DNA of 64,000 bases, from assembly GCF_013315695.1 (NCBI RefSeq), contig NZ_CP054353.1; one strand, given 5' to 3'. Within the stretch, counting starts at the first letter, position 1. The number at the start of each line of letters is the position of its first letter. The notes under the pieces were generated by a model, which worked only from the letters and a program-made list of their open reading frames with translations, searched no databases and had not been told where the DNA came from. The DNA comes from Escherichia coli (lineage in GTDB: Bacteria; Pseudomonadota; Gammaproteobacteria; Enterobacterales; Enterobacteriaceae). The position numbers were made by a program, and so were the translations under genes. Of the stretch, positions 1 to 64,000 are shown one piece after another.

Positions 1-783
1 GGCGGCGTGGAAATCGAAAAAGTGGCGGAAGAAACTCCGCACCTGATCCACAAAATTGCGCTTGATCCGCTGACTGGCCCGATGCCGTATCAGGGACGCG
101 AGCTGGCGTTCAAACTGGGTCTGGAAGGTAAACTGGTTCAGCAGTTCACCAAAATCTTCATGGGCCTGGCGACCATTTTCCTGGAGCGCGACCTGGCGCT
201 GATCGAAATCAACCCGCTGGTCATCACCAAACAGGGCGATCTGATTTGCCTCGACGGCAAACTGGGCGCTGATGGCAACGCACTGTTCCGCCAGCCTGAT
301 CTGCGCGAAATGCGTGACCAGTCGCAGGAAGATCCGCGTGAAGCACAGGCTGCACAGTGGGAACTGAACTACGTTGCGCTGGACGGTAACATCGGTTGTA
401 TGGTTAACGGCGCAGGCCTGGCGATGGGCACCATGGACATCGTTAAACTGCACGGCGGCGAACCAGCTAACTTCCTGGACGTTGGCGGCGGCGCAACCAA
501 AGAGCGCGTAACCGAAGCGTTCAAAATCATCCTCTCTGACGACAAAGTGAAAGCCGTTCTGGTTAACATCTTCGGCGGTATCGTTCGTTGCGACCTGATC
601 GCTGACGGTATCATCGGCGCGGTAGCGGAAGTGGGTGTTAACGTACCGGTCGTGGTACGTCTGGAAGGTAACAACGCCGAACTCGGCGCGAAGAAACTGG
701 CTGACAGCGGCCTGAATATTATTGCAGCAAAAGGTCTGACGGATGCAGCTCAGCAGGTTGTTGCCGCAGTGGAGGGGAAATAA
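1..783 (+). CDS. sucC: succinyl-CoA synthetase beta subunit, C-terminal part (5' end outside window)
   Basis: ORF open to window edge; translation matches the CoA-ligase C-terminal region of SucC; stop overlaps the sucD start (TAATG). Confidence 0.95.
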
Positions 784-1652
784 TGTCCATTTTAATTGAT
801 AAAAACACCAAGGTTATCTGCCAGGGCTTTACCGGTAGCCAGGGGACTTTCCACTCAGAACAGGCTATTGCATACGGCACTAAAATGGTTGGCGGCGTAA
901 CCCCAGGTAAAGGCGGCACCACCCACCTCGGCCTGCCGGTGTTCAACACCGTGCGTGAAGCTGTTGCTGCTACTGGCGCTACCGCTTCTGTTATCTACGT
1001 ACCAGCACCGTTCTGCAAAGACTCCATTCTGGAAGCTATTGATGCAGGCATCAAACTGATTATCACCATCACTGAAGGCATCCCGACGCTGGATATGCTG
1101 ACCGTGAAGGTGAAACTGGATGAAGCGGGCGTTCGCATGATCGGCCCGAACTGCCCGGGCGTTATCACTCCGGGTGAATGCAAAATCGGTATCCAGCCTG
1201 GTCACATTCACAAACCGGGTAAAGTGGGTATCGTTTCCCGTTCCGGTACACTGACCTATGAAGCGGTTAAACAGACCACGGATTACGGTTTCGGTCAGTC
1301 GACCTGTGTTGGTATCGGCGGCGACCCGATCCCTGGCTCTAACTTTATCGACATCCTCGAAATGTTCGAAAAAGATCCGCAGACCGAAGCGATCGTGATG
1401 ATCGGTGAGATCGGCGGTAGCGCTGAAGAAGAAGCGGCTGCGTACATCAAAGAGCACGTTACCAAGCCTGTTGTGGGTTACATCGCTGGTGTGACTGCGC
1501 CGAAAGGCAAACGTATGGGCCACGCGGGTGCCATCATTGCCGGTGGGAAAGGGACTGCGGATGAGAAATTTGCTGCTCTGGAAGCCGCAGGCGTGAAAAC
1601 CGTTCGCAGCCTGGCTGATATCGGTGAAGCACTGAAAACTGTTCTGAAATAA
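783..1652 (+). CDS. sucD: succinyl-CoA synthetase alpha subunit
   Basis: 289 aa; CoA-binding N-terminus [28 protein letters not shown] and phospho-His loop region; translationally coupled to sucC. Confidence 0.97.
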
Positions 1653-1752
1653 ATATCTGTAATAAGAAATAGCCCTCGCCGCTTCCCTCTACAGGAATGG
1701 CGAAGGGCTGTCGGTTTCGACATGGTTGGCCATCATATGATGGCCTTTTTTA
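1653..1752 (+). ncRNA. sdhX: 3'UTR-derived sRNA of the sdh-suc transcript (SdhX/RybD-like), ending at the sucD terminator
   Basis: Position immediately downstream of the sucD stop, two consecutive hairpins, the second followed by a T-run; assignment rests on recalled K-12 biology, exact 5' end not determinable from sequence. Confidence 0.5.
1728..1751 (+). terminator. rho-independent terminator of the sdh-suc operon
   Basis: Perfect palindrome ggccatcatatgatggcc followed by tttttt. Confidence 0.75.
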
Positions 1753-1857
1753 TTCGGGCACTAATCTGAAAAGTTTGCCCACTGCTTTTTTTCCCCATCC
1801 TCTGCGCAATAATGCCCGGCGAAATATCTCCTCTCCGTTCTGTAAAAGGATTTATAC

Positions 1858-3051
1858 ATGAAGAAAATTGTTCTGCCGGTTGCTCTGGCCCTGATGGGTA
1901 TAAATGCGGACGTTTATGCGGCCGATGTAAAGATCGATATTTTAAGTGCAACAGTGAAAGATAAACGCATTGAGGGGGCATCGGTGACGCTGCAACGCAA
2001 TGGCGCACAATCTGTTTCTGGCACCACAAATGCCTCGGGCAGCATTAATCTGGGCTCTTCCTTTGCCGATGATCAAGATGCTTTGTTAATCGTCAAAAAA
2101 GAGGGCTATTCTAATCTGGTGGTCAAATGCCCGTGTGCGGGCATGACTTATGCGATTAGTCCGGTAATGACTAGTCTGGATGGCATGCGTGTCGTATTGA
2201 GCTGGGGCGAAAAGCCTTTTGATCTTGATTCGCATTTGATCTTCCCTGGCGGACATATTTATTTTGATAGTAAAGAGGGGACTGATGCCAATCTGGATGT
2301 TGATGATACGGATAGCTATGGACCAGAAACTGTCACTATCAGCAAAAAGCATTTTGGCGAAAGTTACATCTATGCCGTGCAGGACTATAGCAATAAAGGG
2401 TTGCCCAACAGTAATTATCTCTCTGCCAGTAAGGCAAAAGTGTTTGTTTATGTAGGGGGCTCCCTGGTGCGTAGTTATAGTGTCCCTGCTGGAAAACGAG
2501 GGAACATCTGGACCGTGTTTAAACTCAATCCAAACGGCGAGTTTGAAGATATCAACTCTGTTACCACCGCCAATTTTAACGACACCACATTAGGCGTCAG
2601 GGATTTAGCCACTGTGATAATGCCTGCGACGGGTTCTTCAACTCCGGCTTCACCTGCGATGCAAAACAGTGGATATACTCAACTGGCAAGAAAATATAAT
2701 CGTGAAGGCGAAGCTGTTTACAAAACCGGTCAACTTGAGCAAGCCATTCAACTCTTCCAACAGGCAACAGAATTAGACGGCAATTACGGTCAGGCATTTA
2801 GTAACCTGGGTCTGGCTTATCAGAAAAATGGCAACATCGCGGAAGCGATTTGGGCAAATCGTAAAGCGATCTCGTTAGCCAGTGGAGCAAATGCGGCGAC
2901 AACGCGCGCTAACTCCTATTATAACATTGCCAAAATTTATGAAACTGCAGGACAGAACGCTGATGCATTGCAGCATTATCAACTCGCTTATGCGGAAAAA
3001 AATAAGCCCTCTTATGAAGAGGCCATCGCACGGGTAAAAGCGAAAATGTAG
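1858..3051 (+). CDS. exported protein of unknown function with C-terminal TPR repeats (middle region resembles a YfaP/DUF2135-like domain)
   Basis: 397 aa; N-terminal signal peptide MKKIVLPVALALMGINADVYAA; AAGGA RBS upstream; C-terminal TPR-like repeats; absent from the K-12 sucD-cydA interval as I recall it. Confidence 0.7.
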   Translation: MKKIVLPVALALMGINADVYAADVKIDILSATVKDKRIEGASVTLQRNGAQSVSGTTNASGSINLGSSFADDQDALLIVKKEGYSNLVVKCPCAGMTYAISPVMTSLDGMRVVLSWGEKPFDLDSHLIFPGGHIYFDSKEGTDANLDVDDTDSYGPETVTISKKHFGESYIYAVQDYSNKGLPNSNYLSASKAKVFVYVGGSLVRSYSVPAGKRGNIWTVFKLNPNGEFEDINSVTTANFNDTTLGVRDLATVIMPATGSSTPASPAMQNSGYTQLARKYNREGEAVYKTGQLEQAIQLFQQATELDGNYGQAFSNLGLAYQKNGNIAEAIWANRKAISLASGANAATTRANSYYNIAKIYETAGQNADALQHYQLAYAEKNKPSYEEAIARVKAKM

Positions 3052-3428
3052 CGGTTAGCAAACAGGAGGCTATGTGGTGTTAGCCTCCTTACCCCCAGGC
3101 CAGTGGGAATATAGTAATCATCGTTTTTAACATTCAACGTCCAGATTCTGCTTGAGCGTAAAAACAAGTCTTTAGATATTTTATAAATGATGAAGGGCTG
3201 GAAAGTGGTTGATGTCACCGACTCACGATCGTTATCGCCAGCAAAGCTTTTTTGCCATTGCACCAGACGCACCTTCAACCATTTTGGCGACGAATCAACT
3301 GCTACCGCCACCAGGCTTGTTTGCCATTTTCCCGTACCTAATTCGTCGCTTGCCGCACTGTTGGCTGTAATCAATGGCCCAATGCCCAACCAGATACTTC
3401 TATATCCGATTGGGTTTTGTTAATTGCG

Positions 3429-4025
3429 TTACCCCTTAAACGTTAACCTCGGTCGAAATCTGACCGCTGGCTGAATTAATCCGGCTTCTTGTTGGGCTTC
3501 GATAACCGGACCAATATCTTTATAAGCAGCTGGCGCTTCTTCAATACGCCGTTCTTCGCGCAATGTGACGCATTGCCACGGCAACGTTGACTCTGCAGTC
3601 GCGCGTGAGCGCATGGCCTGCCGACGCTGGCTGCGTCCTGCTCCGTGACTGCAAGACCACAGCCACTCCGGGTTGCCGCAACCAACCGCAAGCCAGGAAT
3701 AATCACCCATGGAACCGGGGATTAACGCCAGATCGCCCGCGCGTGCCGGTGTTGTGGCCACCACAGCGCCAACGGGGACGCCATTGCCGGGATGAAAATC
3801 TGGCGTCGCGCACGTCTGGCGCACATAACCTGGGTGGTCTGGTAGCTTCACTTCTGCAAAATCAAGCAGTTGTGTTACTGCTTTTTCTTCCAGCGGCAGT
3901 TCGTCCGGCAGCAGTACGCGGGCACTGGCACCTGATGGACGAGATAATGAAACAATATTGTTGGCGCGGGAAAGTTGGATCCCTTTGCGCAGAAAGGCTT
4001 TATCAAGCCTTGAAAGATGATGCAT
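3429..4025 (-). CDS. RtcB-family (RNA 3'-phosphate ligase) C-terminal domain protein; probably a truncated remnant
   Basis: 198 aa containing the RtcB C-terminal hallmarks PGSMG, SHGAGR and EAPAAYKDI...RP...KG; the N-terminal metal-binding half of the family is missing. Confidence 0.55.
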   Translation of the reverse strand: MHHLSRLDKAFLRKGIQLSRANNIVSLSRPSGASARVLLPDELPLEEKAVTQLLDFAEVKLPDHPGYVRQTCATPDFHPGNGVPVGAVVATTPARAGDLALIPGSMGDYSWLAVGCGNPEWLWSCSHGAGRSQRRQAMRSRATAESTLPWQCVTLREERRIEEAPAAYKDIGPVIEAQQEAGLIQPAVRFRPRLTFKG

Positions 4026-4276
4026 AACGCTGTCCTGAAATATAGACGTTAAACAACCCCCTGTATTGCGAGGGTAATTTTGTCTTTCCGGTCAGCAGCC
4101 AGCAAAAGGGAAAGAAAACGCGCGTAGTGTATGTGGCGATAGCAAGTTTTACAAGTGGTAAATCTGGCTTATTGTTAAAGAGGAATTATCTTTTGTGAAG
4201 TCTTTTAAGGCCATGACTCATTCAATTTAACCGGACATAGATAATATATAACATAGGGTATATAAATTTATCATTG

Positions 4277-4405
4277 TATACTTGTCATAATTCAAGTTGC
4301 ATGTGCTGCATCGATGTTCGCTCACCCAGGTCACTTACTTATGTAAGTTTCTGGAAATTCATTATTTGTTCCCTTCCTGCAACTTGACTTATTTAGAGTA
4401 TATTC
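4277..4405. repeat. ERIC/IRU intergenic repeat, degenerate copy
   Basis: Contains ttcaagttgcatgtgctgc and cgctcacccaggtcacttacttatgtaag; about 80% identical to the copy at 49934-50062, which matches the ERIC1R/ERIC2 primer sequences. Confidence 0.8.
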
Positions 4406-4614
4406 ATGTATATGAATAATATTCTTGCAATAATAGCTTTAAAGTATTGCATGCGGATAACTGAGGTGAAATTCCTGTTTTAGGATTATTGTCACTTTAT
4501 TTTCCTGGTTAGACATATAGCTGACTGGTTTGTTTATTTGAATTATGATATTCATTAGTGCTACTGTTTTTTATAAAATAATTTTTGAATTGTTATTTTT
4601 TCACGGACGGCATT

Positions 4615-5520
4615 ATGCGAGGAAAAATACCTAAAACGGAACTGCTGGTGACTTTTGAGGTCGTCGCACGTCATGAAAGTTATACCAGAGCGGCAGAGGA
4701 GTTAGCGTTAACCCAAAGTGCAGTATTCAGACAAGTAAGTGCGCTGGAGGAATTTTTACATACTCCGTTATTTTCACACTCTAAAAAACGCATTTTTCTT
4801 AATGATGCAGGGAAGTATTACCTGGGGATAGTAAAAGAAACATTAAATAAGCTGGAACGCGATACCAATACCATTATGACCTGGCAGCCTACGGTTCAGG
4901 TTATTGAACTTGCCGTTAATCCTACTTTTAGTACCCACTGGTTAATCCCAAATTTACATGAATTCACAAAGTTACATCCCGATATTATTGTTAATATTCA
5001 TTCTTTAGCTAATAACGGCGACTTTCTTAATCGGGAGTACGATGCTGTCATTATGCGCGAAAATTTTTGCGCGCCCTGGGCGGAAGTAGAGTATCTCTTT
5101 GAAGAGGAGATTTTGCCGGTATGCAGCGGCAGTTTGCTTGCAATGTCCGATCAAAAACTGTCAGTGGCAGAACTGCTTACTGAGTTACCACTTCTGCATC
5201 AAAGCACCCGTATTACTGGCTGGGAAGAGTGGTTTGCTTTATCTGGCGTTAGCAGTCCGCTGGTCAATAACGGACCACGTTTCGATTTGCTTTCAATGCT
5301 GATTGCCGCCGTGCGCTCTAATCTCGGCGTGGCGCTGTTACCACGGTTCGCTATTCAACATGATTTGGATAGTGGCGATATGGTGATTCCCTGTGATGTG
5401 CCTATTCGTACCGGTAATCGTTTTATTATGACGTGGCAGGAAGAGAAGTCTGACTCACCGCACTTGCAGCAATTTCGTGAATGGTTGCTGGCGAAATCGG
5501 TCGTACCGCAGGAGATGTAA
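4615..5520 (+). CDS. LysR-family transcriptional regulator
   Basis: N-terminal HTH (ESYTRAAEELALTQSAVFRQVSALE) plus substrate-binding domain; ATG at 4615 preferred over the TTG-extended ORF at 4585. Confidence 0.85.
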   Translation: MRGKIPKTELLVTFEVVARHESYTRAAEELALTQSAVFRQVSALEEFLHTPLFSHSKKRIFLNDAGKYYLGIVKETLNKLERDTNTIMTWQPTVQVIELAVNPTFSTHWLIPNLHEFTKLHPDIIVNIHSLANNGDFLNREYDAVIMRENFCAPWAEVEYLFEEEILPVCSGSLLAMSDQKLSVAELLTELPLLHQSTRITGWEEWFALSGVSSPLVNNGPRFDLLSMLIAAVRSNLGVALLPRFAIQHDLDSGDMVIPCDVPIRTGNRFIMTWQEEKSDSPHLQQFREWLLAKSVVPQEM

Positions 5521-5523
5521 AAC

Positions 5524-5550
5524 CTGCGCCTGGCGGGATGCCAGGCGCAG
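5524..5550. terminator. bidirectional hairpin between the convergent LysR and adenosyltransferase genes
   Basis: 10-bp perfect stem ctgcgcctgg / ccaggcgcag with 7-nt loop. Confidence 0.6.
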
Positions 5551-5553
5551 TTA

Positions 5554-6156
5554 TTACCAGTCGATACCCGGCTGGGCCTGAATGCCGTTATCAAAAGCAT
5601 GTTTGACGGGGCGGATTTCGCTTACCGTATCCGCCATTTTTAATATCTGACTGTGGCAACCGCGTCCGGTGACAATGACACTTTGTTGTGCCGGGCGGTT
5701 TTGCAGAGAAGCGATCACTTCTTCGGTGTCCAGATAATGGTAAGCCAGCATATAGGTCAGCTCATCAAGCACCACTAAGTCGTAACGCTTGTCAGCCAGC
5801 ATCCGTTTGCTTTCCGACCAGACCTCTTTCGCCGCGTCGATATCCGCTTGCCGGTTCTGTGTCTCCCAGGTAAAACCGGTTCCCATAATATGAAACTCAA
5901 CCCCCAGCGGCTGGAGAAGGTTGTATTCGCCGTTGTCCCATTGCCCCTTGATGTACTGCGCAACCCCCACCGTTTTGCCATGACCCACCGCGCGCGTCAC
6001 AGTACCAAACGCGGCAGTGGATTTCCCTTTGCCGTTGCCGGTGAAAACAATCAAGATCCCTTTTTTCTCTATCGCCGCCGCGACGCGCGTATCGACCTGT
6101 TCCTTCAATTTCTGCTGGCGCTGCACATGCCGTTCAGTTGAAATTCGCGCTTCCAT
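5554..6156 (-). CDS. ATP:cob(I)alamin adenosyltransferase (CobA/BtuR family), second copy
   Basis: 200 aa; P-loop VFTGNGKGKSTAAFG; near-colinear with E. coli BtuR as recalled. Confidence 0.85.
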   Translation of the reverse strand: MEARISTERHVQRQQKLKEQVDTRVAAAIEKKGILIVFTGNGKGKSTAAFGTVTRAVGHGKTVGVAQYIKGQWDNGEYNLLQPLGVEFHIMGTGFTWETQNRQADIDAAKEVWSESKRMLADKRYDLVVLDELTYMLAYHYLDTEEVIASLQNRPAQQSVIVTGRGCHSQILKMADTVSEIRPVKHAFDNGIQAQPGIDW

Positions 6157-6165
6157 TCATTTTCC

Positions 6166-7818
6166 TTAATGTCCCGCAGGGCAACTGGCGCAGCGGTGTT
6201 TCTGCTCAAACTGACTAAAGAAATTATTGCCTTTATCATCTACCAGGATGAATGCGGGTAAATTTTCCACTTCCATCATCCACACCGCTTCCATACCCAG
6301 CTCCGGGTATTCCAGGCAACGCAGACTTTTGACATATTCTTGCGCCAGTAACGCAGCTGCACCGCCAATACTTCCCAGATTGAAGCCGCCATGTTTGTGA
6401 CAGGCATCGGTGACCTGCTGGCTGCGGTTACCTTTCGATAACATCACCAGACTGCCGCCAGCCGCCTGGAAGGTATCGACATAACCGTCCATTCGACCGC
6501 CCGTGGTTGGACCCAGTGAACCGCAGGCCATGTTCTCCGGTGTTTTCGCCGGGCCAGCGTAATAGACAATATGATGCTTCAGGTAATCCGGCATCGGTTC
6601 GCCGCTATCCAGCCGCGCTTTTATTTTGGCGTGGGCGATATCGCGCGCCACTACGATGGGACCACTTAACGACACGCGGGTGCCTACCGGTAATCTGGCG
6701 AGATCCTGCATCACGTCACGCAACGGACGATTTAGATCCAGCTGTACATGTTGCGCGTGATTTTCTTCCCGCAGTGAGGCTGGAATATATTGCCCCGGAT
6801 TGTGTTCGAGTTTTTCCAGCCAGATACCGTGCTTGTTAATTTTTGCTTTGATATTGCGATCCGCAGAACAGGAGAGCGTCATAGCTATCGGGCAAGAGCC
6901 ACCGTGACGCGGCAGACGAATGACGCGAATATCATGAGCGAAATATTTACCCCCAAATTGCGCACCAATACCAAATTGCTGACTGGCCTCGAGCAATACT
7001 TTTTCCAGCTCAATATCACGGAATGCTTGTCCTTGCTCGTTTCCGCTGGTGGGCAAATTGTCGTAATATTTCGTTGAGGCCAGCTTGGCAACTTTTAAGG
7101 TTTGATCGGCTGAAAGCCCTCCGACGACAAAGGCGATGTGGTAAGGCGGGCAGGCAGCGGTGCCCAGCGATTTCATTTTTTCGATTAAAAATGCGGTCAG
7201 TTTTTCTGGTTGCAATAGGGATTGGGTTTCCTGATAAAGCGCGGCTTTATTGGCAGAGCCGCCCCCTTTATTAATACAGAGAAAATGGTACTCATCACCA
7301 GCGACGGCGCTGATATCAATCTGCGCCGGGAGATTGGTTTGCGTATTGACTTCGGTAAACATATCCAGTGGCGCATTTTGTGAAAAGCGCAGATTATTTT
7401 CCTGAAAAGTGGTGTAAATGCCTTTGCTTAAGGCTTCAGCGTCGTTACCTCCGGTCCATATCTGTTGCCCTTTACTGGCAACAATAGTTGCGGTGCCGGT
7501 ATCCTGACAGTTGGGTAATACCCCTTTTGCTGAGACTTCAGCATTACGTAATAACTGCAACGCAACGTATTTATCATTACTACTGGCGTGCGGATCGTTA
7601 AGAATGCTGGCGACCTGTTGCAAATGAGCGGAACGTAAGAAAAAAGAGGCTTCATAAAATGCCTGCCGGGCAAGCAGCGTTAATGCTTCAGGAGCGATTT
7701 TTATCACTTCTTCGCCGTCTAATTCCGTTACTGTAATATGTTGATCGCTAATTAATGTATATTCTGTACCGTCTTTATTTTGTAGAAACGGTTCTTGCCA
7801 GATAAATGGTTTGGACAT
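6166..7818 (-). CDS. fumD: class I (Fe-S) fumarate hydratase family; probable mesaconase/fumarase FumD
   Basis: 550 aa, FumA/FumB-like length and N-terminus ([11 protein letters not shown]...); lies in the methylaspartate operon. Confidence 0.8.
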
Positions 7819-7925
7819 ATTTCACTTTTCACCTTAAACGTTAGTTTTACTTAATTGCCGTCTAACTTCATGATCCGGCTTATAAAAATGCGTAGTCATT
7901 GGCTTCTGATTGCTTAAGATCCCCC

Positions 7926-9206
7926 TCAGGGCAGAGCAACGTTCGATTCATTGGGTTTTAATGCTTTACCCCGACAGCCCTCGCCGAAATGTTCGCCTTC
8001 CCACCGACTCACCATCGCAGCGCCCATTGCGTTGCTCATGACGTTTGTCGCGGAACGCCCCATATCAAGGAACGGATCAACGCCCATCAGCAAGATCAGC
8101 CCCGCTTCCGGAATATTGAACTGGTTGAGCGTGGCGGCGATAACCACCATTGAGGCGCGTGGTACGCCAGCCATTCCTTTCGAGGTCAACATCAGGATCA
8201 ACAGCATGGTGATTTGCTCACCGATGGATAAATGGATATTGCAGGCCTGGGCGATGAAAACTGTGGCGAAGGAGCAGTAGGCCATTGATCCAACGAGATT
8301 AAATGAGTAGCCAATGGGTAAGACAAAGCTGGCAATTTTGGGGGAAACGCCAAATTGCTCCAGTTTTTCAAGCGTTCCCGGAAAAGCCGCTTCAGAACTG
8401 GATGTGGTAAATGCCAGCAGGGCGGGTTCCGAAAGGGCACGGGTCAGGCGTCTGATGCAGGGGCCGACATAAACGATGGCCAGACCGATAAGCAGCACCC
8501 AAAGTAACAACATGGTGAAATAAAATTCACCCATAAAGATCCCGGCGCTCACCATAACTGCCAGTCCTCGTTCAGCAATCAATGCTGAAATAGCGGCGAA
8601 TACGGTCAGGGGAGCGAAGAGCATGACGTAGCCAGTGAGCTTTAACATGGCATGTGCCAGCGAATCTAAGGCGTGAACGATGGCGCTGCCTTTCTCACCA
8701 ATCGCCGTCAGGCTACAGCCGAGGAAAATTGAGAACACCACGATTTGCAAAATTTCATTGTGCGCCATGGCATCGACAATGCTGGTGGGGAAAGCATGCG
8801 AAATAAATACTTTTAGTGTAAAGGGTTCTGACGCGACCACTCCGGTGGTTTCGGCACCGTGTGCAACAAAATTAATTCCTGTGCCTGGCATGAAGAAATT
8901 TACCGTTATCAAGCCTAAGGCAATTGACAGCAATGAGGCGCAAATAAATAAAAAGAGTGTTTTAGAAAAAATACGACCAAGGGCTTTGGCATCTCCCATT
9001 TTAGCTATACCTACCACCAGGGTAGAGACCACTAACGGAGCGATAATCATTTTTATCAGTCGTAAGAAAATCGTCGTGAATATCGATATTTCTTGCGCAT
9101 AGAGTTTTGCGGTTTCCGGTGAAGCAGTGTTATTGAGCACTACGCCGATAATCATTCCAAGTACCAGCGCCAAAAGAATCATCGTGGTTAAACTTATTTT
9201 CTTCAT
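7926..9206 (-). CDS. DctA-like dicarboxylate/amino acid:cation symporter (DAACS family)
   Basis: Polytopic membrane protein of DctA-like length; start moved to the ATG at 9206, which is preceded by GGAGGA. Confidence 0.8.
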   Translation of the reverse strand: MKKISLTTMILLALVLGMIIGVVLNNTASPETAKLYAQEISIFTTIFLRLIKMIIAPLVVSTLVVGIAKMGDAKALGRIFSKTLFLFICASLLSIALGLITVNFFMPGTGINFVAHGAETTGVVASEPFTLKVFISHAFPTSIVDAMAHNEILQIVVFSIFLGCSLTAIGEKGSAIVHALDSLAHAMLKLTGYVMLFAPLTVFAAISALIAERGLAVMVSAGIFMGEFYFTMLLLWVLLIGLAIVYVGPCIRRLTRALSEPALLAFTTSSSEAAFPGTLEKLEQFGVSPKIASFVLPIGYSFNLVGSMAYCSFATVFIAQACNIHLSIGEQITMLLILMLTSKGMAGVPRASMVVIAATLNQFNIPEAGLILLMGVDPFLDMGRSATNVMSNAMGAAMVSRWEGEHFGEGCRGKALKPNESNVALP

Positions 9207-9251
9207 TTTTTCCTCCATCAGGTGCACGGCGATAAATCAGAATCAGGAGAA

Positions 9252-9283
9252 GTAGATGCCTGAATAGAGATTCAGGCATCTAC
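9252..9283 (-). other. intercistronic stem-loop (14-bp perfect stem, 4-nt loop) inside the operon
   Basis: gtagatgcctgaat agag attcaggcatctac; no U-run follows on the transcribed strand. Confidence 0.5.
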
Positions 9284-9366
9284 CTGCTATTACAACCTTA
9301 CAAATAGCTGAAGTGTTGAACTGCAATAAGTGACGGGATGTCAGTTGGCTAAAAGTATTCGGATTT

Positions 9367-9684
9367 TTACAAATCGAAACTCATATTTAATAAAGGTGCA
9401 TGTTGCTGTGCACCATAGACATCATTGTCACCTACATTCCCGGAGATAATATCTCGTGGCATGACGATTTTTACTGCGTTAGAAGGATCAAACCAGACAA
9501 TACGGTGAATAAAGTCAGGTTCAACATGATATAAGCGCGCAATCAGTTCTGGGGTTAATTGCCCTGATGATTTAACTCGCTCATAGTTTTCTTTCGTTTT
9601 AAATAAAATATCTAAAACCAGTTCGTAAGGTCCGGCATTTTTCGAACGAATGACTTGCGCCAGTGAGACAATTGACTGTTTCAT
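9367..9684 (-). CDS. small protein of unknown function (DUF4387/AtuB-like by recollection)
   Basis: 105 aa ORF whose start overlaps the stop of the upstream gene by 4 nt (translational coupling). Confidence 0.6.
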   Translation of the reverse strand: MKQSIVSLAQVIRSKNAGPYELVLDILFKTKENYERVKSSGQLTPELIARLYHVEPDFIHRIVWFDPSNAVKIVMPRDIISGNVGDNDVYGAQQHAPLLNMSFDL

Positions 9685-11051
9685 GCCTGAACTCCTTCTG
9701 GCGTCACCTGTTCAATATGGAAATCAAAACGCAGAGCGTCGTTGGCTTCAATCAGGTGATATATGGAAAATTCGTATACCGGCCCGCCCTGGATATCAGA
9801 AGGGGAGAACGGGAACGCCAGATTGCCTGCGGTAGCGATGCGGTTTTCATAGCCGTAGTGCAGCATGGTAGAGCGCACCAGCGAGCAAACGCTATTGGCA
9901 ATTTCCTGGGTCGGTGCAACTACATCAAGGACAATCCCCAGCTCATGCCCGGCAGTTTGCATCGGTTCATGGTCGCCCATCACCCCGTTTTTGCCGTACA
10001 GGTGGAAATTGATGCGAATGCTGTCATCGTCGAGCGACAGGTTACGCCAAACGCTGGTTTTGACTTCATCGATGATTTTATCGATCCCGGCGATCATGAT
10101 CGGGTCGCGCGTTCCTGCGATGGTCAGACAGCGGAAGCCCACCCGTCGCGCACCTTCCAGTTTCAGGGCATACGGCGTTTCTTCATGCTTAGAACCGCTG
10201 ACGTACACTTCGCCGTCATTGACCGCTTTAAATGTGCAGCCTTTCAGGTTCAACACGCCGCCAGGTCCAGGCAGGAAGTAGGGATCGGATTTCTCATACA
10301 GTGTGTGTGCAGCCGCTGACGTTTCGGTAAATTTACGCTTCGGATTAAATGTCTTCAGCGTAAAGCCGTTGTCATCAATGATGCCCATCGCACAGTCAGA
10401 GCCTGAGCCGGGCGTTGCGGCGATTGCCGCGCATTCAAGGATTTTCCCACAATGCAGCGCCAGACCTTCATCAAAGCCTTGCATGATCGGGAGCGCAGCA
10501 AAGCAGGCCGGGTCGTAAGCGCGCCCGCCCAGCACCACTTGCGCGCCTTCTTTCAGCGCCCGCTGGAAGGGTTCGATGCCCATTTGCGCGACGATATACG
10601 TACTTTCGTCAATCGCGTCGTGGGTTAACGGCGGGACAAAATCCAGCGCCGTGATTTTGCCGTTATCCAGCGCCTGGTGGACGATGGCTTTGTCAACGTC
10701 TGCCGGGATCAACGCCATCGAGAACGAGAGGTGCTCTTCCTGGGCAATCTCATGAATTATTTCTCGGCACCACTCCAGGTGTGGTGCGGCACCAGAACCG
10801 CCAGCTGTTCCGATCACCACCGGTATATTATTTTGCACGCCTGCGGTGATCATATAGCGCAGATCGCGCTTGACCCCTGCGCGATCGGTAAACGGTTTGC
10901 CTGCCCCGAGGTAGTGGGGGCCTGGATCGGAAGAGCCTGCATCAACGGCGATCAGATCGGGCGATTCTGCCATCGCTTTGCGGAAGCTCTCTTCCGGGAA
11001 TCCATACCCGAGGATTGCCGTTGGCGATAAGACTTTAAAAGAACGAGCCAT
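9681..11051 (-). CDS. DUF1446 (AtuA-like) family protein, function unknown
   Basis: 456 aa; family assignment is from memory of the N-terminal region and is unverified. Confidence 0.6.
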   Translation of the reverse strand: MARSFKVLSPTAILGYGFPEESFRKAMAESPDLIAVDAGSSDPGPHYLGAGKPFTDRAGVKRDLRYMITAGVQNNIPVVIGTAGGSGAAPHLEWCREIIHEIAQEEHLSFSMALIPADVDKAIVHQALDNGKITALDFVPPLTHDAIDESTYIVAQMGIEPFQRALKEGAQVVLGGRAYDPACFAALPIMQGFDEGLALHCGKILECAAIAATPGSGSDCAMGIIDDNGFTLKTFNPKRKFTETSAAAHTLYEKSDPYFLPGPGGVLNLKGCTFKAVNDGEVYVSGSKHEETPYALKLEGARRVGFRCLTIAGTRDPIMIAGIDKIIDEVKTSVWRNLSLDDDSIRINFHLYGKNGVMGDHEPMQTAGHELGIVLDVVAPTQEIANSVCSLVRSTMLHYGYENRIATAGNLAFPFSPSDIQGGPVYEFSIYHLIEANDALRFDFHIEQVTPEGVQA

Positions 11052-11054
11052 TTG

Positions 11055-12296
11055 TTAATCCTTAGCCTGCAACAGCGCGATAGTACGATTCATTTCGTTG
11101 AAGACGATATCGAGGCCTTCGTCAAAGCCCATCCCTGGCTTTACCAGCATACGCATAGGGCGAGCGGCAAGGGCGACGTGGACACAGGTGCGGGCACTGA
11201 CATCAGTTTCATTGCAGGTGCCGCCCTGGTACGCTTCCATGCTGTGGCTGTTGCAGTAAAGAACCGCATCGACGATGTTGTGAATACTGCCCAGATCCGG
11301 GGTTTTGATTTGCACCATGTGACAACTGGCGGCATCAGTGAAATCAACAATATCCTGGTAGGTGTTACACCATTCATCGGCCACAATTTTCACGCCGGAA
11401 CCGAGGCGCGTCAGCTCTTTGGTAATCGCGGTCAGCAGGCGAATTTGATCGGGCTTGTTACCGGCATCGACCGGCCCTTCAATGTAGAGCGGCAGGCCTT
11501 GCGCTTCTTTTTCCAGGCTGGCGATGTATTGCGCACAGCGAAGCGGATCCATATCGAAGATCAGGCCGATAGTGCCGTATACATCGATGTGCAGGGTTGG
11601 GTGGTAGCGTGCGCTGGTGCGCTTGCTCAGAATACGATCCGACAGCCAGCGGACATATTCGCGCAGTTTTTCACCTTTAAAGCCCAGTTTCTCTTCGACG
11701 TTATTAATCAGTGCATGGGGCAGCACGTCGATGCCCTTAAGGATCATCTTATCGACGGCGATATATCGATCGTCCCCGCTCTGACCAAATAATGGAATGG
11801 ATTCCGCCACGCGTGGCAACTGCCATTCATCACAGACCACTTCAGTTTTCAGACGGCCGGTTGCCAGCGCGGTAGCATCAAGCAGCGCCTGTGATAATCC
11901 GTAGCGCACGGCGGTATGCAGCAAGTTGCCGTCAATACGCAATTTGTCGAAGAAACGGGCATTCGGCAGGAAAGCATCCACATCGCGGCCTATCAGTAAT
12001 GGCTTGATATGGTCGTTGAGGAACGGAATAAAGTGCTCAGCGAGGAACAGTGGATCGCGACCACCTGCCCCGGAATACTGTACGGCAGCACAGTCACCTA
12101 CGGCGACCGCGCCGTTTTCCAGAATCAACTGTACCGATACGCACTCCCCGGCCTGACGAACGGCGTTAAACCCCTGTGTTACCGGCTCCCCGGTATAAAA
12201 AAAGCCGTCATGACCCGCTCCGTTTTTTATCGCCTGCTGGTCATCGAAATAGAATGAGGAGTAGCCAGCAGTGAACAGAGCCTGTTTTATTTTCAT
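11055..12296 (-). CDS. mal: methylaspartate ammonia-lyase (beta-methylaspartase)
   Basis: 413 aa; N-terminus MKIKQALFTAGYSSFYFDDQQAIKNGAGHDGF matches clostridial MAL. Confidence 0.9.
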   Translation of the reverse strand: MKIKQALFTAGYSSFYFDDQQAIKNGAGHDGFFYTGEPVTQGFNAVRQAGECVSVQLILENGAVAVGDCAAVQYSGAGGRDPLFLAEHFIPFLNDHIKPLLIGRDVDAFLPNARFFDKLRIDGNLLHTAVRYGLSQALLDATALATGRLKTEVVCDEWQLPRVAESIPLFGQSGDDRYIAVDKMILKGIDVLPHALINNVEEKLGFKGEKLREYVRWLSDRILSKRTSARYHPTLHIDVYGTIGLIFDMDPLRCAQYIASLEKEAQGLPLYIEGPVDAGNKPDQIRLLTAITKELTRLGSGVKIVADEWCNTYQDIVDFTDAASCHMVQIKTPDLGSIHNIVDAVLYCNSHSMEAYQGGTCNETDVSARTCVHVALAARPMRMLVKPGMGFDEGLDIVFNEMNRTIALLQAKD

Positions 12297-13741
12297 TATG
12301 GTCTTCCTATTAATTTACTGTGGGATACAGCATTGATGTCATCTACAACCATCTGGAATGTCGGTTGGCGTCCTTCAAAGCGTGCGCGTTCCGCAACGTA
12401 ATCGTGGTGGAGGTCGAGAATATCTTTTGGCAATGGAACGGCTCCGGCTTCCAGTACGCGTATCGCGCCGGTGTTGTCACGGACCGGAAGAATTTTGCCC
12501 GCGTTGCAGGCGGCTGGCGCAAACGGCACATCCAGTACGCCCGCTTCAAATGCCAGCACCGTACCGCGCGCAATATCACCATTACCCAGTTCGAACACTT
12601 TATTCAGTACCGCGTGAACCTCGCTCTTAATCAGTTCAATTTCCAGTTCAACCGCAGGGCACGGCGGGAATTTCTGCTCGTTGACCATGTTGAGCATCTG
12701 GCGGGAGGCTTTCAGCCCCTGAATGTTGGCAGCGGCAGTCGGGATGCCCCAGGCTTCGTGCGGACTTTTGGTGATGACTTTGGTGGCACCAGACATCCCC
12801 GCGACGGCTGCGCCCCAGGAGATAATAGCGAACGCTTTCGATTCGTCTTCCGGAAAGCCGCCCATCCACTGGTGAAACACGGTACTTAATTCATAGTCGG
12901 TATAGCCATAGCTCTGAAAATATTCGTGTGCAAGTTCACGCAGAGACTGGATCGCCGCAACATCCTGCGTCAGGCTGCCGACCTGTCCATAACCAACGGT
13001 GATAGATTTCACACCCTGTTCCAGCGCCAGTAATCCTTCGATTATCGCGATAGAGTGCGAGATAAACGGCGGGATCAGGGTACCCGTTAGTGGGCCAAAC
13101 GGTTCGCGGTTGATGCGGATCCCGTGTTCTTCATACATCCCCATTAAACGGTCGCAGTACTGCCAGTCGCGGATCGATTTTTCCAGCGTTACGCGCTTGG
13201 CATACGGAATGTTGTAGGAAATGCCGCCGCCTTCATAACTGGTAAAGCCGCTGGCCATCGAGATTTCAGCCAGCAGACGCGCATCTGGCGTGCCGTGGCG
13301 GATCTGTAGCGGTTTTTGCAAAGTTTCGGTGAGGCGACGGCAAGCTGCGACGCCGTGGTTAACGACCGGTAAACCGTTCAGTTTAGAGGTTCCGGCTTCG
13401 ATGGATTTTTTAATCCCTACAGCCGCTTCTTCGTACCGATTCAGACGGGTATATGCGTCGATGGTGCTCGGCAGCAGATCGCATTCTTCTTGTAGTGTTT
13501 TCAGTAGTTCGATGTGTTCGTCCATCAGCGCCACGCCTGCGCGCGGTTGGCTAAGAGTTTTACCTTCCTTGTCTGCTTTCAGCAGGGCAAGAGAGAAGCG
13601 TTTATGCTCAGGAATGGTTTGTTGGTATTTAACGCCATCTTCAAAGTTTTCAACATCCTTGCCGGTTTCCCAGGTTTTCAGTACCTGTTGCCGCTCGGTC
13701 ATGAATTCGTCATGGGTTAATTTCTTATTTCGAAGTTCCAT
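12296..13741 (-). CDS. glmE: glutamate mutase epsilon (E) subunit
   Basis: 481 aa; N-terminus MELRNKKLTHDEFMTERQQVLKTW resembles clostridial GlmE/MutE. Confidence 0.88.
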   Translation of the reverse strand: MELRNKKLTHDEFMTERQQVLKTWETGKDVENFEDGVKYQQTIPEHKRFSLALLKADKEGKTLSQPRAGVALMDEHIELLKTLQEECDLLPSTIDAYTRLNRYEEAAVGIKKSIEAGTSKLNGLPVVNHGVAACRRLTETLQKPLQIRHGTPDARLLAEISMASGFTSYEGGGISYNIPYAKRVTLEKSIRDWQYCDRLMGMYEEHGIRINREPFGPLTGTLIPPFISHSIAIIEGLLALEQGVKSITVGYGQVGSLTQDVAAIQSLRELAHEYFQSYGYTDYELSTVFHQWMGGFPEDESKAFAIISWGAAVAGMSGATKVITKSPHEAWGIPTAAANIQGLKASRQMLNMVNEQKFPPCPAVELEIELIKSEVHAVLNKVFELGNGDIARGTVLAFEAGVLDVPFAPAACNAGKILPVRDNTGAIRVLEAGAVPLPKDILDLHHDYVAERARFEGRQPTFQMVVDDINAVSHSKLIGRP

Positions 13742-13759
13742 TGATTGCAGCCTTAATTG

Positions 13760-15148
13760 TTATAGGGTTAAGCATTGAATACTGGTGCGCGCGGCGGCCA
13801 GCGGATCGACTCTGGCGACGTTTGCCAGCAGTGGTAATAGCCCCCGGGAATCGCGGTAATATTCAAATTCGGTCGGTAAGAGAATGCGTTTACCGTCGTC
13901 GTTTAACTCGCGGTATTTCAACCAGTGATGCATATCGAACTGACTGGCACGCGAGAGCCATCCGCCGGATCCGACGACTTTACGCACGGTTGTCAGGTCA
14001 CGTCCCATCTGTAAATCGACATTGCCGACGCAGGTGCAGACCTCTTTTTTGGTGCCCGCATGTCTTTCGGTGGCATAACCCACACACAGTCCGGCCAGGA
14101 CTGTATCGAAATATTTTTCTTCTGCATTCGCGGGTAAGTAGTCGGGATGAGCGACTAGATGACGGAGGTAATGATAAAAAGCGTCCAGCTGTGCGGGTTG
14201 CTGAGCAAAATTCACATTGACTAACTCTTTCGCACTTTCACCAACCACCATTGCCGAGACGCGCATTCCCAGATCGCCTTCCACCGTCCGTTTCACGAAG
14301 GGTTCCGGTACGCCGTGTAAAACGGTGTCGGGCGAGAGCGTGTTGGCACAGGCGGAATAGACATCGGTGGTTGCGCCACCCATGTCGATCAGTATGAACT
14401 CTTTCCAGCTGTGATCGACATTACTGATTGCCTTAACCAGTTCAAAGACTGTCCACGGTGTCGGCATTGGTTCTTCGCCTGTTTTATCAACAACGACATC
14501 CAGCCCTTTCCCTTTAACGATGCGTTTAAGGAATATGTCGCAGATAGCCTGGCGTGCAGCTAAAGGGTTCGGATGGTCAAGATCGGGCAGAACGTTGTCG
14601 ACGATGGTCAGGTCTTTATGCCCTAGGATCTCCTGCACCTCGTCCTGAATATCCCGGTTTCCGGCATAAATAATGGCGCAGTCGAGTTTGGATTCTGCCA
14701 GCACACGGGCGTTATTCAGGCCGTAGCTTTCTTCTCCGCCGTCGGTGCCGCCGGTGAACAAGAGAATATCGGGCTGCGTTTCTTCCAGTGCCTGGATATC
14801 ACGGCGGTTCAGCTTGTAGGAGTAATATTGCGCAATTTTAGCCCCCGCAGAGTGAGCGGTTACTTTCGCGGTTTCCAGGGTGATAGAAGGCACCAATCCC
14901 ATTGCGGCAACCGCCAGCCCACCTTTGGCAGAGGAGGAATACTTCAATGCAACCTCACCGTTGTTAAACAGGGGGAGGGTATTATCTACGTTTAACACCA
15001 GGTTCAGGCTGGAGAAAAACCCCTTCGCCAGATGATGGGTGGTGGTTGGGGTCAGTACGTGGTTAACCAACGTTAACGCGTCCCCCTCCCGGGCGAAGAG
15101 GGCTGCTTTGGTCCACGTCGATCCAATATCGACAGAGACGATTTGCAT
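13760..15148 (-). CDS. glmL: glutamate mutase L component (MutL/GlmL)
   Basis: 462 aa, the size of clostridial GlmL; sits between the S and E subunit genes. Confidence 0.8.
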   Translation of the reverse strand: MQIVSVDIGSTWTKAALFAREGDALTLVNHVLTPTTTHHLAKGFFSSLNLVLNVDNTLPLFNNGEVALKYSSSAKGGLAVAAMGLVPSITLETAKVTAHSAGAKIAQYYSYKLNRRDIQALEETQPDILLFTGGTDGGEESYGLNNARVLAESKLDCAIIYAGNRDIQDEVQEILGHKDLTIVDNVLPDLDHPNPLAARQAICDIFLKRIVKGKGLDVVVDKTGEEPMPTPWTVFELVKAISNVDHSWKEFILIDMGGATTDVYSACANTLSPDTVLHGVPEPFVKRTVEGDLGMRVSAMVVGESAKELVNVNFAQQPAQLDAFYHYLRHLVAHPDYLPANAEEKYFDTVLAGLCVGYATERHAGTKKEVCTCVGNVDLQMGRDLTTVRKVVGSGGWLSRASQFDMHHWLKYRELNDDGKRILLPTEFEYYRDSRGLLPLLANVARVDPLAAARTSIQCLTL

Positions 15149-15597
15149 CAGATTGCCTCTTCAAGAATACGAGTATCAACGTCATGACGTTGGTTGATAT
15201 CGTGTGCCATCAGCTGACAAACATCTTCTAAGTCATGACTTGGGGCAAAGACGCGATCAAATCCCATCTCTTTGAATTTGGTTTCCACGTCAGCGAAGTC
15301 ATGTTTTCCGACCACCAGGTTACCGCCCACATAGAGCAGGATGTCCCCCAGTCCACGCTCGATGCAGCGTTCGCGCATGCCCAGACAGTCGATATCGCCA
15401 TGCCCATAGATAGAGGAGACGACAATCGCGTCAGCGCCAGTTTCAATGGCCGCATCAATATATTCGTCCTGGCTGACCATTACGCCCAGATTAATGACTC
15501 TGAAGCCATGGTTGCTAAAAACGCGGTCCAGAACTTTATTGCCTACTGCATGGCAGTCCGCGCCAATAACGCCAATCACAAGTGTTGCTTTCTTCAT
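15148..15597 (-). CDS. glmS: glutamate mutase sigma (S) subunit, cobalamin-binding
   Basis: B12-binding domain; start taken at MKKATLV (15597), preceded by AAGGA, rather than the longer ORF from 15660. Confidence 0.85.
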
Positions 15598-16143
15598 GGG
15601 TAATCCTTTGTAAGACAGAGAGTAAAATAAGTTACACACGTCGTATTTATGGCCGTTCATAACGGCACAGGTTTAATATCACAGGAGTGTCTTTATCTGA
15701 CCGTAATGTTGCAATTGATCTATTTTCAAAATGTCTTTCGGGAAATGATTGTTTAAAGTATGTTGTTAAATTCTCATGTTAATTCAGTGTGTTATGTCAA
15801 CTAATGTCATGAATGTTAAATTTTTAAAATTAACTTGATTTGGTGTATTGAGGTATTTGTGATCTACTTCTAATTTGCATTTTAGTGATATGGGTTTAGC
15901 CATGAGTAAATGCATTTCATAAAATTTAAGTCGAATTTCACTGCAATTCATCTCTGCTTAATGTAAAAATAATGTTGAAAATAACAAATGGTTAATGATT
16001 CATGCGAATTATGACCTTAGTTAGCTCTTTTGATTTTTCGTAAAAAAGAGAGGTACATGAAGGTGCTACCAGTATGAGTAACGTTAATCAAAGGTTTTAT
16101 TACGTCTGGCAATAACGCAGGCCATTTTCGCGACTGGGTGGAT

Positions 16144-16566
16144 TTAATCAGTATAATCCTCATACAATAGTTCACGATTAACTGAACCGTTAACGGGGAT
16201 TTGGTGTTGAAATTTAGAAATGGCGGAGTCAATTAATGAAGACAATATCGAAAAAATGACAGTGTCAGAATTAATTTCAATTAATCCTTCTCGTTGTTGA
16301 CCAAAAAAGATATTTATCTTGATTTCATTTGTACTACGGCAATCAATATGTAGTAATTTTTGATCGCTGAGATTTTCTGTTTCATAAATGTTTTTGGCGA
16401 TAGTCGGATGTATTGATGCCAGACATCTGCTCAGATAAGCCAGATCCTTTAGGGAACACCCCGCTGAGTAGAGGATGTCAGAGAATTTTTGTGTGTTAAC
16501 TGTTGTCTCTGAAGCGTATGTTGCATTGACAGGAAGGGTGTTGAAAGAGATTTGAGATGGGAGCAT
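16144..16566 (-). CDS. hypothetical protein, no recognisable domain (AT-rich)
   Basis: 140 aa ORF, Ser/Thr/Asn-rich N-terminus; same strand and 80 bp downstream of the 314-aa ORF. Confidence 0.55.
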   Translation of the reverse strand: MLPSQISFNTLPVNATYASETTVNTQKFSDILYSAGCSLKDLAYLSRCLASIHPTIAKNIYETENLSDQKLLHIDCRSTNEIKINIFFGQQREGLIEINSDTVIFSILSSLIDSAISKFQHQIPVNGSVNRELLYEDYTD

Positions 16567-16646
16567 TATTTAAATCTTTCCGTGAGTAATAAAAATTAAT
16601 CCCCGGGCATTGTTTAGCAATATTTGCCACAGGTAATATATAAAAA

Positions 16647-17591
16647 TTAAAGTATTTGATTGGCATCGGTTAACTGATCAATAACCAGTGCCAGATTGGT
16701 AAACATTTTGAAAAAGCGATACTGGCTCGGAATATCTCTTTCAAAGACGAAACATTCAATGTCATTGTTTGAAAAATAAAGGACTAGTGTTGCTGATTCG
16801 TCAGGAAAAATATGGAAATATATCTGGTTACCAGAAGGAGGATAGTCCAGAAGAAGGGTATCTTTGCCCGTCACATACCTGTTGTGGTCGTGGATGCTGC
16901 GCTCACACTTCATCAGAGGTGTCATGATACTCATGTATTCATCTGATGTTAATATATTAAAATCACCATCCATTTTAAAGAAACGATAAAGTAACAGTAC
17001 ATCCTCTTGCGTAACCGGTTCGTTTGTTTTTAGAGGGAAATAAGTGGGAACCAGAAGATGAGGTTCTAATCTATTTTGTTGAGCGCTATAACTAAATTTG
17101 AACATAAATTCCGGATCGCTCATCAATTGAGCGACATAATTATGCCTGGCTTCAAAAATTTTAACTTTTATCAGGTTAAATAAGTCTGTTTCGTCATCCT
17201 GTATTAAAAGACATTGGCCATAGCAGCCAGGCTTTTTTTCATTATAAGCAGAAACGGTTATTCTGTCAGGAGTGTCAACGTTATATCCAAAAGCCAGATA
17301 GTGACCGTCCTCATCGAGATTTGTTTCCAGGTTATTTAAATTTATCACATGAAGTGTTTGCAATGCTGATTCAATGAGCTGTTGACTCTCTGAGGTAAAT
17401 GTTTCGCGCTGCGTTGTATAAAGTGTATCGATTCCAACGACTATCCGATATGGGTCAAGGATGGCGGCAATCATCTTTATTACCTGCACAGCCACGGGTG
17501 ATGTCATTGATTCGTTATCTGTTTTTAGAGGATCATTAGATGGCCAACCTGAGAAGCGATTGACAGCCGAACCGATATTATCAGGACTCAT
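16647..17591 (-). CDS. hypothetical protein, no recognisable domain (AT-rich)
   Basis: 314 aa ORF, acidic and Phe/Tyr-rich; GAGG RBS about 9 nt upstream of the ATG. Confidence 0.6.
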   Translation of the reverse strand: MSPDNIGSAVNRFSGWPSNDPLKTDNESMTSPVAVQVIKMIAAILDPYRIVVGIDTLYTTQRETFTSESQQLIESALQTLHVINLNNLETNLDEDGHYLAFGYNVDTPDRITVSAYNEKKPGCYGQCLLIQDDETDLFNLIKVKIFEARHNYVAQLMSDPEFMFKFSYSAQQNRLEPHLLVPTYFPLKTNEPVTQEDVLLLYRFFKMDGDFNILTSDEYMSIMTPLMKCERSIHDHNRYVTGKDTLLLDYPPSGNQIYFHIFPDESATLVLYFSNNDIECFVFERDIPSQYRFFKMFTNLALVIDQLTDANQIL

Positions 17592-17949
17592 AGCAGCAAC
17601 CTCATTGTAATCAAGCGAGGCGCTGAGCGTACTCGGCTATAGAAAAACTAACTTGCAAAAATCGCTCATTTTTCATTTATCAGGCGAAAGTGGTCTCTGT
17701 TCACTCAGAAACAATCACTCCCGCTAAGTCATACCTGTTTCATCGATACACTTAAGTGATTATTACTAATGAAACAATAACATAACGGGCTTACGGCCGG
17801 TGCTCATAAAGGCAACAATCAATTAACTTTGATAAAAATATGTTATGTAAAATAGCAACAAATTGGCTAATCTAATCAATTGGTATTATAAAAAGTGGAT
17901 AAGGCGGTTCTGTTAAATAAAACACTGGTTTTTTATCTATACCTTTTCA

Positions 17950-18396
17950 TTGTAATAATTGTGTTGCATAAATATTTCACAATAAATTAACAATAAAATC
18001 ACCAATGATCTATGGTTTATACATAATTAACATATTTGGTTGGTTTTGATATAAATCAATTTTTAATTCTTGAAAAAAATCTGCAAAACACGATAAATTG
18101 TCGTAGATCAAATTGGTGAGATCGTGACAATTTCGCTATAAATTGATCACTGTCGAAAAATGCAAATTTGCTCAATAAAAACCTGTTTATTGTAAGGATT
18201 TTGCGGCGTAATATAATTACGGGATCAATTTGGTTTATTCATTAACATATTTGTAACTTTTTTATCATTGTCTTTTCCTCTTTTGATGAAATGGCAACGA
18301 TAGAGGCGAGCAAATAATTTTGTATTGGGGCATGCGTGTGACCCTTTCTAACGGGGTTCACTCTCGGAGTCTTCATGCGATGAGCAAGGAGTCATG
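17950..18396 (+). promoter_or_regulatory. cydAB promoter/regulatory region
   Basis: Long AT-rich leader upstream of cydA with a repeated ggtttat-N-attaacatatttg motif (18014-18047 and 18229-18258) and TTGAT-like half sites; exact sites not resolved. Confidence 0.45.
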
Positions 18397-19965
18397 ATGT
18401 TAGATATAGTCGAACTGTCGCGCTTACAGTTTGCCTTGACCGCGATGTACCACTTCCTTTTTGTGCCACTGACGCTCGGTATGGCGTTCCTGCTGGCCAT
18501 TATGGAAACGGTCTACGTCCTTTCCGGCAAACAGATTTATAAAGATATGACCAAGTTCTGGGGCAAGTTGTTTGGTATCAACTTCGCTCTGGGTGTGGCT
18601 ACCGGTCTGACCATGGAGTTCCAGTTCGGGACTAACTGGTCTTACTATTCCCACTATGTAGGGGATATCTTCGGTGCGCCGCTGGCAATCGAAGGTCTAA
18701 TGGCCTTCTTCCTCGAATCCACCTTTGTAGGTCTGTTCTTCTTCGGTTGGGATCGTCTGGGTAAAGTTCAGCATATGTGTGTCACCTGGCTGGTGGCGCT
18801 CGGTTCAAACCTGTCCGCACTGTGGATTCTGGTTGCGAACGGCTGGATGCAAAACCCAATCGCGTCCGATTTCAACTTTGAAACTATGCGTATGGAGATG
18901 GTGAGCTTCTCCGAGCTGGTGCTTAACCCGGTTGCTCAGGTGAAATTCGTTCACACTGTAGCGTCTGGTTATGTGACTGGCGCGATGTTCATCCTCGGTA
19001 TCAGCGCATGGTATATGCTGAAAGGTCGTGACTTCGCCTTCGCTAAACGCTCCTTTGCTATCGCTGCCAGCTTCGGTATGGCTGCCGTTCTGTCTGTTAT
19101 TGTTCTGGGTGATGAATCTGGTTACGAAATGGGCGACGTGCAGAAAACCAAACTGGCTGCTATTGAAGCCGAGTGGGAAACGCAACCTGCGCCTGCTGCC
19201 TTTACTCTGTTCGGCATTCCTGATCAGGAAGAGGAGACGAACAAATTTGCGATCCAGATCCCTTACGCGCTGGGCATCATTGCAACGCGTTCCGTGGATA
19301 CTCCAGTTATCGGCCTGAAAGAACTGATGGTGCAGCATGAAGAACGCATTCGTAACGGGATGAAGGCGTACTCTCTGCTCGAGCAACTGCGTTCTGGTTC
19401 TACCGACCAGGCGGTTCGTGACCAGTTCAATAGCATGAAGAAAGACCTCGGTTACGGTCTGCTGCTGAAACGCTATACGCCAAACGTGGCTGATGCGACT
19501 GAAGCGCAGATTCAACAGGCAACCAAAGACTCCATTCCGCGTGTAGCGCCGCTGTACTTCGCGTTCCGTATTATGGTGGCGTGTGGCTTCCTGCTGCTGG
19601 CAATCATCGCGCTCTCTTTCTGGAGTGTCATCCGCAACCGCATTGGCGAGAAAAAATGGCTGCTGCGCGCCGCGCTGTACGGTATTCCGCTGCCGTGGAT
19701 TGCTGTAGAAGCGGGCTGGTTCGTGGCTGAATATGGCCGCCAACCGTGGGCTATCGGTGAAGTGCTGCCGACAGCTGTGGCGAACTCGTCACTGACCGCA
19801 GGCGATCTCATCTTCTCAATGGTGCTGATTTGCGGCCTGTATACCCTGTTCCTGGTGGCAGAATTGTTCTTAATGTTCAAGTTTGCACGCCTCGGCCCAA
19901 GCAGCCTGAAAACCGGTCGCTATCACTTTGAGCAGTCTTCCACGACTACTCAGCCGGCACGCTAA
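18397..19965 (+). CDS. cydA: cytochrome bd-I ubiquinol oxidase subunit I
   Basis: 522 aa from [28 protein letters not shown]. Confidence 0.97.
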
Positions 19966-19980
19966 GACAGGAGTCGTCAA

Positions 19981-21120
19981 ATGATCGATTATGAAGTATT
20001 GCGTTTTATCTGGTGGCTGCTGGTTGGCGTTCTGCTGATTGGTTTTGCAGTCACTGACGGTTTCGACATGGGGGTGGGCATGCTCACCCGTTTCCTCGGT
20101 CGTAACGACACCGAGCGTCGAATTATGATTAACTCCATTGCACCACACTGGGACGGTAACCAGGTTTGGCTGATCACCGCGGGCGGCGCACTCTTTGCTG
20201 CCTGGCCGATGGTCTATGCCGCTGCGTTCTCCGGCTTCTATGTGGCGATGATCCTCGTGCTGGCGTCTTTGTTCTTCCGTCCGGTCGGTTTTGACTACCG
20301 CTCCAAGATTGAAGAAACCCGCTGGCGTAACATGTGGGACTGGGGCATCTTCATTGGTAGCTTCGTTCCGCCGCTGGTGATTGGTGTGGCGTTCGGTAAC
20401 CTGTTGCAGGGCGTACCGTTCAACGTTGATGAATATCTGCGTCTGTACTACACCGGTAACTTCTTCCAGCTGCTTAACCCGTTCGGCCTGCTGGCAGGCG
20501 TGGTGAGCGTTGGGATGATCATTACTCAGGGCGCGACTTACCTGCAAATGCGTACCGTGGGCGAACTGCACCTGCGTACCCGTGCAACGGCTCAGCTGGC
20601 GGCACTGGTGACACTGGTCTGCTTCGCACTGGCTGGCGTATGGGTGATGTACGGTATCGATGGTTATGTCGTGAAATCGACAATGGACCATTACGCAGCC
20701 TCTAACCCGCTGAATAAAGAAGTGGTTCGTGAAGCTGGCGCATGGCTGGTTAACTTCAACAACACGCCGATTCTGTGGGCTATTCCTGCACTGGGTGTGG
20801 TTCTGCCGCTGCTGACCATCCTGACTGCACGTATGGATAAAGCCGCGTGGGCGTTTGTGTTCTCCTCCCTGACGCTGGCCTGCATCATCCTGACTGCCGG
20901 TATTGCAATGTTCCCGTTTGTGATGCCGTCCAGCACCATGATGAACGCAAGTCTGACAATGTGGGATGCAACTTCCAGCCAGCTGACGCTTAACGTCATG
21001 ACCTGGGTTGCGGTGGTTCTGGTACCGATCATTCTGCTCTACACCGCCTGGTGTTACTGGAAAATGTTCGGTCGTATCACCAAAGAAGATATTGAACGTA
21101 ACACCCACTCTCTGTACTAA
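19981..21120 (+). CDS. cydB: cytochrome bd-I ubiquinol oxidase subunit II
   Basis: 379 aa polytopic membrane protein directly after cydA. Confidence 0.97.
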   Translation: MIDYEVLRFIWWLLVGVLLIGFAVTDGFDMGVGMLTRFLGRNDTERRIMINSIAPHWDGNQVWLITAGGALFAAWPMVYAAAFSGFYVAMILVLASLFFRPVGFDYRSKIEETRWRNMWDWGIFIGSFVPPLVIGVAFGNLLQGVPFNVDEYLRLYYTGNFFQLLNPFGLLAGVVSVGMIITQGATYLQMRTVGELHLRTRATAQLAALVTLVCFALAGVWVMYGIDGYVVKSTMDHYAASNPLNKEVVREAGAWLVNFNNTPILWAIPALGVVLPLLTILTARMDKAAWAFVFSSLTLACIILTAGIAMFPFVMPSSTMMNASLTMWDATSSQLTLNVMTWVAVVLVPIILLYTAWCYWKMFGRITKEDIERNTHSLY

Positions 21121-21134
21121 GTAAGGAGCTAAAA

Positions 21135-21248
21135 ATGTGGTATTTCGCATGGATTCTGGGAACGCTTCTTGCCTGTTCGTTTGGGGTAATCACCGCGCTG
21201 GCGCTTGAGCACGTCGAATCAGGCAAAGCCGGTCAAGAAGACATCTGA
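21135..21248 (+). CDS. cydX: cytochrome bd-I small subunit CydX
   Basis: 37-aa ORF MWYFAWILGTLLACSFGVITALALEHVESGKAGQEDI with AGGAG RBS; missed by the ORF track. Confidence 0.9.
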   Translation: MWYFAWILGTLLACSFGVITALALEHVESGKAGQEDI

Positions 21249-21541
21249 TGAGTAAGATTATCGCAACCTTGTATGCGGTAATGGACAAGCGCCCCCTGCG
21301 GGCGCTTTCCTTCGTGATGGCGCTTCTGTTAGCAGGATGTATGTTTTGGGACCCATCACGTTTCGCCGCGAAGACCAGTGAACTGGAAATCTGGCATGGT
21401 TTATTGCTGATGTGGGCCGTCTGTGCTGGTGTGATTCACGGCGTGGGCTTTCGTCCGCAGAAGGTTCTTTGGCAAGGGATTTTTTGCCCATTGCTTGCCG
21501 ATATTGTTCTCATTGTCGGGCTGATTTTCTTCTTCTTTTAA
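21248..21541 (+). CDS. ybgE: small inner membrane protein YbgE
   Basis: 97 aa; start overlaps the cydX stop (TGATG). Confidence 0.9.
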   Translation: MSKIIATLYAVMDKRPLRALSFVMALLLAGCMFWDPSRFAAKTSELEIWHGLLLMWAVCAGVIHGVGFRPQKVLWQGIFCPLLADIVLIVGLIFFFF

Positions 21542-21564
21542 ATCAGAATTCTCTTTAAAAAATT

Positions 21565-21593
21565 ATGGGCCGCTCCAGGCCCATAAATTTTTA
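21565..21593 (+). terminator. terminator after cydABX-ybgE
   Basis: atgggcc gctcca ggcccat hairpin followed by aaattttta. Confidence 0.6.
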
Positions 21594-21690
21594 CGCTCCC
21601 TTAACTTGCCCTCATTCCCAAACCTCAATCGCGCGCGTATAGTAGCAGCGTTTAAAAGCTCTAACTTTTGTTGCATTACCGGGATGTAAA

Positions 21691-22784
<1,094 letters not shown>

Positions 22785-22787
22785 GCC

Positions 22788-23216
22788 ATGGCCAGAGCGC
22801 GTGGACGAGGTCGTCGCGATCTCAAGTCCGAAATCAACATTGTACCGTTGCTGGACGTACTGCTGGTGCTGTTGCTGATCTTTATGGCGACAGCGCCCAT
22901 CATCACCCAGAGCGTGGAGGTCGATCTGCCAGACGCTACTGAATCACAGGCGGTGAGCAGTAACGATAATCCGCCAGTGATTGTTGAAGTGTCTGGTATT
23001 GGTCAGTACACCGTGGTGGTTGAGAAAGATCGCCTGGAGCGTTTACCACCAGAGCAGGTGGTGGCGGAAGTGTCCAGCCGTTTCAAGGCCAACCCGAAAA
23101 CGGTCTTTCTGATCGGTGGCGCAAAAGATGTGCCTTACGATGAAATAATTAAAGCACTGAACTTGTTACATAGTGCGGGTGTGAAATCGGTTGGTTTAAT
23201 GACGCAGCCTATCTAA
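22788..23216 (+). CDS. tolR: Tol-Pal system protein TolR
   Basis: 142 aa with single TM segment. Confidence 0.97.
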   Translation: MARARGRGRRDLKSEINIVPLLDVLLVLLLIFMATAPIITQSVEVDLPDATESQAVSSNDNPPVIVEVSGIGQYTVVVEKDRLERLPPEQVVAEVSSRFKANPKTVFLIGGAKDVPYDEIIKALNLLHSAGVKSVGLMTQPI

Positions 23217-23280
23217 ACATCTGCGTTTCCCTTGCTTGAAAGAGAGCGGGTAACAGGCGAACAGTTTTTGGAAACCGAGA

Positions 23281-24531
23281 GTGTCAAAGGCAACCGAACA
23301 AAACGACAAGCTCAAGCGGGCGATAATTATTTCAGCAGTGCTGCATGTCATCTTATTTGCGGCGCTGATCTGGAGTTCGTTCGATGAGAATATAGAAGCT
23401 TCAGCCGGAGGCGGCGGTGGTTCGTCCATCGACGCTGTCATGGTTGATTCAGGTGCGGTAGTTGAGCAGTACAAACGCATGCAAAGCCAGGAATCAAGCG
23501 CGAAGCGTTCTGATGAGCAGCGCAAGATGAAGGAACAGCAGGCTGCTGAAGAGCTGCGTGAGAAACAAGCGGCTGAACAGGAACGCCTGAAGCAACTTGA
23601 GAAAGAGCGGTTAGCGGCTCAGGAGCAGAAAAAGCAGGCTGAAGAAGCCGCAAAACAGGCCGAGTTAAAGCAGAAGCAAGCGGAAGAGGCGGCAGCGAAA
23701 GCGGCGGCAGATGCTAAAGCGAAGGCTGAAGCGGATGCAAAAGCTGCGGAAGAAGCAGCGAAGAAAGCGGCTGCAGACGCGAAGAAAAAAGCAGAAGCAG
23801 AAGCCGCCAAAGCCGCAGCCGAAGCGCAGAAAAAAGCCGAGGCAGCCGCGGCGGCACTGAAGAAGAAAGCGGAAGCGGCAGAAGCAGCTGCAGCTGAAGC
23901 AAGAAAGAAAGCGGCAACTGAAGCTGCTGAAAAAGCCAAAGCAGAAGCTGAGAAGAAAGCGGCTGCTGAAAAGGCTGCAGCTGATAAGAAAGCGGCAGCC
24001 GACAAAAAAGCAGCAGAAAAAGCGGCTGCTGAAAAGGCAGCAGCTGATAAGAAAGCAGCGGCAGAAAAAGCCGCCGCAGACAAAAAAGCGGCAGCGGCAA
24101 AAGCAGCAGCTGAAAAAGCCGCTGCAGCAAAAGCTGCCGCAGAGGCAGATGATATTTTCGGTGAGCTAAGCTCTGGTAAGAATGCACCGAAAACGGGGGG
24201 AGGGGCGAAAGGGAACAATGCTTCGCCAGCCGGGAGTGGTAATACTAAAAACAATGGCGCATCAGGGGCCGATATCAATAACTATGCCGGGCAGATTAAA
24301 TCTGCTATCGAAAGTAAGTTCTATGACGCATCGTCCTATGCAGGCAAAACCTGTACGCTGCGCATAAAACTGGCACCCGATGGTATGTTACTGGATATCA
24401 AACCTGAAGGTGGCGATCCCGCACTTTGTCAGGCTGCGTTGGCAGCAGCTAAACTTGCGAAGATCCCGAAACCACCAAGCCAGGCAGTATATGAAGTGTT
24501 CAAAAACGCGCCATTGGACTTCAAACCGTAA
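23281..24531 (+). CDS. tolA: Tol-Pal system protein TolA
   Basis: 416 aa, GTG start, long Ala/Lys/Glu-rich helical domain II. Confidence 0.95.
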   Translation: MSKATEQNDKLKRAIIISAVLHVILFAALIWSSFDENIEASAGGGGGSSIDAVMVDSGAVVEQYKRMQSQESSAKRSDEQRKMKEQQAAEELREKQAAEQERLKQLEKERLAAQEQKKQAEEAAKQAELKQKQAEEAAAKAAADAKAKAEADAKAAEEAAKKAAADAKKKAEAEAAKAAAEAQKKAEAAAAALKKKAEAAEAAAAEARKKAATEAAEKAKAEAEKKAAAEKAAADKKAAADKKAAEKAAAEKAAADKKAAAEKAAADKKAAAAKAAAEKAAAAKAAAEADDIFGELSSGKNAPKTGGGAKGNNASPAGSGNTKNNGASGADINNYAGQIKSAIESKFYDASSYAGKTCTLRIKLAPDGMLLDIKPEGGDPALCQAALAAAKLAKIPKPPSQAVYEVFKNAPLDFKP

Positions 24532-24663
24532 TCGCGATGTTGACTGTTCCGACGGTCAACATCAGGCACCGGTTGCCACGGGGTTCTGGTAGTTTTGTGT
24601 ATTTTAGTTTGTTAACATTCTGCTAAATTATCGTGGGCCATCGGTCCAGATAAGGGAGATATG

Positions 24664-25956
24664 ATGAAGCAGGCATTACGAGTAGCATTTGGTTTTCTCA
24701 TACTGTGGGCATCAGTTCTGCATGCTGAAGTCCGCATTGTGATCGACAGCGGTGTAGATTCCGGTCGTCCTATTGGAGTTGTTCCTTTCCAGTGGGCGGG
24801 CCCTGGTGCGGCACCTGAAGATATTGGCGGCATCGTTGCTGCCGACTTGCGTAACAGCGGTAAATTTAATCCGTTAGATCGCGCTCGTCTGCCACAGCAG
24901 CCGGGTAGTGCGCAGGAAGTACAACCAGCTGCATGGTCCGCGCTGGGTATTGACGCTGTAGTTGTCGGTCAGGTCACTCCGAATCCGGATGGTTCTTACA
25001 ATGTTGCTTATCAACTTGTTGACACTGGCGGCGCACCGGGTACTGTACTTGCTCAGAACTCGTACAAAGTGAACAAGCAGTGGCTGCGTTATGCTGGTCA
25101 TACCGCCAGTGATGAAGTGTTTGAAAAACTGACCGGCATTAAAGGTGCGTTCCGTACCCGTATTGCCTACGTTGTTCAGACCAACGGCGGTCAGTTCCCG
25201 TATGAACTGCGCGTATCTGACTATGACGGTTACAACCAGTTTGTCGTTCACCGTTCACCGCAGCCGCTGATGTCTCCGGCGTGGTCACCAGACGGTTCTA
25301 AACTGGCTTATGTGACCTTCGAAAGCGGTCGTTCCGCGCTGGTCATCCAAACGCTGGCAAATGGCGCTGTACGTCAGGTGGCTTCATTCCCGCGTCACAA
25401 CGGTGCACCTGCATTCTCGCCAGACGGCAGCAAACTGGCATTCGCCTTGTCGAAAACCGGTAGTCTGAACCTGTACGTAATGGATTTGGCTTCTGGTCAG
25501 ATCCGCCAGGTGACTGATGGTCGCAGTAACAATACCGAACCGACCTGGTTCCCGGATAGCCAGAACCTGGCATTTACTTCTGACCAGGCCGGTCGTCCAC
25601 AGGTTTATAAAGTGAATATCAACGGCGGTGCGCCACAACGTATTACCTGGGAAGGTTCGCAGAACCAGGATGCGGATGTCAGCAGCGACGGTAAATTTAT
25701 GGTAATGGTCAGCTCCAATGGTGGGCAGCAGCACATTGCCAAACAAGATCTGGCAACGGGAGGCGTACAAGTTCTGTCGTCCACGTTCCTGGATGAAACG
25801 CCAAGTCTGGCACCTAACGGCACTATGGTAATCTACAGCTCTTCTCAGGGGATGGGATCCGTGCTGAATTTGGTTTCTACAGATGGGCGTTTCAAAGCGC
25901 GTCTTCCGGCAACTGATGGACAGGTCAAATTCCCTGCCTGGTCGCCGTATCTGTGA
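24664..25956 (+). CDS. tolB: Tol-Pal system periplasmic protein TolB
   Basis: 430 aa from [21 protein letters not shown], beta-propeller. Confidence 0.97.
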
Positions 25957-25966
25957 TAATAATTAA

Positions 25967-26512
<546 letters not shown>

Positions 26513-26521
26513 GAGAATTGC

Positions 26522-27313
26522 ATGAGCAGTAACTTCAGACATCAACTATTGAGTCTGTCGTTACTGGTTGGTATAGCGGCCCCCTGGGCCGCTTTTGCTC
26601 AGGCACCAATCAGTAGTGTCGGCTCAGGCTCGGTCGAAGACCGCGTCACTCAACTTGAGCGTATTTCTAATGCTCACAGCCAGCTTTTAACCCAACTCCA
26701 GCAACAACTCTCTGATAATCAATCCGATATTGATTCCCTGCGTGGTCAGATTCAGGAAAATCAGTATCAACTGAATCAGGTCGTGGAGCGGCAAAAGCAG
26801 ATCCTGTTGCAGATCGACAGCCTCAGCAGCGGTGGTGCAGCGGCGCAATCAACCAGCGGTGATCAAAGCGGTGCGGCGGCATCAACGACGCCGACAGCTG
26901 ATGCTGGTACTGCGAATGCTGGCGCGCCGGTGAAAAGCGGTGATGCAAACACGGATTACAATGCAGCTATTGCGCTGGTGCAGGATAAATCCCGCCAGGA
27001 TGACGCAATGGTGGCATTTCAGAATTTCATCAAAAATTACCCTGATTCAACTTTCCTGCCAAACGCCAATTATTGGCTGGGTCAGTTAAACTACAACAAG
27101 GGTAAAAAAGATGATGCGGCGTACTATTTTGCTTCGGTAGTGAAAAACTATCCGAAGTCACCAAAGGCTGCAGATGCGATGTTTAAAGTCGGCGTCATCA
27201 TGCAGGACAAAGGTGACACCGCAAAAGCGAAAGCCGTATACCAGCAGGTTATCAGTAAATACCCTGGTACTGATGGTGCTAAACAGGCGCAAAAACGTCT
27301 GAACGCGATGTAA
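26522..27313 (+). CDS. cpoB: cell division coordinator CpoB (YbgF)
   Basis: 263 aa with signal peptide, coiled coil and C-terminal TPR. Confidence 0.95.
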   Translation: MSSNFRHQLLSLSLLVGIAAPWAAFAQAPISSVGSGSVEDRVTQLERISNAHSQLLTQLQQQLSDNQSDIDSLRGQIQENQYQLNQVVERQKQILLQIDSLSSGGAAAQSTSGDQSGAAASTTPTADAGTANAGAPVKSGDANTDYNAAIALVQDKSRQDDAMVAFQNFIKNYPDSTFLPNANYWLGQLNYNKGKKDDAAYYFASVVKNYPKSPKAADAMFKVGVIMQDKGDTAKAKAVYQQVISKYPGTDGAKQAQKRLNAM

Positions 27314-27477
27314 TGCATAACACACGACCAGAAGTCGCATTATTTCTGGTCGTGTCGTGCGAATCATAAGCAGTTGAGTGATCTACATCGAAATTTTTGT
27401 TGCGCTCAAGTCTGAAATCAGTAATATATGCCGCCGTTGCCACGGGATATCAAACAAACCGAAAGCAACGAAAAAGT

Positions 27478-27553
27478 GGGTCGTTAGCTCAGTTGGTAGA
27501 GCAGTTGACTTTTAATCAATTGGTCGCAGGTTCGAATCCTGCACGACCCACCA
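27478..27553 (+). tRNA. lysT: tRNA-Lys (UUU)
   Basis: 76 nt gggtcgttagctcagttggtagagcagttgacttttaatcaattggtcgcaggttcgaatcctgcacgacccacca. Confidence 0.97.
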
Positions 27554-27688
27554 ATCGCTAAGGTGGAAGCGGTAGTAAAACGTGAAGGATAACGTTGCGT
27601 CAGCAACGGCCCGAAGGGCGAGACGAAGTCGAGTCATCCTGCACGACCCACCACTAACATAGTTAGTTGTAGTATCCAGCGTAGTATT

Positions 27689-27764
27689 GGGTGATTAGCT
27701 CAGCTGGGAGAGCACCTCCCTTACAAGGAGGGGGTCGGCGGTTCGATCCCGTCATCACCCACCA
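27689..27764 (+). tRNA. valT: tRNA-Val (UAC)
   Basis: 76 nt gggtgattagctcagctgggagagcacctcccttacaaggagggggtcggcggttcgatcccgtcatcacccacca. Confidence 0.97.
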
Positions 27765-27766
27765 CC

Positions 27767-27842
27767 GGGTCGTTAGCTCAGTTGGTAGAGCAGTTGACTT
27801 TTAATCAATTGGTCGCAGGTTCGAATCCTGCACGACCCACCA
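27767..27842 (+). tRNA. lysW: tRNA-Lys (UUU)
   Basis: Identical 76-nt Lys tRNA sequence. Confidence 0.97.
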
Positions 27843-27893
27843 CTAATGACGGTGGGTTCGGTGGAAGTAGTTTGTAGTATCCAGCGCAGTATC

Positions 27894-27969
27894 GGGTGAT
27901 TAGCTCAGCTGGGAGAGCACCTCCCTTACAAGGAGGGGGTCGGCGGTTCGATCCCGTCATCACCCACCA
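27894..27969 (+). tRNA. valZ: tRNA-Val (UAC)
   Basis: Identical 76-nt Val tRNA sequence. Confidence 0.97.
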
Positions 27970-27972
27970 CTC

Positions 27973-28048
27973 GGGTCGTTAGCTCAGTTGGTAGAGCAGT
28001 TGACTTTTAATCAATTGGTCGCAGGTTCGAATCCTGCACGACCCACCA
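27973..28048 (+). tRNA. lysY: tRNA-Lys (UUU)
   Basis: Identical 76-nt Lys tRNA sequence. Confidence 0.97.
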
Positions 28049-28096
28049 ATTTTAAAGATTGGTTCCGAGTAGAAATCTTTCAGGTAACACCCGTAT

Positions 28097-28172
28097 GGGT
28101 CGTTAGCTCAGTTGGTAGAGCAGTTGACTTTTAATCAATTGGTCGCAGGTTCGAATCCTGCACGACCCACCA
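28097..28172 (+). tRNA. lysZ: tRNA-Lys (UUU)
   Basis: Identical 76-nt Lys tRNA sequence. Confidence 0.97.
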
Positions 28173-28205
28173 TCCTGAATGATTAAAGCAGCATAATCCC
28201 GCAAG

Positions 28206-28281
28206 GGGTCGTTAGCTCAGTTGGTAGAGCAGTTGACTTTTAATCAATTGGTCGCAGGTTCGAATCCTGCACGACCCACCA
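28206..28281 (+). tRNA. lysQ: tRNA-Lys (UUU)
   Basis: Identical 76-nt Lys tRNA sequence. Confidence 0.97.
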
Positions 28282-28285
28282 ATGT

Positions 28286-28312
28286 AAAAAAGCGCCCTAA
28301 AGGCGCTTTTTT
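28286..28312 (+). terminator. rho-independent terminator after lysQ
   Basis: aaaaaagcgcc ctaa aggcgctttttt. Confidence 0.8.
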
Positions 28313-28416
28313 GCTATCTGCGATACTCAAAGATTCGAACCTGCTGCAGGTTCGAGTTGAGCGCAGCGAAACAACGGAGCCGCTCGCGGCGACGGCCCGT
28401 AGGGCGAGCGAAGCGT

Positions 28417-28471
28417 GTCATCCTGCACGACCCACCAATGTAAAAAAGCGCCCTAAAGGCGCTTTTTTGCT
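28417..28471 (+). repeat. direct repeat: tRNA 3'-end fragment plus second copy of the lysQ terminator
   Basis: gtcatcctgcacgacccaccaatgtaaaaaagcgccctaaaggcgcttttttgctat nearly duplicates 28262-28316. Confidence 0.8.
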
Positions 28472-28595
28472 ATTCAGGTATCCTCAATTTCACTTTGTAA
28501 ACCTGATGACATCGTCAGAGCTTACTGTGCAAGCAACTCTACGTCGGTGGAATTAGGCGTAATTCGAGTGACTTTTCCCCACCATTCGACTATCT

Positions 28596-28613
28596 TGTTT
28601 AGCATATAAAACA
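28596..28613 (+). promoter_or_regulatory. candidate NadR operator upstream of nadA
   Basis: tgtttagcatataaaaca, close to the TGTTTA-N6-TAAACA NAD box. Confidence 0.55.
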
Positions 28614-28685
28614 AATTTCACCGATAACAGCGAATATTACGCTCATGTCGGTTTTAACGTTAAGCCTGTAAAACGAGATGGTAAG

Positions 28686-29729
28686 ATGAGCGTGATGTTT
28701 GATCCAGACACGGCGATTTATCCTTTCCCCCCGAAGCCGACGCCGTTAAGCATTGATGAAAAAGCGTATTACCGCGAGAAGATAAAACGTCTGCTAAAAG
28801 AACGTAATGCGGTGATGGTTGCCCACTACTATACCGATCCCGAAATTCAACAACTGGCAGAAGAAACCGGTGGCTGTATTTCTGATTCTCTGGAAATGGC
28901 GCGCTTCGGTGCAAAGCATCCCGCTTCTACGTTATTAGTCGCTGGGGTGAGATTTATGGGAGAAACCGCCAAAATTCTCAGTCCGGAAAAAACAATTCTG
29001 ATGCCGACACTTCAGGCTGAATGTTCACTGGATCTCGGCTGCCCTGTTGAAGAATTTAACGCATTTTGCGATGCCCATCCCGATCGTACTGTCGTCGTCT
29101 ACGCCAACACTTCTGCTGCGGTAAAAGCGCGCGCAGATTGGGTGGTAACTTCAAGCATTGCCGTCGAACTTATTGATCATCTGGATAGTTTGGGTGAAAA
29201 AATCATCTGGGCACCCGACAAACATCTGGGGCGTTACGTGCAAAAACAGACGGGCGCAGACATTTTATGCTGGCAGGGTGCCTGCATTGTGCATGATGAA
29301 TTTAAGACTCAGGCGTTAACCCGCTTGCAAGAAGAATACCCGGATGCTGCCATACTGGTGCATCCAGAATCACCACAAGCTATTGTCGATATGGCGGATG
29401 CGGTCGGTTCCACCAGTCAACTGATCGCTGCTGCGAAAACATTGCCACATCAGCGGCTTATCGTGGCAACCGATCGGGGCATTTTCTACAAAATGCAGCA
29501 GGCGGTGCCATATAAAGAGTTACTGGAAGCACCAACCGCGGGTGAGGGCGCAACCTGCCGCAGCTGCGCGCATTGTCCGTGGATGGCCATGAATGGCCTT
29601 CAGGCTATCGCAGAGGCATTAGAACAGGAAGGAAGCAATCACGAGGTTCATGTTGATGAAAGGCTGCGAGAGAGGGCGCTGGTGCCGCTCAATCGTATGC
29701 TGGAATTTGCGGCTACACTACGTGGATAA
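28686..29729 (+). CDS. nadA: quinolinate synthase
   Basis: 347 aa, [22 protein letters not shown]. Confidence 0.97.
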
Positions 29730-29766
29730 CGAATAATAAGGCGTAACGTTACGCTTTGGGGGAAAG

Positions 29767-30486
29767 ATGGATTTTTTTAGTGTGCAGAATATCCTGGTAC
29801 ATATACCAATAGGGGCAGGCGGTTATGATCTCTCATGGATCGAAGCGGTAGGCACAATCGCCGGGTTGCTGTGTATTGGCCTTGCCAGTCTGGAGAAGAT
29901 CAGCAACTACTTTTTTGGCCTGATCAACGTCACCTTGTTTGGCATTATTTTCTTTCAGATTCAGCTGTATGCCAGCCTGCTATTACAGATGTTTTTCTTT
30001 GCCGCGAATATTTACGGCTGGTATGCGTGGTCGCGACAAACCAGTCAGAACGAGGCGGAGTTGAAAATTCGCTGGTTGCCATTGCCGAAGGCGCTAAGCT
30101 GGTTGGCGGTTTGCGTTGTTTCGATTGGTCTGATGACGGTATTTATCAATCCGGTGTTTGCATTTTTGACCCGCGTGGCAGTCATCATCATGCAAGCATT
30201 AGGATTACAGGTTGCGATGCCTGAACTGCAACCGGACGCTTTCCCGTTCTGGGATTCCTGCATGATGGTGTTATCTATCGTGGCAATGATTCTGATGACG
30301 CGTAAATATGTGGAAAACTGGCTGTTGTGGGTGATTATTAACGTGATTAGCGTCGTTATTTTTGCACTTCAGGGCGTTTACGCCATGTCTCTGGAGTACA
30401 TCATCCTGACCTTTATTGCGCTCAACGGCAGCCGGATGTGGATCAACAGCGCACGCGAAAGAGGCTCACGCGCGCTGTCCCATTAA
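29767..30486 (+). CDS. pnuC: nicotinamide riboside transporter
   Basis: 239 aa membrane protein downstream of nadA. Confidence 0.95.
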
Positions 30487-31424
30487 TGGTAATGATGTGA
30501 ATGGCCAGACACCCCTTCATTCAGGTGGCAGTCTGGCCCATGACAAGGTTGATATTCCATCTGAATGGTGGCGTGCTCAATCTGATAGTGATCCATCAGG
30601 TAGTGTTGGATCTGATCCAACAAGGCATCGTGATCGTGTGGCGGGATCACCTGCACATGCAGCGTCATCACCGGCTTCTCACCTACCATCCATACATGTA
30701 CATGGTGCACATTGCGGACTTCCGGGATTTCCCGGCACATACGACGCTTCAGTTCAGCGATATCCAGCGATACCGGTGCACCTTCAAGTAATTCATTCAC
30801 ACTATCTTTCAACAGTCGCCACGCGCTACGCAGAACCAGAAGCGACACCAGTATTGAGAGAATGGGGTCAGCAGGTGTCCAGCCGGTCCAGATAATAATC
30901 AACGCGGCAATAATAGCCCCAACCGAACCCAGCAGGTCCCCGAGCACATGCAGTGCCGCTGCTCGCACGTTGAGGTTTTTCTCTTCGCTGCCGTGATGAA
31001 GTAACCAGAAAGAAAGTATATTTGCCAGCAATCCAGCCACGGCAATTGCCATCATCATGCCGCCCTCGACCGGACGCGGCGTGCGGAAGCGTTCTATCGC
31101 CTCCCAGACAATCAAAATAGTAATCACCACCAGGGCGATGGCATTCACAAACGCCGCGAGCGTGGTCAATCTTAGCCAACCGAAAGTGTGGCGAATGGTG
31201 GGAGGTCGACGTGAAAATTGCACTGCGAGTAGGGCGAAAAGCAGGGCGGCAGTATCGGTCAACATATGACCCGCATCGGCCAGCAATGCCAGAGAACCGG
31301 AAAGAAAACCACCAATGACTTCTACGAGCATAAACCCGGCAGTCACGCCGAAAGCATACAACAAGCGACGAGCATTATTATCTTCTGGCAGGTGTGAGGA
31401 AGTGTGTGAGTGTGAGTGCGCCAT
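30483..31424 (-). CDS. zitB: zinc efflux transporter (cation diffusion facilitator)
   Basis: 313 aa, His-rich N-terminus [25 protein letters not shown] and CDF TM core; stop overlaps the pnuC stop. Confidence 0.95.
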
Positions 31425-31496
31425 GACGAGTCATCCCTTAATTATTCTCACTTAACTTTATGACATCATACTGCTTTTAGAAGGGAAAAATTAAAA

Positions 31497-31516
31497 GGGA
31501 GAGACTCCGCTCTCCC
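31497..31516 (-). terminator. ybgS terminator hairpin
   Basis: gggagag actccg ctctccc; on the minus strand it is followed by a U-rich run. Confidence 0.6.
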
Positions 31517-31537
31517 ATTATTGGCTATTTCGCAGGG

Positions 31538-31918
31538 TTACTGCGTGGTACCGTCGGTTTTGGTATCGACATCATTGTTGATGCCATCACCGGTTTGGAC
31601 TTTTTTATTGATATCCGGGCAGCGACCATCTTTGCACATGGTGTTCTTGTGCTCTTCATCTTTGGTCATGCCGTCATTGTTCATTGAAGAACCATCCGGA
31701 TGCAGCATTGTGCCGCCAGAACCGGTATTTACCCCGTTATTGTCGACGTTATTTGGCGCGACATTTTCACGGGCATCAGGGGCTACCTGGCCCGCATCAG
31801 CTGCGGCGTTTGCCTGGCCGTTATTGCTTTGCGCTCCGCTATCGGCAGCCAGTGCGGCACCGCTGGCAAGGCTTAGAGTGGCAGTCAAAAATAGTGTGGC
31901 CAGTTTTGTCATTTTCAT
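31538..31918 (-). CDS. ybgS: secreted protein YbgS
   Basis: 126 aa with signal peptide [24 protein letters not shown]. Confidence 0.9.
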
Positions 31919-32145
31919 AGGATGCTCCTGTTATGGTCGTTATGTCGGATAACCTCTTCCAACAGTGCATTTGCAGGTGAATATAAGGCAATGGTTTAAG
32001 ATTTCAGCCAGGCAAAGATACCCAGCAGAGAATCTTGAAATAATTAACAAACAAAGGAGTTACAGTTAGAAATTGTAGGAGAGATCTCGTTTTTCGCGAC
32101 AATCTGGCGTTTTTCTTGCTAATTCCAGGATTAATCCGTTCATAG

Positions 32146-32163
32146 TGTAAAACCCCGTTTACA
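32146..32163 (+). promoter_or_regulatory. TyrR box in the aroG promoter
   Basis: tgtaaa accccg tttaca, a perfect TGTAAA-N6-TTTACA. Confidence 0.7.
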
Positions 32164-32233
32164 CATTCTGACGGAAGATATAGATTGGAAGTATTGCATT
32201 CACTAAGATAAGTATGGCAACACTGGAACAGAC

Positions 32234-33286
32234 ATGAATTATCAGAACGACGATTTACGCATCAAAGAAATCAAAGAGTTACTTCCTCCTGTCGCATTGC
32301 TGGAAAAATTCCCCGCTACTGAAAATGCCGCGAATACGGTCGCCCATGCCCGAAAAGCGATCCATAAGATCCTGAAAGGTAATGATGATCGCCTGTTGGT
32401 GGTGATTGGCCCATGCTCAATCCATGATCCTGTCGCAGCAAAAGAGTATGCCACTCGCTTGCTGGCGCTGCGTGAAGAGCTGAAAGATGAGCTGGAAATC
32501 GTAATGCGCGTCTATTTTGAAAAGCCGCGTACAACGGTGGGCTGGAAAGGGCTGATTAACGATCCGCATATGGATAACAGCTTCCAGATCAACGACGGTC
32601 TGCGTATTGCCCGCAAATTGCTGCTCGATATTAACGACAGCGGTCTGCCAGCGGCGGGTGAATTCCTGGATATGATCACCCCACAATATCTCGCTGACCT
32701 GATGAGCTGGGGTGCAATTGGCGCACGTACTACGGAATCGCAGGTGCACCGCGAACTGGCGTCTGGTCTTTCTTGCCCGGTAGGCTTCAAAAATGGCACT
32801 GATGGTACGATTAAAGTGGCTATCGATGCTATTAATGCCGCCGGTGCGCCGCACTGCTTCCTGTCCGTAACGAAATGGGGGCATTCGGCGATTGTGAATA
32901 CCAGCGGTAACGGCGATTGCCATATCATTCTGCGCGGCGGTAAAGAGCCTAACTACAGCGCGAAGCACGTTGCTGAAGTGAAAGACGGGCTGAACAAAGC
33001 AGGTCTGCCAGCGCAGGTGATGATCGATTTCAGCCACGCCAACTCGTCCAAACAATTCAAAAAGCAGATGGATGTTTGTGCTGACGTTTGCCAGCAGATT
33101 GCCGGTGGCGAAAAGGCTATTATTGGCGTGATGGTGGAAAGCCATCTGGTGGAAGGCAATCAGAGCCTCGAGAGTGGGGAACCGCTGGCCTATGGCAAGA
33201 GCATCACCGATGCCTGCATTGGCTGGGATGATACCGATGCTCTGTTACGTCAACTGGCGAATGCAGTAAAAGCGCGTCGCGGGTAA
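32234..33286 (+). CDS. aroG: DAHP synthase, Phe-sensitive
   Basis: 350 aa, MNYQNDDLRIKEIKELLPPVALLEKFPATE. Confidence 0.97.
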   Translation: MNYQNDDLRIKEIKELLPPVALLEKFPATENAANTVAHARKAIHKILKGNDDRLLVVIGPCSIHDPVAAKEYATRLLALREELKDELEIVMRVYFEKPRTTVGWKGLINDPHMDNSFQINDGLRIARKLLLDINDSGLPAAGEFLDMITPQYLADLMSWGAIGARTTESQVHRELASGLSCPVGFKNGTDGTIKVAIDAINAAGAPHCFLSVTKWGHSAIVNTSGNGDCHIILRGGKEPNYSAKHVAEVKDGLNKAGLPAQVMIDFSHANSSKQFKKQMDVCADVCQQIAGGEKAIIGVMVESHLVEGNQSLESGEPLAYGKSITDACIGWDDTDALLRQLANAVKARRG

Positions 33287-33295
33287 AGTTTAATT

Positions 33296-33370
33296 GTCGG
33301 ATGCGCCGTCAGAGTGGCGTATCCGATTAATCACCGGAGGCCTGATAAGACGCGCAGCGTCGCATCAGGC
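33296..33370. repeat. REP/BIME element (two palindromic units)
   Basis: gtcggatgcgccgtc...ggcgtatccgat and aggcctgataagacgcgcagcgtcgcatcaggc. Confidence 0.8.
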
Positions 33371-33399
33371 AATGTGCTCCATTGTTAGCAACGACAAAC

Positions 33400-33440
33400 A
33401 AAAAAGCCGACTCACTTGCAGTCGGCTTTCTCATTTTTAA
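33400..33440. terminator. bidirectional terminator between aroG and gpmA
   Basis: aaaaaa gccgact cacttgc agtcggc tttctcattttt; A-run and T-run flank the stem. Confidence 0.75.
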
Positions 33441-33451
33441 ACGAATGACGT

Positions 33452-34204
33452 TTACTTCGCTTTACCCTGGTTCGCAACGGCTGCTGCTTTCGCCGCGATC
33501 TCATCAGCATTACCCAGATAATAGCGTTTCAGCGGTTTGAAGTTCTCGTCAAACTCATAAACCAGCGGCACGCCGGTCGGGATATTCAGCTCAAGAATCT
33601 CTTCTTCGCTCATGTTATCGAGATATTTCACCAGCGCACGTAACGAGTTACCGTGTGCAGCGATGATGACGCGCTCACCGCTCTTCATACGCGGCAGAAT
33701 GGTTTCATTCCAGTAAGGGATCACGCGGTCAATGGTCAGCGCCAGGCTTTCCGTCAGTGGCAGCTCTTTCTCGCTCAGTTTCGCGTAACGCGGATCGTGA
33801 CCCGGATAACGCTCATCATCTTTAGTCAGTTCCGGCGGAGTCACCGCAAAACCACGACGCCACTGTTTCACCTGCTCGTCGCCATACTTTTCAGCGGTTT
33901 CCGCTTTGTTCAGACCCTGCAATGCACCGTAGTGACGTTCGTTCAGTTTCCAGGATTTCTCAACGGGCAGCCATGCCTGATCCAGTTCGTCCAGCACATT
34001 CCATAGGGTATGAATAGCGCGTTTCAGCACAGAGGTGTAAGCAAAGTCAAAGCTGTAACCTTCCTCTTTCAGCAGCTTACCTGCTGCTTTTGCTTCGCTT
34101 ACGCCTTTCTCAGACAGATCCACGTCGTACCAACCGGTGAAACGGTTTTCTTTGTTCCACTGACTTTCGCCATGACGAACCAGAACCAGCTTAGTTACAG
34201 CCAT
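33452..34204 (-). CDS. gpmA: 2,3-bisphosphoglycerate-dependent phosphoglycerate mutase
   Basis: 250 aa from [25 protein letters not shown]. Confidence 0.97.
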
Positions 34205-34228
34205 ATACTTACTCCTCAAATCATCTTT

Positions 34229-34250
34229 TAATGATAATAATTCTCATTAT
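34229..34250. promoter_or_regulatory. candidate Fur box in the gpmA promoter
   Basis: aatgataataattctcattat resembles GATAATGATAATCATTATC. Confidence 0.55.
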
Positions 34251-34406
34251 ATTGCCGTGACGAAGCAACAGCAATGCTTACGCATAACCATAGCGAAAAT
34301 AGTGTCGCAGTGTAAGGTTGTTGTGAATATTGAGTTGCAAATATGTCGGTGTTTGCTGGTGATTTGAACAATATGAGGATAAAGCCCTCATGACGAGGGC
34401 TTAACA

Positions 34407-35447
34407 TTACTGAGCAATAAACTGATATTCCGTCAGGCTGGAATACTCTTCGCCAGGACGCAGGAAGCAGTCCGGTTGCGGCCATTCAGGGTGGTTCGGG
34501 CTGTCCGGCAGAAATTCGCTTTCCAGAGCCAGCCCTTGCCAGTCGGCGTAAGGTTCGGTTCCCCGCGACGGTGTGCCGCCGAGGAAGTTGCCGGAGTAGA
34601 ATTGCAGAGCCGGAGCGGTGGTGTAGACCTTCAGCTGCAATTTTTCATCTGCTGACCAGACATGCGCCGCCACTTTCTTGCCATCGCCTTTGGCCTGTAA
34701 CAAGAACGCGTGATCGTAACCTTTCACTTTGCGCTGATCGTCGTCGGCAAGAAACTCACTGGCGATGATTTTGGCGCTGCGGAAATCAAAAGAGGTTCCG
34801 GCGACAGATTTCAGACCGTCGTGCGGAATGCCGCCTTCATCAACCGGCAGATATTCGTCCGCCAGAATCTGCAACTTATGATTGCGCGCGTCAGACTGCT
34901 CGCCGTCAAGATTGAAATAGACGTGATTAGTCATATTCACCGGGCAAGGTTTATCAACTGTGGCGCGATAAGTAATGGAGATACGGTTATCGTCGGTCAG
35001 ACGATATTGCACCGTCGCGCCGAGATTACCCGGGAAGCCCTGATCGCCATCATCTGAACTCAGGGCAAATAGCACCTGACGATCATTCTGGTTCACAATC
35101 TGCCAGCGACGTTTGTCGAACCCTTCCGGGCCGCCGTGCAGCTGGTTAACGCCCTGACTTGGCGAAAGCGTCACGGTTTCACCGTCAAAGGTATAACGGC
35201 TATTGGCGATGCGGTTGGCATAACGACCAATAGAGGCCCCCAGAAATGCGGCCTGATCCTGATAGCATTCCGGGCTGGCGCAGCCAAGCAGCGCCTCGCG
35301 GACGCTGCCATCGGAAAGCGGAATACGGGCGGAAAGTAAAGTCGCACCCCAGTCCATCAGCGTGACTACCATCCCTGCGTTGTTACGCAAAGTTAACAGT
35401 CGGTACGGCTGACCATCGGGTGCCAGTGCGGGAGTTTCGTTCAGCAC
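34407..35447 (-). CDS. galM: aldose 1-epimerase (galactose mutarotase)
   Basis: 346 aa; 7-bp overlap with galK. Confidence 0.96.
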
Positions 35448-36589
35448 TGTCCTGCTCCTTGTGATGGTTTACAAACGTAAAAAGTCTCTTTAATACCTGT
35501 TTTTGCTTCATATTGTTCAGCGACAGCTTGCTGTACTGCAGGCACCAGCTCTTCCGGGATCAGCGCGACGATGCAGCCGCCAAATCCGCCGCCGGTCATG
35601 CGTACGCCACCTTTGTCGCCAATCACAGCTTTGACGATTTCTACCAGAGTGTCAATTTGCGGCACGGTGATTTCGAAATCATCGCGCATAGAGGCATGAG
35701 ACTCCGCCATCAACTCGCCCATACGTTTCAGGTCGCCTTGCTCCAGCGCGCTGGCAGCTTCAACGGTGCGGGCGTTTTCAGTCAGGATATGACGCACGCG
35801 TTTCGCCACGATTGGGTCCAGTTCATGCGCAACAGCGTTGAACTCTTCAATGGTGACATCGCGCAGCGCTGGCTGCTGGAAGAAACGCGCACCGGTTTCG
35901 CACTGTTCACGACGGGTGTTGTATTCGCTGCCAACCAGGGTACGTTTGAAGTTACTGTTGATGATGACGACAGCCACGCCTTTCGGCATGGAAACAGCTT
36001 TGGTCCCCAGTGAGCGGCAATCGATCAGCAAGGCATGATCTTTCTTGCCGAGCGCGGAAATCAGTTGATCCATGATTCCACAGTTACAGCCTACAAACTG
36101 GTTTTCTGCTTCCTGACCATTAAGCGCGATTTGTGCGCCGTCCAGCGGCAGATGATAAAGCTGCTGCAATACGGTTCCGACCGCGACTTCCAGTGAAGCG
36201 GAAGAACTTAACCCGGCTCCCTGCGGCACATTGCCGCTGATCACCATGTCCACACCGCCGAAGCTGTTGTTACGCAGTTGCAGATGTTTCACCACGCCAC
36301 GAACGTAGTTCGCCCATTGATAGTTTTCATGCGCGATAATGGGCGCATCAAGGGAAAACTCGTCGAGCTGATTTTCATAATCGGCTGCCATCACGCGAAC
36401 TTTACGGTCATCGCGTGGTGCACAACTGATCACGGTTTGATAATCAATCGCGCAGGGCAGAACGAAACCGTCGTTGTAGTCGGTGTGTTCACCAATCAAA
36501 TTCACGCGGCCAGGCGCCTGAATGGTGTGAGTGGCAGGGTAGCCAAATGCGTTGGCAAACAGAGATTGTGTTTTTTCTTTCAGACTCAT
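35441..36589 (-). CDS. galK: galactokinase
   Basis: 382 aa, GHMP kinase. Confidence 0.97.
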
Positions 36590-36592
36590 TTC

Positions 36593-37639
36593 TTACACTC
36601 CGGATTCGCGAAAATGGATATCGCTGACTGCGCGCAAACGCTCTGCTGCCTGTTCTGCGGTCAGGTCTCGCTGGGTTTCTGCCAGCATTTCATAACCAAC
36701 CATAAATTTACGTACGGTGGCGGAGCGCAACAGAGGCGGATAAAAGTGCGCGTGCAGCTGCCAGTGTTGATTCTCTTCGCCATTAAATGGCGCGCCGTGC
36801 CAGCCCATAGAGTAGGGGAAGGAGCACTGGAAGAGGTTGTCATAACGACTGGTCAGCTTTTTCAACGCCAGTGCCAAATCGCTGCGCTGGGCGTCGGTCA
36901 AATCGGTGATCCGCAAAACGTGGGCTTTGGGCAGCAGTAGCGTTTCGAACGGCCAGGCAGCCCAGTAAGGTACAACGGCTAACCAGTGTTCGGTTTCGAC
37001 AACGGTACGGCTACCGTCTGCCAGCTCGCGCTGAACATAATCCACCAGCATTGGCGATTTCTGCCCGGCAAAATATTCTTTTTGCAGGCGGTCTTCGCGC
37101 TCAGCTTCGTTAGGCAGGAAGCTATTTGCCCAAATCTGTCCGTGCGGATGCGGGTTAGAGCAGCCCATCGCCGCGCCTTTGTTTTCAAAGACCTGCACCC
37201 ATGGGTACGTTTTTCCCAGTTCTGCGGTTTGCTCCTGCCAGGTTTTGACGATTTCCGTCAATGCTGCAACGCTGAGCTCTGGCAGCGTTTTACTGTGATC
37301 CGGTGAAAAGCAGATCACCCGACTGGTGCCACGCGCGCTCTGGCAACGCATCAGCGGATCGTTGCTTTCTGGCGCATCTGGCGTGTCAGACATCAAGGCC
37401 GCAAAGTCATTAGTGAAAACGTAAGTCCCGGTGTAATCGGGGTTTTTATCGCCTGTCACCCGCACATTACCTGCGCAGAGGAAGCAATCTGGATCATGCG
37501 CAGGTAACACCTGTTTGGCTGGCGTTTCCTGCGCCCCCTGCCAGGGGCGCTTAGCGCGGTGCGGTGAAACCAGAATCCATTGCCCGGTGAGCGGGTTGTA
37601 GCGGCGATGTGGATGATCAACGGGATTAAATTGCGTCAT
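36593..37639 (-). CDS. galT: galactose-1-phosphate uridylyltransferase
   Basis: 348 aa, HIT-family. Confidence 0.97.
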
Positions 37640-37648
37640 GGTCGTTCC

Positions 37649-38665
37649 TTAATCGGGATATCCCTGTGGATGGCGTGACTGCCAGTGCCAGGTGTCCTGC
37701 GCCATTTCATCGAGTGTGCGCGTTACGCGCCAGTTCAGTTCACGGTCGGCTTTGCTGGCGTCCGCCCAGTAGGCCGGAAGGTCGCCCTCGCGACGCGGTG
37801 CAAAATGATAGTTAACTGGTTTGCCGCAGGCTTTGCTGAAGGCATTAACCACGTCCAGCACGCTGCTGCCTACGCCAGCGCCGAGGTTGTAGATGTGTAC
37901 GCCTGGCTTGTTCGCCAGTTTCTCCATCGCCACGACGTGACCGTCCGCCAGATCCATTACGTGGATGTAATCGCGCACGCCAGTACCGTCTTCGGTCGGA
38001 TAATCGTTACCAAAAATCGCCAGCGAGTCGCGACGGCCTACAGCAACCTGGGCGATGTATGGCATCAGGTTATTCGGAATGCCTTGCGGATCTTCGCCCA
38101 TATCGCCCGACGGATGCGCGCCAACTGGGTTGAAGTAGCGCAGCAGGGCAATGCTCCAGTCCGGCTGGGCTTTTTGCAGATCGGTGAGGATCTGTTCCAC
38201 CATCAGCTTGCTTTTGCCGTAAGGGCTTTGCGGTGTGCCGGTCGGGAAGCTTTCAACATATGGAATTTTGGGCTGATCGCCATAAACGGTGGCGGAGGAG
38301 CTAAAGATAAAGTTTTTGACGTTAGCGGCGCGCATGGCGCTAATCAGGCGCAGAGTACCGTTGACATTGTTGTCGTAATATTCCAGCGGTTTTTGTACCG
38401 ATTCGCCAACGGCTTTCAGCCCGGCGAAGTGGATCACGGTGTCGATAGCGTGATCGTGCAGGATCTCGGTCATCAACGCTTCGTTACGGATATCGCCTTC
38501 AACAAACGTTGGATGTTTGCCGCCTAAACGCTCGATAACAGGCAGTACGCTGCGCTTACTGTTACAGAGGTTATCAAGAATGATGACATCATGACCGTTT
38601 TGCAGTAATTGCACACAGGTATGACTTCCAATGTAACCGCTACCACCGGTAACCAGAACTCTCAT
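37649..38665 (-). CDS. galE: UDP-glucose 4-epimerase
   Basis: 338 aa from MRVLVTGGSGYIGSHT. Confidence 0.97.
   Translation of the reverse strand: MRVLVTGGSGYIGSHTCVQLLQNGHDVIILDNLCNSKRSVLPVIERLGGKHPTFVEGDIRNEALMTEILHDHAIDTVIHFAGLKAVGESVQKPLEYYDNNVNGTLRLISAMRAANVKNFIFSSSATVYGDQPKIPYVESFPTGTPQSPYGKSKLMVEQILTDLQKAQPDWSIALLRYFNPVGAHPSGDMGEDPQGIPNNLMPYIAQVAVGRRDSLAIFGNDYPTEDGTGVRDYIHVMDLADGHVVAMEKLANKPGVHIYNLGAGVGSSVLDVVNAFSKACGKPVNYHFAPRREGDLPAYWADASKADRELNWRVTRTLDEMAQDTWHWQSRHPQGYPD
38631..38646. promoter_or_regulatory. gal internal operator OI (GalR/GalS site) inside galE
   Basis: atgtaaccgctaccac, reverse complement of gtggtagcggttacat. Confidence 0.8.
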
Positions 38666-38689
38666 AATTCGCTCCATTAGGCTTTTGGT

Positions 38690-38712
38690 ATGAAATAACC
38701 ATAGCATAACAA
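38690..38712 (-). promoter_or_regulatory. gal P1/P2 overlapping promoters (-10 region)
   Basis: Minus strand reads ttgttatgctatggttatttcatacc, the recalled gal promoter sequence. Confidence 0.75.
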
Positions 38713-38744
38713 AGATGCGAAAAGTGTGACATGGAATAAATTAG

Positions 38745-38760
38745 TGGAATCGTTTACACA
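38745..38760. promoter_or_regulatory. gal external operator OE (GalR/GalS site)
   Basis: gtggaatcgtttacac, reverse complement of gtgtaaacgattccac. Confidence 0.8.
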
Positions 38761-38926
38761 AGAATTTAGCCGTTTTTTATGCGCGATTAAGTGATTATAA
38801 AACAGAGGGTTTATGAATGATTGCGCTTTTTATCTGAAAAAAAGACGCGGTTTCATGCCTGCATGCGTCAAACCGTTGGCCGGATAACACGTTTACGCCG
38901 CCTCCGGCACGGTCAGCACTACCGAC

Positions 38927-40399
38927 TCAGTTTATTTTTGTCAGCGCATAGCGATAAAAGTCACCGTCCGGCACGAACTCCAGACGATGGGTAATACAGG
39001 CAGGCGCATCTTCAGCGTGGTGCGAAACAAACAACAATTGCGTTTCACCTTCGCTAATCAGCACATCAACAAAACGGCGGATAAGCTGGCGATTGAGCGG
39101 ATCAAGCCCCTGTAGTGGTTCATCGAGAATAAGCAATGTCGGATGTTTCACTAGCGCACGGACGATCAGCGCCAGACGCTGCTGTCCCCAGGAAAGACTA
39201 TGGAAAGGAGCGTCAGCCGTGCGTTTATCAATGCCGAGAATATCCAGCCACTGCTGCACCAGTTTTTGCTGGCGATCCGATACGGCCTGATAAATGCCAA
39301 TCGAATCAAAATAGCCAGAAAGGATCACATTACGCACAGTAGTGCTGACCCGGTAATCCAGATGCAAACTACTGCTGACGTAACCGATATGCTTTTTGAT
39401 ATCCCAGATGGTTTCGCCGCTGCCGCGACGTCGTCCGAAAAGCGTCAAATCGTTGCTGTAACCTTGCGGATGATCGCCAGTAATCAGGCTTAATAACGTC
39501 GATTTTCCCGCGCCATTTGGCCCGACAATTTGCCAGTGTTCGCCTGGATTCACCTGCCAGCTAAGGTTATTAAGAATGGGGCGTTCGTTATAAGAAACCA
39601 CGCCATTGTTCAGCACAATGCGCGGTTCGTTGGCGGGTAAGGCGTGACGTGCTGAAGGTTCATCCGGCTCCGGCAGTTGCACACCTTCAAGCTGTTCGCT
39701 ATGCGCCAGTTGCGCGACGAGTGCTTGTTGGAGCAGTTCCTCTTTAGCGCCCGTTTCCGCTAACGTACAATCCGCCAGCACGCCAGCAAACTGGACAAAT
39801 TCCGGGATCTCATCGAAGCGATTGAGCACCAGTACCAGAGTAATACCGGACTGATGTAACGAGGCGAGTAGCTCAGCCAGTTGCTGACGTGAGGCAACAT
39901 CCAGGCCATCGAACGGCTCATCAAGAATCAACAAGTCAGGCTCCGACATCAGCGCCTGACACAGCAGGGTTTTTCGCGTCTCGCCAGTGGAAAGGTATTT
40001 AAAGCGTCGGTCGAGGAGGGCGGTAATACCGAACTGCTGTGCCAGTTGCATGCAGCGCGGTGCATCCTTTACTTCATCCTGAATAATCTCAGCCGTAGTG
40101 CGTCCGGTGTCATCTTCGCCAGGGTCGAGCATATCGGTGTTATTCCGCTGCCATTCGTCGCTGACGAGCTTTTGCAATTGCTCGAAGGAGAGACGAGTGA
40201 TGTGGGAAAACTGGCTTTGCCGTTCACCTTTCAAAAGCGGAAGTTCACCTGCCAGCGCGCGGGCCAGCGCCGATTTCCCGCTTCCATTCGAACCGACAAA
40301 CGCCCAACTATCACCCGCGTTTAACGTTAGCTGAGGCAATTGCAGCGTTTTTGTGTCGCTAAGACGAAACGTGCCTTGCAAAATTTGCAACGATGACAT
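38927..40399 (-). CDS. modF: ABC-type ATPase ModF (two ATP-binding cassettes)
   Basis: 490 aa from MSSLQILQGTFRLSD, two Walker A motifs GSNGSGKS and GPNGAGKS. Confidence 0.93.
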   Translation of the reverse strand: MSSLQILQGTFRLSDTKTLQLPQLTLNAGDSWAFVGSNGSGKSALARALAGELPLLKGERQSQFSHITRLSFEQLQKLVSDEWQRNNTDMLDPGEDDTGRTTAEIIQDEVKDAPRCMQLAQQFGITALLDRRFKYLSTGETRKTLLCQALMSEPDLLILDEPFDGLDVASRQQLAELLASLHQSGITLVLVLNRFDEIPEFVQFAGVLADCTLAETGAKEELLQQALVAQLAHSEQLEGVQLPEPDEPSARHALPANEPRIVLNNGVVSYNERPILNNLSWQVNPGEHWQIVGPNGAGKSTLLSLITGDHPQGYSNDLTLFGRRRGSGETIWDIKKHIGYVSSSLHLDYRVSTTVRNVILSGYFDSIGIYQAVSDRQQKLVQQWLDILGIDKRTADAPFHSLSWGQQRLALIVRALVKHPTLLILDEPLQGLDPLNRQLIRRFVDVLISEGETQLLFVSHHAEDAPACITHRLEFVPDGDFYRYALTKIN

Positions 40400-40466
40400 T
40401 TTATATCCCATTTTGTGCAGCGATTACTGACAGGGATACGTGTTTCATAACAAATTGTCAACACGC

Positions 40467-41255
40467 TTAGCACAGCGTGGCGATAATCACGCTGTCGGCA
40501 TTAAAGTAGGCCGTGACATTCTGTCCTTGCTGAAGAGAAGTCGCTTCATTTACCGGCACTGTGGCGCACAGTGTTTGCCCGTCGGGTAGCGCCATTAATA
40601 CTTCGCACTGCTCTGCGCCGCGCTCAATATGACTAATAATACCCGGTAATTGGTTGTCAGCGTTTTGCGCGACCGCCTCGTCCTGAGTAATCCCTACCCA
40701 CGGCGCTTTTAGCAATATCAACACTTCTTTGCCTTCATCCAGCCCCAGACGTGCGCCGCTTTGTGCGGTAATTGCGACTTTCAGGCGTGTTTTTCCATCA
40801 GCCAGTAAGACATCAACATGCTGTTGAACGTCATCATGATCGCGGGCGGTGATGGTACCGAACCACTGGTTACGGGCGCTGGTTTGCAGTGAAAAACGTG
40901 AGATCGCGGCCAGCAGGCTGTTCAGCGGCAGGGCGTCATCGTCACTTAACACATCAAAGGCTTTTTGCTGGATTTGCGCCAGTAAGTCATAGAGCTGAAT
41001 CAGTCGCTGACCATAGCGGGTCAGTACTGCGCCGCCGCCACCTTTACCGCCTGTTGCGCGCTCAACCAGAATATGCTCACTTAACTGATTCATCTCGTTA
41101 ATGGCATCCCAGGCGCTTTTATAGCTGATACCGGCATCTTTCGCTCCCTGGCTAATGGAACCGGAAAGCGCAATGTGTTTTAGTAGCGAAATGCGGCGCG
41201 GGTCGGCGAATAATTTTTGTTGGAGCTTAAGGGTGAGAAGGATTTCGGCCTGCAT
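40467..41255 (-). CDS. modE: molybdate-responsive transcriptional regulator ModE
   Basis: 262 aa, N-terminal HTH plus tandem Mop domains. Confidence 0.95.
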   Translation of the reverse strand: MQAEILLTLKLQQKLFADPRRISLLKHIALSGSISQGAKDAGISYKSAWDAINEMNQLSEHILVERATGGKGGGGAVLTRYGQRLIQLYDLLAQIQQKAFDVLSDDDALPLNSLLAAISRFSLQTSARNQWFGTITARDHDDVQQHVDVLLADGKTRLKVAITAQSGARLGLDEGKEVLILLKAPWVGITQDEAVAQNADNQLPGIISHIERGAEQCEVLMALPDGQTLCATVPVNEATSLQQGQNVTAYFNADSVIIATLC

Positions 41256-41365
41256 AACAATGTCCTGGCAAAAGTCTTATTGTGACGGAAAACGAACGCC
41301 ACGCAAAGCTGACCGCACAAAAGGGGAGTGCTTTTCTGTGCTTAGCGGTTAGAATAGTCTCATGA

Positions 41366-41533
<168 letters not shown>

Positions 41534-41540
41534 TTCCCTG

Positions 41541-41570
41541 AATGCCCGCTTAGTCGGGCATTTTCTTTTT
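41541..41570 (+). terminator. acrZ rho-independent terminator
   Basis: aatgcccgc ttag tcgggcatt ttcttttt. Confidence 0.8.
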
Positions 41571-41656
41571 CTCAACTTCCTGCTTTTCCTGCCGATATTT
41601 TTTCTCATCTACCTCACAAAGGTTAGCAATAACTGCTGGGAAAATTCCGAACTTGC

Positions 41657-41680
41657 CGTTATATTGACGCCTACATAACG
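41657..41680. promoter_or_regulatory. ModE operator in the modABC promoter
   Basis: cgttatattgacgcctacataacg, near-palindrome with TATAT-type half sites. Confidence 0.6.
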
Positions 41681-41699
41681 TTAGGTTAAGGGGTTACCA

Positions 41700-42473
41700 A
41701 TGGCTCGTAAATGGTTGAACTTGTTTACCGGGGCGGCACTCTCTTTCGCTGTTGCTGGCAATGCACTGGCAGATGAAGGGAAAATCACGGTGTTCGCCGC
41801 CGCATCACTGACTAACGCAATGCAGGACATTGCTACGCAGTATAAAAAAGAGAAAGGCGTGGATGTGGTTTCTTCTTTCGCTTCGTCATCTACTTTGGCC
41901 CGTCAGATTGAAGCGGGTGCGCCTGCGGATCTGTTTATTTCTGCCGATCAGAAATGGATGGATTATGCGGTTGATAAAAAAGCGATCGATACGGCTTCGC
42001 GCCAGACACTGCTCGGCAATAGCCTGGTCGTTGTAGCACCGAAAGCCAGCGAGCAGAAAGATTTCACCATCGACAGCAAAACCAACTGGACTTCGCTGCT
42101 GAATGGCGGTCGCCTCGCGGTTGGTGATCCGGAACATGTCCCTGCTGGCATTTATGCGAAAGAAGCACTGCAAAAACTGGGCGCATGGGATACGCTCTCC
42201 CCGAAACTGGCTCCGGCGGAAGATGTTCGTGGCGCGCTGGCGTTGGTCGAACGCAATGAAGCACCGCTGGGTATTGTTTACGGTTCTGACGCAGTTGCCA
42301 GCAAAGGGGTAAAAGTGGTTGCCACCTTCCCGGAAGATTCACATAAAAAAGTGGAATATCCGGTTGCTGTTGTGGAAGGGCATAACAATGCGACAGTGAA
42401 AGCATTTTATGATTATCTGAAGGGGCCGCAGGCTGCGGAAATCTTTAAACGTTACGGATTTACAACCAAGTAA
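41700..42473 (+). CDS. modA: molybdate ABC transporter periplasmic binding protein
   Basis: 257 aa with signal peptide. Confidence 0.97.
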   Translation: MARKWLNLFTGAALSFAVAGNALADEGKITVFAAASLTNAMQDIATQYKKEKGVDVVSSFASSSTLARQIEAGAPADLFISADQKWMDYAVDKKAIDTASRQTLLGNSLVVVAPKASEQKDFTIDSKTNWTSLLNGGRLAVGDPEHVPAGIYAKEALQKLGAWDTLSPKLAPAEDVRGALALVERNEAPLGIVYGSDAVASKGVKVVATFPEDSHKKVEYPVAVVEGHNNATVKAFYDYLKGPQAAEIFKRYGFTTK

Positions 42474-43162
42474 TGATACTGACCGATCCAGAATGGCAGG
42501 CGGTTTTACTAAGCCTGAAAGTTTCTTCCCTGGCTGTGCTGTTTAGCCTGCCGTTTGGGATCTTTTTTGCCTGGTTACTGGTGCGTTGCACGTTTCCGGG
42601 CAAAGCTCTGCTCGACAGCGTACTGCATCTACCGCTGGTGTTACCGCCCGTGGTCGTCGGTTACCTATTATTAGTTTCGATGGGACGGCGCGGATTTATC
42701 GGTGAACGTCTGTATGACTGGTTTGGTCTTTCTTTCGCGTTTAGCTGGCGTGGTGCGGTTCTCGCTGCCGCTGTCATGTCTTTTCCGCTGATGGTGCGGG
42801 CGATTCGTCTGGCGCTGGAAGGTGTTGATATCAAACTGGAGCAGGCCGCAAGAACGTTGGGTGCCGGGCGCTGGCGTGTCTTCTTCACTATTACCTTACC
42901 GCTGACGTTGCCGGGAATTATTGTTGGTACGGTACTGGCATTCGCTCGTTCGCTCGGTGAATTTGGCGCAACCATCACCTTTGTGTCGAACATTCCTGGT
43001 GAAACGCGAACCATTCCTTCTGCCATGTATACCCTGATCCAGACTCCCGGCGGGGAAAGTGGCGCGGCGAGACTGTGTATTATTTCTATTGCGCTGGCGA
43101 TGATCTCCCTGTTGATTTCAGAATGGCTGGCCAGAATCAGCCGTGAACGGGCGGGGCGCTAA
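42473..43162 (+). CDS. modB: molybdate ABC transporter permease
   Basis: 229 aa; start overlaps the modA stop. Confidence 0.97.
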
Positions 43163-43164
43163 TC

Positions 43165-44223
43165 ATGCTGGAACTGAATTTTTCCCAGACGTTGGGCAAC
43201 CATTGCCTGACCATTAATGAAACGCTGCCCGCCAATGGCATCACCGCTATTTTTGGTGTCTCTGGTGCCGGAAAAACCTCGCTGATTAACGCCATCAGTG
43301 GGCTGACACGTCCGCAAAAAGGGCGGATTGTCCTCAATGGTCGGGTACTAAATGACGCCGATAAAGGTATCTGCCTGACGCCGGAAAAGCGTCGCGTTGG
43401 CTATGTGTTTCAGGATGCACGGCTGTTTCCGCATTATAAAGTGCGTGGCAATTTGCGCTACGGCATGGCGAAAAGCATGGTCGATCAGTTCGATAAGCTG
43501 GTGACGCTTTTAGGCATTGAACCGTTGCTTGAGCGTTTACCGGGCAGCCTTTCCGGAGGCGAAAAACAGCGCGTGGCGATTGGTCGGGCTTTGCTGACAG
43601 CACCGGAATTGCTGTTGCTGGATGAACCGCTGGCGTCACTGGATATTCCGCGTAAACGCGAACTGTTGCCTTATCTGCAACGGCTGACACGGGAAATCAA
43701 CATTCCGATGTTGTATGTCAGCCATTCGCTGGATGAGATCCTCCATCTGGCAGACAGAGTGATGGTACTGGAAAACGGTCAGGTGAAAGCCTTTGGCGCG
43801 CTGGAGGAAGTGTGGGGCAGTAGCGTGATGAATCCGTGGCTGCCGAAAGAGCAACAAAGTAGCATTCTGAAAGTGACGGTGCTTGAGCATCATCCGCATT
43901 ACGCGATGACCGCGCTGGCGCTGGGCGATCAGCATTTGTGGGTCAATAAGCTGGACGAACCGCTGCAAGCTGCGCTACGTATCCGCATTCAGGCTTCCGA
44001 TGTTTCTCTGGTTTTACAACCGCCGCAGCAAACCAGCATTCGTAACGTATTGCGGGCAAAAGTTGTTAATAGTTATGACGACAACGGCCAGGTGGAAGTG
44101 GAGCTGGAAGTCGGCGGTAAAACGCTGTGGGCGCGTATCAGCCCGTGGGCCAGGGATGAACTGGCGATCAAACCAGGCCTGTGGCTGTACGCGCAAATTA
44201 AAAGTGTGTCGATAACCGCCTGA
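43165..44223 (+). CDS. modC: molybdate ABC transporter ATPase
   Basis: 352 aa, Walker [10 protein letters not shown]-terminal Mop domain. Confidence 0.97.
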
Positions 44224-45042
44224 TTAAATCAGGTGGCTATAAATGAACTGGGCAATGCTGTCGGTGGTGTTATCACCAATCACAATGTTGGCGCGCGCTT
44301 TTACCGCGTCATCGGCGTTGCCCATCGCCACGCCTGTACCAGCGGCTTCCAGCATACTGATATCATTAAAGTTATCGCCGAATGCCACGACGTTTTCCAT
44401 CGACCAACCTTGTGCCTCAACCCATTTCGTCAAACGTTTACCTTTGCTGTTGCCGCCGCGTGCAATATCAACCTGATCGTGCCAGGACCATTCACACTCC
44501 AGTCCCAGTTCATGTTCGACATGCTTACCAAAATGCTGCAATTGCGGCAGGTCATCGTGCGTCAGGGCGAACTTCCATACGGCGTTAACTTGTTGCGCCG
44601 TTTCAGCCAGAGAAGCGACTTGTGTGAAAGTCGGACGCTGTTCCGGCGGCAGGGTTTGCGCCCAGTTAGACGTGCGAATGACATGCCCGGTCGGGTGCTC
44701 ATAGACCATTGCATCATCGACATACATCAGACCGTGAATGTGGTGTTCATTCAGCATCTCAATGAGTTGCAGGGCTTTATTAACGGGCATTGGGTCCGCT
44801 TCCAGCACGGTTTTTGCATGATAATCATACAAATAGGTGCCATTACAGCAAATAGCAGGTGTATCCAGCGCCAGCGCCTGATAAAAAGGATGAATAGCGA
44901 CGTGATGGCGACCTGTGACGATGATTAATTGATAGCCTGCTTCGCGAGCGCGGGCCAGGGCTTCTATCGATGATGGAAGCAAGGTCTTTTTCGGGGTCAA
45001 TAAGGTGCCGTCTAAGTCGAGAGCAATCACGCGTGTGGTCAT
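44224..45042 (-). CDS. ybhA: HAD-family sugar/pyridoxal phosphatase YbhA
   Basis: 272 aa from MTTRVIALDLDGTLL. Confidence 0.93.
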   Translation of the reverse strand: MTTRVIALDLDGTLLTPKKTLLPSSIEALARAREAGYQLIIVTGRHHVAIHPFYQALALDTPAICCNGTYLYDYHAKTVLEADPMPVNKALQLIEMLNEHHIHGLMYVDDAMVYEHPTGHVIRTSNWAQTLPPEQRPTFTQVASLAETAQQVNAVWKFALTHDDLPQLQHFGKHVEHELGLECEWSWHDQVDIARGGNSKGKRLTKWVEAQGWSMENVVAFGDNFNDISMLEAAGTGVAMGNADDAVKARANIVIGDNTTDSIAQFIYSHLI

Positions 45043-45160
45043 GGCGTATTCCAGATTAAGGTTAAGAATTTTCGTCTGCGCGAATGGTACAACGATACCA
45101 CTATCGGACAAAATTCTGCGTTTTAATTCAGCATTCACCGCCAAAAGCGACTAATTTTAG

Positions 45161-46192
<1,032 letters not shown>

Positions 46193-46232
46193 CCGCTGAT
46201 TTACCCGGCGCAGTCTCTCCTGCGCCGGTGTA

Positions 46233-47187
46233 TTAACCTATCTCCTGTAACGCATGTCTCTGGCGTTCGACGATATTGGTCCACAAATTGTCTTTATCGT
46301 CAGTCCACAAATTAATCAGCAAGGCAAAAAAGCGTTCAGCTGCCGGAGAAAGCACGGCATCTTTGCGGCGAATAATCCCCAATGTCCGACGTATAACGGG
46401 TTCCACCAGTGGGATACCAATAATCGAAGAATAGGGCGCATGGGGCATTGCCAGGCCTGGAAGCGCCGAAATCCCCAGTCCTGCCTCCACCAGTCCTAAT
46501 GACGTCGAAAGATGACGCACTTCGTAAAACCAGTCCAGCTTCCAGGGCTTGTCGGCTAGCTGTTGTTCTATCAACAGTCGGTTGCCGCTGGAGGAGCGTA
46601 CGCCAATCATTTTGTAACCCACTAACTCCTGCCATTCTACAAGCTGCTTTTTGGCCAATGGATGGTCACGCCGACAGGCCAGCACGAACGGCTCGTTGAC
46701 CAGTGGGGTAAAATCGATGGATGAATTTGTGACGTTGTTCATGTTTATGCCAAAGTCTGATTCGTTACACAGCACCGATTCCATGCAATTATTCGTGCCT
46801 TGTTCCAGAATCCGCACTTTAATATTGGGATACAGCTCATTAAATTTACCGATTGCCAGCGGTAAAAAATAAAATACTGCGGTCGGAATACACGCTAACG
46901 TCACCATACCACGATGATAAGCATTCATATCACGAATATTAAAAAGTGTTTCATCGAATTTTTTTTATTAATTCCCGCGCCTCCGGGAGCAACCTTTTTC
47001 CTGCTTTTGTTAACGTAACCTTGCGAGTTGTACGCTCAAATAGTTGGATATGTAAATCTTCCTCCATCTTTTTTATTCTTCGCGTTAATGCAGGTTGCGT
47101 AATATTGAGTAATTTAGCGGCATTGTTAAATGAACTGGACTCTGCCAGTATGACAAATGCCTTCATACTTGATAATTCATGCTTCAT
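46233..47187 (-). pseudogene. ybhD: LysR-family regulator YbhD interrupted by a +1 frameshift in a homopolymer
   Basis: HTH-bearing N-terminal ORF ends ...ELIKKIR* at 46951; the other frame reads KKFDETLFNIRD straight into the 231-aa ORF from 46928; A8/T8 run at 46959-46966; removing one base gives a 317-aa ORF. Confidence 0.75.
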
Positions 47188-47370
47188 TATTACTCCGGAA
47201 AATGGAAGCGTCGATTTTGGGTGGCTGACCGTTAAAAATTTTAATTGCATTTAGCCAACTTAAATTAATGAAAAAATGTTATTAATCGTTGAGCTAAAGT
47301 CATTAGAGATGCTTTGCCCTTAATGTAACCATATCGCAATAAGTTATGTTTTTAAATTGAGGGCATTATT

Positions 47371-48423
47371 ATGAAAAAAATACCCTGCGTGATGATGCGA
47401 GGTGGAACCTCGAGGGGCGCGTTCCTGTTAGCGGAACATCTACCCGAAGATCAAACGCAGCGCGATAAAATATTGATGGCAATTATGGGTTCCGGTAACG
47501 ATCTGGAAATTGACGGTATTGGCGGCGGTAATCCGCTGACCAGTAAAGTCGCCATTATTAGCCGCTCCAGCGATCCGCGTGCAGATGTCGATTATCTGTT
47601 TGCTCAAGTTATCGTCCATGAGCAACGTGTCGATACCACGCCTAACTGCGGCAATATGCTGTCTGGCGTTGGGGCATTCGCCATTGAAAATGGTTTGATT
47701 GCAGCGACTTCGCCAGTTACCCGCGTACGTATCCGCAACGTCAATACGGGTACGTTCATCGAAGCTGATGTGCAAACGCCAAATGGTGTTGTCGAGTACG
47801 AGGGTAGCGCAAGAATTGACGGCGTACCGGGTACTGCCGCACCGGTTGCGCTCACTTTCCTGAATGCCGCCGGAACCAAAACCGGAAAAGTCTTCCCGAC
47901 AGATAATCAGATTGATTATTTTGACGATGTCCCGGTGACCTGTATCGATATGGCGATGCCAATTGTCATTATTCCTGCTGAATATCTGGGAAAAACAGGC
48001 TATGAATTACCGGCAGAGCTGGATGCCGACAAAGCATTATTAGCCCGCATTGAATCTATCCGTCTACAAGCGGGTAAAGCAATGGGCTTAGGCGATGTCA
48101 GTAATATGGTTATCCCTAAACCTGTACTTATTTCTCCAGCGCAGAAAGGCGGGGCAATTAATGTGCGTTATTTTATGCCGCATTCTTGCCATCGCGCTTT
48201 GGCGATAACCGGTGCTATTGCCATTTCCAGTAGTTGTGCATTGGAAGGCACCGTCACCCGACAAATCGTCCCTTCTGTAGGATACGGCAATATCAATATT
48301 GAACACCCCAGTGGTGCGCTCGACGTTCATTTAAGTAATGAAGGTCAGGATGCCACGACGTTACGCGCATCTGTTATTCGGACGACCAGAAAAATATTTT
48401 CCGGTGAAGTTTATCTTCCCTGA
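47371..48423 (+). CDS. ybhH: PrpF/AcnD-accessory family isomerase-like protein YbhH
   Basis: 350 aa, divergent from ybhD. Confidence 0.85.
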   Translation: MKKIPCVMMRGGTSRGAFLLAEHLPEDQTQRDKILMAIMGSGNDLEIDGIGGGNPLTSKVAIISRSSDPRADVDYLFAQVIVHEQRVDTTPNCGNMLSGVGAFAIENGLIAATSPVTRVRIRNVNTGTFIEADVQTPNGVVEYEGSARIDGVPGTAAPVALTFLNAAGTKTGKVFPTDNQIDYFDDVPVTCIDMAMPIVIIPAEYLGKTGYELPAELDADKALLARIESIRLQAGKAMGLGDVSNMVIPKPVLISPAQKGGAINVRYFMPHSCHRALAITGAIAISSSCALEGTVTRQIVPSVGYGNINIEHPSGALDVHLSNEGQDATTLRASVIRTTRKIFSGEVYLP

Positions 48424-48498
48424 AAAATTTTGTTGTCGTGATAATGACAATCAATAAAGGAATTCTGTATGAGTCATACAGAAAGAACAGGATATTAA

Positions 48499-49932
48499 AT
48501 GAATAAGAAATCGTTATGGAAGCTAATTCTGATATTAGCAATCCCATGTATTATTGGCTTTATGCCAGCTCCAGCAGGATTAAGCGAACTGGCGTGGGTG
48601 CTTTTTGGTATTTACCTGGCGGCCATTGTGGGGCTGGTTATCAAGCCTTTCCCGGAACCTGTCGTACTGTTAATTGCCGTTGCTGCCTCTATGGTGGTGG
48701 TCGGTAACTTATCCGACGGTGCGTTTAAGACCACCGCCGTATTAAGCGGTTACTCTTCCGGTACCACCTGGCTGGTGTTTTCTGCGTTTACTTTAAGCGC
48801 CGCGTTTGTAACCACAGGCTTAGGTAAACGTATTGCCTATCTGCTGATTGGTAAAATTGGTAGCACTACCCTGGGTCTGGGTTACGTTACGGTATTTCTC
48901 GATCTGGTACTGGCTCCGGCAACACCGTCTAACACCGCGCGTGCGGGCGGCATTGTGTTACCGATCATCAACAGCGTGGCGGTGGCTTTGGGGTCAGAAC
49001 CGGAAAAAAGTCCGCGTCGTGTCGGACATTACCTGATGATGTCCATTTACATGGTCACCAAAACCACCAGCTATATGTTCTTTACCGCAATGGCGGGGAA
49101 CATTCTGGCGCTGAAAATGATCAACGACATTCTGCACCTGCAAATTAGCTGGGGTGGATGGGCGCTAGCCGCCGGATTGCCTGGCATCATTATGCTGCTG
49201 GTCACCCCGCTGGTGATTTACACCATGTATCCACCAGAAATTAAGAAGGTGGATAACAAAACCATCGCTAAAGCGGGCCTTGCCGAACTGGGACCGATGA
49301 AAATCCGCGAAAAAATGCTGCTCGGTGTCTTTGTGCTGGCGCTGCTGGGCTGGATTTTCAGTAAGTCTCTGGGGGTTGATGAATCCACCGTGGCAATCGT
49401 TGTTATGGCAACTATGCTGCTGCTGGGTATCGTTACCTGGGAAGACGTGGTTAAAAATAAAGGCGGCTGGAATACCTTAATCTGGTACGGCGGTATTATC
49501 GGCTTAAGCTCCTTATTATCGAAAGTTAAATTCTTCGAATGGTTAGCTGAAGTCTTTAAAAATAACCTGGCATTTGATGGTCACGGTAACGTTGCTTTCT
49601 TCGTTATTATTTTCCTCAGCATCATCGTGCGTTATTTCTTCGCTTCTGGTAGTGCCTATATCGTTGCCATGTTACCGGTATTTGCCATGCTGGCGAACGT
49701 CTCCGGCGCACCGTTAATGTTAACCGCGCTGGCACTGTTGTTCTCTAACTCCTATGGCGGCATGGTTACTCACTATGGCGGCGCGGCAGGTCCGGTCATC
49801 TTTGGCGTGGGTTACAACGATATTAAATCCTGGTGGTTGGTCGGTGCGGTACTGACGATATTAACCTTCCTGGTGCATATCACCCTCGGCGTGTGGTGGT
49901 GGAATATGCTGATCGGCTGGAACATGCTGTAA
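48499..49932 (+). CDS. ybhI: DASS-family anion permease YbhI
   Basis: 477 aa polytopic membrane protein. Confidence 0.9.
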   Translation: MNKKSLWKLILILAIPCIIGFMPAPAGLSELAWVLFGIYLAAIVGLVIKPFPEPVVLLIAVAASMVVVGNLSDGAFKTTAVLSGYSSGTTWLVFSAFTLSAAFVTTGLGKRIAYLLIGKIGSTTLGLGYVTVFLDLVLAPATPSNTARAGGIVLPIINSVAVALGSEPEKSPRRVGHYLMMSIYMVTKTTSYMFFTAMAGNILALKMINDILHLQISWGGWALAAGLPGIIMLLVTPLVIYTMYPPEIKKVDNKTIAKAGLAELGPMKIREKMLLGVFVLALLGWIFSKSLGVDESTVAIVVMATMLLLGIVTWEDVVKNKGGWNTLIWYGGIIGLSSLLSKVKFFEWLAEVFKNNLAFDGHGNVAFFVIIFLSIIVRYFFASGSAYIVAMLPVFAMLANVSGAPLMLTALALLFSNSYGGMVTHYGGAAGPVIFGVGYNDIKSWWLVGAVLTILTFLVHITLGVWWWNMLIGWNML

Positions 49933-49933
49933 A

Positions 49934-50062
49934 TATACTCGTCATACTTCAAGTTGCATGTGCTGCGTCTGCGTTCGCTCACCCCAGTCACTTACTTATG
50001 TAAGCTCCTGGGGATTCACTCGCTTGTCGCCTTCCTGCAACTCGAATTATTTAGAGTATATC
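49934..50062. repeat. ERIC/IRU intergenic repeat
   Basis: Contains atgtaagctcctggggattcac (ERIC1R) and cgctcaccccagtcacttactt (reverse complement of ERIC2). Confidence 0.9.
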
Positions 50063-50111
50063 CATTTATTATCTTTCTGCGCACTTCACGGTTCGCAGAT
50101 ATCTGGAGCAT

Positions 50112-52376
50112 TTGATGATCAAGTTATCTGAAAAAGGCGTGTTTCTCGCCAGTAATAACGAAATAATTGCCGAAGAACATTTCACCGGCGAAATTAAAAA
50201 AGAAGAAGCCAAAAAAGGCACTATTGCCTGGTCTATTCTCTCTTCTCATAATACGTCCGGAAATATGGATAAACTTAAAATTAAGTTTGATTCATTAGCC
50301 TCTCACGATATTACCTTTGTTGGTATTGTACAGACCGCTAAAGCGTCCGGTATGGAACGTTTCCCGCTGCCGTATGTGCTGACCAACTGCCATAACTCAC
50401 TCTGCGCCGTCGGCGGCACTATTAACGGTGATGACCATGTTTTTGGTTTATCGGCGGCCCAGCGTTATGGTGGTATTTTTGTGCCTCCGCACATTGCGGT
50501 CATCCATCAATATATGCGTGAGATGATGGCAGGCGGCGGCAAAATGATCCTCGGGTCAGACAGCCATACCCGTTACGGTGCATTAGGGACAATGGCAGTC
50601 GGTGAGGGCGGCGGTGAGTTGGTAAAACAGCTGCTTAATGACACCTGGGATATCGACTATCCGGGCGTGGTTGCGGTGCATCTGACCGGAAAACCAGCGC
50701 CGTATGTGGGGCCACAGGATGTGGCGCTGGCTATCATCGGTGCCGTGTTCAAAAACGGCTACGTCAAAAACAAAGTGATGGAATTCGTAGGTCCCGGTGT
50801 TGCTGCGCTCTCTACCGATTTCCGTAACAGCGTTGACGTGATGACCACTGAAACGACCTGTTTAAGTTCTGTCTGGCAAACCGATGAAGAAGTCCATAAC
50901 TGGCTGGCGCTGCACGGTCGCGGCCAGGATTACTGCCAACTTAACCCTCAACCAATGGCGTACTACGATGGCTGCATCAGCGTTGATTTAAGCGCCATCA
51001 AACCAATGATTGCGCTGCCATTCCACCCGAGCAACGTGTATGAAATCGACACGCTGAACCAGAACCTGACCGACATTCTGCGTGAGATTGAAATTGAGTC
51101 CGAACGCGTGGCGCACGGTAAAGCCAAATTCTCGCTGCTGGATAAAGTGGAAAATGGTCGCCTGAAAGTGCAGCAGGGGATTATCGCGGGCTGTTCTGGC
51201 GGTAACTACGAAAACGTCATCGCGGCGGCGAATGTACTGCGCGGTCAATCCTGTGGCAATGACACCTTCTCGTTAGCGGTTTACCCGTCATCACAGCCCG
51301 TGTTTATGGATCTCGCCAAAAAAGGTGTGGTAGCAGATTTGATTGGCGCAGGCGCAATCATCAGAACCGCGTTCTGCGGCCCATGCTTTGGCGCGGGCGA
51401 TACGCCAATCAACAACGGTTTGAGTATTCGCCACACCACGCGAAACTTCCCGAATCGCGAAGGCTCTAAGCCAGCCAATGGGCAGATGTCAGCGGTGGCG
51501 TTGATGGACGCTCGTTCTATCGCTGCGACTGCGGCAAACGGTGGCTATTTAACCTCTGCCAGCGAGCTGGATTGCTGGGACAACGTGCCGGAGTACGCCT
51601 TCGATGTAACGCCGTATAAAAACCGTGTTTATCAGGGCTTTGTGAAAGGGGCGACCCAGCAACCGCTGATTTACGGACCGAACATTAAAGACTGGCCGGA
51701 ATTGGGTGCGCTGACTGACAATATCGTCCTCAAAGTGTGCTCGAAGATTCTCGACGAAGTGACCACCACCGACGAACTGATTCCTTCCGGTGAAACCTCT
51801 TCTTATCGTTCAAATCCGATTGGTCTGGCGGAGTTTACCCTGTCACGCCGCGATCCAGGTTATGTTGGCAGAAGTAAAGCGACTGCTGAGCTGGAAAATC
51901 AGCGTCTGGCGGGAAATGTCAGCGAGCTGACAGAGGTGTTTGCGCGCATTAAGCAGATTGCTGGTCAGGAGCATATTGATCCGCTGCAAACTGAAATTGG
52001 CAGCATGGTCTATGCGGTGAAACCAGGCGATGGTTCTGCGCGTGAGCAGGCGGCGAGCTGTCAGCGTGTGATTGGCGGTCTGGCGAATATTGCCGAGGAG
52101 TACGCGACTAAACGCTACCGTTCTAACGTCATCAACTGGGGGATGTTACCGCTGCAAATGGCGGAAGCACCGAACTTTGACGTAGGTGATTACATTTACA
52201 TCCCTGGCATTAAAGCAGCGCTGGATAATCCGGGTACGACGTTTAAAGGTTATGTGATCCATGAAGATGCGCCGGTAACAGAGATTACGCTCTATATGGA
52301 AAGTCTGACTGCTGAAGAGCGCGAGATTATCAAGGCGGGTAGTTTGATTAACTTCAATAAAAACCGTCAGATGTAA
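50112..52376 (+). CDS. ybhJ: aconitase-family protein YbhJ
   Basis: 754 aa (753 if the second ATG is used); aconitase-family call is from recalled K-12 synteny and length, not a motif I can point to. Confidence 0.9.
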
Positions 52377-52408
52377 AAAAAGGCGCTATGAAATATAGCG
52401 CCCTGTTT
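52375..52408. terminator. bidirectional terminator between ybhJ and ybhC
   Basis: aaaaaaa ggcgctat gaaa tatagcgcc ctgttt. Confidence 0.75.
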
Positions 52409-52445
52409 CATTAACCCGATGGTTCAGACTATCGGGTTTTCTTTT

Positions 52446-53729
52446 TTACTTCTTCGCCTCTGCAACCACTTTACTACCCACGCCGCGGTTATTGTATTCC
52501 CACATGCGGTTGTAGTTAGTGTCATTCAGATTGCGCTGTACTTCGTCGTTATCATCAACGCTGCCGGTGTTACCCGCAAACGGACGATTAGAGATCACCG
52601 CATCAGCCCACGGTTTGGCTGTGTTAAAACCTTCGTTGATGGCGCTATCACGGATCACTACCTGACCGTTGGTATTGGCATCAACATCCAGCGAGCGGCC
52701 CAGTTGCGCCACGCCATCACCGGAAGCATTGAAACGGCTGTTTACGGCGAGGAAACCGTAGTAAATGTTGGACAGCGTAGCCGGTGCAAACACATACGCT
52801 TCTTGCTGGGTACGGGAGTTCACCACGCGGAATTCGGTGTTATCGAACACCACTGCGCCGCGACCAGAAACGATATCCACATCCCCTTCAATGTAACTGT
52901 TGGTCACCAGAGTACGCGGCTGACGGTTGGTTTCCAGACGGTTTTGCACACCACTGTTGGTGACAAAGAAGGTATTCTGACGACCGAGAATGTTGACGTT
53001 ATTGATCTGCACTTTGTCGCCATCAGTACGCAGTGCCACCGCCGGATGGTTACCCGCATCTACGCTATCGCCCAGCGTGTTTTCGATGGTCAGGTTTTGC
53101 AGTTGCAGGCCATTGTTTTGTGACCAGAAGACCGCAGAGCAGAGAACACCGATACTATCGCTGCGTTTACTCTGGCAGCTATCGTACATATACCACGCCG
53201 GTTTACCTGGCATATATTTGCCGCGCGGGTTGACGTCGTGACGCCAGTCGGCAGGGCTCATGCCACCATCAAGGGAAAGCCCAATCTTCACATCAATCGG
53301 TTTTTCACCTGTACCGTACAGAGTAATTCCACCCGGAGCGGCAGGGACATACACCGTTCCCTGATACTCACCAGGCATCACGGCAATATACTGGCGCTTG
53401 TTGGTACGCTTGATAATTGCCGCATCTACCGCCGCCTGAATCGTGGTATGCGTTACACCTTGAGTACCCGCCGGGCCGACAACAAAGTCAGGTTGTGCAG
53501 GCAGGGTAATCGGGGAAGGATTCCACGCTGCAGCACCTGGTGTCAGGGATGCAAAATAGTGTTGAGCATCGAAATTCTGCGCTTCTTTTGCCGACAGAAT
53601 CGGGCGAGAAGAGGTACCAGGCGCGGTTTGATCAGAAGGACGTTGATCGGGCGGTGTTGAGCTACAGGCGGTCAGCGTCACGCCAAAAGCCAATGCCAGC
53701 GCCAGACGGGAAACTGAAAATGTGTTCAC
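52446..53729 (-). CDS. ybhC: pectinesterase-family outer membrane lipoprotein YbhC
   Basis: 427 aa with lipobox LTACSS. Confidence 0.9.
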   Translation of the reverse strand: MNTFSVSRLALALAFGVTLTACSSTPPDQRPSDQTAPGTSSRPILSAKEAQNFDAQHYFASLTPGAAAWNPSPITLPAQPDFVVGPAGTQGVTHTTIQAAVDAAIIKRTNKRQYIAVMPGEYQGTVYVPAAPGGITLYGTGEKPIDVKIGLSLDGGMSPADWRHDVNPRGKYMPGKPAWYMYDSCQSKRSDSIGVLCSAVFWSQNNGLQLQNLTIENTLGDSVDAGNHPAVALRTDGDKVQINNVNILGRQNTFFVTNSGVQNRLETNRQPRTLVTNSYIEGDVDIVSGRGAVVFDNTEFRVVNSRTQQEAYVFAPATLSNIYYGFLAVNSRFNASGDGVAQLGRSLDVDANTNGQVVIRDSAINEGFNTAKPWADAVISNRPFAGNTGSVDDNDEVQRNLNDTNYNRMWEYNNRGVGSKVVAEAKK

Positions 53730-53880
53730 AGGTTGCTCCGGGCTATGAAATAGAAAAATGAATCCGTTGAAGCCTGCTTTTTTATACTAACTTTAGCGAA
53801 ACGGGAAGGTAAAAAGACAAAAAGTTGTTTTTAATACCTTTAAGTGATACCAGATGGCATTGCGCCATCTGGCAGAGTGA

Positions 53881-54357
53881 TTAACTAAACATCGCAGTAA
53901 TCGAGGCTCTCGCCAGAGAGTGAAAATGAACGTTAAACCCGACCATCGCGCCGCTGGCACCTTCATCGACATCAATACGTTCTACATCCAGCGCGTGAAC
54001 GGTAAAAATGTAGCGATGGGTTTCGCCTTTCGGCGGCGCTGCACCATCGTACCCGGTTTTACCAAAGTCGGTACGCGTCTGCAAAACGCCGTCTGGCATT
54101 GCTACCAGACCAGAGCCAAACCCTTGCGGTAATACGCGGGTATCCGCGGGTAAATTAACAACTACCCAGTGCCACCAGCCGGAGCCAGTTGGCGCATCCG
54201 GGTCGTAGCAGGTGACAACAAAACTTTTCGTTCCCACAGGAACATCATCCCACGCCAGATGCGGTGAAATATTATCGCCATCGTAACCCATGCCGTTAAA
54301 GACATGACGATGCGGCAGCTTATCGCCATCGCGTAAATCATTACTGATGAGTTTCAT
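53881..54357 (-). CDS. ybhB: PEBP-family protein YbhB
   Basis: 158 aa with conserved DPDAP...G..H motif. Confidence 0.9.
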   Translation of the reverse strand: MKLISNDLRDGDKLPHRHVFNGMGYDGDNISPHLAWDDVPVGTKSFVVTCYDPDAPTGSGWWHWVVVNLPADTRVLPQGFGSGLVAMPDGVLQTRTDFGKTGYDGAAPPKGETHRYIFTVHALDVERIDVDEGASGAMVGFNVHFHSLARASITAMFS

Positions 54358-54415
54358 GAGCCCTCCTTTCTTGTTTGCAGAAAGTGTAGCCAGAAACCCT
54401 CACTCTGACTTCCCG

Positions 54416-55705
54416 TTATTGGCAAAAAAATGTTTCATCCTGCACCGCACGATTAACCGCTGCGGTCAGACGCTGCAACTGTTGCGGGAGAATAATATAG
54501 GGCGGCATCAGGTAAATCAGTTTGCCAAAAGGCCGGATCCAGACACCCTGTTCGACAAAGAATTTTTGCAGCGCTGCCATATTCACCGGACGAGTGGTTT
54601 CGACCACGCCGATTGCCCCCAGTACGCGCACATCGGCAACCATTTCGGCGTCACAGGCGGGGGCAAGTTGCTCGCGTAGCTGCCCTTCAATAGCCGCCAC
54701 CTGATGCTGCCAGTCGCCAGATTCGAGAATCGCCAGGCTGGCGTTTGCTGCTGCGCAGGCCAGCGGATTGCCCATAAAAGTTGGCCCATGCATAAAGCAG
54801 CCGGCTTCGCCGTTACTGATGGTTTCCGCAACCTCGCGCGTGGTGAGCGTGGCGGAAAGGGTCATTGTGCCGCCGGTTAAGGCTTTACCGAGACACAAAA
54901 TATCCGGCGCGATTTCTGCATGTTCACAGGCAAACAGTTTGCCGGTACGACCAAATCCGGTGGCGATCTCGTCGGCAATCAGCAAGATACCTTCGCGATC
55001 GCACATTTTGCGGATTCGTTTTAACCATTCCGGATGGTACATGCGCATCCCGCCTGCGCCCTGGACAATCGGTTCAATGATCACTGCGGCGATTTCATGA
55101 CGATGCGCCGCCATCAGGCGGGCAAAGCCCACCATATCGCGTTCATCCCATTCACCATCCAGGCGGCTTTGCGGGGCGGGAGCAAACAAGTTTTCTGGCA
55201 GATAGCCTTTCCACAGGCTGTGCATTGAGTTGTCCGGATCGCACACCGACATCGCGCCAAAGGTATCGCCATGATAACCATTGCGGAAGGTCAGAAAACG
55301 CTGGCGCGCTTCGCCTTTGGCCTGCCAGTACTGCAACGCCATTTTCATCGCCACTTCTACCGCTACGGAGCCGGAGTCCGCGAGAAAAACGCACTCCAGC
55401 GGTTGCGGCGTCATTGCCACCAATTTGCGGCACAGCTCAATGGCGGGCGCATGGGTGATACCGCCAAACATCACATGCGACATAGCATCAATTTGCGATT
55501 TCATCGCCGCATTAAGCTGCGGGTGATTGTAACCGTGGATCGCCGCCCACCAGGACGACATACCGTCAACAAGGCGTCTGCCGTCAGACAAAATTAGCTC
55601 GCAACCTTCGGCGCTCGCCACCGGATAAACCGGTAGCGGGGAGGTCATGGATGTGTATGGGTGCCAGATATGGCGTTGGTCAAAGGCAAGATCGTCCGTT
55701 GTCAT
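54416..55705 (-). CDS. bioA: adenosylmethionine-8-amino-7-oxononanoate aminotransferase
   Basis: 429 aa from [19 protein letters not shown]. Confidence 0.97.
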
Positions 55706-55713
55706 AATCGACT

Positions 55714-55747
55714 TGTAAACCAAATTGAAAAGATTTAGGTTTACGAG
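55714..55747. promoter_or_regulatory. bio operator (BirA site) between divergent bioA and bioBFCD
   Basis: ttgtaaaccaaattgaaaagatttaggtttacgag, imperfect palindrome. Confidence 0.8.
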
Positions 55748-55791
55748 TCTACACCGAATTAACAACAAAAAACACGTTTTGGAGAAGCCCC

Positions 55792-56832
55792 ATGGCTCAC
55801 CGCCCACGCTGGACATTGTCGCAAGTCACAGAATTATTTGAAAAACCGTTGCTGGATCTGCTGTTTGAAGCGCAGCAGGTGCATCGTCAGCATTTCGATC
55901 CTCGTCAGGTGCAGGTCAGCACTTTGCTGTCGATTAAGACCGGAGCTTGTCCGGAAGATTGCAAATATTGCCCGCAAAGCTCGCGCTACAAAACCGGGCT
56001 GGAAGCCGAGCGGTTGATGGAAGTTGAACAGGTGCTGGAGTCGGCGCGCAAAGCGAAAGCGGCAGGATCGACGCGCTTCTGCATGGGCGCGGCGTGGAAG
56101 AATCCCCACGAACGCGATATGCCCTACCTGGAACAAATGGTGCAGGGAGTAAAAGCGATGGGGCTGGAGGCGTGTATGACGCTGGGTACGTTGAGTGAAT
56201 CTCAGGCGCAGCGCCTTGCGAACGCCGGGCTGGATTACTACAACCACAACCTCGACACCTCGCCGGAGTTTTACGGCAATATCATCACCACACGCACTTA
56301 TCAGGAACGCCTCGATACGCTGGAAAAAGTGCGCGATGCCGGGATCAAAGTCTGCTCAGGTGGCATTGTGGGCTTAGGCGAAACGGTGAAAGATCGCGCC
56401 GGATTATTACTGCAACTGGCAAACCTGCCGACGCCGCCGGAAAGCGTGCCAATCAACATGCTGGTGAAGGTGAAAGGCACGCCGCTGGCGGATAACGATG
56501 ATGTCGATGCCTTTGATTTTATTCGCACCATTGCAGTTGCGCGGATCATGATGCCGACCTCTTACGTACGCCTTTCTGCCGGACGCGAGCAGATGAACGA
56601 ACAGACTCAGGCGATGTGCTTTATGGCTGGCGCAAACTCGATTTTCTACGGTTGCAAACTGCTGACCACGCCGAATCCGGAAGAAGATAAAGACCTGCAA
56701 CTGTTCCGCAAACTGGGGCTAAATCCGCAGCAAACTGCCGTGCTGGCGGGCGATAACGAACAACAGCAGCGTCTGGAGCAGGCGCTGATGACCCCGGACA
56801 CTGACGAATATTACAACGCGGCAGCACTATGA
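55792..56832 (+). CDS. bioB: biotin synthase
   Basis: 346 aa radical-SAM enzyme with CxxxCxxC (CPEDCKYC). Confidence 0.97.
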
Positions 56833-57983
56833 GCTGGCAGGAGAAAATCAACGCGGCGCTCGATGCGCGGCGTGCTGCCGATGCCCTGCGTCGCCGTTAT
56901 CCAGTGGCGCAAGGAGCCGGACGCTGGCTGGTGGCGGACGATCGCCAGTATCTGAACTTTTCCAGTAACGATTATTTAGGTTTAAGCCATCATCCGCAAA
57001 TTATCCGTGCCTGGAAGCAGAGTGCGGAGCAATTTGGCGTCGGTAGCGGCGGCTCCGGTCACGTCAGCGGTTATAGCGTGGCGCATCAGGCGCTGGAAGA
57101 AGAACTGGCCGAGTGGCTGGGCTATTCGCGGGCACTGCTGTTTATCTCTGGTTTTGCCGCTAATCAGGCCGTCATTGCCGCGATGATGGCAAAAGAGGAC
57201 CGCATTGTTGCTGACCGGCTTAGCCATGCCTCATTGCTGGAAGCTGCCAGTTTAAGCCCGTCGCAGCTTCGCCGTTTTGCTCATAACGATGTCACTCATC
57301 TGGCGCGACTGCTTGCTTCCCCCTGTCCGGGGCAGCAACTGGTGGTGACAGAAGGCGTGTTCAGCATGGACGGCGATAGTGCGCCACTGGCGGAAATCCA
57401 GCAGGTAACGCAACAGCACGATGGCTGGTTGATGGTCGATGACGCCCACGGCACGGGCGTTATCGGGGAGCAGGGGCGTGGCAGCTGCTGGCTGCAAAAG
57501 GTAAAACCAGAATTGCTGGTGGTGACTTTTGGCAAAGGATTTGGCGTCAGCGGGGCAGCGGTGCTTTGCTCCAATACGGTGGCGGATTATCTGCTGCAAT
57601 TCGCCCGCCATCTTATCTACAGCACCAGTATGCCGCCCGCTCAGGCGCAGGCATTACGTGCGTCGCTGGCGGTCATTCGCAGTGATGAGGGTGATGCACG
57701 GCGCGAAAAACTGGCGGCACTCATTACGCGTTTTCGTGCCGGAGTGCAGGATTTGCCGTTTACGCTTGCTGATTCATGGAGCGCCATCCAGCCATTGATC
57801 GTCGGTGATAACAGCCGTGCGTTACAACTGGCAGAAAAACTGCGCCAGCAAGGTTGCTGGGTCACGGCGATTCGCCCGCCAACCGTACCCGCTGGTACTG
57901 CGCGACTGCGCTTAACGCTAACCGCAGCGCATGAAATGCAGGATATCGATAGTCTGCTGGAGGTGCTGCATGACAACGGTTAA
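56829..57983 (+). CDS. bioF: 8-amino-7-oxononanoate synthase
   Basis: 384 aa; overlaps bioB by 4 nt. Confidence 0.97.
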
Positions 57984-58725
57984 TAAACAAGCCATTGCAG
58001 CGGCATTTGGTCGGGCAGCCGCGCACTATGAGCAACATGCGGATCTACAGCGCCAGAGTGCTGACGTCTTACTGGCAATGCTCCCACAGCGTAAATACAC
58101 CCACGTACTGGATGCGGGTTGTGGACCTGGCTGGATGAGCCGTCATTGGCGGGAACGTCACGCGCAGGTGACGGCGTTAGATCTCTCGCCGCCAATGCTT
58201 ATTCAGGCACGCCAGAAGGATGCAGCAGACCATTATCTGGCGGGAGATATCGAATCCCTGCCGTTAGCGACTGCGACGTTCGATCTTGCATGGAGCAATC
58301 TCGCGGTGCAGTGGTGCGGTAATTTATCCACGGCACTTCGCGAGCTGTATCGCGTGGTGCGCCCCGGAGGCGTGGTCGCGTTTACCACGCTGGTGCAGGG
58401 ATCGCTCCCTGAATTACATCAGGCGTGGCAGGCGGTGGACGAGCGCCCGCATGCTAATCGCTTTTTACCGCCAGATGAAATCGAACAGTCGCTGAACGGC
58501 CTGCATTATCAACATCATATTCAGCCCATCACGCTGTGGTTTGATGATGCGCTCAGTGCCATGCGTTCGCTGAAAGGCATCGGTGCCACGCATCTTCATG
58601 AAGGGCGCGACCCGCGGATATTAACGCGTTCGCAGTTGCAGCGATTGCAACTGGCCTGGCCACAAAAACAGGGGCGATATCCTCTGACGTATCATCTTTT
58701 TTTGGGAGTGATTGCTCGTGAGTAA
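57970..58725 (+). CDS. bioC: malonyl-ACP O-methyltransferase
   Basis: 251 aa from [27 protein letters not shown] motif LDAGCGPG. Confidence 0.95.
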
Positions 58726-59395
58726 ACGTTATTTTGTCACCGGAACGGATACCGAAGTGGGGAAAACCGTCGCCAGTTGTGCACTTTTACAAGCCGCAAA
58801 GGCAGCAGGCTACCGGACGGCAGGTTACAAACCGGTGGCCTCTGGCAGCGAAAAGACCCCGAAAGGCTTACGTAATAGTGACGCGCTGGCGTTACAGCGC
58901 AACAGTAGCCTGCAGCTGGATTACGCAACGGTAAATCCTTACACCTTCGCAGAACCCACCTCGCCGCACATCATCAGCGCACAAGAGGGCAGGCCGATAG
59001 AATCATTGGTAATGAGCGCCGGATTACGCGCGCTTGAACAACAGGCTGACTGGGTGTTAGTGGAAGGTGCTGGCGGCTGGTTTACGCCGCTTTCTGACAC
59101 TTTCACTTTTGCGGATTGGGTAACACAGGAACAACTGCCGGTGATACTGGTAGTTGGTGTGAAACTCGGCTGTATTAATCACGCGATGTTGACTGCACAG
59201 GCTGTGCAGCAAGCCGGACTCACTCTGGTGGGTTGGGTAGCGAACGATGTCACTCCACCGGGCAAGCGTCACGCTGAATATATGACCACGCTCACCCGCA
59301 TGATTCCCGCGCCGTTGCTGGGCGAAATTCCCTGGCTTGCAGAAAATCCAGAAAATGCGGCAACCGGAAAGTACATAAACCTTGCCTTGTTGTAG
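58718..59395 (+). CDS. bioD: dethiobiotin synthetase
   Basis: 225 aa, GTG start, P-loop GTDTEVGKT. Confidence 0.95.
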
Positions 59396-59554
59396 CCATC
59401 CTGTATTTGGTTAAATTGCGAGCGAGATCGCGTCTTCGGTTGACTGCAATTTAACCAATTAAATTCTAAAATAATCACGAAAAAAATTTTACTTCCGCAT
59501 CATGCGGTGGATGTGGGAATTGCCCAGGCGGCGGGGGATAGGGGCTGCAGACAG

Positions 59555-59577
59555 TTATCCACTATTCCTGTGGATAA
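59555..59577. promoter_or_regulatory. pair of inverted DnaA boxes upstream of uvrB
   Basis: ttatccact ... tgtggataa. Confidence 0.6.
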
Positions 59578-59881
59578 CCATGTGTATTAGAGTTAGAAAA
59601 CACGAGGCAAGCGAGAGAATACGCGGCTTGCACGCGAATTGGCGTTAAAGACGGCTCAAAGAAATATCTTTTATTTTTTAACTGGTTAGATAATTGCAAT
59701 GGCAGTCACTGAAGAGGCATCTCTTGCCATAAAACTGTCATCACTCATCTTGACAAATGTTAAAAAAGCCGTTGCTTTGGGGATAACCCGGTAAGGCCGG
59801 AGTTTTATCTCGCCACAGAGTAAATTTTGCTCATGATTGACAGCTGAGTTTACGCTGTAACAGAAATATTATGGTGAGAAA

Positions 59882-59897
59882 CTGTTTTTTTATCCAG
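59882..59897. promoter_or_regulatory. LexA (SOS) box in the uvrB promoter
   Basis: ctgtttttttatccag (CTGT-N8-CCAG) immediately followed by -10 tataat. Confidence 0.8.
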
Positions 59898-59973
59898 TAT
59901 AATTTGTTGGCATAATTAAGTACGACGAGTAAAATTACATACCTGCCCGCCCAACTCCTTCAGGTAGCGACTC

Positions 59974-61995
59974 ATGAGTAAACCGTTCAAACTGAATTCC
60001 GCTTTTAAACCTTCTGGCGATCAGCCAGAGGCGATTCGACGTCTCGAAGAGGGGCTGGAAGATGGCCTGGCGCACCAGACGTTACTTGGCGTGACTGGCT
60101 CCGGGAAAACCTTCACCATTGCCAATGTCATTGCTGACCTTCAGCGCCCTACCATGGTACTTGCGCCCAACAAAACGCTGGCGGCCCAGTTGTATGGCGA
60201 AATGAAAGAATTCTTCCCGGAAAACGCGGTGGAATATTTCGTCTCCTACTACGACTACTATCAGCCGGAAGCCTATGTACCGAGTTCCGACACCTTCATT
60301 GAGAAAGATGCCTCGGTAAACGAACATATCGAGCAGATGCGTTTGTCCGCCACCAAAGCGATGCTGGAGCGGCGTGATGTGGTTGTGGTGGCATCGGTTT
60401 CCGCGATTTATGGTCTGGGCGATCCTGATTTATATCTCAAGATGATGCTCCATCTCACGGTCGGTATGATTATCGATCAGCGCGCGATTCTGCGCCGACT
60501 GGCGGAGCTGCAATACGCTCGTAATGATCAGGCATTCCAGCGCGGTACTTTCCGCGTTCGTGGTGAGGTGATAGATATCTTCCCGGCAGAATCGGATGAC
60601 ATTGCACTTCGCGTGGAACTGTTTGACGAGGAAGTGGAACGATTGTCGTTATTTGACCCGCTGACCGGGCAGATTGTTTCCACTATTCCACGTTTTACCA
60701 TCTACCCGAAAACGCACTACGTCACGCCGCGCGAGCGCATCGTACAGGCGATGGAAGAGATCAACGAAGAACTGGCCGCCAGACGCAAAGTGCTGTTGGA
60801 GAACAACAAGTTGCTTGAAGAGCAGCGGCTGACCCAGCGTACCCAGTTTGATCTGGAGATGATGAACGAGCTGGGCTACTGTTCCGGGATTGAGAACTAC
60901 TCGCGCTTCCTCTCCGGTCGTGGACCGGGTGAGCCACCGCCGACGCTGTTTGATTACCTGCCTGCCGATGGGCTGCTGGTCGTCGACGAATCTCACGTCA
61001 CCATTCCACAAATTGGTGGCATGTATCGCGGTGACCGGGCGCGTAAAGAGACACTGGTGGAGTATGGCTTCCGCCTGCCATCAGCGCTGGATAACCGTCC
61101 GCTTAAGTTTGAAGAGTTCGAAGCATTAGCGCCGCAAACCATCTATGTTTCGGCGACGCCGGGTAATTACGAGCTGGAAAAATCCGGCGGCGATGTGGTG
61201 GATCAGGTGGTGCGTCCAACAGGCTTACTTGACCCGATTATTGAAGTGCGTCCGGTAGCGACACAGGTGGATGATCTTCTATCGGAGATTCGTCAGCGAG
61301 CGGCAATTAACGAACGCGTACTGGTTACAACTCTGACCAAGCGGATGGCGGAAGATCTCACTGAATATCTCGAAGAACACGGTGAGCGCGTGCGTTATCT
61401 TCACTCAGATATCGACACCGTCGAACGTATGGAGATTATCCGCGACTTGCGTCTGGGTGAGTTCGACGTATTGGTAGGGATCAACTTACTGCGCGAAGGT
61501 CTGGATATGCCGGAAGTGTCGCTGGTGGCGATCCTCGACGCTGACAAAGAAGGCTTCCTGCGTTCCGAACGTTCGTTGATCCAGACCATTGGTCGTGCGG
61601 CACGTAACGTTAACGGTAAAGCGATTCTCTACGGCGATAAGATCACCCCATCAATGGCGAAAGCGATTGGCGAAACCGAACGTCGCCGCGAGAAACAGCA
61701 GAAGTACAACGAGGAACACGGCATTACGCCGCAAGGCTTGAACAAGAAAGTGGTCGATATCCTGGCGCTGGGGCAGAACATTGCCAAAACCAAAGCGAAG
61801 GGCAGAGGAAAATCGCGCCCGATTGTTGAGCCGGATAATGTGCCGATGGATATGTCGCCTAAAGCGTTGCAGCAGAAAATCCATGAGCTGGAAGGGTTGA
61901 TGATGCAACACGCGCAGAATCTGGAGTTCGAAGAAGCGGCGCAAATTCGTGACCAGTTGCATCAGTTGCGTGATTTGTTTATTGCCGCGTCGTGA
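59974..61995 (+). CDS. uvrB: excinuclease ABC subunit B
   Basis: 673 aa, Walker A GVTGSGKT, helicase motifs. Confidence 0.98.
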
Positions 61996-62002
61996 CAAGA
62001 TG

Positions 62003-62031
62003 ACGAAGCCGGAATATTCTTCCGGCTTCGT
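62003..62031. terminator. hairpin between convergent uvrB and ybhK
   Basis: 11-bp stem acgaagccgga / tccggcttcgt; no clear U-run on either side. Confidence 0.5.
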
Positions 62032-62032
62032 G

Positions 62033-63001
<969 letters not shown>

Positions 63002-63138
63002 TTAACCTGCCAATATTGAGGATACAAACTATTTTCTTCTACCTCTAAAGGACGATGTACGCTATGCCTTCCTGATGATGTATATCAAAGTAAAACCGCC
63101 ATTTTCCCTTATTCTGTAGCGAAATAGCACGATCATGA

Positions 63139-63162
63139 CGCTATATACATGATTGCATAGCG
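63139..63162. promoter_or_regulatory. candidate ModE site in the moaA promoter
   Basis: cgctatatacatgattgcatagcg, near-palindrome similar to the modA operator. Confidence 0.5.
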
Positions 63163-63169
63163 AAAGTGT

Positions 63170-63330
63170 GGATGGTAAAAATCTCATTTACACGCTAGTA
63201 TCGGCTTAACCACTAAACACTCTAGCCTCTGCACCTGGGTCAACTGATACGGTGCTTTGGCCGTGACAATGCTCGTAAAGATTGCCACCAGGGCGAAGGA
63301 AGAAATGACTTCGCCTCCCGTATCTGGAAA
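63170..63330 (+). promoter_or_regulatory. moaA 5' leader; candidate molybdenum-cofactor (Moco) riboswitch
   Basis: Long structured leader ending in gcctccc ... ggaaagg before the ATG; position matches the recalled Moco RNA motif; boundaries approximate. Confidence 0.5.
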
Positions 63331-63337
63331 GGTGTAC

Positions 63338-64000
63338 ATGGCTTCACAACTGACTGATGCATTTGCGCGTAAGTTTTACTACTTGCGCCTGTCGATTACC
63401 GATGTGTGTAACTTTCGTTGCACCTACTGCCTGCCGGATGGCTACAAACCGAGCGGCGTCACCAATAAAGGCTTTCTTACCGTCGATGAAATTCGCCGGG
63501 TTACGCGCGCCTTCGCCAGTCTGGGCACCGAAAAAGTCCGTCTGACGGGCGGTGAGCCGTCTTTACGCCGCGACTTTACCGATATCATCGCCGCTGTGCG
63601 AGAAAACGACGCTATCCGCCAGATTGCGGTCACCACCAATGGTTACCGTCTGGAACGCGATGTGGCGAACTGGCGCGATGCTGGACTTACTGGCATCAAC
63701 GTCAGCGTTGATAGCCTTGACGCTCGCCAGTTTCATGCCATTACCGGGCAGGATAAATTCAACCAGGTCATGGCAGGAATCGATGCTGCATTTGAGGCCG
63801 GTTTTGAGAAGGTCAAAGTCAATACCGTGCTGATGCGTGATGTTAATCATCATCAGCTCGACACCTTTCTGAACTGGATCCAGCATCGTCCCATCCAGCT
63901 GCGTTTCATCGAACTGATGGAGACGGGCGAGGGCAGCGAGCTCTTCCGTAAGCATCACATCTCTGGTCAGGTTCTGCGTGACGAGTTACTGCGTCGCGGC
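63338..64000 (+). CDS. moaA: GTP 3',8-cyclase MoaA, N-terminal part (3' end outside window)
   Basis: [31 protein letters not shown] radical-SAM motif; open to window end, so absent from the ORF track. Confidence 0.95.

Follow-up and report, generated by a model that had tools for sequence, protein, structure and literature searches.

The window analyzed here, a 64,000-nt stretch of the Escherichia coli contig NZ_CP054353.1, contains an operon of seven tRNA genes; in other E. coli strains, the corresponding operon is bordered by cpoB (ybgF) and nadA. The spacer between lysT and valT carries a string that resembles the 3' end of a tRNA. The features at this site are the following:

27478-27553, + strand: lysT, tRNA-Lys(UUU) (ARAGORN; Rfam tRNA model, 79.2 bits)
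27554-27653, + strand: short-form (type A) tRNA-linked repeat, the lysT cassette (match to Rfam RF00391; a clean 100-nt indel relative to strain 148)
27636-27653, + strand: 18-nt copy of the tRNA-Lys 3' end, ATCCTGCACGACCCACCA, the downstream direct repeat
27654-27688, + strand: original 35-nt lysT-valT spacer, all that remains where the cassette is absent (in strain 148, CTAACCTAGTTAGTTGTAGTATCCAGCGTAATATC)
27689-27764: valT

The original prediction had drawn the spacer correctly between lysT and valT (27554-27688, 135 nt) and had noticed a tRNA 3'-end-like string inside it. This string is present as the 21-nt sequence GTCATCCTGCACGACCCACCA and is located at 27633-27653, a few bases away from the position first assigned to it (27634-27656). 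In dinucleotide-preserving shuffles of the window it was absent, the expected number of matches being 0.00. The window itself contains a further exact copy at 28417-28437, after lysQ, and five other matches with three mismatches or fewer, which are the 3' ends of five genuine tRNA-Lys genes.

The string had been described as matching the acceptor and T-stem end of tRNA-Lys, and this is true of its final 18 nt, ATCCTGCACGACCCACCA, but not of the leading GTC, which is part of the repeat core and lies outside the tRNA copy. The 18 nt correspond to tRNA nt 59-76 and span T-loop nt 59-60, the 3' strands of the T stem and the acceptor stem, the discriminator, and CCA. Comparison of 27636-27653 with the end of lysT (27536-27553) gave 18 of 18 identical positions, the final 18 nt of lysT being the upstream copy of the direct repeat, and the same 18 nt terminate every tRNA-Lys gene in the operon.

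The lysT cassette belongs to the tRNA-linked repeats

The fragment forms the 3' terminus of a repeat of about 100 nt that belongs to an already-known family, the tRNA-linked repeats (TLRs; RtT in Rfam, RF00391). The observation itself is confirmed as real, but the family has been known in E. coli since its description in 1978 (Egan & Landy 1978); it was catalogued in 1999 (Rudd 1999) and summarized more recently by Stenum et al. 2021 (PMC8144298), and the lysT cassette is an unlabelled copy of it. In K-12, 22 TLR copies are distributed over ten loci, with one to five copies per locus, and their hallmark is that the 3'-terminal 18-19 bp repeat the 3'-terminal sequence of the preceding tRNA or 5S gene (PMC8144298). 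The lysT cassette has the position after a stable-RNA gene, the 18-nt identical end, and the shared core, and differs in nothing essential from the described TLRs. Five copies are present in the lysT operon of K-12, and the window strain has two of those five.

The RtT consensus of Rfam consists of the 5' half of the tRNA-Tyr T-arm, an insert of about 70 nt, and then the tRNA-Tyr 3' end. Its structural arrangement, in which the tRNA-like 3' end closes an outer helix around internal hairpins, was also found in the lysT cassette, which has the same P1-P2-P3 core, 3' end, and outer helix as rtT of the tyrT operon (Bosl & Kersten 1991). The cassette matched RF00391 over 27485-27653 with 60.6 bits, a value that clears the gathering score of 45 only by using the T-arm of lysT itself across a 44-nt insertion; short-type copies of the Arg operon score just 31 bits against the same model. 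Sub-threshold matches to the Rfam YrlA model were also obtained, and these are artefacts of two neighbouring tRNA-Lys genes.

The NCBI annotation pipeline places 'RtT sRNA' after lysQ, lysV, and proK and at four positions of the K-12 tyrT operon, and it leaves the short copies of the Lys and Arg spacers, the lysT cassette among them, unlabelled. The practical value of the present analysis lies in better annotation, as the pipeline catches the long form only.

Anatomy and predicted fold of the cassette

The cassette starts at 27554, the base directly after lysT, and its 100 nt comprise 82 nt of unique sequence followed by the 18-nt copy of the tRNA-Lys 3' end. The following elements were delimited within the unique part:

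27562-27566, + strand: GGTGG, predicted in the minimum-free-energy fold to pair with CCACC (27648-27652) of the tRNA-like end
27581-27590, + strand: antisense segment CGTGAAGGAT, the 5' strand of the outer helix
27593-27608, + strand: P1 hairpin, CGTTGC-GTCA-GCAACG
27609-27619, + strand: P2 hairpin, GCCC-GAA-GGGC, the near-invariant centre of the family
27622-27630, + strand: P3 hairpin, GAC-GAA-GTC, a co-varying helix, followed by GAGTC at 27631-27635

The antisense segment CGTGAAGGAT pairs with ATCCTGCACG (27636-27645), the first part of the tRNA copy, with a single A/G mismatch, and GGTGG also occurs in the same-position copies of Citrobacter and Klebsiella. The window copy is of the short form (type A), without the sense 5' T-arm half, most of the antisense T-arm, and the hairpin region P0, in contrast to the tyrT, proK, lysQ, and lysV copies, which are of the long form (type B). 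As judged by comparing the two, the short form probably corresponds to the long form minus about 45 internal nt, with GGAT joined to AACG.

When the RNA of the window copy was folded, the structure of minimum free energy was a four-way junction (-35.5 kcal/mol, z -2.5), in which a predicted GGUGG:CCACC helix ties up the pseudo-CCA end; the 78-nt core alone gave a z of -3.9. We also aligned 56 distinct copies, drawn from E. coli and further Enterobacterales and from a small number of bacteria outside that order, and found the elements in the order P1 (CGTTGC-N4-GCAACG), P2, a variable P3, and CGAGT(A/C). The near-invariant sequence of the alignment, ACGGCCCGNAGGGCGAG, corresponds to hairpin P2 (GCCC-GNA-GGGC): three of its four pairs are constant in the 56 sequences, the fourth deviates in 4, and in the loop the middle base alone varies.

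Pairing was retained across the alignment, with 82.5% paired cells in the 56 sequences compared to 31-50% with slid partners, and the covariation score of 0.202, compared to at most 0.085 for slid partners, was reached by none of 500 shuffles. In P3, alignment pair 66-80 occurs as CG (26 sequences), GC (19), AU (5), and UA (4). The antisense segment co-varies with the host tRNA, being GGGAGGAT in the Arg copies and GTACAGGAT in Arsenophonus, where it matches a copied tRNA variant, CCTGTA. We had considered that the antisense T-arm might be freshly copied in each host; this is unneeded, as the segments differ by about one base and compensatory point mutation suffices. Both co-variation and the minimum-free-energy fold support the outer helix, P1, P2, and P3, and the inner pairing UUCG/CGAA proposed in Rfam was unsupported in the 56-sequence alignment. 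The presence of G-U pairs at several co-varying positions favours selection acting on the RNA. Selection does act on the fold, though weakly or conditionally, since decaying copies occur and many strains lack many of the copies.

A long-form copy after lysQ

The second copy in the window follows lysQ and is embedded in a longer direct repeat:

28264-28317, + strand: first copy of a 54-nt direct repeat (repeat search, copies 100% identical), made up of the final 18 nt of lysQ and a 36-nt Rho-independent terminator
28318-28419, + strand: unique part of a long-form (type B) TLR (Rfam RtT match 28312-28437)
28420-28473, + strand: second copy of the 54-nt direct repeat, that is, the tRNA-Lys 3' end and the duplicated terminator

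In its total extent (28318-28437), this copy lies between the duplicated terminators. It contains an antisense T-arm (28332-28344), the sense 5' T-arm half GCAGGTTCGA (28346-28355), and the extra hairpin region P0 in addition to the P1-P2-P3 core. Its Rfam RtT score of 44.7 bits is slightly below the gathering score of 45, and the NCBI annotation pipeline (PGAP) calls the corresponding copy 'RtT sRNA' in other strains; in strain 148 it is missing. The role of the 36-nt unit after lysQ as a terminator is taken from PMC4176162. The terminator scan listed neither of the two + strand terminators, both of which are assigned from the sequence and PMC4176162.

Presence and absence of the cassettes

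The operon was compared in four strains, which differ in the tRNA-Lys genes that are followed by a cassette:

Window: cassettes after lysT and lysQ
K-12: cassettes after lysT, lysW, lysY, lysZ, and lysQ (all five)
Z1322HEC0006: cassettes after lysT, lysW, lysY, and lysQ
Strain 148: cassette after lysY only

Among these four strains, filled and empty alleles were found at all five tRNA-Lys sites. The differences at the four internal sites are clean indels of about 100 nt (98-100 nt), and the indel after lysQ measures 156 nt, the repeat there including the terminator. In strain 148, the lysT-valT spacer is 35 nt long. Spacers of 135, 150, 147, and 133 nt have been given for K-12 by Agrawal et al. 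2014 (PMC4176162), in which the repeats go unmentioned, and our measured lengths agree with these values.

When the 135-nt spacer of the window was searched for at a coverage of at least 80%, the lysT copy was found in 4220 of 5426 complete E. coli genomes (about 78%). The original prediction would have been contradicted by a fragment conserved and identical in all relatives, and the remaining 22% or so of complete E. coli genomes, which lack the cassette, show that it is not. Because of these genomes, and because some strains are without most of the copies, the cassette must be dispensable. Where the lysT copy is present in E. coli, the P1 loop alone varies (GTCA, ATGA, ATCA), with a constant stem. 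Tandemly amplified copies occur in the tyrT operon, in Enterobacter cloacae, and in a further genome (L165).

This polymorphism fits recombination or slippage between direct repeats, and no transposition is needed for it. By either route, the unit could be lost, duplicated, or amplified through its direct repeat of 18 nt (54 nt with the terminator), and such repeat-mediated gain and loss would lead to presence or absence at every tRNA-Lys gene of the operon.

The lysT-site copy is old and conserved where it occurs, as Citrobacter werkmanii and Klebsiella pneumoniae carry it at the position seen in E. coli (92% identity). Relative to E. coli, the 55-nt core differs there by one or two loop bases, the leader diverges more than the core, and in P3 of Klebsiella GCGAAGC replaces ACGAAGT, a compensatory change from A-U to G-C. 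Visibly decaying copies were also encountered (Klebsiella site 2, L046, and L077).

Host genes and taxonomic spread

The distribution of the family was surveyed with a 17-mer scan of one genome per species, the results of which are given as at least those found among the matches listed. About two-thirds of the matches listed are chance occurrences inside genes of GC-rich genomes, and the taxonomic range is a lower bound. Among the matches listed, the tRNA-linked copies adjoin at least Lys(UUU), Arg(ACG), Pro(CGG), Pro(UGG), and Ser(UGA) genes, and K-12 adds tRNA-Tyr as a cassette host; in K-12, the tyrT, proK, arg, and rrnB copies share the core as well. RtT matches adjoining Asn and Lys tRNAs have been reported in Pasteurellaceae (PMC4986893). 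An exact 18-nt copy of the neighbouring tRNA ends 46 of the 59 tRNA-linked copies, and this identity persists with lineage-specific tRNA variants, such as ACGCCCC in Citrobacter R56. Gene conversion with the neighbouring tRNA could keep the fragment identical to it in this way.

The core is not restricted to tRNA genes. In rrnB, it follows the 5S rRNA gene and lies between terminators T1 and T2, a copy that the Rfam RtT model misses and in which the repeat covers about 13 nt of 5S and 5 nt of trailer only. The 5S-linked TLRs RrA, RrB, and RrF share the core AACGTTGC...GCAACGGCCCGGAGGG... with the lysT cassette and, as in the cassette, carry an 18-nt repeat of the 3' region of the upstream stable RNA. 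They sit between the rrn terminators T1 and T2 much as the lysQ copy sits between its duplicated terminators. Unlike the cassette, they have 5S rRNA and not a tRNA as host, they contain GGA motifs, and they escape the Rfam RtT model.

Several arrangements of the junction between host and core bear on how the copies came about. In the long form, the T-loop is split as GGTTCGA|core|ATCC, a junction that Lys, Arg, Pro, Tyr, and Ser tRNAs have in common. An Alcanivoracaceae genome shows the core behind a duplicated 5' fragment of tRNA-Ser whose end lies in the D-loop (GGTCGA|). A hairpin repeat of Pseudomonas exists in an empty version (L084 3360-3500) and in one that contains the core (L084 ~10926-11100), and two core-filled copies of the same hairpin repeat occur in Salinicola. 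These junctions, together with the core at 5S rRNA, would be expected if the unit were a small mobile module entering hairpin loops, whether as a miniature transposable element, a single-stranded-DNA transposon, or by RNA-mediated insertion, with the tRNA fragment representing the target sequence near the 3' end of a stable RNA.

We regard such mobility as unlikely. None of the open reading frames near the copies encodes a transposase, an integrase, or a reverse transcriptase; the insert has a variable left boundary, and direct-repeat recombination explains every polymorphism seen in E. coli. Beside the Pseudomonas and Salinicola copies, no mobility gene was recognizable among the ORF translations, which we take to resemble ubiG, a deaminase, and chemotaxis receptors. 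The matches in the phage and plasmid collections were all either mislabelled pieces of chromosome or unverified contigs, and the scan of viral contigs yielded prophage edges or host DNA only. In the 56-sequence alignment, moreover, copies with the same host tRNA fall together irrespective of genus, a grouping that speaks for vertical inheritance and indicates that the spread between different tRNAs is ancient. Two narrower proposals were set aside in the course of this comparison: a T-loop-specific target, GGTTCGA^A, is weakened by the 5S-linked copy, and the idea that the 18 nt mark a reverse-transcription stop, in the manner of a retroviral primer-binding site, was dropped as unsupported by the 5S case.

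The same junctions also allow for an account in which the TLR core is an old, self-contained module that was repeatedly nested in the hairpin loops of stable RNAs through a dedicated insertion mechanism, with P2 binding a factor. This is conceivable, although we would not expect it to prove correct.

A further source of direct repeats at tRNA genes is site-specific integration. The direct repeats left by integrases of the T-loop class consist of a tRNA 3' end from the T-loop onward, and the repeat at lysT likewise starts in the T-loop, so that the cassette could be read as a scar, the attL/attR remnant of a since-deleted phage or island that used the tRNA-Lys 3' end; one prophage-edge contig (L158) does end within a TLR. 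At lysT, however, the T-loop is interrupted by the core and not regenerated (…GAGTC|ATCC…), and this core is shared by copies at six tRNA species and at 5S rRNA. Neither an integrase nor an island lies between the repeats in any strain examined, and only tRNAs, cpoB, and nadA flank the locus in four E. coli strains. The att-site scar was rejected on these grounds, and we consider it extremely improbable.

Origin of the cassette

In Yersinia pseudotuberculosis, the terminal unit of a tRNA-Lys array before nadA is a tRNA-Lys of full length that a 64-nt core interrupts between positions 58 and 59 of the T-loop (L132 357-498). This unit scored 83.1 bits as RtT, and its 5' part scored 34.7 bits as a tRNA, above the Rfam threshold. 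Providencia has a degenerate tRNA-Lys with a reduced core. Going by the sequences of these units, a tRNA-derived origin of the cassette is plausible. The Yersinia form could equally be secondary, having arisen when the stretch that separated the T-arm of a functional gene from the T-arm half in a long-form copy further downstream was deleted. If, on the other hand, the core were an old module nested in hairpin loops, the Yersinia tRNA-Lys with the core at 58/59 would represent an unprocessed insertion form.

The suggestion that the fragment is a remnant of a tRNA duplication is consequently right to the extent that Yersinia makes derivation from a tRNA plausible; what lies in the spacer is a structured cassette of about 100 nt and not a stray leftover. 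The other suggestion of the original prediction, a processing-relevant element, likewise goes in the right direction without identifying the object, and a role in processing would follow by analogy with the 5S-linked members of the family (PMC8144298). In its strict form, the suggestion amounts to a neutral relic, a decayed tRNA-Lys duplicate without any selected role that has been kept merely for want of deletion. The interrupted tRNA-Lys of Yersinia pseudotuberculosis and its tRNA-like 5' part, the degenerate tRNA-Lys of Providencia, the dispensability of the cassette in many strains, and the occurrence of decaying copies are all in line with such a relic. It is nevertheless improbable, as the near-invariant 17-mer and the compensatory changes in P3 and the outer helix have been kept across genera and six host tRNA species, the same-position copies differ in loops or compensatorily, and a core after 5S rRNA is inexplicable by a tRNA-Lys pseudogene.

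Transcription, processing, and function

The cassette is co-transcribed with the operon: Northern probes against the lysT-valT spacer reveal operon precursors in RNase P mutants, in which RNase E cuts inside the large spacers, and in the wild type no stable species of about 100 nt was reported with the spacer probes (PMC4176162). For the 5S-linked RrB, a 3' end was mapped 3 nt beyond the repeat, and recognition by RNase E was proposed (PMC8144298). Other E. coli spacers resemble the cassette in part: 3'ETS-leuZ and the spacers of metZ-metW-metV are likewise co-transcribed with tRNAs and are freed by tRNA processing, as the cassette may be. They act by pairing with small RNAs and, in contrast to the cassette, have no repeat of the tRNA end and no conserved junction.

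These examples raise the question of whether the cassette is released from the pre-tRNA as a trans-acting RNA, be it a sponge for small RNAs, a binder of Hfq or CsrA, or a mimic of uncharged tRNA. In favour of this, the fold is both stable and conserved, spacer-derived regulators such as 3'ETS-leuZ are known in E. coli, and in vitro, Hfq and CsrA bind RrA, RrB, and RrF, which are processed RNAs (PMC8144298). The copies in tRNA operons give a different picture: all 19 TLRs of this kind had scores below 0.01 as CsrA binders, the claim of a stringent-response phenotype for rtT (Bosl & Kersten 1991) was retracted in 1994, and the literature credits TLRs with no function (PMC8144298). Considering in addition that spacer probes have led to no report of a stable species in the wild type and that the lysT copy is absent in about one-fifth of strains, we attach little probability to a regulatory role in trans.

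In our view the cassette, a TLR/RtT that terminates in the tRNA-like fragment, is probably an RNA module that acts in cis or is a mere passenger, is selected for its fold, and does not regulate in trans. It is transcribed as 27554-27653 within the polycistronic lysT pre-tRNA, and the RNA most likely forms a compact four-way junction with P1, the near-invariant P2, and P3, closed by the pairing of the internal antisense segment with the tRNA-identical 3' end. Because its final 18 nt repeat the tRNA 3' end, the cassette may be cut by the nucleases that mature the 3' end of tRNA-Lys; by analogy with the 5S-linked RrB, the pseudo-CCA end would recruit the tRNA 3'-end maturation machinery, and the excised and trimmed RNA would then be degraded.

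Significance

The co-variation of the junction, the pattern of presence and absence, and the interrupted tRNA-Lys of Yersinia are undescribed in the papers on TLRs that we consulted. To the known family, the present comparison adds evidence of a selected RNA fold, a full-length tRNA-Lys interrupted in its T-loop in Yersinia, and related cores beyond Enterobacterales, in some cases without linkage to a tRNA. The natural filled and empty alleles at five sites of one operon are likewise an addition and offer ready near-isogenic comparisons. The T1-T2 terminator region of rrnB, which contains the same core, is carried by many cloning vectors. The dual terminators of rrnB with rrB are among the most used plasmid terminators (Stenum et al., PMC8144298).

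Interrupted or degenerate tRNA-Lys units and tRNA-Arg arrays

Upstream of nadA in Yersinia pseudotuberculosis (locus L132, 357-498), the 64-nt core of a tRNA-linked repeat (TLR) was found within the T-loop of a full-length tRNA-Lys gene, between nucleotides 58 and 59. A single base in its 5' 58 nt distinguishes the interrupted gene from the functional copies, and Rfam scored the locus at 83.1 bits for RtT, the TLR family, and its 5' part at 34.7 bits as tRNA. A degenerate tRNA-Lys-like unit occurs in Providencia alcalifaciens (L131, 120-225), flanked on both sides by intact tRNA-Lys genes. In this unit, GCAGGTTCAA is followed by a reduced core consisting only of hairpins P2 and P3, and the 3' end is decayed.

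The tRNA-Arg(ACG) arrays of four loci, namely the K-12 serV-argV-argY-argZ-argQ operon (L129), L003, L022, and L036, contained as many as four TLRs of the short form, all with ATCCTCCCGGATGCACCA as their 3' end. These repeats are unannotated, and the RtT model detected one of them, at only 31 bits. In the argZ spacer of L003, a TLR-like leader is retained with no core, which looks like a partial deletion.

On an IMG/VR contig from an isolate genome (L158, ~11000-11060), a valU-lysV TLR carries unrelated sequence in place of its tRNA-like end, directly after ATCC. This position lies at the border of a predicted prophage. The repeat may contain the breakpoint of an integration or a rearrangement.

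The 5S-linked copy and the lysQ terminator

The 5S-linked TLR between the K-12 rrnB terminators T1 and T2 (L183, 850-960) has hairpins P0, P1, and P2 in common with the tRNA-linked copies; the Rfam RtT search (E ≤ 0.01) returned no match to it. This segment is presumably part of the rrnB terminator carried by many cloning vectors. The lysQ terminator is present twice in the window (28282-28473), and the layout of this duplicated region matches the T1-rrB-T2 arrangement of rrnB. The rrnB terminators rank among those most used on plasmids (Stenum et al., PMC8144298).

TLR-like cores away from enterobacterial tRNA 3' ends

Pseudomonas and Salinicola (L084 and L024) carry a family of hairpin repeats that has no tRNA linkage and matched no Rfam family. 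It comprised one copy without a TLR-like core and three in which a core was inserted before TGCTCATTTAC. The copies are as follows:

L084 3360-3500, hairpin repeat copy
L084 ~10926-11100, hairpin repeat copy
L024 ~5790-5960, hairpin repeat copy
L024 ~8100-8290, hairpin repeat copy

In an Alcanivoracaceae metagenome-assembled genome (L093, 7300-7730), two tandem 156-bp units lie upstream of tRNA-Ser(GGA). Each unit starts with the region upstream of this tRNA and its initial 22 nt, which stop at GGTCGA in the D-loop; a TLR-like core and a further ~60 nt complete it. Compared with the enterobacterial arrangement, this order is mirrored. Two Acidobacteria metagenome-assembled genomes (L025, 8380-8700; L106, 700-1000) carry a core-like motif, ...GCGACGGCCCGNAGGGCGAGG-hairpin-CCGAGTCAGCCTGC, enclosed in units bounded by direct repeats. 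In L025 the repeat measures 15 nt and duplicates the 3' end of a gene that resembles a tRNA or tmRNA and lies on the opposite strand. Whether these Acidobacteria motifs are homologous to TLRs is uncertain.

Other Rfam matches in the window

YrlA (Y RNA-like) matches at 28117-28257 and similar spans, each covering two adjacent tRNA-Lys genes, were sub-threshold (44 bits vs. a gathering score of 69) and were rejected as a tandem-tRNA artefact. Two matches exceeded their gathering scores and are unrelated to the tRNA-like fragment in the lysT-valT spacer:

26413-26551, CpoB/ybgF thermometer (142.2 bits)
63206-63350, molybdenum-cofactor riboswitch (103.4 bits)

Follow-up and report, generated by a model that had tools for sequence, protein, structure and literature searches.

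The DNA downstream of the lysT tRNA operon in the Escherichia coli stretch analyzed here (64,000 nucleotides, hereinafter the window) raises the question of why the last tRNA gene, lysQ, is followed by a second copy of its own 3′ end and terminator. An earlier note on this sequence had offered two readings, the scar of an integrase-mediated insertion and excision or a partial tRNA duplication, and had added that the arrangement may be ancestral to E. coli. Partial duplication and ancestry both hold, and the scar does not: the duplicated lysQ end and terminator form a single 156-bp RtT unit (Rfam RF00391), a tRNA-linked repeat that is already known, is ancestral, differs in copy number among strains, and was not left behind by a mobile island. 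For the explanation in its entirety, which joins an RtT unit with copy-number recombination, transcriptional read-through, and fail-safe termination, we estimate a probability of about 0.88.

Seven tRNA genes in the order Lys-Val-Lys-Val-Lys-Lys-Lys were detected by ARAGORN in the 64-kb window (27478-28281); they constitute the lysT operon, which sits between cpoB and nadA. A repeat search of the window recovered the second tRNA 3′ end and its identical terminator as a direct repeat of 54 nt, 100% identical, at 28264-28317 and 28420-28473 (156-nt spacing). An exact repeat of 54 nt cannot be of chance origin. Each copy comprises the last 18 nt of the tRNA-Lys gene (ATCCTGCACGACCCACCA) followed by AATGTAAAAAAGCGCCCTAAAGGCGCTTTTTTGCTAT. 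The inverted T-arm previously noticed between the copies was likewise borne out: on the opposite strand, GATTCGAACCTGC (28332-28344) is identical to the T-arm in all five tRNA-Lys genes and, these genes aside, it has no other occurrence in the 64 kb (0.00 expected by chance). An additional tRNA-Lys pseudo-3′ end, CGAGTCATCCTGCACGACCCACCA, overlooked in the earlier note, is present at 27630-27653 in the lysT-valT spacer. The features of the locus are as follows.

28206-28281 (+): lysQ, the tRNA-Lys(UUU) gene that closes the lysT operon (ARAGORN; 79.2 bits with the Rfam tRNA model).
28264-28317 (+): direct repeat copy 1, the last 18 nt of lysQ plus a 36-nt trailer with terminator 1 (repeat family D4, 100% identical to copy 2).
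28286-28312 (+): terminator 1, palindromic, AAAAAAGCGCC-CTAAA-GGCGCTTTTTT, with GC stem, A/U extensions, and U6 tract (from the sequence; inverted repeat I1).
28318-28419 (+): RtT body, the unique 102-nt part of the 156-bp unit (RF00391 match at 28312-28437).
28332-28356 (+): T-arm palindrome, i.e., the inverted T-arm (28332-28344), a T, and the forward T-stem plus T-loop half GCAGGTTCGAG (28346-28356) (from the sequence and its inverted repeats).
28356-28372 (+): small hairpin GUUGAGCGCAGCGAAAC, consisting of a stem, a tandem GA internal loop, a stem, and a triloop (RNAalifold compensatory changes).
28375-28407 (+): conserved RtT core, hairpin H1 (CGGAGCCG-CUCG-CGGCGACG) and then GGCCCGUAGGGCGA (core pattern, alignment, and covariation).
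28420-28473 (+): direct repeat copy 2, a tRNA-Lys pseudo-3′ end (28420-28437) plus terminator 2 (hairpin 28442-28468) (repeat search).
27554-27653 (+): short RtT unit of ~100 nt without terminator in the lysT-valT spacer, pseudo-3′ end at 27636-27653 (Rfam RtT, 60.6 bits; repeat family D3).

The RtT unit begins 1 nt past lysQ, on the same strand as the tRNA, and nadA lies directly downstream of it. It is laid out as an intrinsic terminator, a structured body of 84 to 102 nt (the T-arm palindrome, the small hairpin, and the conserved H1-GGCCCGNAGGGCGA core), and 18 nt that repeat the 3′ end of tRNA-Lys; positions 28420-28437 are identical to 28264-28281, the unit thus ending in the 3′ end of the upstream tRNA, CCA included. 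A simple terminator scan flagged neither of the two obvious terminators, and we suspect that stem extension consumed the T-run. The minimum free energy (MFE) fold of 28282-28475 was dominated by mutual pairing of the two palindromic terminators and is uninformative on co-transcriptional structure.

The window copy matched RF00391 at 28312-28437 over the full model (1-130) with 44.7 bits (E=6.8e-08), 0.3 bits short of the gathering threshold of 45, while the short unit linked to lysT scored above that threshold (60.6 bits, match at 27485-27653). Orthologous E. coli copies that differ from the window copy by about 4 nt scored 46.7 to 51.6 bits, among them the lysQ unit of K-12 (46.7) and the two copies of a two-unit E. 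coli allele (51.6 and 46.7). In K-12, the lysV unit of the valU operon reached 47.3 bits and the four units of the tyrT locus more than 130 bits each. RefSeq annotates an "RtT sRNA" at exactly this site in many other E. coli genomes; the genome identical to the window has no RefSeq RtT annotation at the lysQ-distal site, presumably because of the 0.3-bit shortfall. Sub-threshold Rfam matches to YrlA, Plastid-ycf2, AgrB, and sraL were dismissed as artefacts of the tandem tRNAs or of the terminator hairpin.

Alignment of Lys-long, Lys-short, and Tyr units revealed a common core, AACG-hairpin-ACGRCCCGWAGGGYGA, followed in all three by GAGTNATCC and then by the T-stem 3′ strand, acceptor 3′ strand, and CCA of the local tRNA. 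Within the window the core pattern occurs only at 27606-27621 and 28392-28407 (0.01 expected). Tyr, Lys, Arg(ACG), and Pro units of other genomes also end in the 3′ end of their own upstream tRNA. The outer helix of the family is not formed in the window copy: cmscan flagged its outer pairs as non-canonical, and in the E. coli copy, as read from the sequence, the 5′ segment CAAAGAU pairs with AUCCUGC at only 5/7 positions. To judge by its sequence, the lysQ-distal copy of E. coli is a degenerate RtT member.

The RtT family was first known from the tyrT operon, where a 178-bp unit is repeated, reportedly 3.14 times according to Egan and Landy in 1978; the rtT RNA is said to have been treated by Bösl and Kersten in 1991. 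Like the tyrT-tyrV RtT/rttR repeats, the lysQ unit immediately follows a tRNA gene, shares the orientation of that gene, and belongs to a class of tandem units each ending in the last 18 to 19 nt of the tRNA including the CCA; it shares with them the homologous core AACG-hairpin-ACGRCCCGAAGGGYGA and an inverted T-arm copy on the 5′ side, and it is matched by the same covariance model. It differs from them in that its tRNA-derived parts come from tRNA-Lys rather than tRNA-Tyr, in its length (156 rather than 178 bp), and in the intrinsic terminator that each unit carries, which places the body behind the terminator and not inside the primary transcript. The outer helix is moreover degenerate (44.7 versus 130+ bits), and an ATG-initiated tpr-like open reading frame (ORF) is lacking, the unit having only a TTG-started Arg-rich frame. 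This 28-aa frame (LSAAKQRSRSRRRPVGRAKRVILHDPPM, 28357-28443, +) runs through the core and, when the core codons are compared, seems to be in the frame of the protamine-like tpr gene annotated within the RtT unit of tyrT. We rejected it as a Tpr-like peptide: it has a TTG start, no ribosome-binding site was seen, and the GC-rich core would plausibly account for its Arg codons. A search of the literature for RtT, descriptions of intergenic repeats, and lysQ-nadA small RNAs (sRNAs) returned almost nothing relevant.

Three lysQ-distal alleles were found in E. coli, with 0, 1, or 2 units in exact 156-bp steps. In strain MARGA_3, lysQ is followed by one terminator and then by nadA-upstream sequence (0 units); the window and K-12 have one unit, and FDAARGOS_1288 has two. 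Using a query composed of the RtT body, terminator 2, and nadA-upstream DNA, covered at ≥80%, at least one unit adjoining the DNA upstream of nadA was detected in 2,510 of 5,425 complete E. coli genomes (46%), the unit being absent from about 54%. The comparison with K-12 recommended in the earlier note showed the same layout after lysQ as in the window, and again after the paralogous lysV. The long units of K-12 at lysQ and lysV differ by 1 nt in about 190, which points to exchange between the two operon ends. At the lysV site, a new unit starts after the second terminator (CTGCGAT...) and breaks off (K-12 stretch L007, 2022-2030; stretch L004, from 3269), so that the array there amounts to "1 plus a fragment" and recalls the 3.14 repeats at tyrT.

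The unit starts and ends with the same 54 bp and hence behaves as a tandem repeat. From the structure of the alleles, the copy number (0 to 3) would shift whenever the 54-bp repeats undergo unequal homologous recombination or slippage, and gene conversion probably homogenizes the lysQ and lysV ends.

Each short unit is a precise indel with the tRNA 3′ end on one side and the pseudo-copy of that end on the other, the K-12 sequence after the pseudo-CCA being the window sequence after the true CCA; as a consequence, E. coli strains show widely differing spacer lengths in the lysT operon. K-12 has four short units of ~100 nt without terminator, after lysT, lysW, lysY, and lysZ, and the window has one, after lysT. 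Their positions in the K-12 stretch (L005) are as follows.

1131-1230: short unit.
1420-1517: short unit.
1724-1821: short unit.
1946-2044: short unit.

The number of tRNA-Lys genes in the lysT operon itself ranges from 2 to 7 among E. coli strains. K-12 also has ~28 extra nt upstream of nadA (aaatgacgcatcctgcacattaggcgta, L005 about 2434-2461, corresponding to about 28558 in the window), flanked by the short duplication attaggcgtaa and holding CATCCTGCAC, which resembles a tRNA-Lys pseudo-3′ end.

A core scan with one genome per species (≥120 stretches) extended the comparison to other enterics. Among the matches listed, long units with duplicated terminators adjoin nadA in Pantoea sp. IMH (three units), Enterobacter sp. 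Bisph1, and Erwinia persicina, and gltX/valU in Citrobacter, Leclercia, Pseudocitrobacter, Erwinia, and Acerihabitans. Klebsiella sp. BIGb0407 has three tandem units on one contig and another unit that adjoins cpoB at a contig end, with nadA out of view. Pluralibacter, Enterobacter cloacae, and Phytobacter carry a short RtT unit before a single terminator. The presence of the arrangement in several genera indicates that it is old within the Enterobacterales, which bears out the suspicion that it predates E. coli.

Could the repeats nevertheless be the borders of a lost element? An integrase-borne element would have entered the lysQ 3′ end, duplicated the tRNA end, and later been lost, leaving attL/attR-like repeats. 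Such insertions classically leave direct repeats of a tRNA 3′ end that begin in the T-loop, as are seen here; the att sites of P4-like islands and of Haemophilus HP1/S2 likewise consist of a direct repeat from the T-loop to or past the CCA, and a tRNA-Lys-like sequence is attP in the Haemophilus phage S2/HP1. However, here there is no element, integrase, or island between the repeats. They are just 102 nt apart, and the body holds no ORF of more than 35 aa, barring a mechanical 111-aa TTG frame over lysQ and both copies, so that an integrase remnant is absent as judged by ORF size. The intervening DNA belongs instead to a chromosomal repeat family, with homologs after tRNA-Tyr, Arg, Pro, and 5S rRNA genes, and it is this family-wide homology of the body that contradicts an att scar. 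The alleles differ by whole 156-bp units only, the arrangement is conserved across genera, and neither integrase, island, or prophage DNA beside the repeats, nor an occupied-versus-empty polymorphism, nor a matching phage attP was found in the E. coli genomes and the phage collection searched. We thus consider the scar highly improbable. An accidental tandem duplication confined to this locus and unrelated to any other repeat would also yield a tandem structure with exact 54-bp borders, but it is already refuted by the family homology and is the least credible of all the explanations: the core is common to tyrT, lysV, the short Lys units, and other genera, and a second copy of it is present in the same window (27606-27621).

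The search for an island between the repeat copies was made with two anchors. A 3.1-kb query covering the whole operon had failed for this purpose and was dropped, the repeated tRNA genes having broken BLAST joining (117 genomes reached 80% coverage); it was replaced by a synthetic join of 1.1 kb of pal-cpoB and 1.1 kb of nadA, for which a single match means that the anchors are no more than about 1.6 kb apart. The anchors were joined as a single match in 5,406 of the 5,425 complete E. coli genomes, which therefore have no larger insertion between cpoB and nadA. One of the 19 anchor-split genomes was inspected (strain IH5): lysT is joined there to the region upstream of yrdA (L128, 10138-10608), the junction, in place of the remaining operon and nadA, having a sequence that we take to resemble the rrnD leader. 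The junction reflects either a large rearrangement or a misassembly, not an island between the repeats. In the phage collection, no record covered more than 32% of the unit query, and the covered part was the tRNA gene only; the unit thus occurs in no phage of the collection. Full-length matches in the plasmid collection were to E. coli records that range from 50 kb to 4.9 Mb; most have the size of a chromosome, and from these sizes the records look like mislabelled chromosomal DNA.

At the RNA level, the 9-bp T-arm palindrome hairpin is kept in 17 Lys-type long units from several genera, and the small hairpin at 28356-28372 shows compensatory changes (RNAalifold, alignment A1; pair 49-61, CG:7 and UA:6; pair 52-58, GC:11, AU:4, and GU:2). 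Across 135 distinct elements, H1 alternates between U-A (88), U.G (18), and C-G (7), and H3 takes the form of 44 different stems. The outer stem varies with the upstream RNA and is intact in the Lys units of Klebsiella and Pantoea and in the Tyr, Arg, Pro, and 5S units, as follows.

tRNA-Tyr: GGGGAAGGAU/AUCCUUCCCC.
tRNA-Arg: GGGAGGAU/AUCCUCCC.
tRNA-Pro: AGAGGAU/AUCCUCU.
tRNA-Lys (Klebsiella and Pantoea units): GCGGGGU/AUCCUGC.
5S rRNA: GGCAGUU/AACUGCC.

The G.U pairs and compensatory changes seen in these alignments would fit selection acting on an RNA of the tRNA strand. The MFE z-score of the window unit is weak (−1.84). A pairing of GGGCG with the acceptor 3′ strand proposed by RNAalifold was set aside as probably coincidental, as it would fail in Tyr units.

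The identical terminators after lysV and lysQ are Rho-independent; the full-length valU transcript of ~438 nt fits a stop at the first lysV terminator, and RNase P removes the terminator by a U/G cut 3 nt after the CCA (PMC4176162). Use of terminator 1 has been demonstrated at lysV and is presumed for lysQ, and no read-through product was reported from the northern blots (PMC4176162). Since the unit lies behind a terminator whose use has been demonstrated at lysV, its transcription probably depends entirely on read-through and is halted by the second terminator. Terminator 1 would accordingly end most operon transcripts; the read-through RNA would run 156 nt further and halt at the identical terminator 2, which may act as a fail-safe in front of nadA. 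The end of such a read-through piece would mimic the tRNA 3′ end perfectly, down to its CCAAU|G processing context. By analogy with tyrT, the segment could be excised like a tRNA trailer, and processing could release a lysQ-distal RtT-type RNA product. It would in this respect resemble 3′ETS-leuZ, a tRNA-operon spacer RNA, the lysQ unit being a candidate for another by-product of a tRNA operon transcript that tRNA processing enzymes could release. The degenerate outer stem and the absence from about half of the strains indicate that the E. coli copy is probably dispensable; the absence from about 54% of the genomes argues against an important function.

These considerations bear on two explanations in which the unit would be kept for its function. 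The duplication might have been selected as a double terminator shielding nadA (and xapR at lysV) from the strong tRNA promoter, the body being a mere spacer. Two identical tandem terminators do lie directly upstream of the nadA regulatory region, the same design recurs at lysV and in other genera, and the palindromic terminator could act in both directions. There is a precedent in rrnB T1-T2, the tandem intrinsic terminators ending a stable-RNA operon, which similarly place two Rho-independent terminators in series after very strong transcription; unlike them, the lysQ terminators are exact copies that a repeat unit has produced, in numbers that differ from strain to strain. However, a single terminator suffices in about 54% of E. 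coli genomes, as it does in Pluralibacter, Enterobacter cloacae, and Phytobacter, where the short RtT unit precedes it, and a conserved structured body would be superfluous for termination. Selection for double termination as such is hence a possibility that we regard as doubtful. We think it rather improbable that the unit encodes a functional small RNA, i.e., an RtT-type regulatory or sponge RNA made from read-through transcripts and acting in trans. The rtT of tyrT has been proposed to take part in the stringent response, a response to stress is reported for rtT and rttR, differential expression is reported for the RtT RNAs of Klebsiella, and the covarying hairpins and G.U-containing outer stems of the family are consistent with selection on RNA. 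The window copy, on the other hand, sits behind a working terminator, has an outer stem that is degenerate, occurs in only about half of the strains, and has no known target or phenotype. The preferred reading remains that of an RtT repeat unit whose copy number changes by recombination and whose second terminator would stop occasional read-through.

The RtT core is also found at the 3′ ends of 5S rRNA genes. In Siccibacter, Superficieibacter, Rahnella, Phytobacter, and E. coli, a core that ends in a copy of the 5S rRNA 3′ end follows 5S genes. The rrfH-aspU spacer of E. coli E110019 contains a 140-nt unit bounded by 20-nt repeats that is absent from K-12 (L129, 630-822, versus L130, 277-328). 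The 5S-linked unit has a short inverted copy of the 5S 3′ end (GGCAGTT), the same core, and a 20-nt direct copy at its end (AACTGCCAGGCATCAAATTA); it scores 34 bits on the RtT model, below the gathering threshold. Sequence similar to it is present in 3,983 of 5,426 E. coli genomes, and it was unannotated in the eight matches listed.

Rather than a tyrT-specific sRNA, RtT units may represent one aspect of a broader class of structured modules at the 3′ ends of stable-RNA genes, a view that we put forward very tentatively. Such a module may consist of an H1-GGCCCGAAGGGYGA-H3-UCAU core and an outer stem whose 3′ strand copies the 3′ end of the upstream RNA, be it tRNA-Tyr, Lys, Arg, Pro, or also 5S rRNA; it may be gained and lost as precise units bounded by 18- to 20-nt repeats, and it may be homologous to dispersed terminator-associated repeats of Gammaproteobacteria. 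The covariation, tolerant of G.U pairs, would point to an RNA-level role, which may be, e.g., 3′-end processing or protection of stable-RNA precursors, or else it might stem from a mode of spread that has gone unrecognized. The breadth of RtT may have been described earlier, e.g., by Rudd in 1999.

The suspicious duplication of a tRNA 3′ end at lysQ is thus an ordinary, already catalogued repeat and matters little in itself. It does call for caution in that tRNA-end repeats found beside enterobacterial tRNA-Tyr, Lys, Arg, Pro, and 5S rRNA genes usually represent RtT-type units rather than island scars. The wider pattern, in which a conserved core invariably terminates in the 3′ end of the local stable RNA and which includes the unannotated 5S-linked form, merits a dedicated study.

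The RtT core was observed as well in dispersed intergenic repeats of Alcanivorax sp. 24, Pseudomonas, Pectobacterium, and Brenneria, and of Alishewanella and Arsukibacterium. These repeats do not lie beside tRNAs and are sometimes in tandem with a 74-nt period; their layout is an A-run, a hairpin, a T-run, AACGTYGC-loop-GCRACGGCCCGAAGGGYGA, a variable hairpin, TCAT, and an A-run. At least some of them include a terminator-like hairpin, and five such loci compared with Rfam matched no family at E<0.01.

Two further Rfam matches in the window are unrelated to the RtT unit, a CpoB/ybgF intercistronic thermometer at 26413-26551 (+, 142 bits) and a Moco riboswitch at 63206-63350 (+, 103 bits).

Follow-up and report, generated by a model that had tools for sequence, protein, structure and literature searches.

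A single-base insertion in a homopolymer interrupts ybhD in a clonal lineage of Escherichia coli

In the 64-kb stretch of E. coli DNA analyzed here (the window), ybhD, which encodes a LysR-type transcriptional regulator, is interrupted by one inserted base that lengthens a run of A residues to eight. The insertion is inherited within one clonal lineage and is rare outside this clade, and we consider it highly likely that the A8 allele is a genuine, vertically inherited loss-of-function frameshift. It is an ordinary pseudogene, already flagged in public annotation, and a textbook case of homopolymer slippage in a non-essential regulator. In a full-text search of the literature for ybhD, the A8 allele was not the subject of any title or abstract found.

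Anatomy of the lesion and origin of the tract

An earlier note on this DNA had described ybhD as broken by a one-base insertion in an eight-nucleotide homopolymer. This description was exact: read directly, the sequence contains T8 on the plus strand at positions 46959-46966, corresponding to A8 on the ybhD strand. The run is the sole homopolymer of at least eight bases in the 64-kb window, in which 14 runs of at least seven bases occur. The gene order is pgl, ybhD, ybhH, ybhI, ybhJ, and the features of the locus are as follows.

45197-46192, plus strand: pgl
46233..47187, minus strand: ybhD pseudogene, LysR-type transcriptional regulator, 955 nt (954 plus 1 inserted base), orthologue of K-12 b0768
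46233..46928, minus strand: C-terminal fragment ORF, 231 aa, effector-binding domain (PF03466 match), starting at Met87 of the intact protein
46951..47187, minus strand: N-terminal fragment ORF, 78 aa, HTH and start of the linker, ending KK-IR-stop (marked PF00126)
46951-47250, minus strand: ORF of 99 aa, the N-terminal piece including an upstream in-frame ATG
46959..46966, minus strand: A8 homopolymer, made up of the final base of ATA (codon 74), the two Lys codons 75-76 (Lys-Lys) and the insertion itself
47188..47370: divergent ybhD-ybhH intergenic control region, from the gene layout, with YbhD regulation of ybhH as described in PMC9068703
47371..48423, plus strand: ybhH, PrpF-family isomerase, 350 aa, intact; derepression predicted
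48499..49932, plus strand: ybhI, DASS-family anion permease, 477 aa, intact; predicted YbhD target
50115..52376, plus strand: ybhJ, aconitase-family hydratase, 753 aa, intact; carries a lineage-defining non-synonymous SNP at 51235

On the gene strand the lesion reads ...GAA TTA ATA AAA AAA ATT CGA TGA; the ybhD frame is lost past codon 76 (Lys76), and a stop follows two codons on, at the TGA at 46951-46953. Removal of one base from the run yields ...ELIKKFDETLFNIRDMNAYHRG... and a 317-aa ORF that starts with MKHELSS and includes ...KKFDETLFNIRDMNAYHRG..., reproducing the claim that a one-base deletion in the A8/T8 run rejoins the two fragments. The sizes given previously for these fragments, 99 and 231 aa, need a partial correction: both ORFs are present, but the figure of 99 aa counts from the upstream in-frame ATG, whereas the N-terminal piece has 78 aa when read from the annotated start at 47187. 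Upstream of the 231-aa ORF, no obvious Shine-Dalgarno motif was seen in the sequence TTCGTGATATG.

In the repaired protein, Pfam places HTH_1 (PF00126) at residues 6-64 (E = 5.8e-21) and LysR_substrate (PF03466) at residues 91-290 (E = 3.6e-46), and the lesion falls in the linker between these two domains. The 78-aa product lacks most of this linker and the whole effector domain, and such a protein should fail as a LysR-type regulator. Together with the two domains, orthology with K-12 b0768 and conserved synteny, with ybhD divergent to ybhH, identify the gene as a LysR-type regulator. The window copy shares with K-12 YbhD its locus, the synteny pgl-ybhD-ybhH-ybhI-ybhJ and the domain layout, and adds a +1 frameshift after codon 76, so that its reading frame is broken relative to intact orthologues, as in other frameshift pseudogenes. 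Once repaired, it differs from K-12 YbhD by a single residue change, V47I, while 20 of 954 DNA positions differ; this disparity indicates that ybhD has been under purifying selection and that the frameshift is recent. Among A8 carriers we found no additional changes in ybhD, except for one single-base gap in an indel-prone NCTC assembly.

K-12 ybhD reads ATA AAG AAA TTC at this site (AAAGAAA) and is without a homopolymer. A7 is therefore not the general wild-type state, being confined to haplotypes with the synonymous change G225A (AAG to AAA). The window haplotype has this change, which yields A7, and an additional A, which makes A8. We propose that, in this E. coli lineage, the AAG-to-AAA change first made an A7 tract of the codons for Lys75 and Lys76, and that a single event of replication slippage, the mechanism we infer, then took A7 to A8. 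The frame would have shifted past codon 76 in the linker, with translation ending two codons further, and the most that the cell would make is a DNA-binding stub of 78 aa that lacks the effector/oligomerisation domain. The A8 allele would have been inherited clonally thereafter.

Distribution of the A8 allele within and outside the lineage

The allele was sought among 5,426 complete RefSeq E. coli genomes. A 1,018-nt region was matched without gaps by just two of them, AF3 and MSB1_4I. AF3, from a blood culture in the UK, carries A8 and differs from the window by 10 SNPs and 0 gaps over 63.5 kb; MSB1_4I, from a rectal swab in Australia, also carries A8 and shows 6 mismatches with the window over 35.5 kb. 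The window sequence is neither of these two genomes, and the identical ybhD is already labelled 'frameshifted' by PGAP (RefSeq) in both. A full-text literature search on strain MSB1_4I did not find its sequencing method or sequence type.

Overall, at least eight further independent assemblies from this clonal lineage carry A8; among them are UK and Australian isolates, two draft isolate assemblies, an NCTC genome and a contig from a metagenome. A8 was read in GCA_000351945.1 (3 SNPs from the window over 20 kb), in the k141-named metagenome contig ERZ27246583 (1 SNP over 21 kb), and in GCA_000457225.1, GCA_026857195.1 and the NCTC assembly GCA_900448625.1, all three of the same lineage. The exact 78-aa truncated product occurs on 681 contigs in public collections. 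Counted as collection blocks, this product (1,255) is about as frequent as the clade-specific variants of YbhJ (1,169) and ModF (1,305), and these similar counts suggest that the lesion is present in most of the clade.

We compared the lesion with the SNP phylogeny over window positions 29001-64000. The derived alleles 29511T, 40125T and 51235T are common to the window, AF3 and MSB1_4I, and are missing from the outgroup and from the closest A7 genomes, MS 21-1, AF10 and AF14 (99.93-99.95% identity). These three closest sisters all have A7 and an intact ybhD; the comparison of run length across related genomes that the earlier note had suggested found A8 in the lineage and A7 in its closest sisters. 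Among the 5,426 complete genomes, 79-mers with 40125T or 51235T had a full-length exact match in just the two A8 genomes, while a 79-mer around 44149 was uninformative, as the window has the common ancestral allele there. OZ038680.1 combines 40125T with the ancestral 29511G and A7, and its position as a basal intermediate indicates that A8 is the derived state. The lesion is therefore shared by independent assemblies of related isolates in a pattern congruent with phylogeny, as expected of a pseudogene. Furthermore, AF3, AF10 and AF14 come from UK blood cultures, have neighbouring accession numbers and presumably belong to one project, in which AF3 has A8 but AF10 and AF14 have A7; the occurrence of both states within what is presumed to be one project argues against a platform artefact. 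Taken with the PGAP label, the sharing of A8 among independent assemblies and its agreement with the lineage SNPs bear out the genuine pseudogene, one of three options that had been put forward for this locus.

All three clade SNPs change a protein, in nadA (29511), modF (40125) and ybhJ (51235), which fits a very young clone on which purifying selection has yet to act. Other variation was seen along the window. Between sucD and cydA, at approximately 1900-17600, lies an accessory island for the methylaspartate/mesaconate route of glutamate fermentation, mapped from the AF3 annotation. It holds glmS, glmL and glmE (methylaspartate mutase), methylaspartate ammonia-lyase and a class I fumarate hydratase, together with a dicarboxylate symporter, cobO, a LysR regulator, an RtcB fragment and a TPR protein. 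MSB1_4I has a P2-like prophage (tail sheath, gpD, ogr, hok/gef) at window position ~28440, in the stretch from the tRNA-Lys/Val cluster to nadA, that both the window and AF3 lack. The alignment of the more distant strain E7-1N7 breaks within the seven-gene tRNA-Lys/Val array.

Across the species, run lengths were counted in the complete genomes with exact synthetic 62-64-mers ending short of the nearest SNP; a native 80-nt query is unsuited to such counts, because flanking SNPs split the haplotypes. The classes were as follows, with approximately 375 genomes with other flank variants falling outside them.

AAAGAAA (K-12 type): 3,228 complete genomes
A7: 1,086 complete genomes
A8: 2 complete genomes
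A6: 0 complete genomes, sought with an exact synthetic query

The A-run with the same flanks is accordingly present in 1,088 genomes, with a length polymorphism of about 0.2%. A further ~700 genomes matched the K-12-type query only and probably carry AAAGAAA with an upstream SNP. Overall, some 60% or more of the complete genomes have AAG-AAA and hence no homopolymer.

Some assemblies depart from this pattern. CP164702.1 (GCA_046116645.1), a clade member, has A7 and an apparently intact ybhD. It was considered as a revertant and rejected, since within ~30 kb it shows three other T-run contractions (T7 to T6 at 29772, T6 to T5 at 31601 and T6 to T5 at 52442), two of which coincide with abnormal pnuC and ybgS gene calls; its A7 is best read as systematic homopolymer under-calling in the assembly. 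No credible A8-to-A7 revertant was found among the clade members compared, a set that is separate from seven contigs grouped with CP164702.1. Outside the clade, two further ybhD haplotypes with ~98.3% identity to the window also carry A8; they are represented by GCA_900448555.1 and GCA_903972845.1. The first, an NCTC assembly of another lineage, also has an obvious extra-base frameshift in ybhH, and the second looks clean; their A8 points to either recurrent +1 slippage or occasional error at this hot spot, as would be anticipated for an ordinary mutational hot spot rather than for an evolved contingency locus. In both, the bioA-ybhB interval also holds an inserted OrfB/TnpB gene of the IS605 family.

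Alternative readings of the A8 tract

The earlier note had also proposed a homopolymer sequencing or assembly error, in which the true run would be 7 nt and ybhD intact, and a slipped-strand switch, in which the tract would reversibly toggle YbhD ON (A7) and OFF (A8). Public data do show miscalls at this site, as in CP164702.1, where this run and the three other T-runs are contracted, in NCTC assemblies with several nearby frameshifts, and in GCA_900448555.1, where A8 lies beside the ybhH frameshift. However, in the lineage itself A8 recurs in isolate drafts, in hybrid or long-read complete genomes and in a metagenome contig, so that the at least eight other assemblies are of varied types and origins. 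Among complete genomes A8 follows the lineage SNPs perfectly, and the window and AF3 show 0 indels over 63.5 kb. The two states are divided between AF3 and AF10/AF14 within apparently the same project, and the presence of A8 in merely 2 of the 1,088 complete genomes with the tract indicates that there is no systematic miscall of A7 as A8. On these grounds there is hardly any chance that the insertion in the window is an error. The recurrence of +1 at the same tract in the two other haplotypes marks a mutational hot spot, and reversion from A8 to A7 is mechanistically possible, both of which would suit a switch. A coding homopolymer likewise sets the frame in the contingency loci of Haemophilus, Neisseria and Campylobacter, and here the +1 recurs in separate lineages. 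Unlike those loci, the ybhD tract is unconserved, being replaced by AAAGAAA with identical flanks in most E. coli (the 3,228 complete genomes and, apparently, roughly 700 more), and its length is near-fixed where it exists, at 1,086 A7 to 2 A8 and 0 A6. Neither tract-length polymorphism among close isolates nor species-wide conservation of the tract was found. Every trustworthy member of the clade has A8 despite SNP divergence, the lone 'revertant' being an error-prone assembly, and there are no verified reversions. For a contingency locus, a run of eight A would be unusual, as would its location in a cytoplasmic regulator rather than in a surface or restriction-modification gene, and phase variation at ybhD is very improbable.

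A further reading accepts the insertion and holds that full-length YbhD is still made by recoding, through RNA polymerase slippage (-1 or +2 A) or a +1 slip of tRNA-Lys. The sequence would permit tRNA-Lys to re-pair from the second AAA to the overlapping AAA, giving ...KKFDE..., and transcriptional-slippage rescue on A runs is documented (PMC1088944). In the rescued genes tssM of Citrobacter rodentium and mxiE of Shigella, as in ybhD, poly-A lies exactly at the frameshift site. Baranov et al. (2005) describe an eight-A case in human apoB, and disrupted bacterial ORFs with 9A/9T runs (PMC1088944). The run in ybhD, however, is just 8 nt long, and selection against slippery runs is typically seen from 9 nt (PMC1088944). 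A run of this kind is a poor substrate for slippage by E. coli RNA polymerase, which needs at least 7 T and still more A for detectable slippage and is far less slippage-prone than T7 polymerase (PMC6260861). In the literature the usual threshold lies near 9 nt and slippage on A runs is poor (PMC1088944, PMC6260861); the run here is A8. Furthermore, orthologues do not share the frameshifted arrangement, which is limited to one sub-clade and sporadic cases; this distribution speaks against programmed frameshifting. We regard recoding as a very unlikely account of this locus; at best, it would yield a small leak of full-length YbhD, which is conceivable. The reading we prefer, a loss-of-function frameshift, resembles the homopolymer-slippage pseudogenes that PGAP labels 'frameshifted', with a single-base indel in a run, an intact orthologue in the sisters and clonal inheritance. 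Nothing essential differs from these, and here the tract first arose by a synonymous substitution in a minority haplotype.

Predicted effect on ybhHIJ and repeated hits on the module

In K-12, the targets of YbhD are ybhH and ybhI, deletion of ybhD strongly upregulates ybhH, and the mutant has a growth phenotype that depends on malate (Rodionova et al. 2022, PMC9068703). Since deletion in K-12 raises ybhH, derepression is expected here as well: loss of the YbhD repressor is predicted to leave the divergent ybhH-ybhI(-ybhJ) genes, which are intact, constitutively derepressed in the lineage. In the ybhD-ybhH intergenic region, MSB1_4I alone has a T-to-C change at window position 47349, 22 nt upstream of the ybhH ATG.

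Other lesions were found at the locus. A nonsense allele, K75* (AAG to TAG), occurs in a K-12-type haplotype and gives a 74-aa product; its carriers are ~540 contigs, whose labels are E. coli or Shigella sonnei, and a single complete genome, that of ECOR29 (NZ_CP197071.1). These 74-aa 'partial' products were considered as breaks at contig ends or IS elements, an explanation that was rejected because the sequences contain the K75* codon. Other frameshifted ybhD products also exist. In MS 21-1 (NZ_CP146670.1), the closest A7 sister, ybhD is intact and ybhI is split by IS903B at window-equivalent positions ~49410-49430, which is a second, independent hit on the ybhD-ybhHIJ module in the wider lineage.

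Collectively, the independent knock-outs of ybhD (A8 here, A8 in the two other haplotypes, K75* and the other frameshifts) and ybhI::IS903B raise the prospect that recurrent selection may act on the module. The repeated hits could reflect relaxed or diversifying selection on YbhD-YbhHIJ, a reading that we consider improbable. The proposal that YbhD loss is recurrently selected rather than neutral and that the expression state of ybhHIJ is under diversifying selection in host-associated E. coli appears unlikely to us.

The frameshift is real and lineage-specific, and annotation of this lineage should call ybhD a pseudogene instead of "correcting" it. Caution is needed in reading the tract in other genomes, because long-read assembly error can hide the lesion, as in CP164702.1, and an extra base in error-prone assemblies of other lineages may mimic it, possibly in GCA_900448555.1. 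Beyond annotation housekeeping the finding has little import. The clone is predicted to express ybhH and ybhI constitutively, and the pathway encoded by ybhHIJ is thought to be tricarboxylate- or malate-related; if YbhD loss were recurrently selected, this would help in a modest way to find the substrate of the YbhHIJ pathway.

Follow-up and report, generated by a model that had tools for sequence, protein, structure and literature searches.

The bioD-uvrB spacer of E. coli

The window analyzed here, the whole 64,000-nt stretch of E. coli DNA, contains bioC, bioD, a 578-bp spacer (59396–59973), and uvrB, in the order annotated in K-12. In the RefSeq records examined, those of strain 2014C-3075 and K-12 among them, no feature is annotated within the spacer. 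Its sequence is 100% identical to that of strain 2014C-3075 and 97.9% identical to that of K-12 MG1655 (12 differences in 578 bp), and a match to it was obtained in 5424 of 5426 complete E. coli genomes. The features located in the spacer and at its borders are listed in Table 1.

Some irregular cases were seen when the spacer was compared with the genome collection. The region is absent from two E. coli genomes, and 2 of the ~5427 spacer matches fall on records typed as plasmids. In strain ZH063 (NZ_CP014522.1), the spacer is found in two separate places, which suggests an insertion near window position 59741.

Two short open reading frames (ORFs) were considered as genes and rejected. For the first, a 48–amino acid ORF on the + strand (59502–59648), neither start codon nor frame is present in Citrobacter, and conservation over this ORF is due to constraint at the DNA level. 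The second, a 69–amino acid ORF on the − strand (59269–59478), overlaps the 3′ end of bioD in antisense orientation; short ORFs are not conserved here. A scan of positions 59200–60100 with Rfam covariance models returned 0 matches at E ≤ 1. An earlier note on this DNA had described the region as structured, a description that fits the hairpin located just past bioD; for the rest, there was neither an Rfam match nor other evidence of RNA structure.

Table 1. Features of the bioD-uvrB spacer and its borders, in window coordinates.
Feature	Position	Strand	Basis or remark
bioD stop codon (TAG)	59393..59395	+	ORF table; RefSeq annotation of strain 2014C-3075 (100% identical) and K-12
Escherichia-specific hairpin, 13-bp perfect stem, 26-nt loop	59407..59458	+	Arms 59407–59419 / 59446–59458
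A7T4 tract (aaaaaaatttt) in A/T-rich stretch	59477..59487	.	Aligned across Enterobacterales, alignment columns 217–250
Conserved GGGCT, 9–13 nt upstream of box I	59542..59546	.	Anchored alignment of 28 sequences
DARS1 DnaA box I, TTATCCACT, 8/9 (1 mismatch)	59555..59563	+	Equals DnaA-box7 of Wurihan 2018
DARS1 DnaA box II, TTATCCACA, perfect consensus	59569..59577	-	Equals DnaA-box6
DARS1 DnaA box III, TAATACACA	59581..59589	-	Equals DnaA-box5; same orientation as box II
DARS1 regulatory flank (about 42–50 bp per literature)	59590..59648	.	Columns invariant across 12 Enterobacterales
Probable degenerate box III′, GTTAGAAAA	59592–59600		Within DARS1 regulatory flank
Inverted repeat GCAAGC / GCTTGC	59607–59612 / 59626–59631		In DARS1 flank
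Invariant GCGGC	59623–59627		In DARS1 flank
Extra conserved DnaA-like box TTATCCCCA, 8/9	59778..59786	-	Between P3 and P2
uvrB promoter P2 (GTGAGA-18-TATAAT)	59874..59903	+	Promoter scan; LexA box between hexamers
LexA (SOS) box CTGTTTTTTTATCCAG	59882..59897	.	Identical to AACTGTTTTTTTATCCAGTA in PMC6015884; CTG/CAG conserved in Enterobacterales alignment
uvrB promoter P1 (TTGGCA-17-TAAAAT)	59907..59935	+	Promoter scan
uvrB coding sequence	59974..61995	+	ORF table and annotation; ATG at 59974

Three DnaA boxes and their flank correspond to DARS1

In E. coli, datA, DARS1, and DARS2 are the three noncoding chromosomal sites that set the ATP-DnaA/ADP-DnaA cycle and hence the timing of initiation. 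DARS1 of E. coli K-12 was reportedly described by Fujimitsu, Senriuchi, and Katayama in 2009, in the bioD-uvrB intergenic region at 17.5 min. In the window, the same intergenic region contains three DnaA boxes followed by a flank past box III. As in a DARS core, box I is opposed to boxes II and III, and the spacing is fixed: 5 bp (ATTCC) between boxes I and II and 3 bp (CCA) between boxes II and III. Box III, which begins 3 bp past box II, reads TGTGTATTA in the window. Box II matches the full consensus and is the sole perfect DnaA box in the 64-kb window, while boxes I and III deviate from the relaxed consensus TT(A/T)TNCACA at one position each; a consensus box II with one mismatch each in boxes I and III is likewise stated for K-12 DARS1. 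Boxes I and II make up a perfect 9-bp inverted repeat, GTTATCCAC / GTGGATAAC, and among 300 simulated 64-kb windows, an inverted box pair of equal quality turned up in just one.

The earlier note had correctly recognized the two inverted boxes and their position relative to the neighboring features. They lie upstream of the LexA-controlled uvrB promoters and about 100 bp beyond an inverted repeat that follows bioD (box I starts 99 bp past its right arm). What was taken for a two-box pair is, in fact, a three-box unit (I–5 bp–II–3 bp–III) with a conserved flank. The range considered in the note ended at position 59577, and box III and the flank were therefore cut off.

The comparison with the K-12 uvrB promoter region, which had been proposed in the note, revealed that positions 59549–59693, containing all the boxes and the flank, are identical in K-12 and represent the known DARS1. 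Strain substitutions are located only outside the element and affect neither the boxes nor the flank. Since this segment is identical, published work on K-12 DARS1 holds for the window without extrapolation. Locus, box order, orientation, spacing, and synteny are all the same as for K-12 DARS1, with no difference of substance.

According to Wurihan et al. 2018 (PMC6015884), DARS1 is composed of DnaA-boxes 5, 6, and 7 of the uvrBp3 promoter. That paper gives one consensus box only in the uvrB upstream region, and this box corresponds to the middle box here (box 6 equals box II). The DARS1 core was defined as boxes I to III by Sugiyama et al. 2019 (PMC6868365), and a review (PMC5742627) describes DARS1 as 101 bp consisting of the core and a ~50-bp regulatory region. 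In the published architecture, box I is inverted relative to boxes II and III, and the gap between boxes I and II is 5 bp. The double DnaA box of DARS1 given by Stringer et al. 2024, cTAATACACAtggTTATCCACAg (boxes III and II), is the exact reverse complement of positions 59568–59590. The exact limits of the 101-bp DARS1 and the start site of P3 are cited here second-hand, from the citing literature.

Overall, boxes I to III together with the ~50-bp flank are, with very high confidence, DARS1, the boxes of which are placed by the literature in the uvrB promoter P3, and the inverted repeat past bioD is a separate Escherichia element. The finding is real but already known and thoroughly characterized, and it leaves the current understanding unchanged.

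The three-box unit is linked to uvrB in four bacterial orders

Conservation of the unit was assessed in a species sample of 80 loci collected by a UvrB scan, with one genome per species. The I-5-II-3-III unit was detected in 27 of the 80 species loci, as a single match per locus and always upstream of uvrB. In all 27, the opposed pair with a 5-bp spacer is followed, 3 bp on, by a box III of the TGTG/TGTT type. The unit was present in all 11 Enterobacterales (E. albertii, Citrobacter, three “Enterobacter,” Superficieibacter, Acerihabitans, Yersinia, two Photorhabdus, and Providencia) and also in Aeromonas, three Vibrio, Shewanella, Parashewanella, Colwellia, Cognaticolwellia, Pseudoalteromonas, Rheinheimera, and one gammaproteobacterial metagenome-assembled genome. 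The other 51 loci (379 kb), among them those of Idiomarinaceae, Haemophilus, Halomonas, Marinobacter, Lysobacter, methanotrophs, and Betaproteobacteria, double as a negative control; no three-box unit was found in them even at 3 mismatches. The earlier note had made its reading dependent on conservation in relatives, and the boxes proved to be invariant across Enterobacterales and well beyond.

When sequences were anchored at the core, the TGTG-ATTA of box III was also conserved. In an alignment of 12 Enterobacterales species, the spacer was mostly unalignable save three islands: one extending from just before box I to about 59640, the TGGGGATAA box, and the LexA box. Among the E. coli genomes, the 101 bp at 59548–59648 are at least 99% identical in 5404 of 5424; the corresponding number for the bioD-proximal 80 bp that contain the hairpin (59396–59475) is 45 of 5424.

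The distance between the core and the uvrB ATG is 344 to 495 bp across Enterobacterales, Vibrio, and Aeromonas. Several other genera have a neighbor other than bioD on the upstream side, and even so the DARS1 core keeps its distance to uvrB. In Colwellia, Pseudoalteromonas, and Rheinheimera, the core is located about 1.7 to 1.8 kb upstream of uvrB, ahead of another ORF (the loci with a distant core are L024 and also L020 to L022, L025, L026, L028, and L036). In the Colwellia piezophila locus (L024, positions 1191–3001), the core precedes by 422 bp an ORF for a 462–amino acid multi-pass membrane protein, the end of which overlaps the uvrB start.

For V. cholerae, a DARS-like sequence in the corresponding position is attributed to Fujimitsu 2009 in PMC6090056. 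Our comparative data add that the signature is linked to uvrB across Enterobacterales, Vibrionales, Aeromonadales, and Alteromonadales; this widens an existing observation and is no new finding. For genome scans, it is relevant that DARS sites are unannotated in RefSeq, yet can be recognized from the box I–5 bp–box II–3 bp–box III signature alone.

Conserved positions in the DARS1 flank

The regulatory flank of DARS1 sits past the last box (Frimodt-Moller et al. 2015), and full activity in vitro requires it. In 28 core-anchored sequences, we observed near-invariant GG at −13/−12 from box I, an A at −2, and a G located 36 nt past box III, the latter within GCGGCTT in Enterobacterales and within GGCTT in Colwellia, Parashewanella, and Rheinheimera. 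This near-invariance of the flank positions (window 59542–59546 and 59623–59629; loci L003 to L036) spans several gammaproteobacterial orders, with Escherichia at one end and Colwellia and Rheinheimera at the other; Vibrio is an exception.

A test for conserved hairpins on either side of the core in distant taxa gave a combined p of 0.02 on the upstream side (uncorrected for phylogeny) and 0.31 on the downstream side. Since this signal is weak upstream and not significant downstream, the flank positions are better described as primary-sequence conservation. The conserved GG and G could conceivably contact an unrecognized cofactor or set the shape of the DNA, and, separately, the hairpin past bioD could shield DARS1 from biotin-regulated read-through; both ideas are speculative, and we regard them as quite unlikely.

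DnaA reactivation and repression of the uvrB promoter P3

The mechanism established in K-12 papers allows the order of events at the window's boxes to be predicted. ADP-DnaA would first bind consensus box II. Further protomers would then be recruited, to box I in head-to-head orientation over the 5-bp spacer and to box III in head-to-tail orientation over the 3-bp spacer. The protomers on boxes I and II would make a head-to-head AAA+ contact, for which Gln208 is needed in both and which would cause both to release ADP; the resulting apo-DnaA would leave the DNA, bind ATP, and gain the competence to initiate at oriC.

For the identical K-12 sequence, ADP dissociation and regeneration of ATP-DnaA have been demonstrated both in vitro and in vivo, and naked 70-bp DARS1 DNA was sufficient for ADP release in vitro. 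No accessory protein is needed in vitro, with DiaA providing a moderate stimulation. In cells, DARS1 deletion lowers the number of origins per mass, i.e., the origin concentration, and strongly impairs mouse gut colonization, the mutant being out-competed. The second site, DARS2, is located in the ygpD-mutH intergenic region and has core boxes I to III with identical spacing and with box I inverted, as in DARS1. DARS1 is about 101 bp long, its boxes I and II are of high affinity, and it requires neither supercoiling nor a protein activator (IHF and Fis included); DARS2, in contrast, is 455 bp long, has low-affinity core boxes, and depends on IHF, Fis, and negative supercoiling. Judged by the identity to K-12, DARS1 in the window should be defined by its nucleotide exchange on ADP-DnaA, which serves replication control, and not by uvrB regulation.

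The same boxes are also connected with uvrB transcription. Of the proximal promoters, P2 has the makeup of a LexA/SOS promoter, with a CTG-N10-CAG box inside it; a LexA box between the −35 and −10 elements of uvrBp2 is described in PMC6015884. In the window, the LexA box is about 305 bp downstream of boxes I/II. The distal promoter P3 was reportedly mapped by van den Berg in 1985, Arikan in 1986, and Fujimitsu in 2009. Our consensus promoter scan over positions 59550–59600 found 0 sigma-70–like sites, and P3 is placed there by the literature only.

A DNase I footprint of DnaA at DARS1 has been published (PMC6015884). In the same study, a TG-to-CA change in box 6 (box II) lifted P3 activity 5.9-fold, revealing repression of P3 by DnaA, and uvrB transcription was increased about 3-fold in dnaA(A345S) cells. 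DnaA represses P3 because the same boxes sit in this promoter. At DnaA-repressed promoters (dnaA, mioC, and nrdAB), as at uvrB P3 (van den Berg 1985; Wurihan 2018), DnaA boxes overlap the promoter and repress it. Ordinary DnaA operators lack an opposed box I at 5 bp, and it is the extra box I that constitutes the DARS signature. A DnaA-bound ChIP-seq region has been reported upstream of uvrB, and a 3-bp-spaced double DnaA box such as boxes II and III predicts in vivo DnaA occupancy.

It can be argued that the boxes are chiefly a transcriptional operator that represses uvrB P3 and couples excision repair to the replication cycle, DnaA reactivation being incidental. The footprint, the effects of the box-6 and dnaA(A345S) mutations, and the roughly constant distance from the core to the uvrB ATG in Enterobacterales, Vibrio, and Aeromonas agree with such a role. 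We nevertheless consider it unlikely to be the main one. The three-box geometry with the same spacings recurs at DARS2 upstream of mutH, and a function of the unit itself is therefore indicated. In addition, the core is far from uvrB and upstream of another ORF in Colwellia, Pseudoalteromonas, and Rheinheimera; the amount of uvrB RNA was unchanged between tagged and untagged dnaA strains; and ADP release was obtained with naked 70-bp DNA. By occupying boxes in P3, a weak distal promoter, DnaA contributes to uvrB expression in a modest and secondary way, beside LexA control of P2. The DnaA input into uvrB expression invoked in the earlier note is thus backed by the reported footprint and P3 derepression, but it is not the primary function of DARS1, which the note had missed. 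As neither the identity of the element nor its primary function was recognized there, the earlier interpretation is only partly supported.

A reading of the inverted boxes as an RNA hairpin or intrinsic terminator (GUUAUCCAC-loop-GUGGAUAAC with a U-containing tail) for bio read-through transcripts can be set aside as highly improbable: although the scan scored positions 59554–59578 as terminator-like (9 pairs, 4 of them G-C, tail CATGTGTATT), two opposed DnaA boxes automatically form a palindrome that accounts for this score, the tail is a poor U-tract, the exact DnaA-box sequence is conserved with zero compensatory variation, and the spacer varies freely in Vibrio, Shewanella, and others while the boxes stay fixed.

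Further conserved sequences are present between P3 and P2. The plus-strand reading of the extra 8/9 DnaA-like box (Table 1), TGGGGATAA, is near-invariant in Enterobacterales. If the numbering is that of NC_000913.3, a published ChIP-seq center labeled “DARS1” at 813,331 corresponds to window position 59,779, which falls on this 8/9 box, with the DARS1 core about 200 bp upstream. We take the oriC coordinates of the ChIP-seq paper to fit version 3 of NC_000913. The paper itself states NC_000913.2 numbering. A block at 59750–59766, TTGACAAATGTTAAAAA, is conserved in Enterobacteriaceae and contains a perfect −35 hexamer; no −10 match was found 16 to 18 bp from this hexamer.

An Escherichia-specific hairpin past bioD

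The inverted repeat pointed out in the earlier note (ggttaaattgc / gcaatttaacc) is present at 59409–59419 / 59446–59456 and forms the inner part of a 13-bp perfect stem. It can also be counted as a 16-nt repeat with 94% identity (59404–59419 / 59446–59461). The hairpin starts 12 nt past the bioD stop codon, about 100 bp upstream of box I; in the 64-kb window, 11 short-looped inverted repeats reach 13 nt or more, the hairpin among them. In 500 first-order Markov simulations of the 578-bp spacer, none reached 13 bp, the longest repeat being 11 bp, which places the hairpin beyond chance. Its predicted RNA fold has an energy of −20.9 kcal/mol, with z = −3.9 for the + strand and z = −4.65 for the − strand. 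An origin from a mobile or repeated element (MITE) was rejected, the hairpin being found in one place per genome.

Grouping the repeat with the DnaA boxes, as had been done in the note, turned out to be unjustified. The hairpin is restricted to Escherichia: an equivalent stem was absent from the other members of the Enterobacterales alignment, including Citrobacter, where bioD is adjacent. Since the regulatory flank is on the other side of the core, the hairpin is outside minimal DARS1, and we treat it as a separate feature.

In seven Escherichia sequences, all 13 pairs are kept, with 100% of the alignment cells paired. Three pairs vary, each on one side only and each to G.U on the + strand, and 0 double compensatory changes were found among these seven closely related sequences. 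The E. albertii loop has diverged at 6 of 26 positions; when the E. albertii hairpin was used as a query, no further diversity was recovered from the E. coli collection. The substitutions are more readily explained by RNA pairing in the bio transcript than by a cruciform or a − strand RNA, as far as a pattern of only three substitutions can suggest.

On these grounds, the hairpin may be a 3′ stem-loop that stabilizes the bioBFCD mRNA or helps define its end; this is our leading interpretation, held tentatively and at somewhat less than even confidence. Such a stem-loop would act as a barrier to 3′ exonucleases or as a weak aid to termination. Rho-terminated transcripts can end at the 3′ side in stem-loops (Dar and Sorek 2018, PMC6061677) with a stable stem and no U-tract, and the hairpin past the bioD stop codon is a candidate for the same kind, although its stem is unusually A/T-rich and its loop unusually long compared with them. 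The two Term-seq supplements searched contained no entry for the bioD 3′ end, and a literature search for a bioBFCD terminator returned nothing useful.

The repeat may instead be a DNA-level feature, such as a cruciform or the site of a dimeric protein, or else a palindrome of this lineage that is neutral and serves no function. That it folds equally well on both strands, lacks double compensatory changes, and is confined to one genus is compatible with this explanation. However, in a cruciform or on the − strand, the three stem substitutions that are G.U on the + strand would give C.A mismatches; within Escherichia, the loop and the 5′ flank have diverged far more than the stems; and the 39-bp center-to-center spacing is unusual for a dimeric site, which leaves the DNA-level or neutral explanation with a low probability, below that of the mRNA 3′ stem-loop.

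Even less probable is that the repeat serves as the Rho-independent terminator of the bioBFCD operon. Its location 12 nt past the stop codon, its stable stem, and substitutions compatible with the + strand only would suit a terminator. Yet G-C pairs make up only 4 of the 13, the loop measures 26 nt, and the stem is followed by AAUUAAAUUCUAAAA instead of a U-tract; the sequence (tail AATTAAATTC) was not called by the terminator scan, and the hairpin is absent in Citrobacter with its adjacent bioD.

The hairpin arms were also compared by eye with the half-site of the BirA operator, bioO; a resemblance was rejected, the relative orientation of the half-sites being wrong and only ~5 of 9 bases matching. 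Last, the hairpin loop contains a GATC (Dam) site at 59426–59429. This site is lost in E. albertii, and, with the stem not conserved there, a GATC is aligned at the hairpin-loop position in Citrobacter and three “Enterobacter” genomes.
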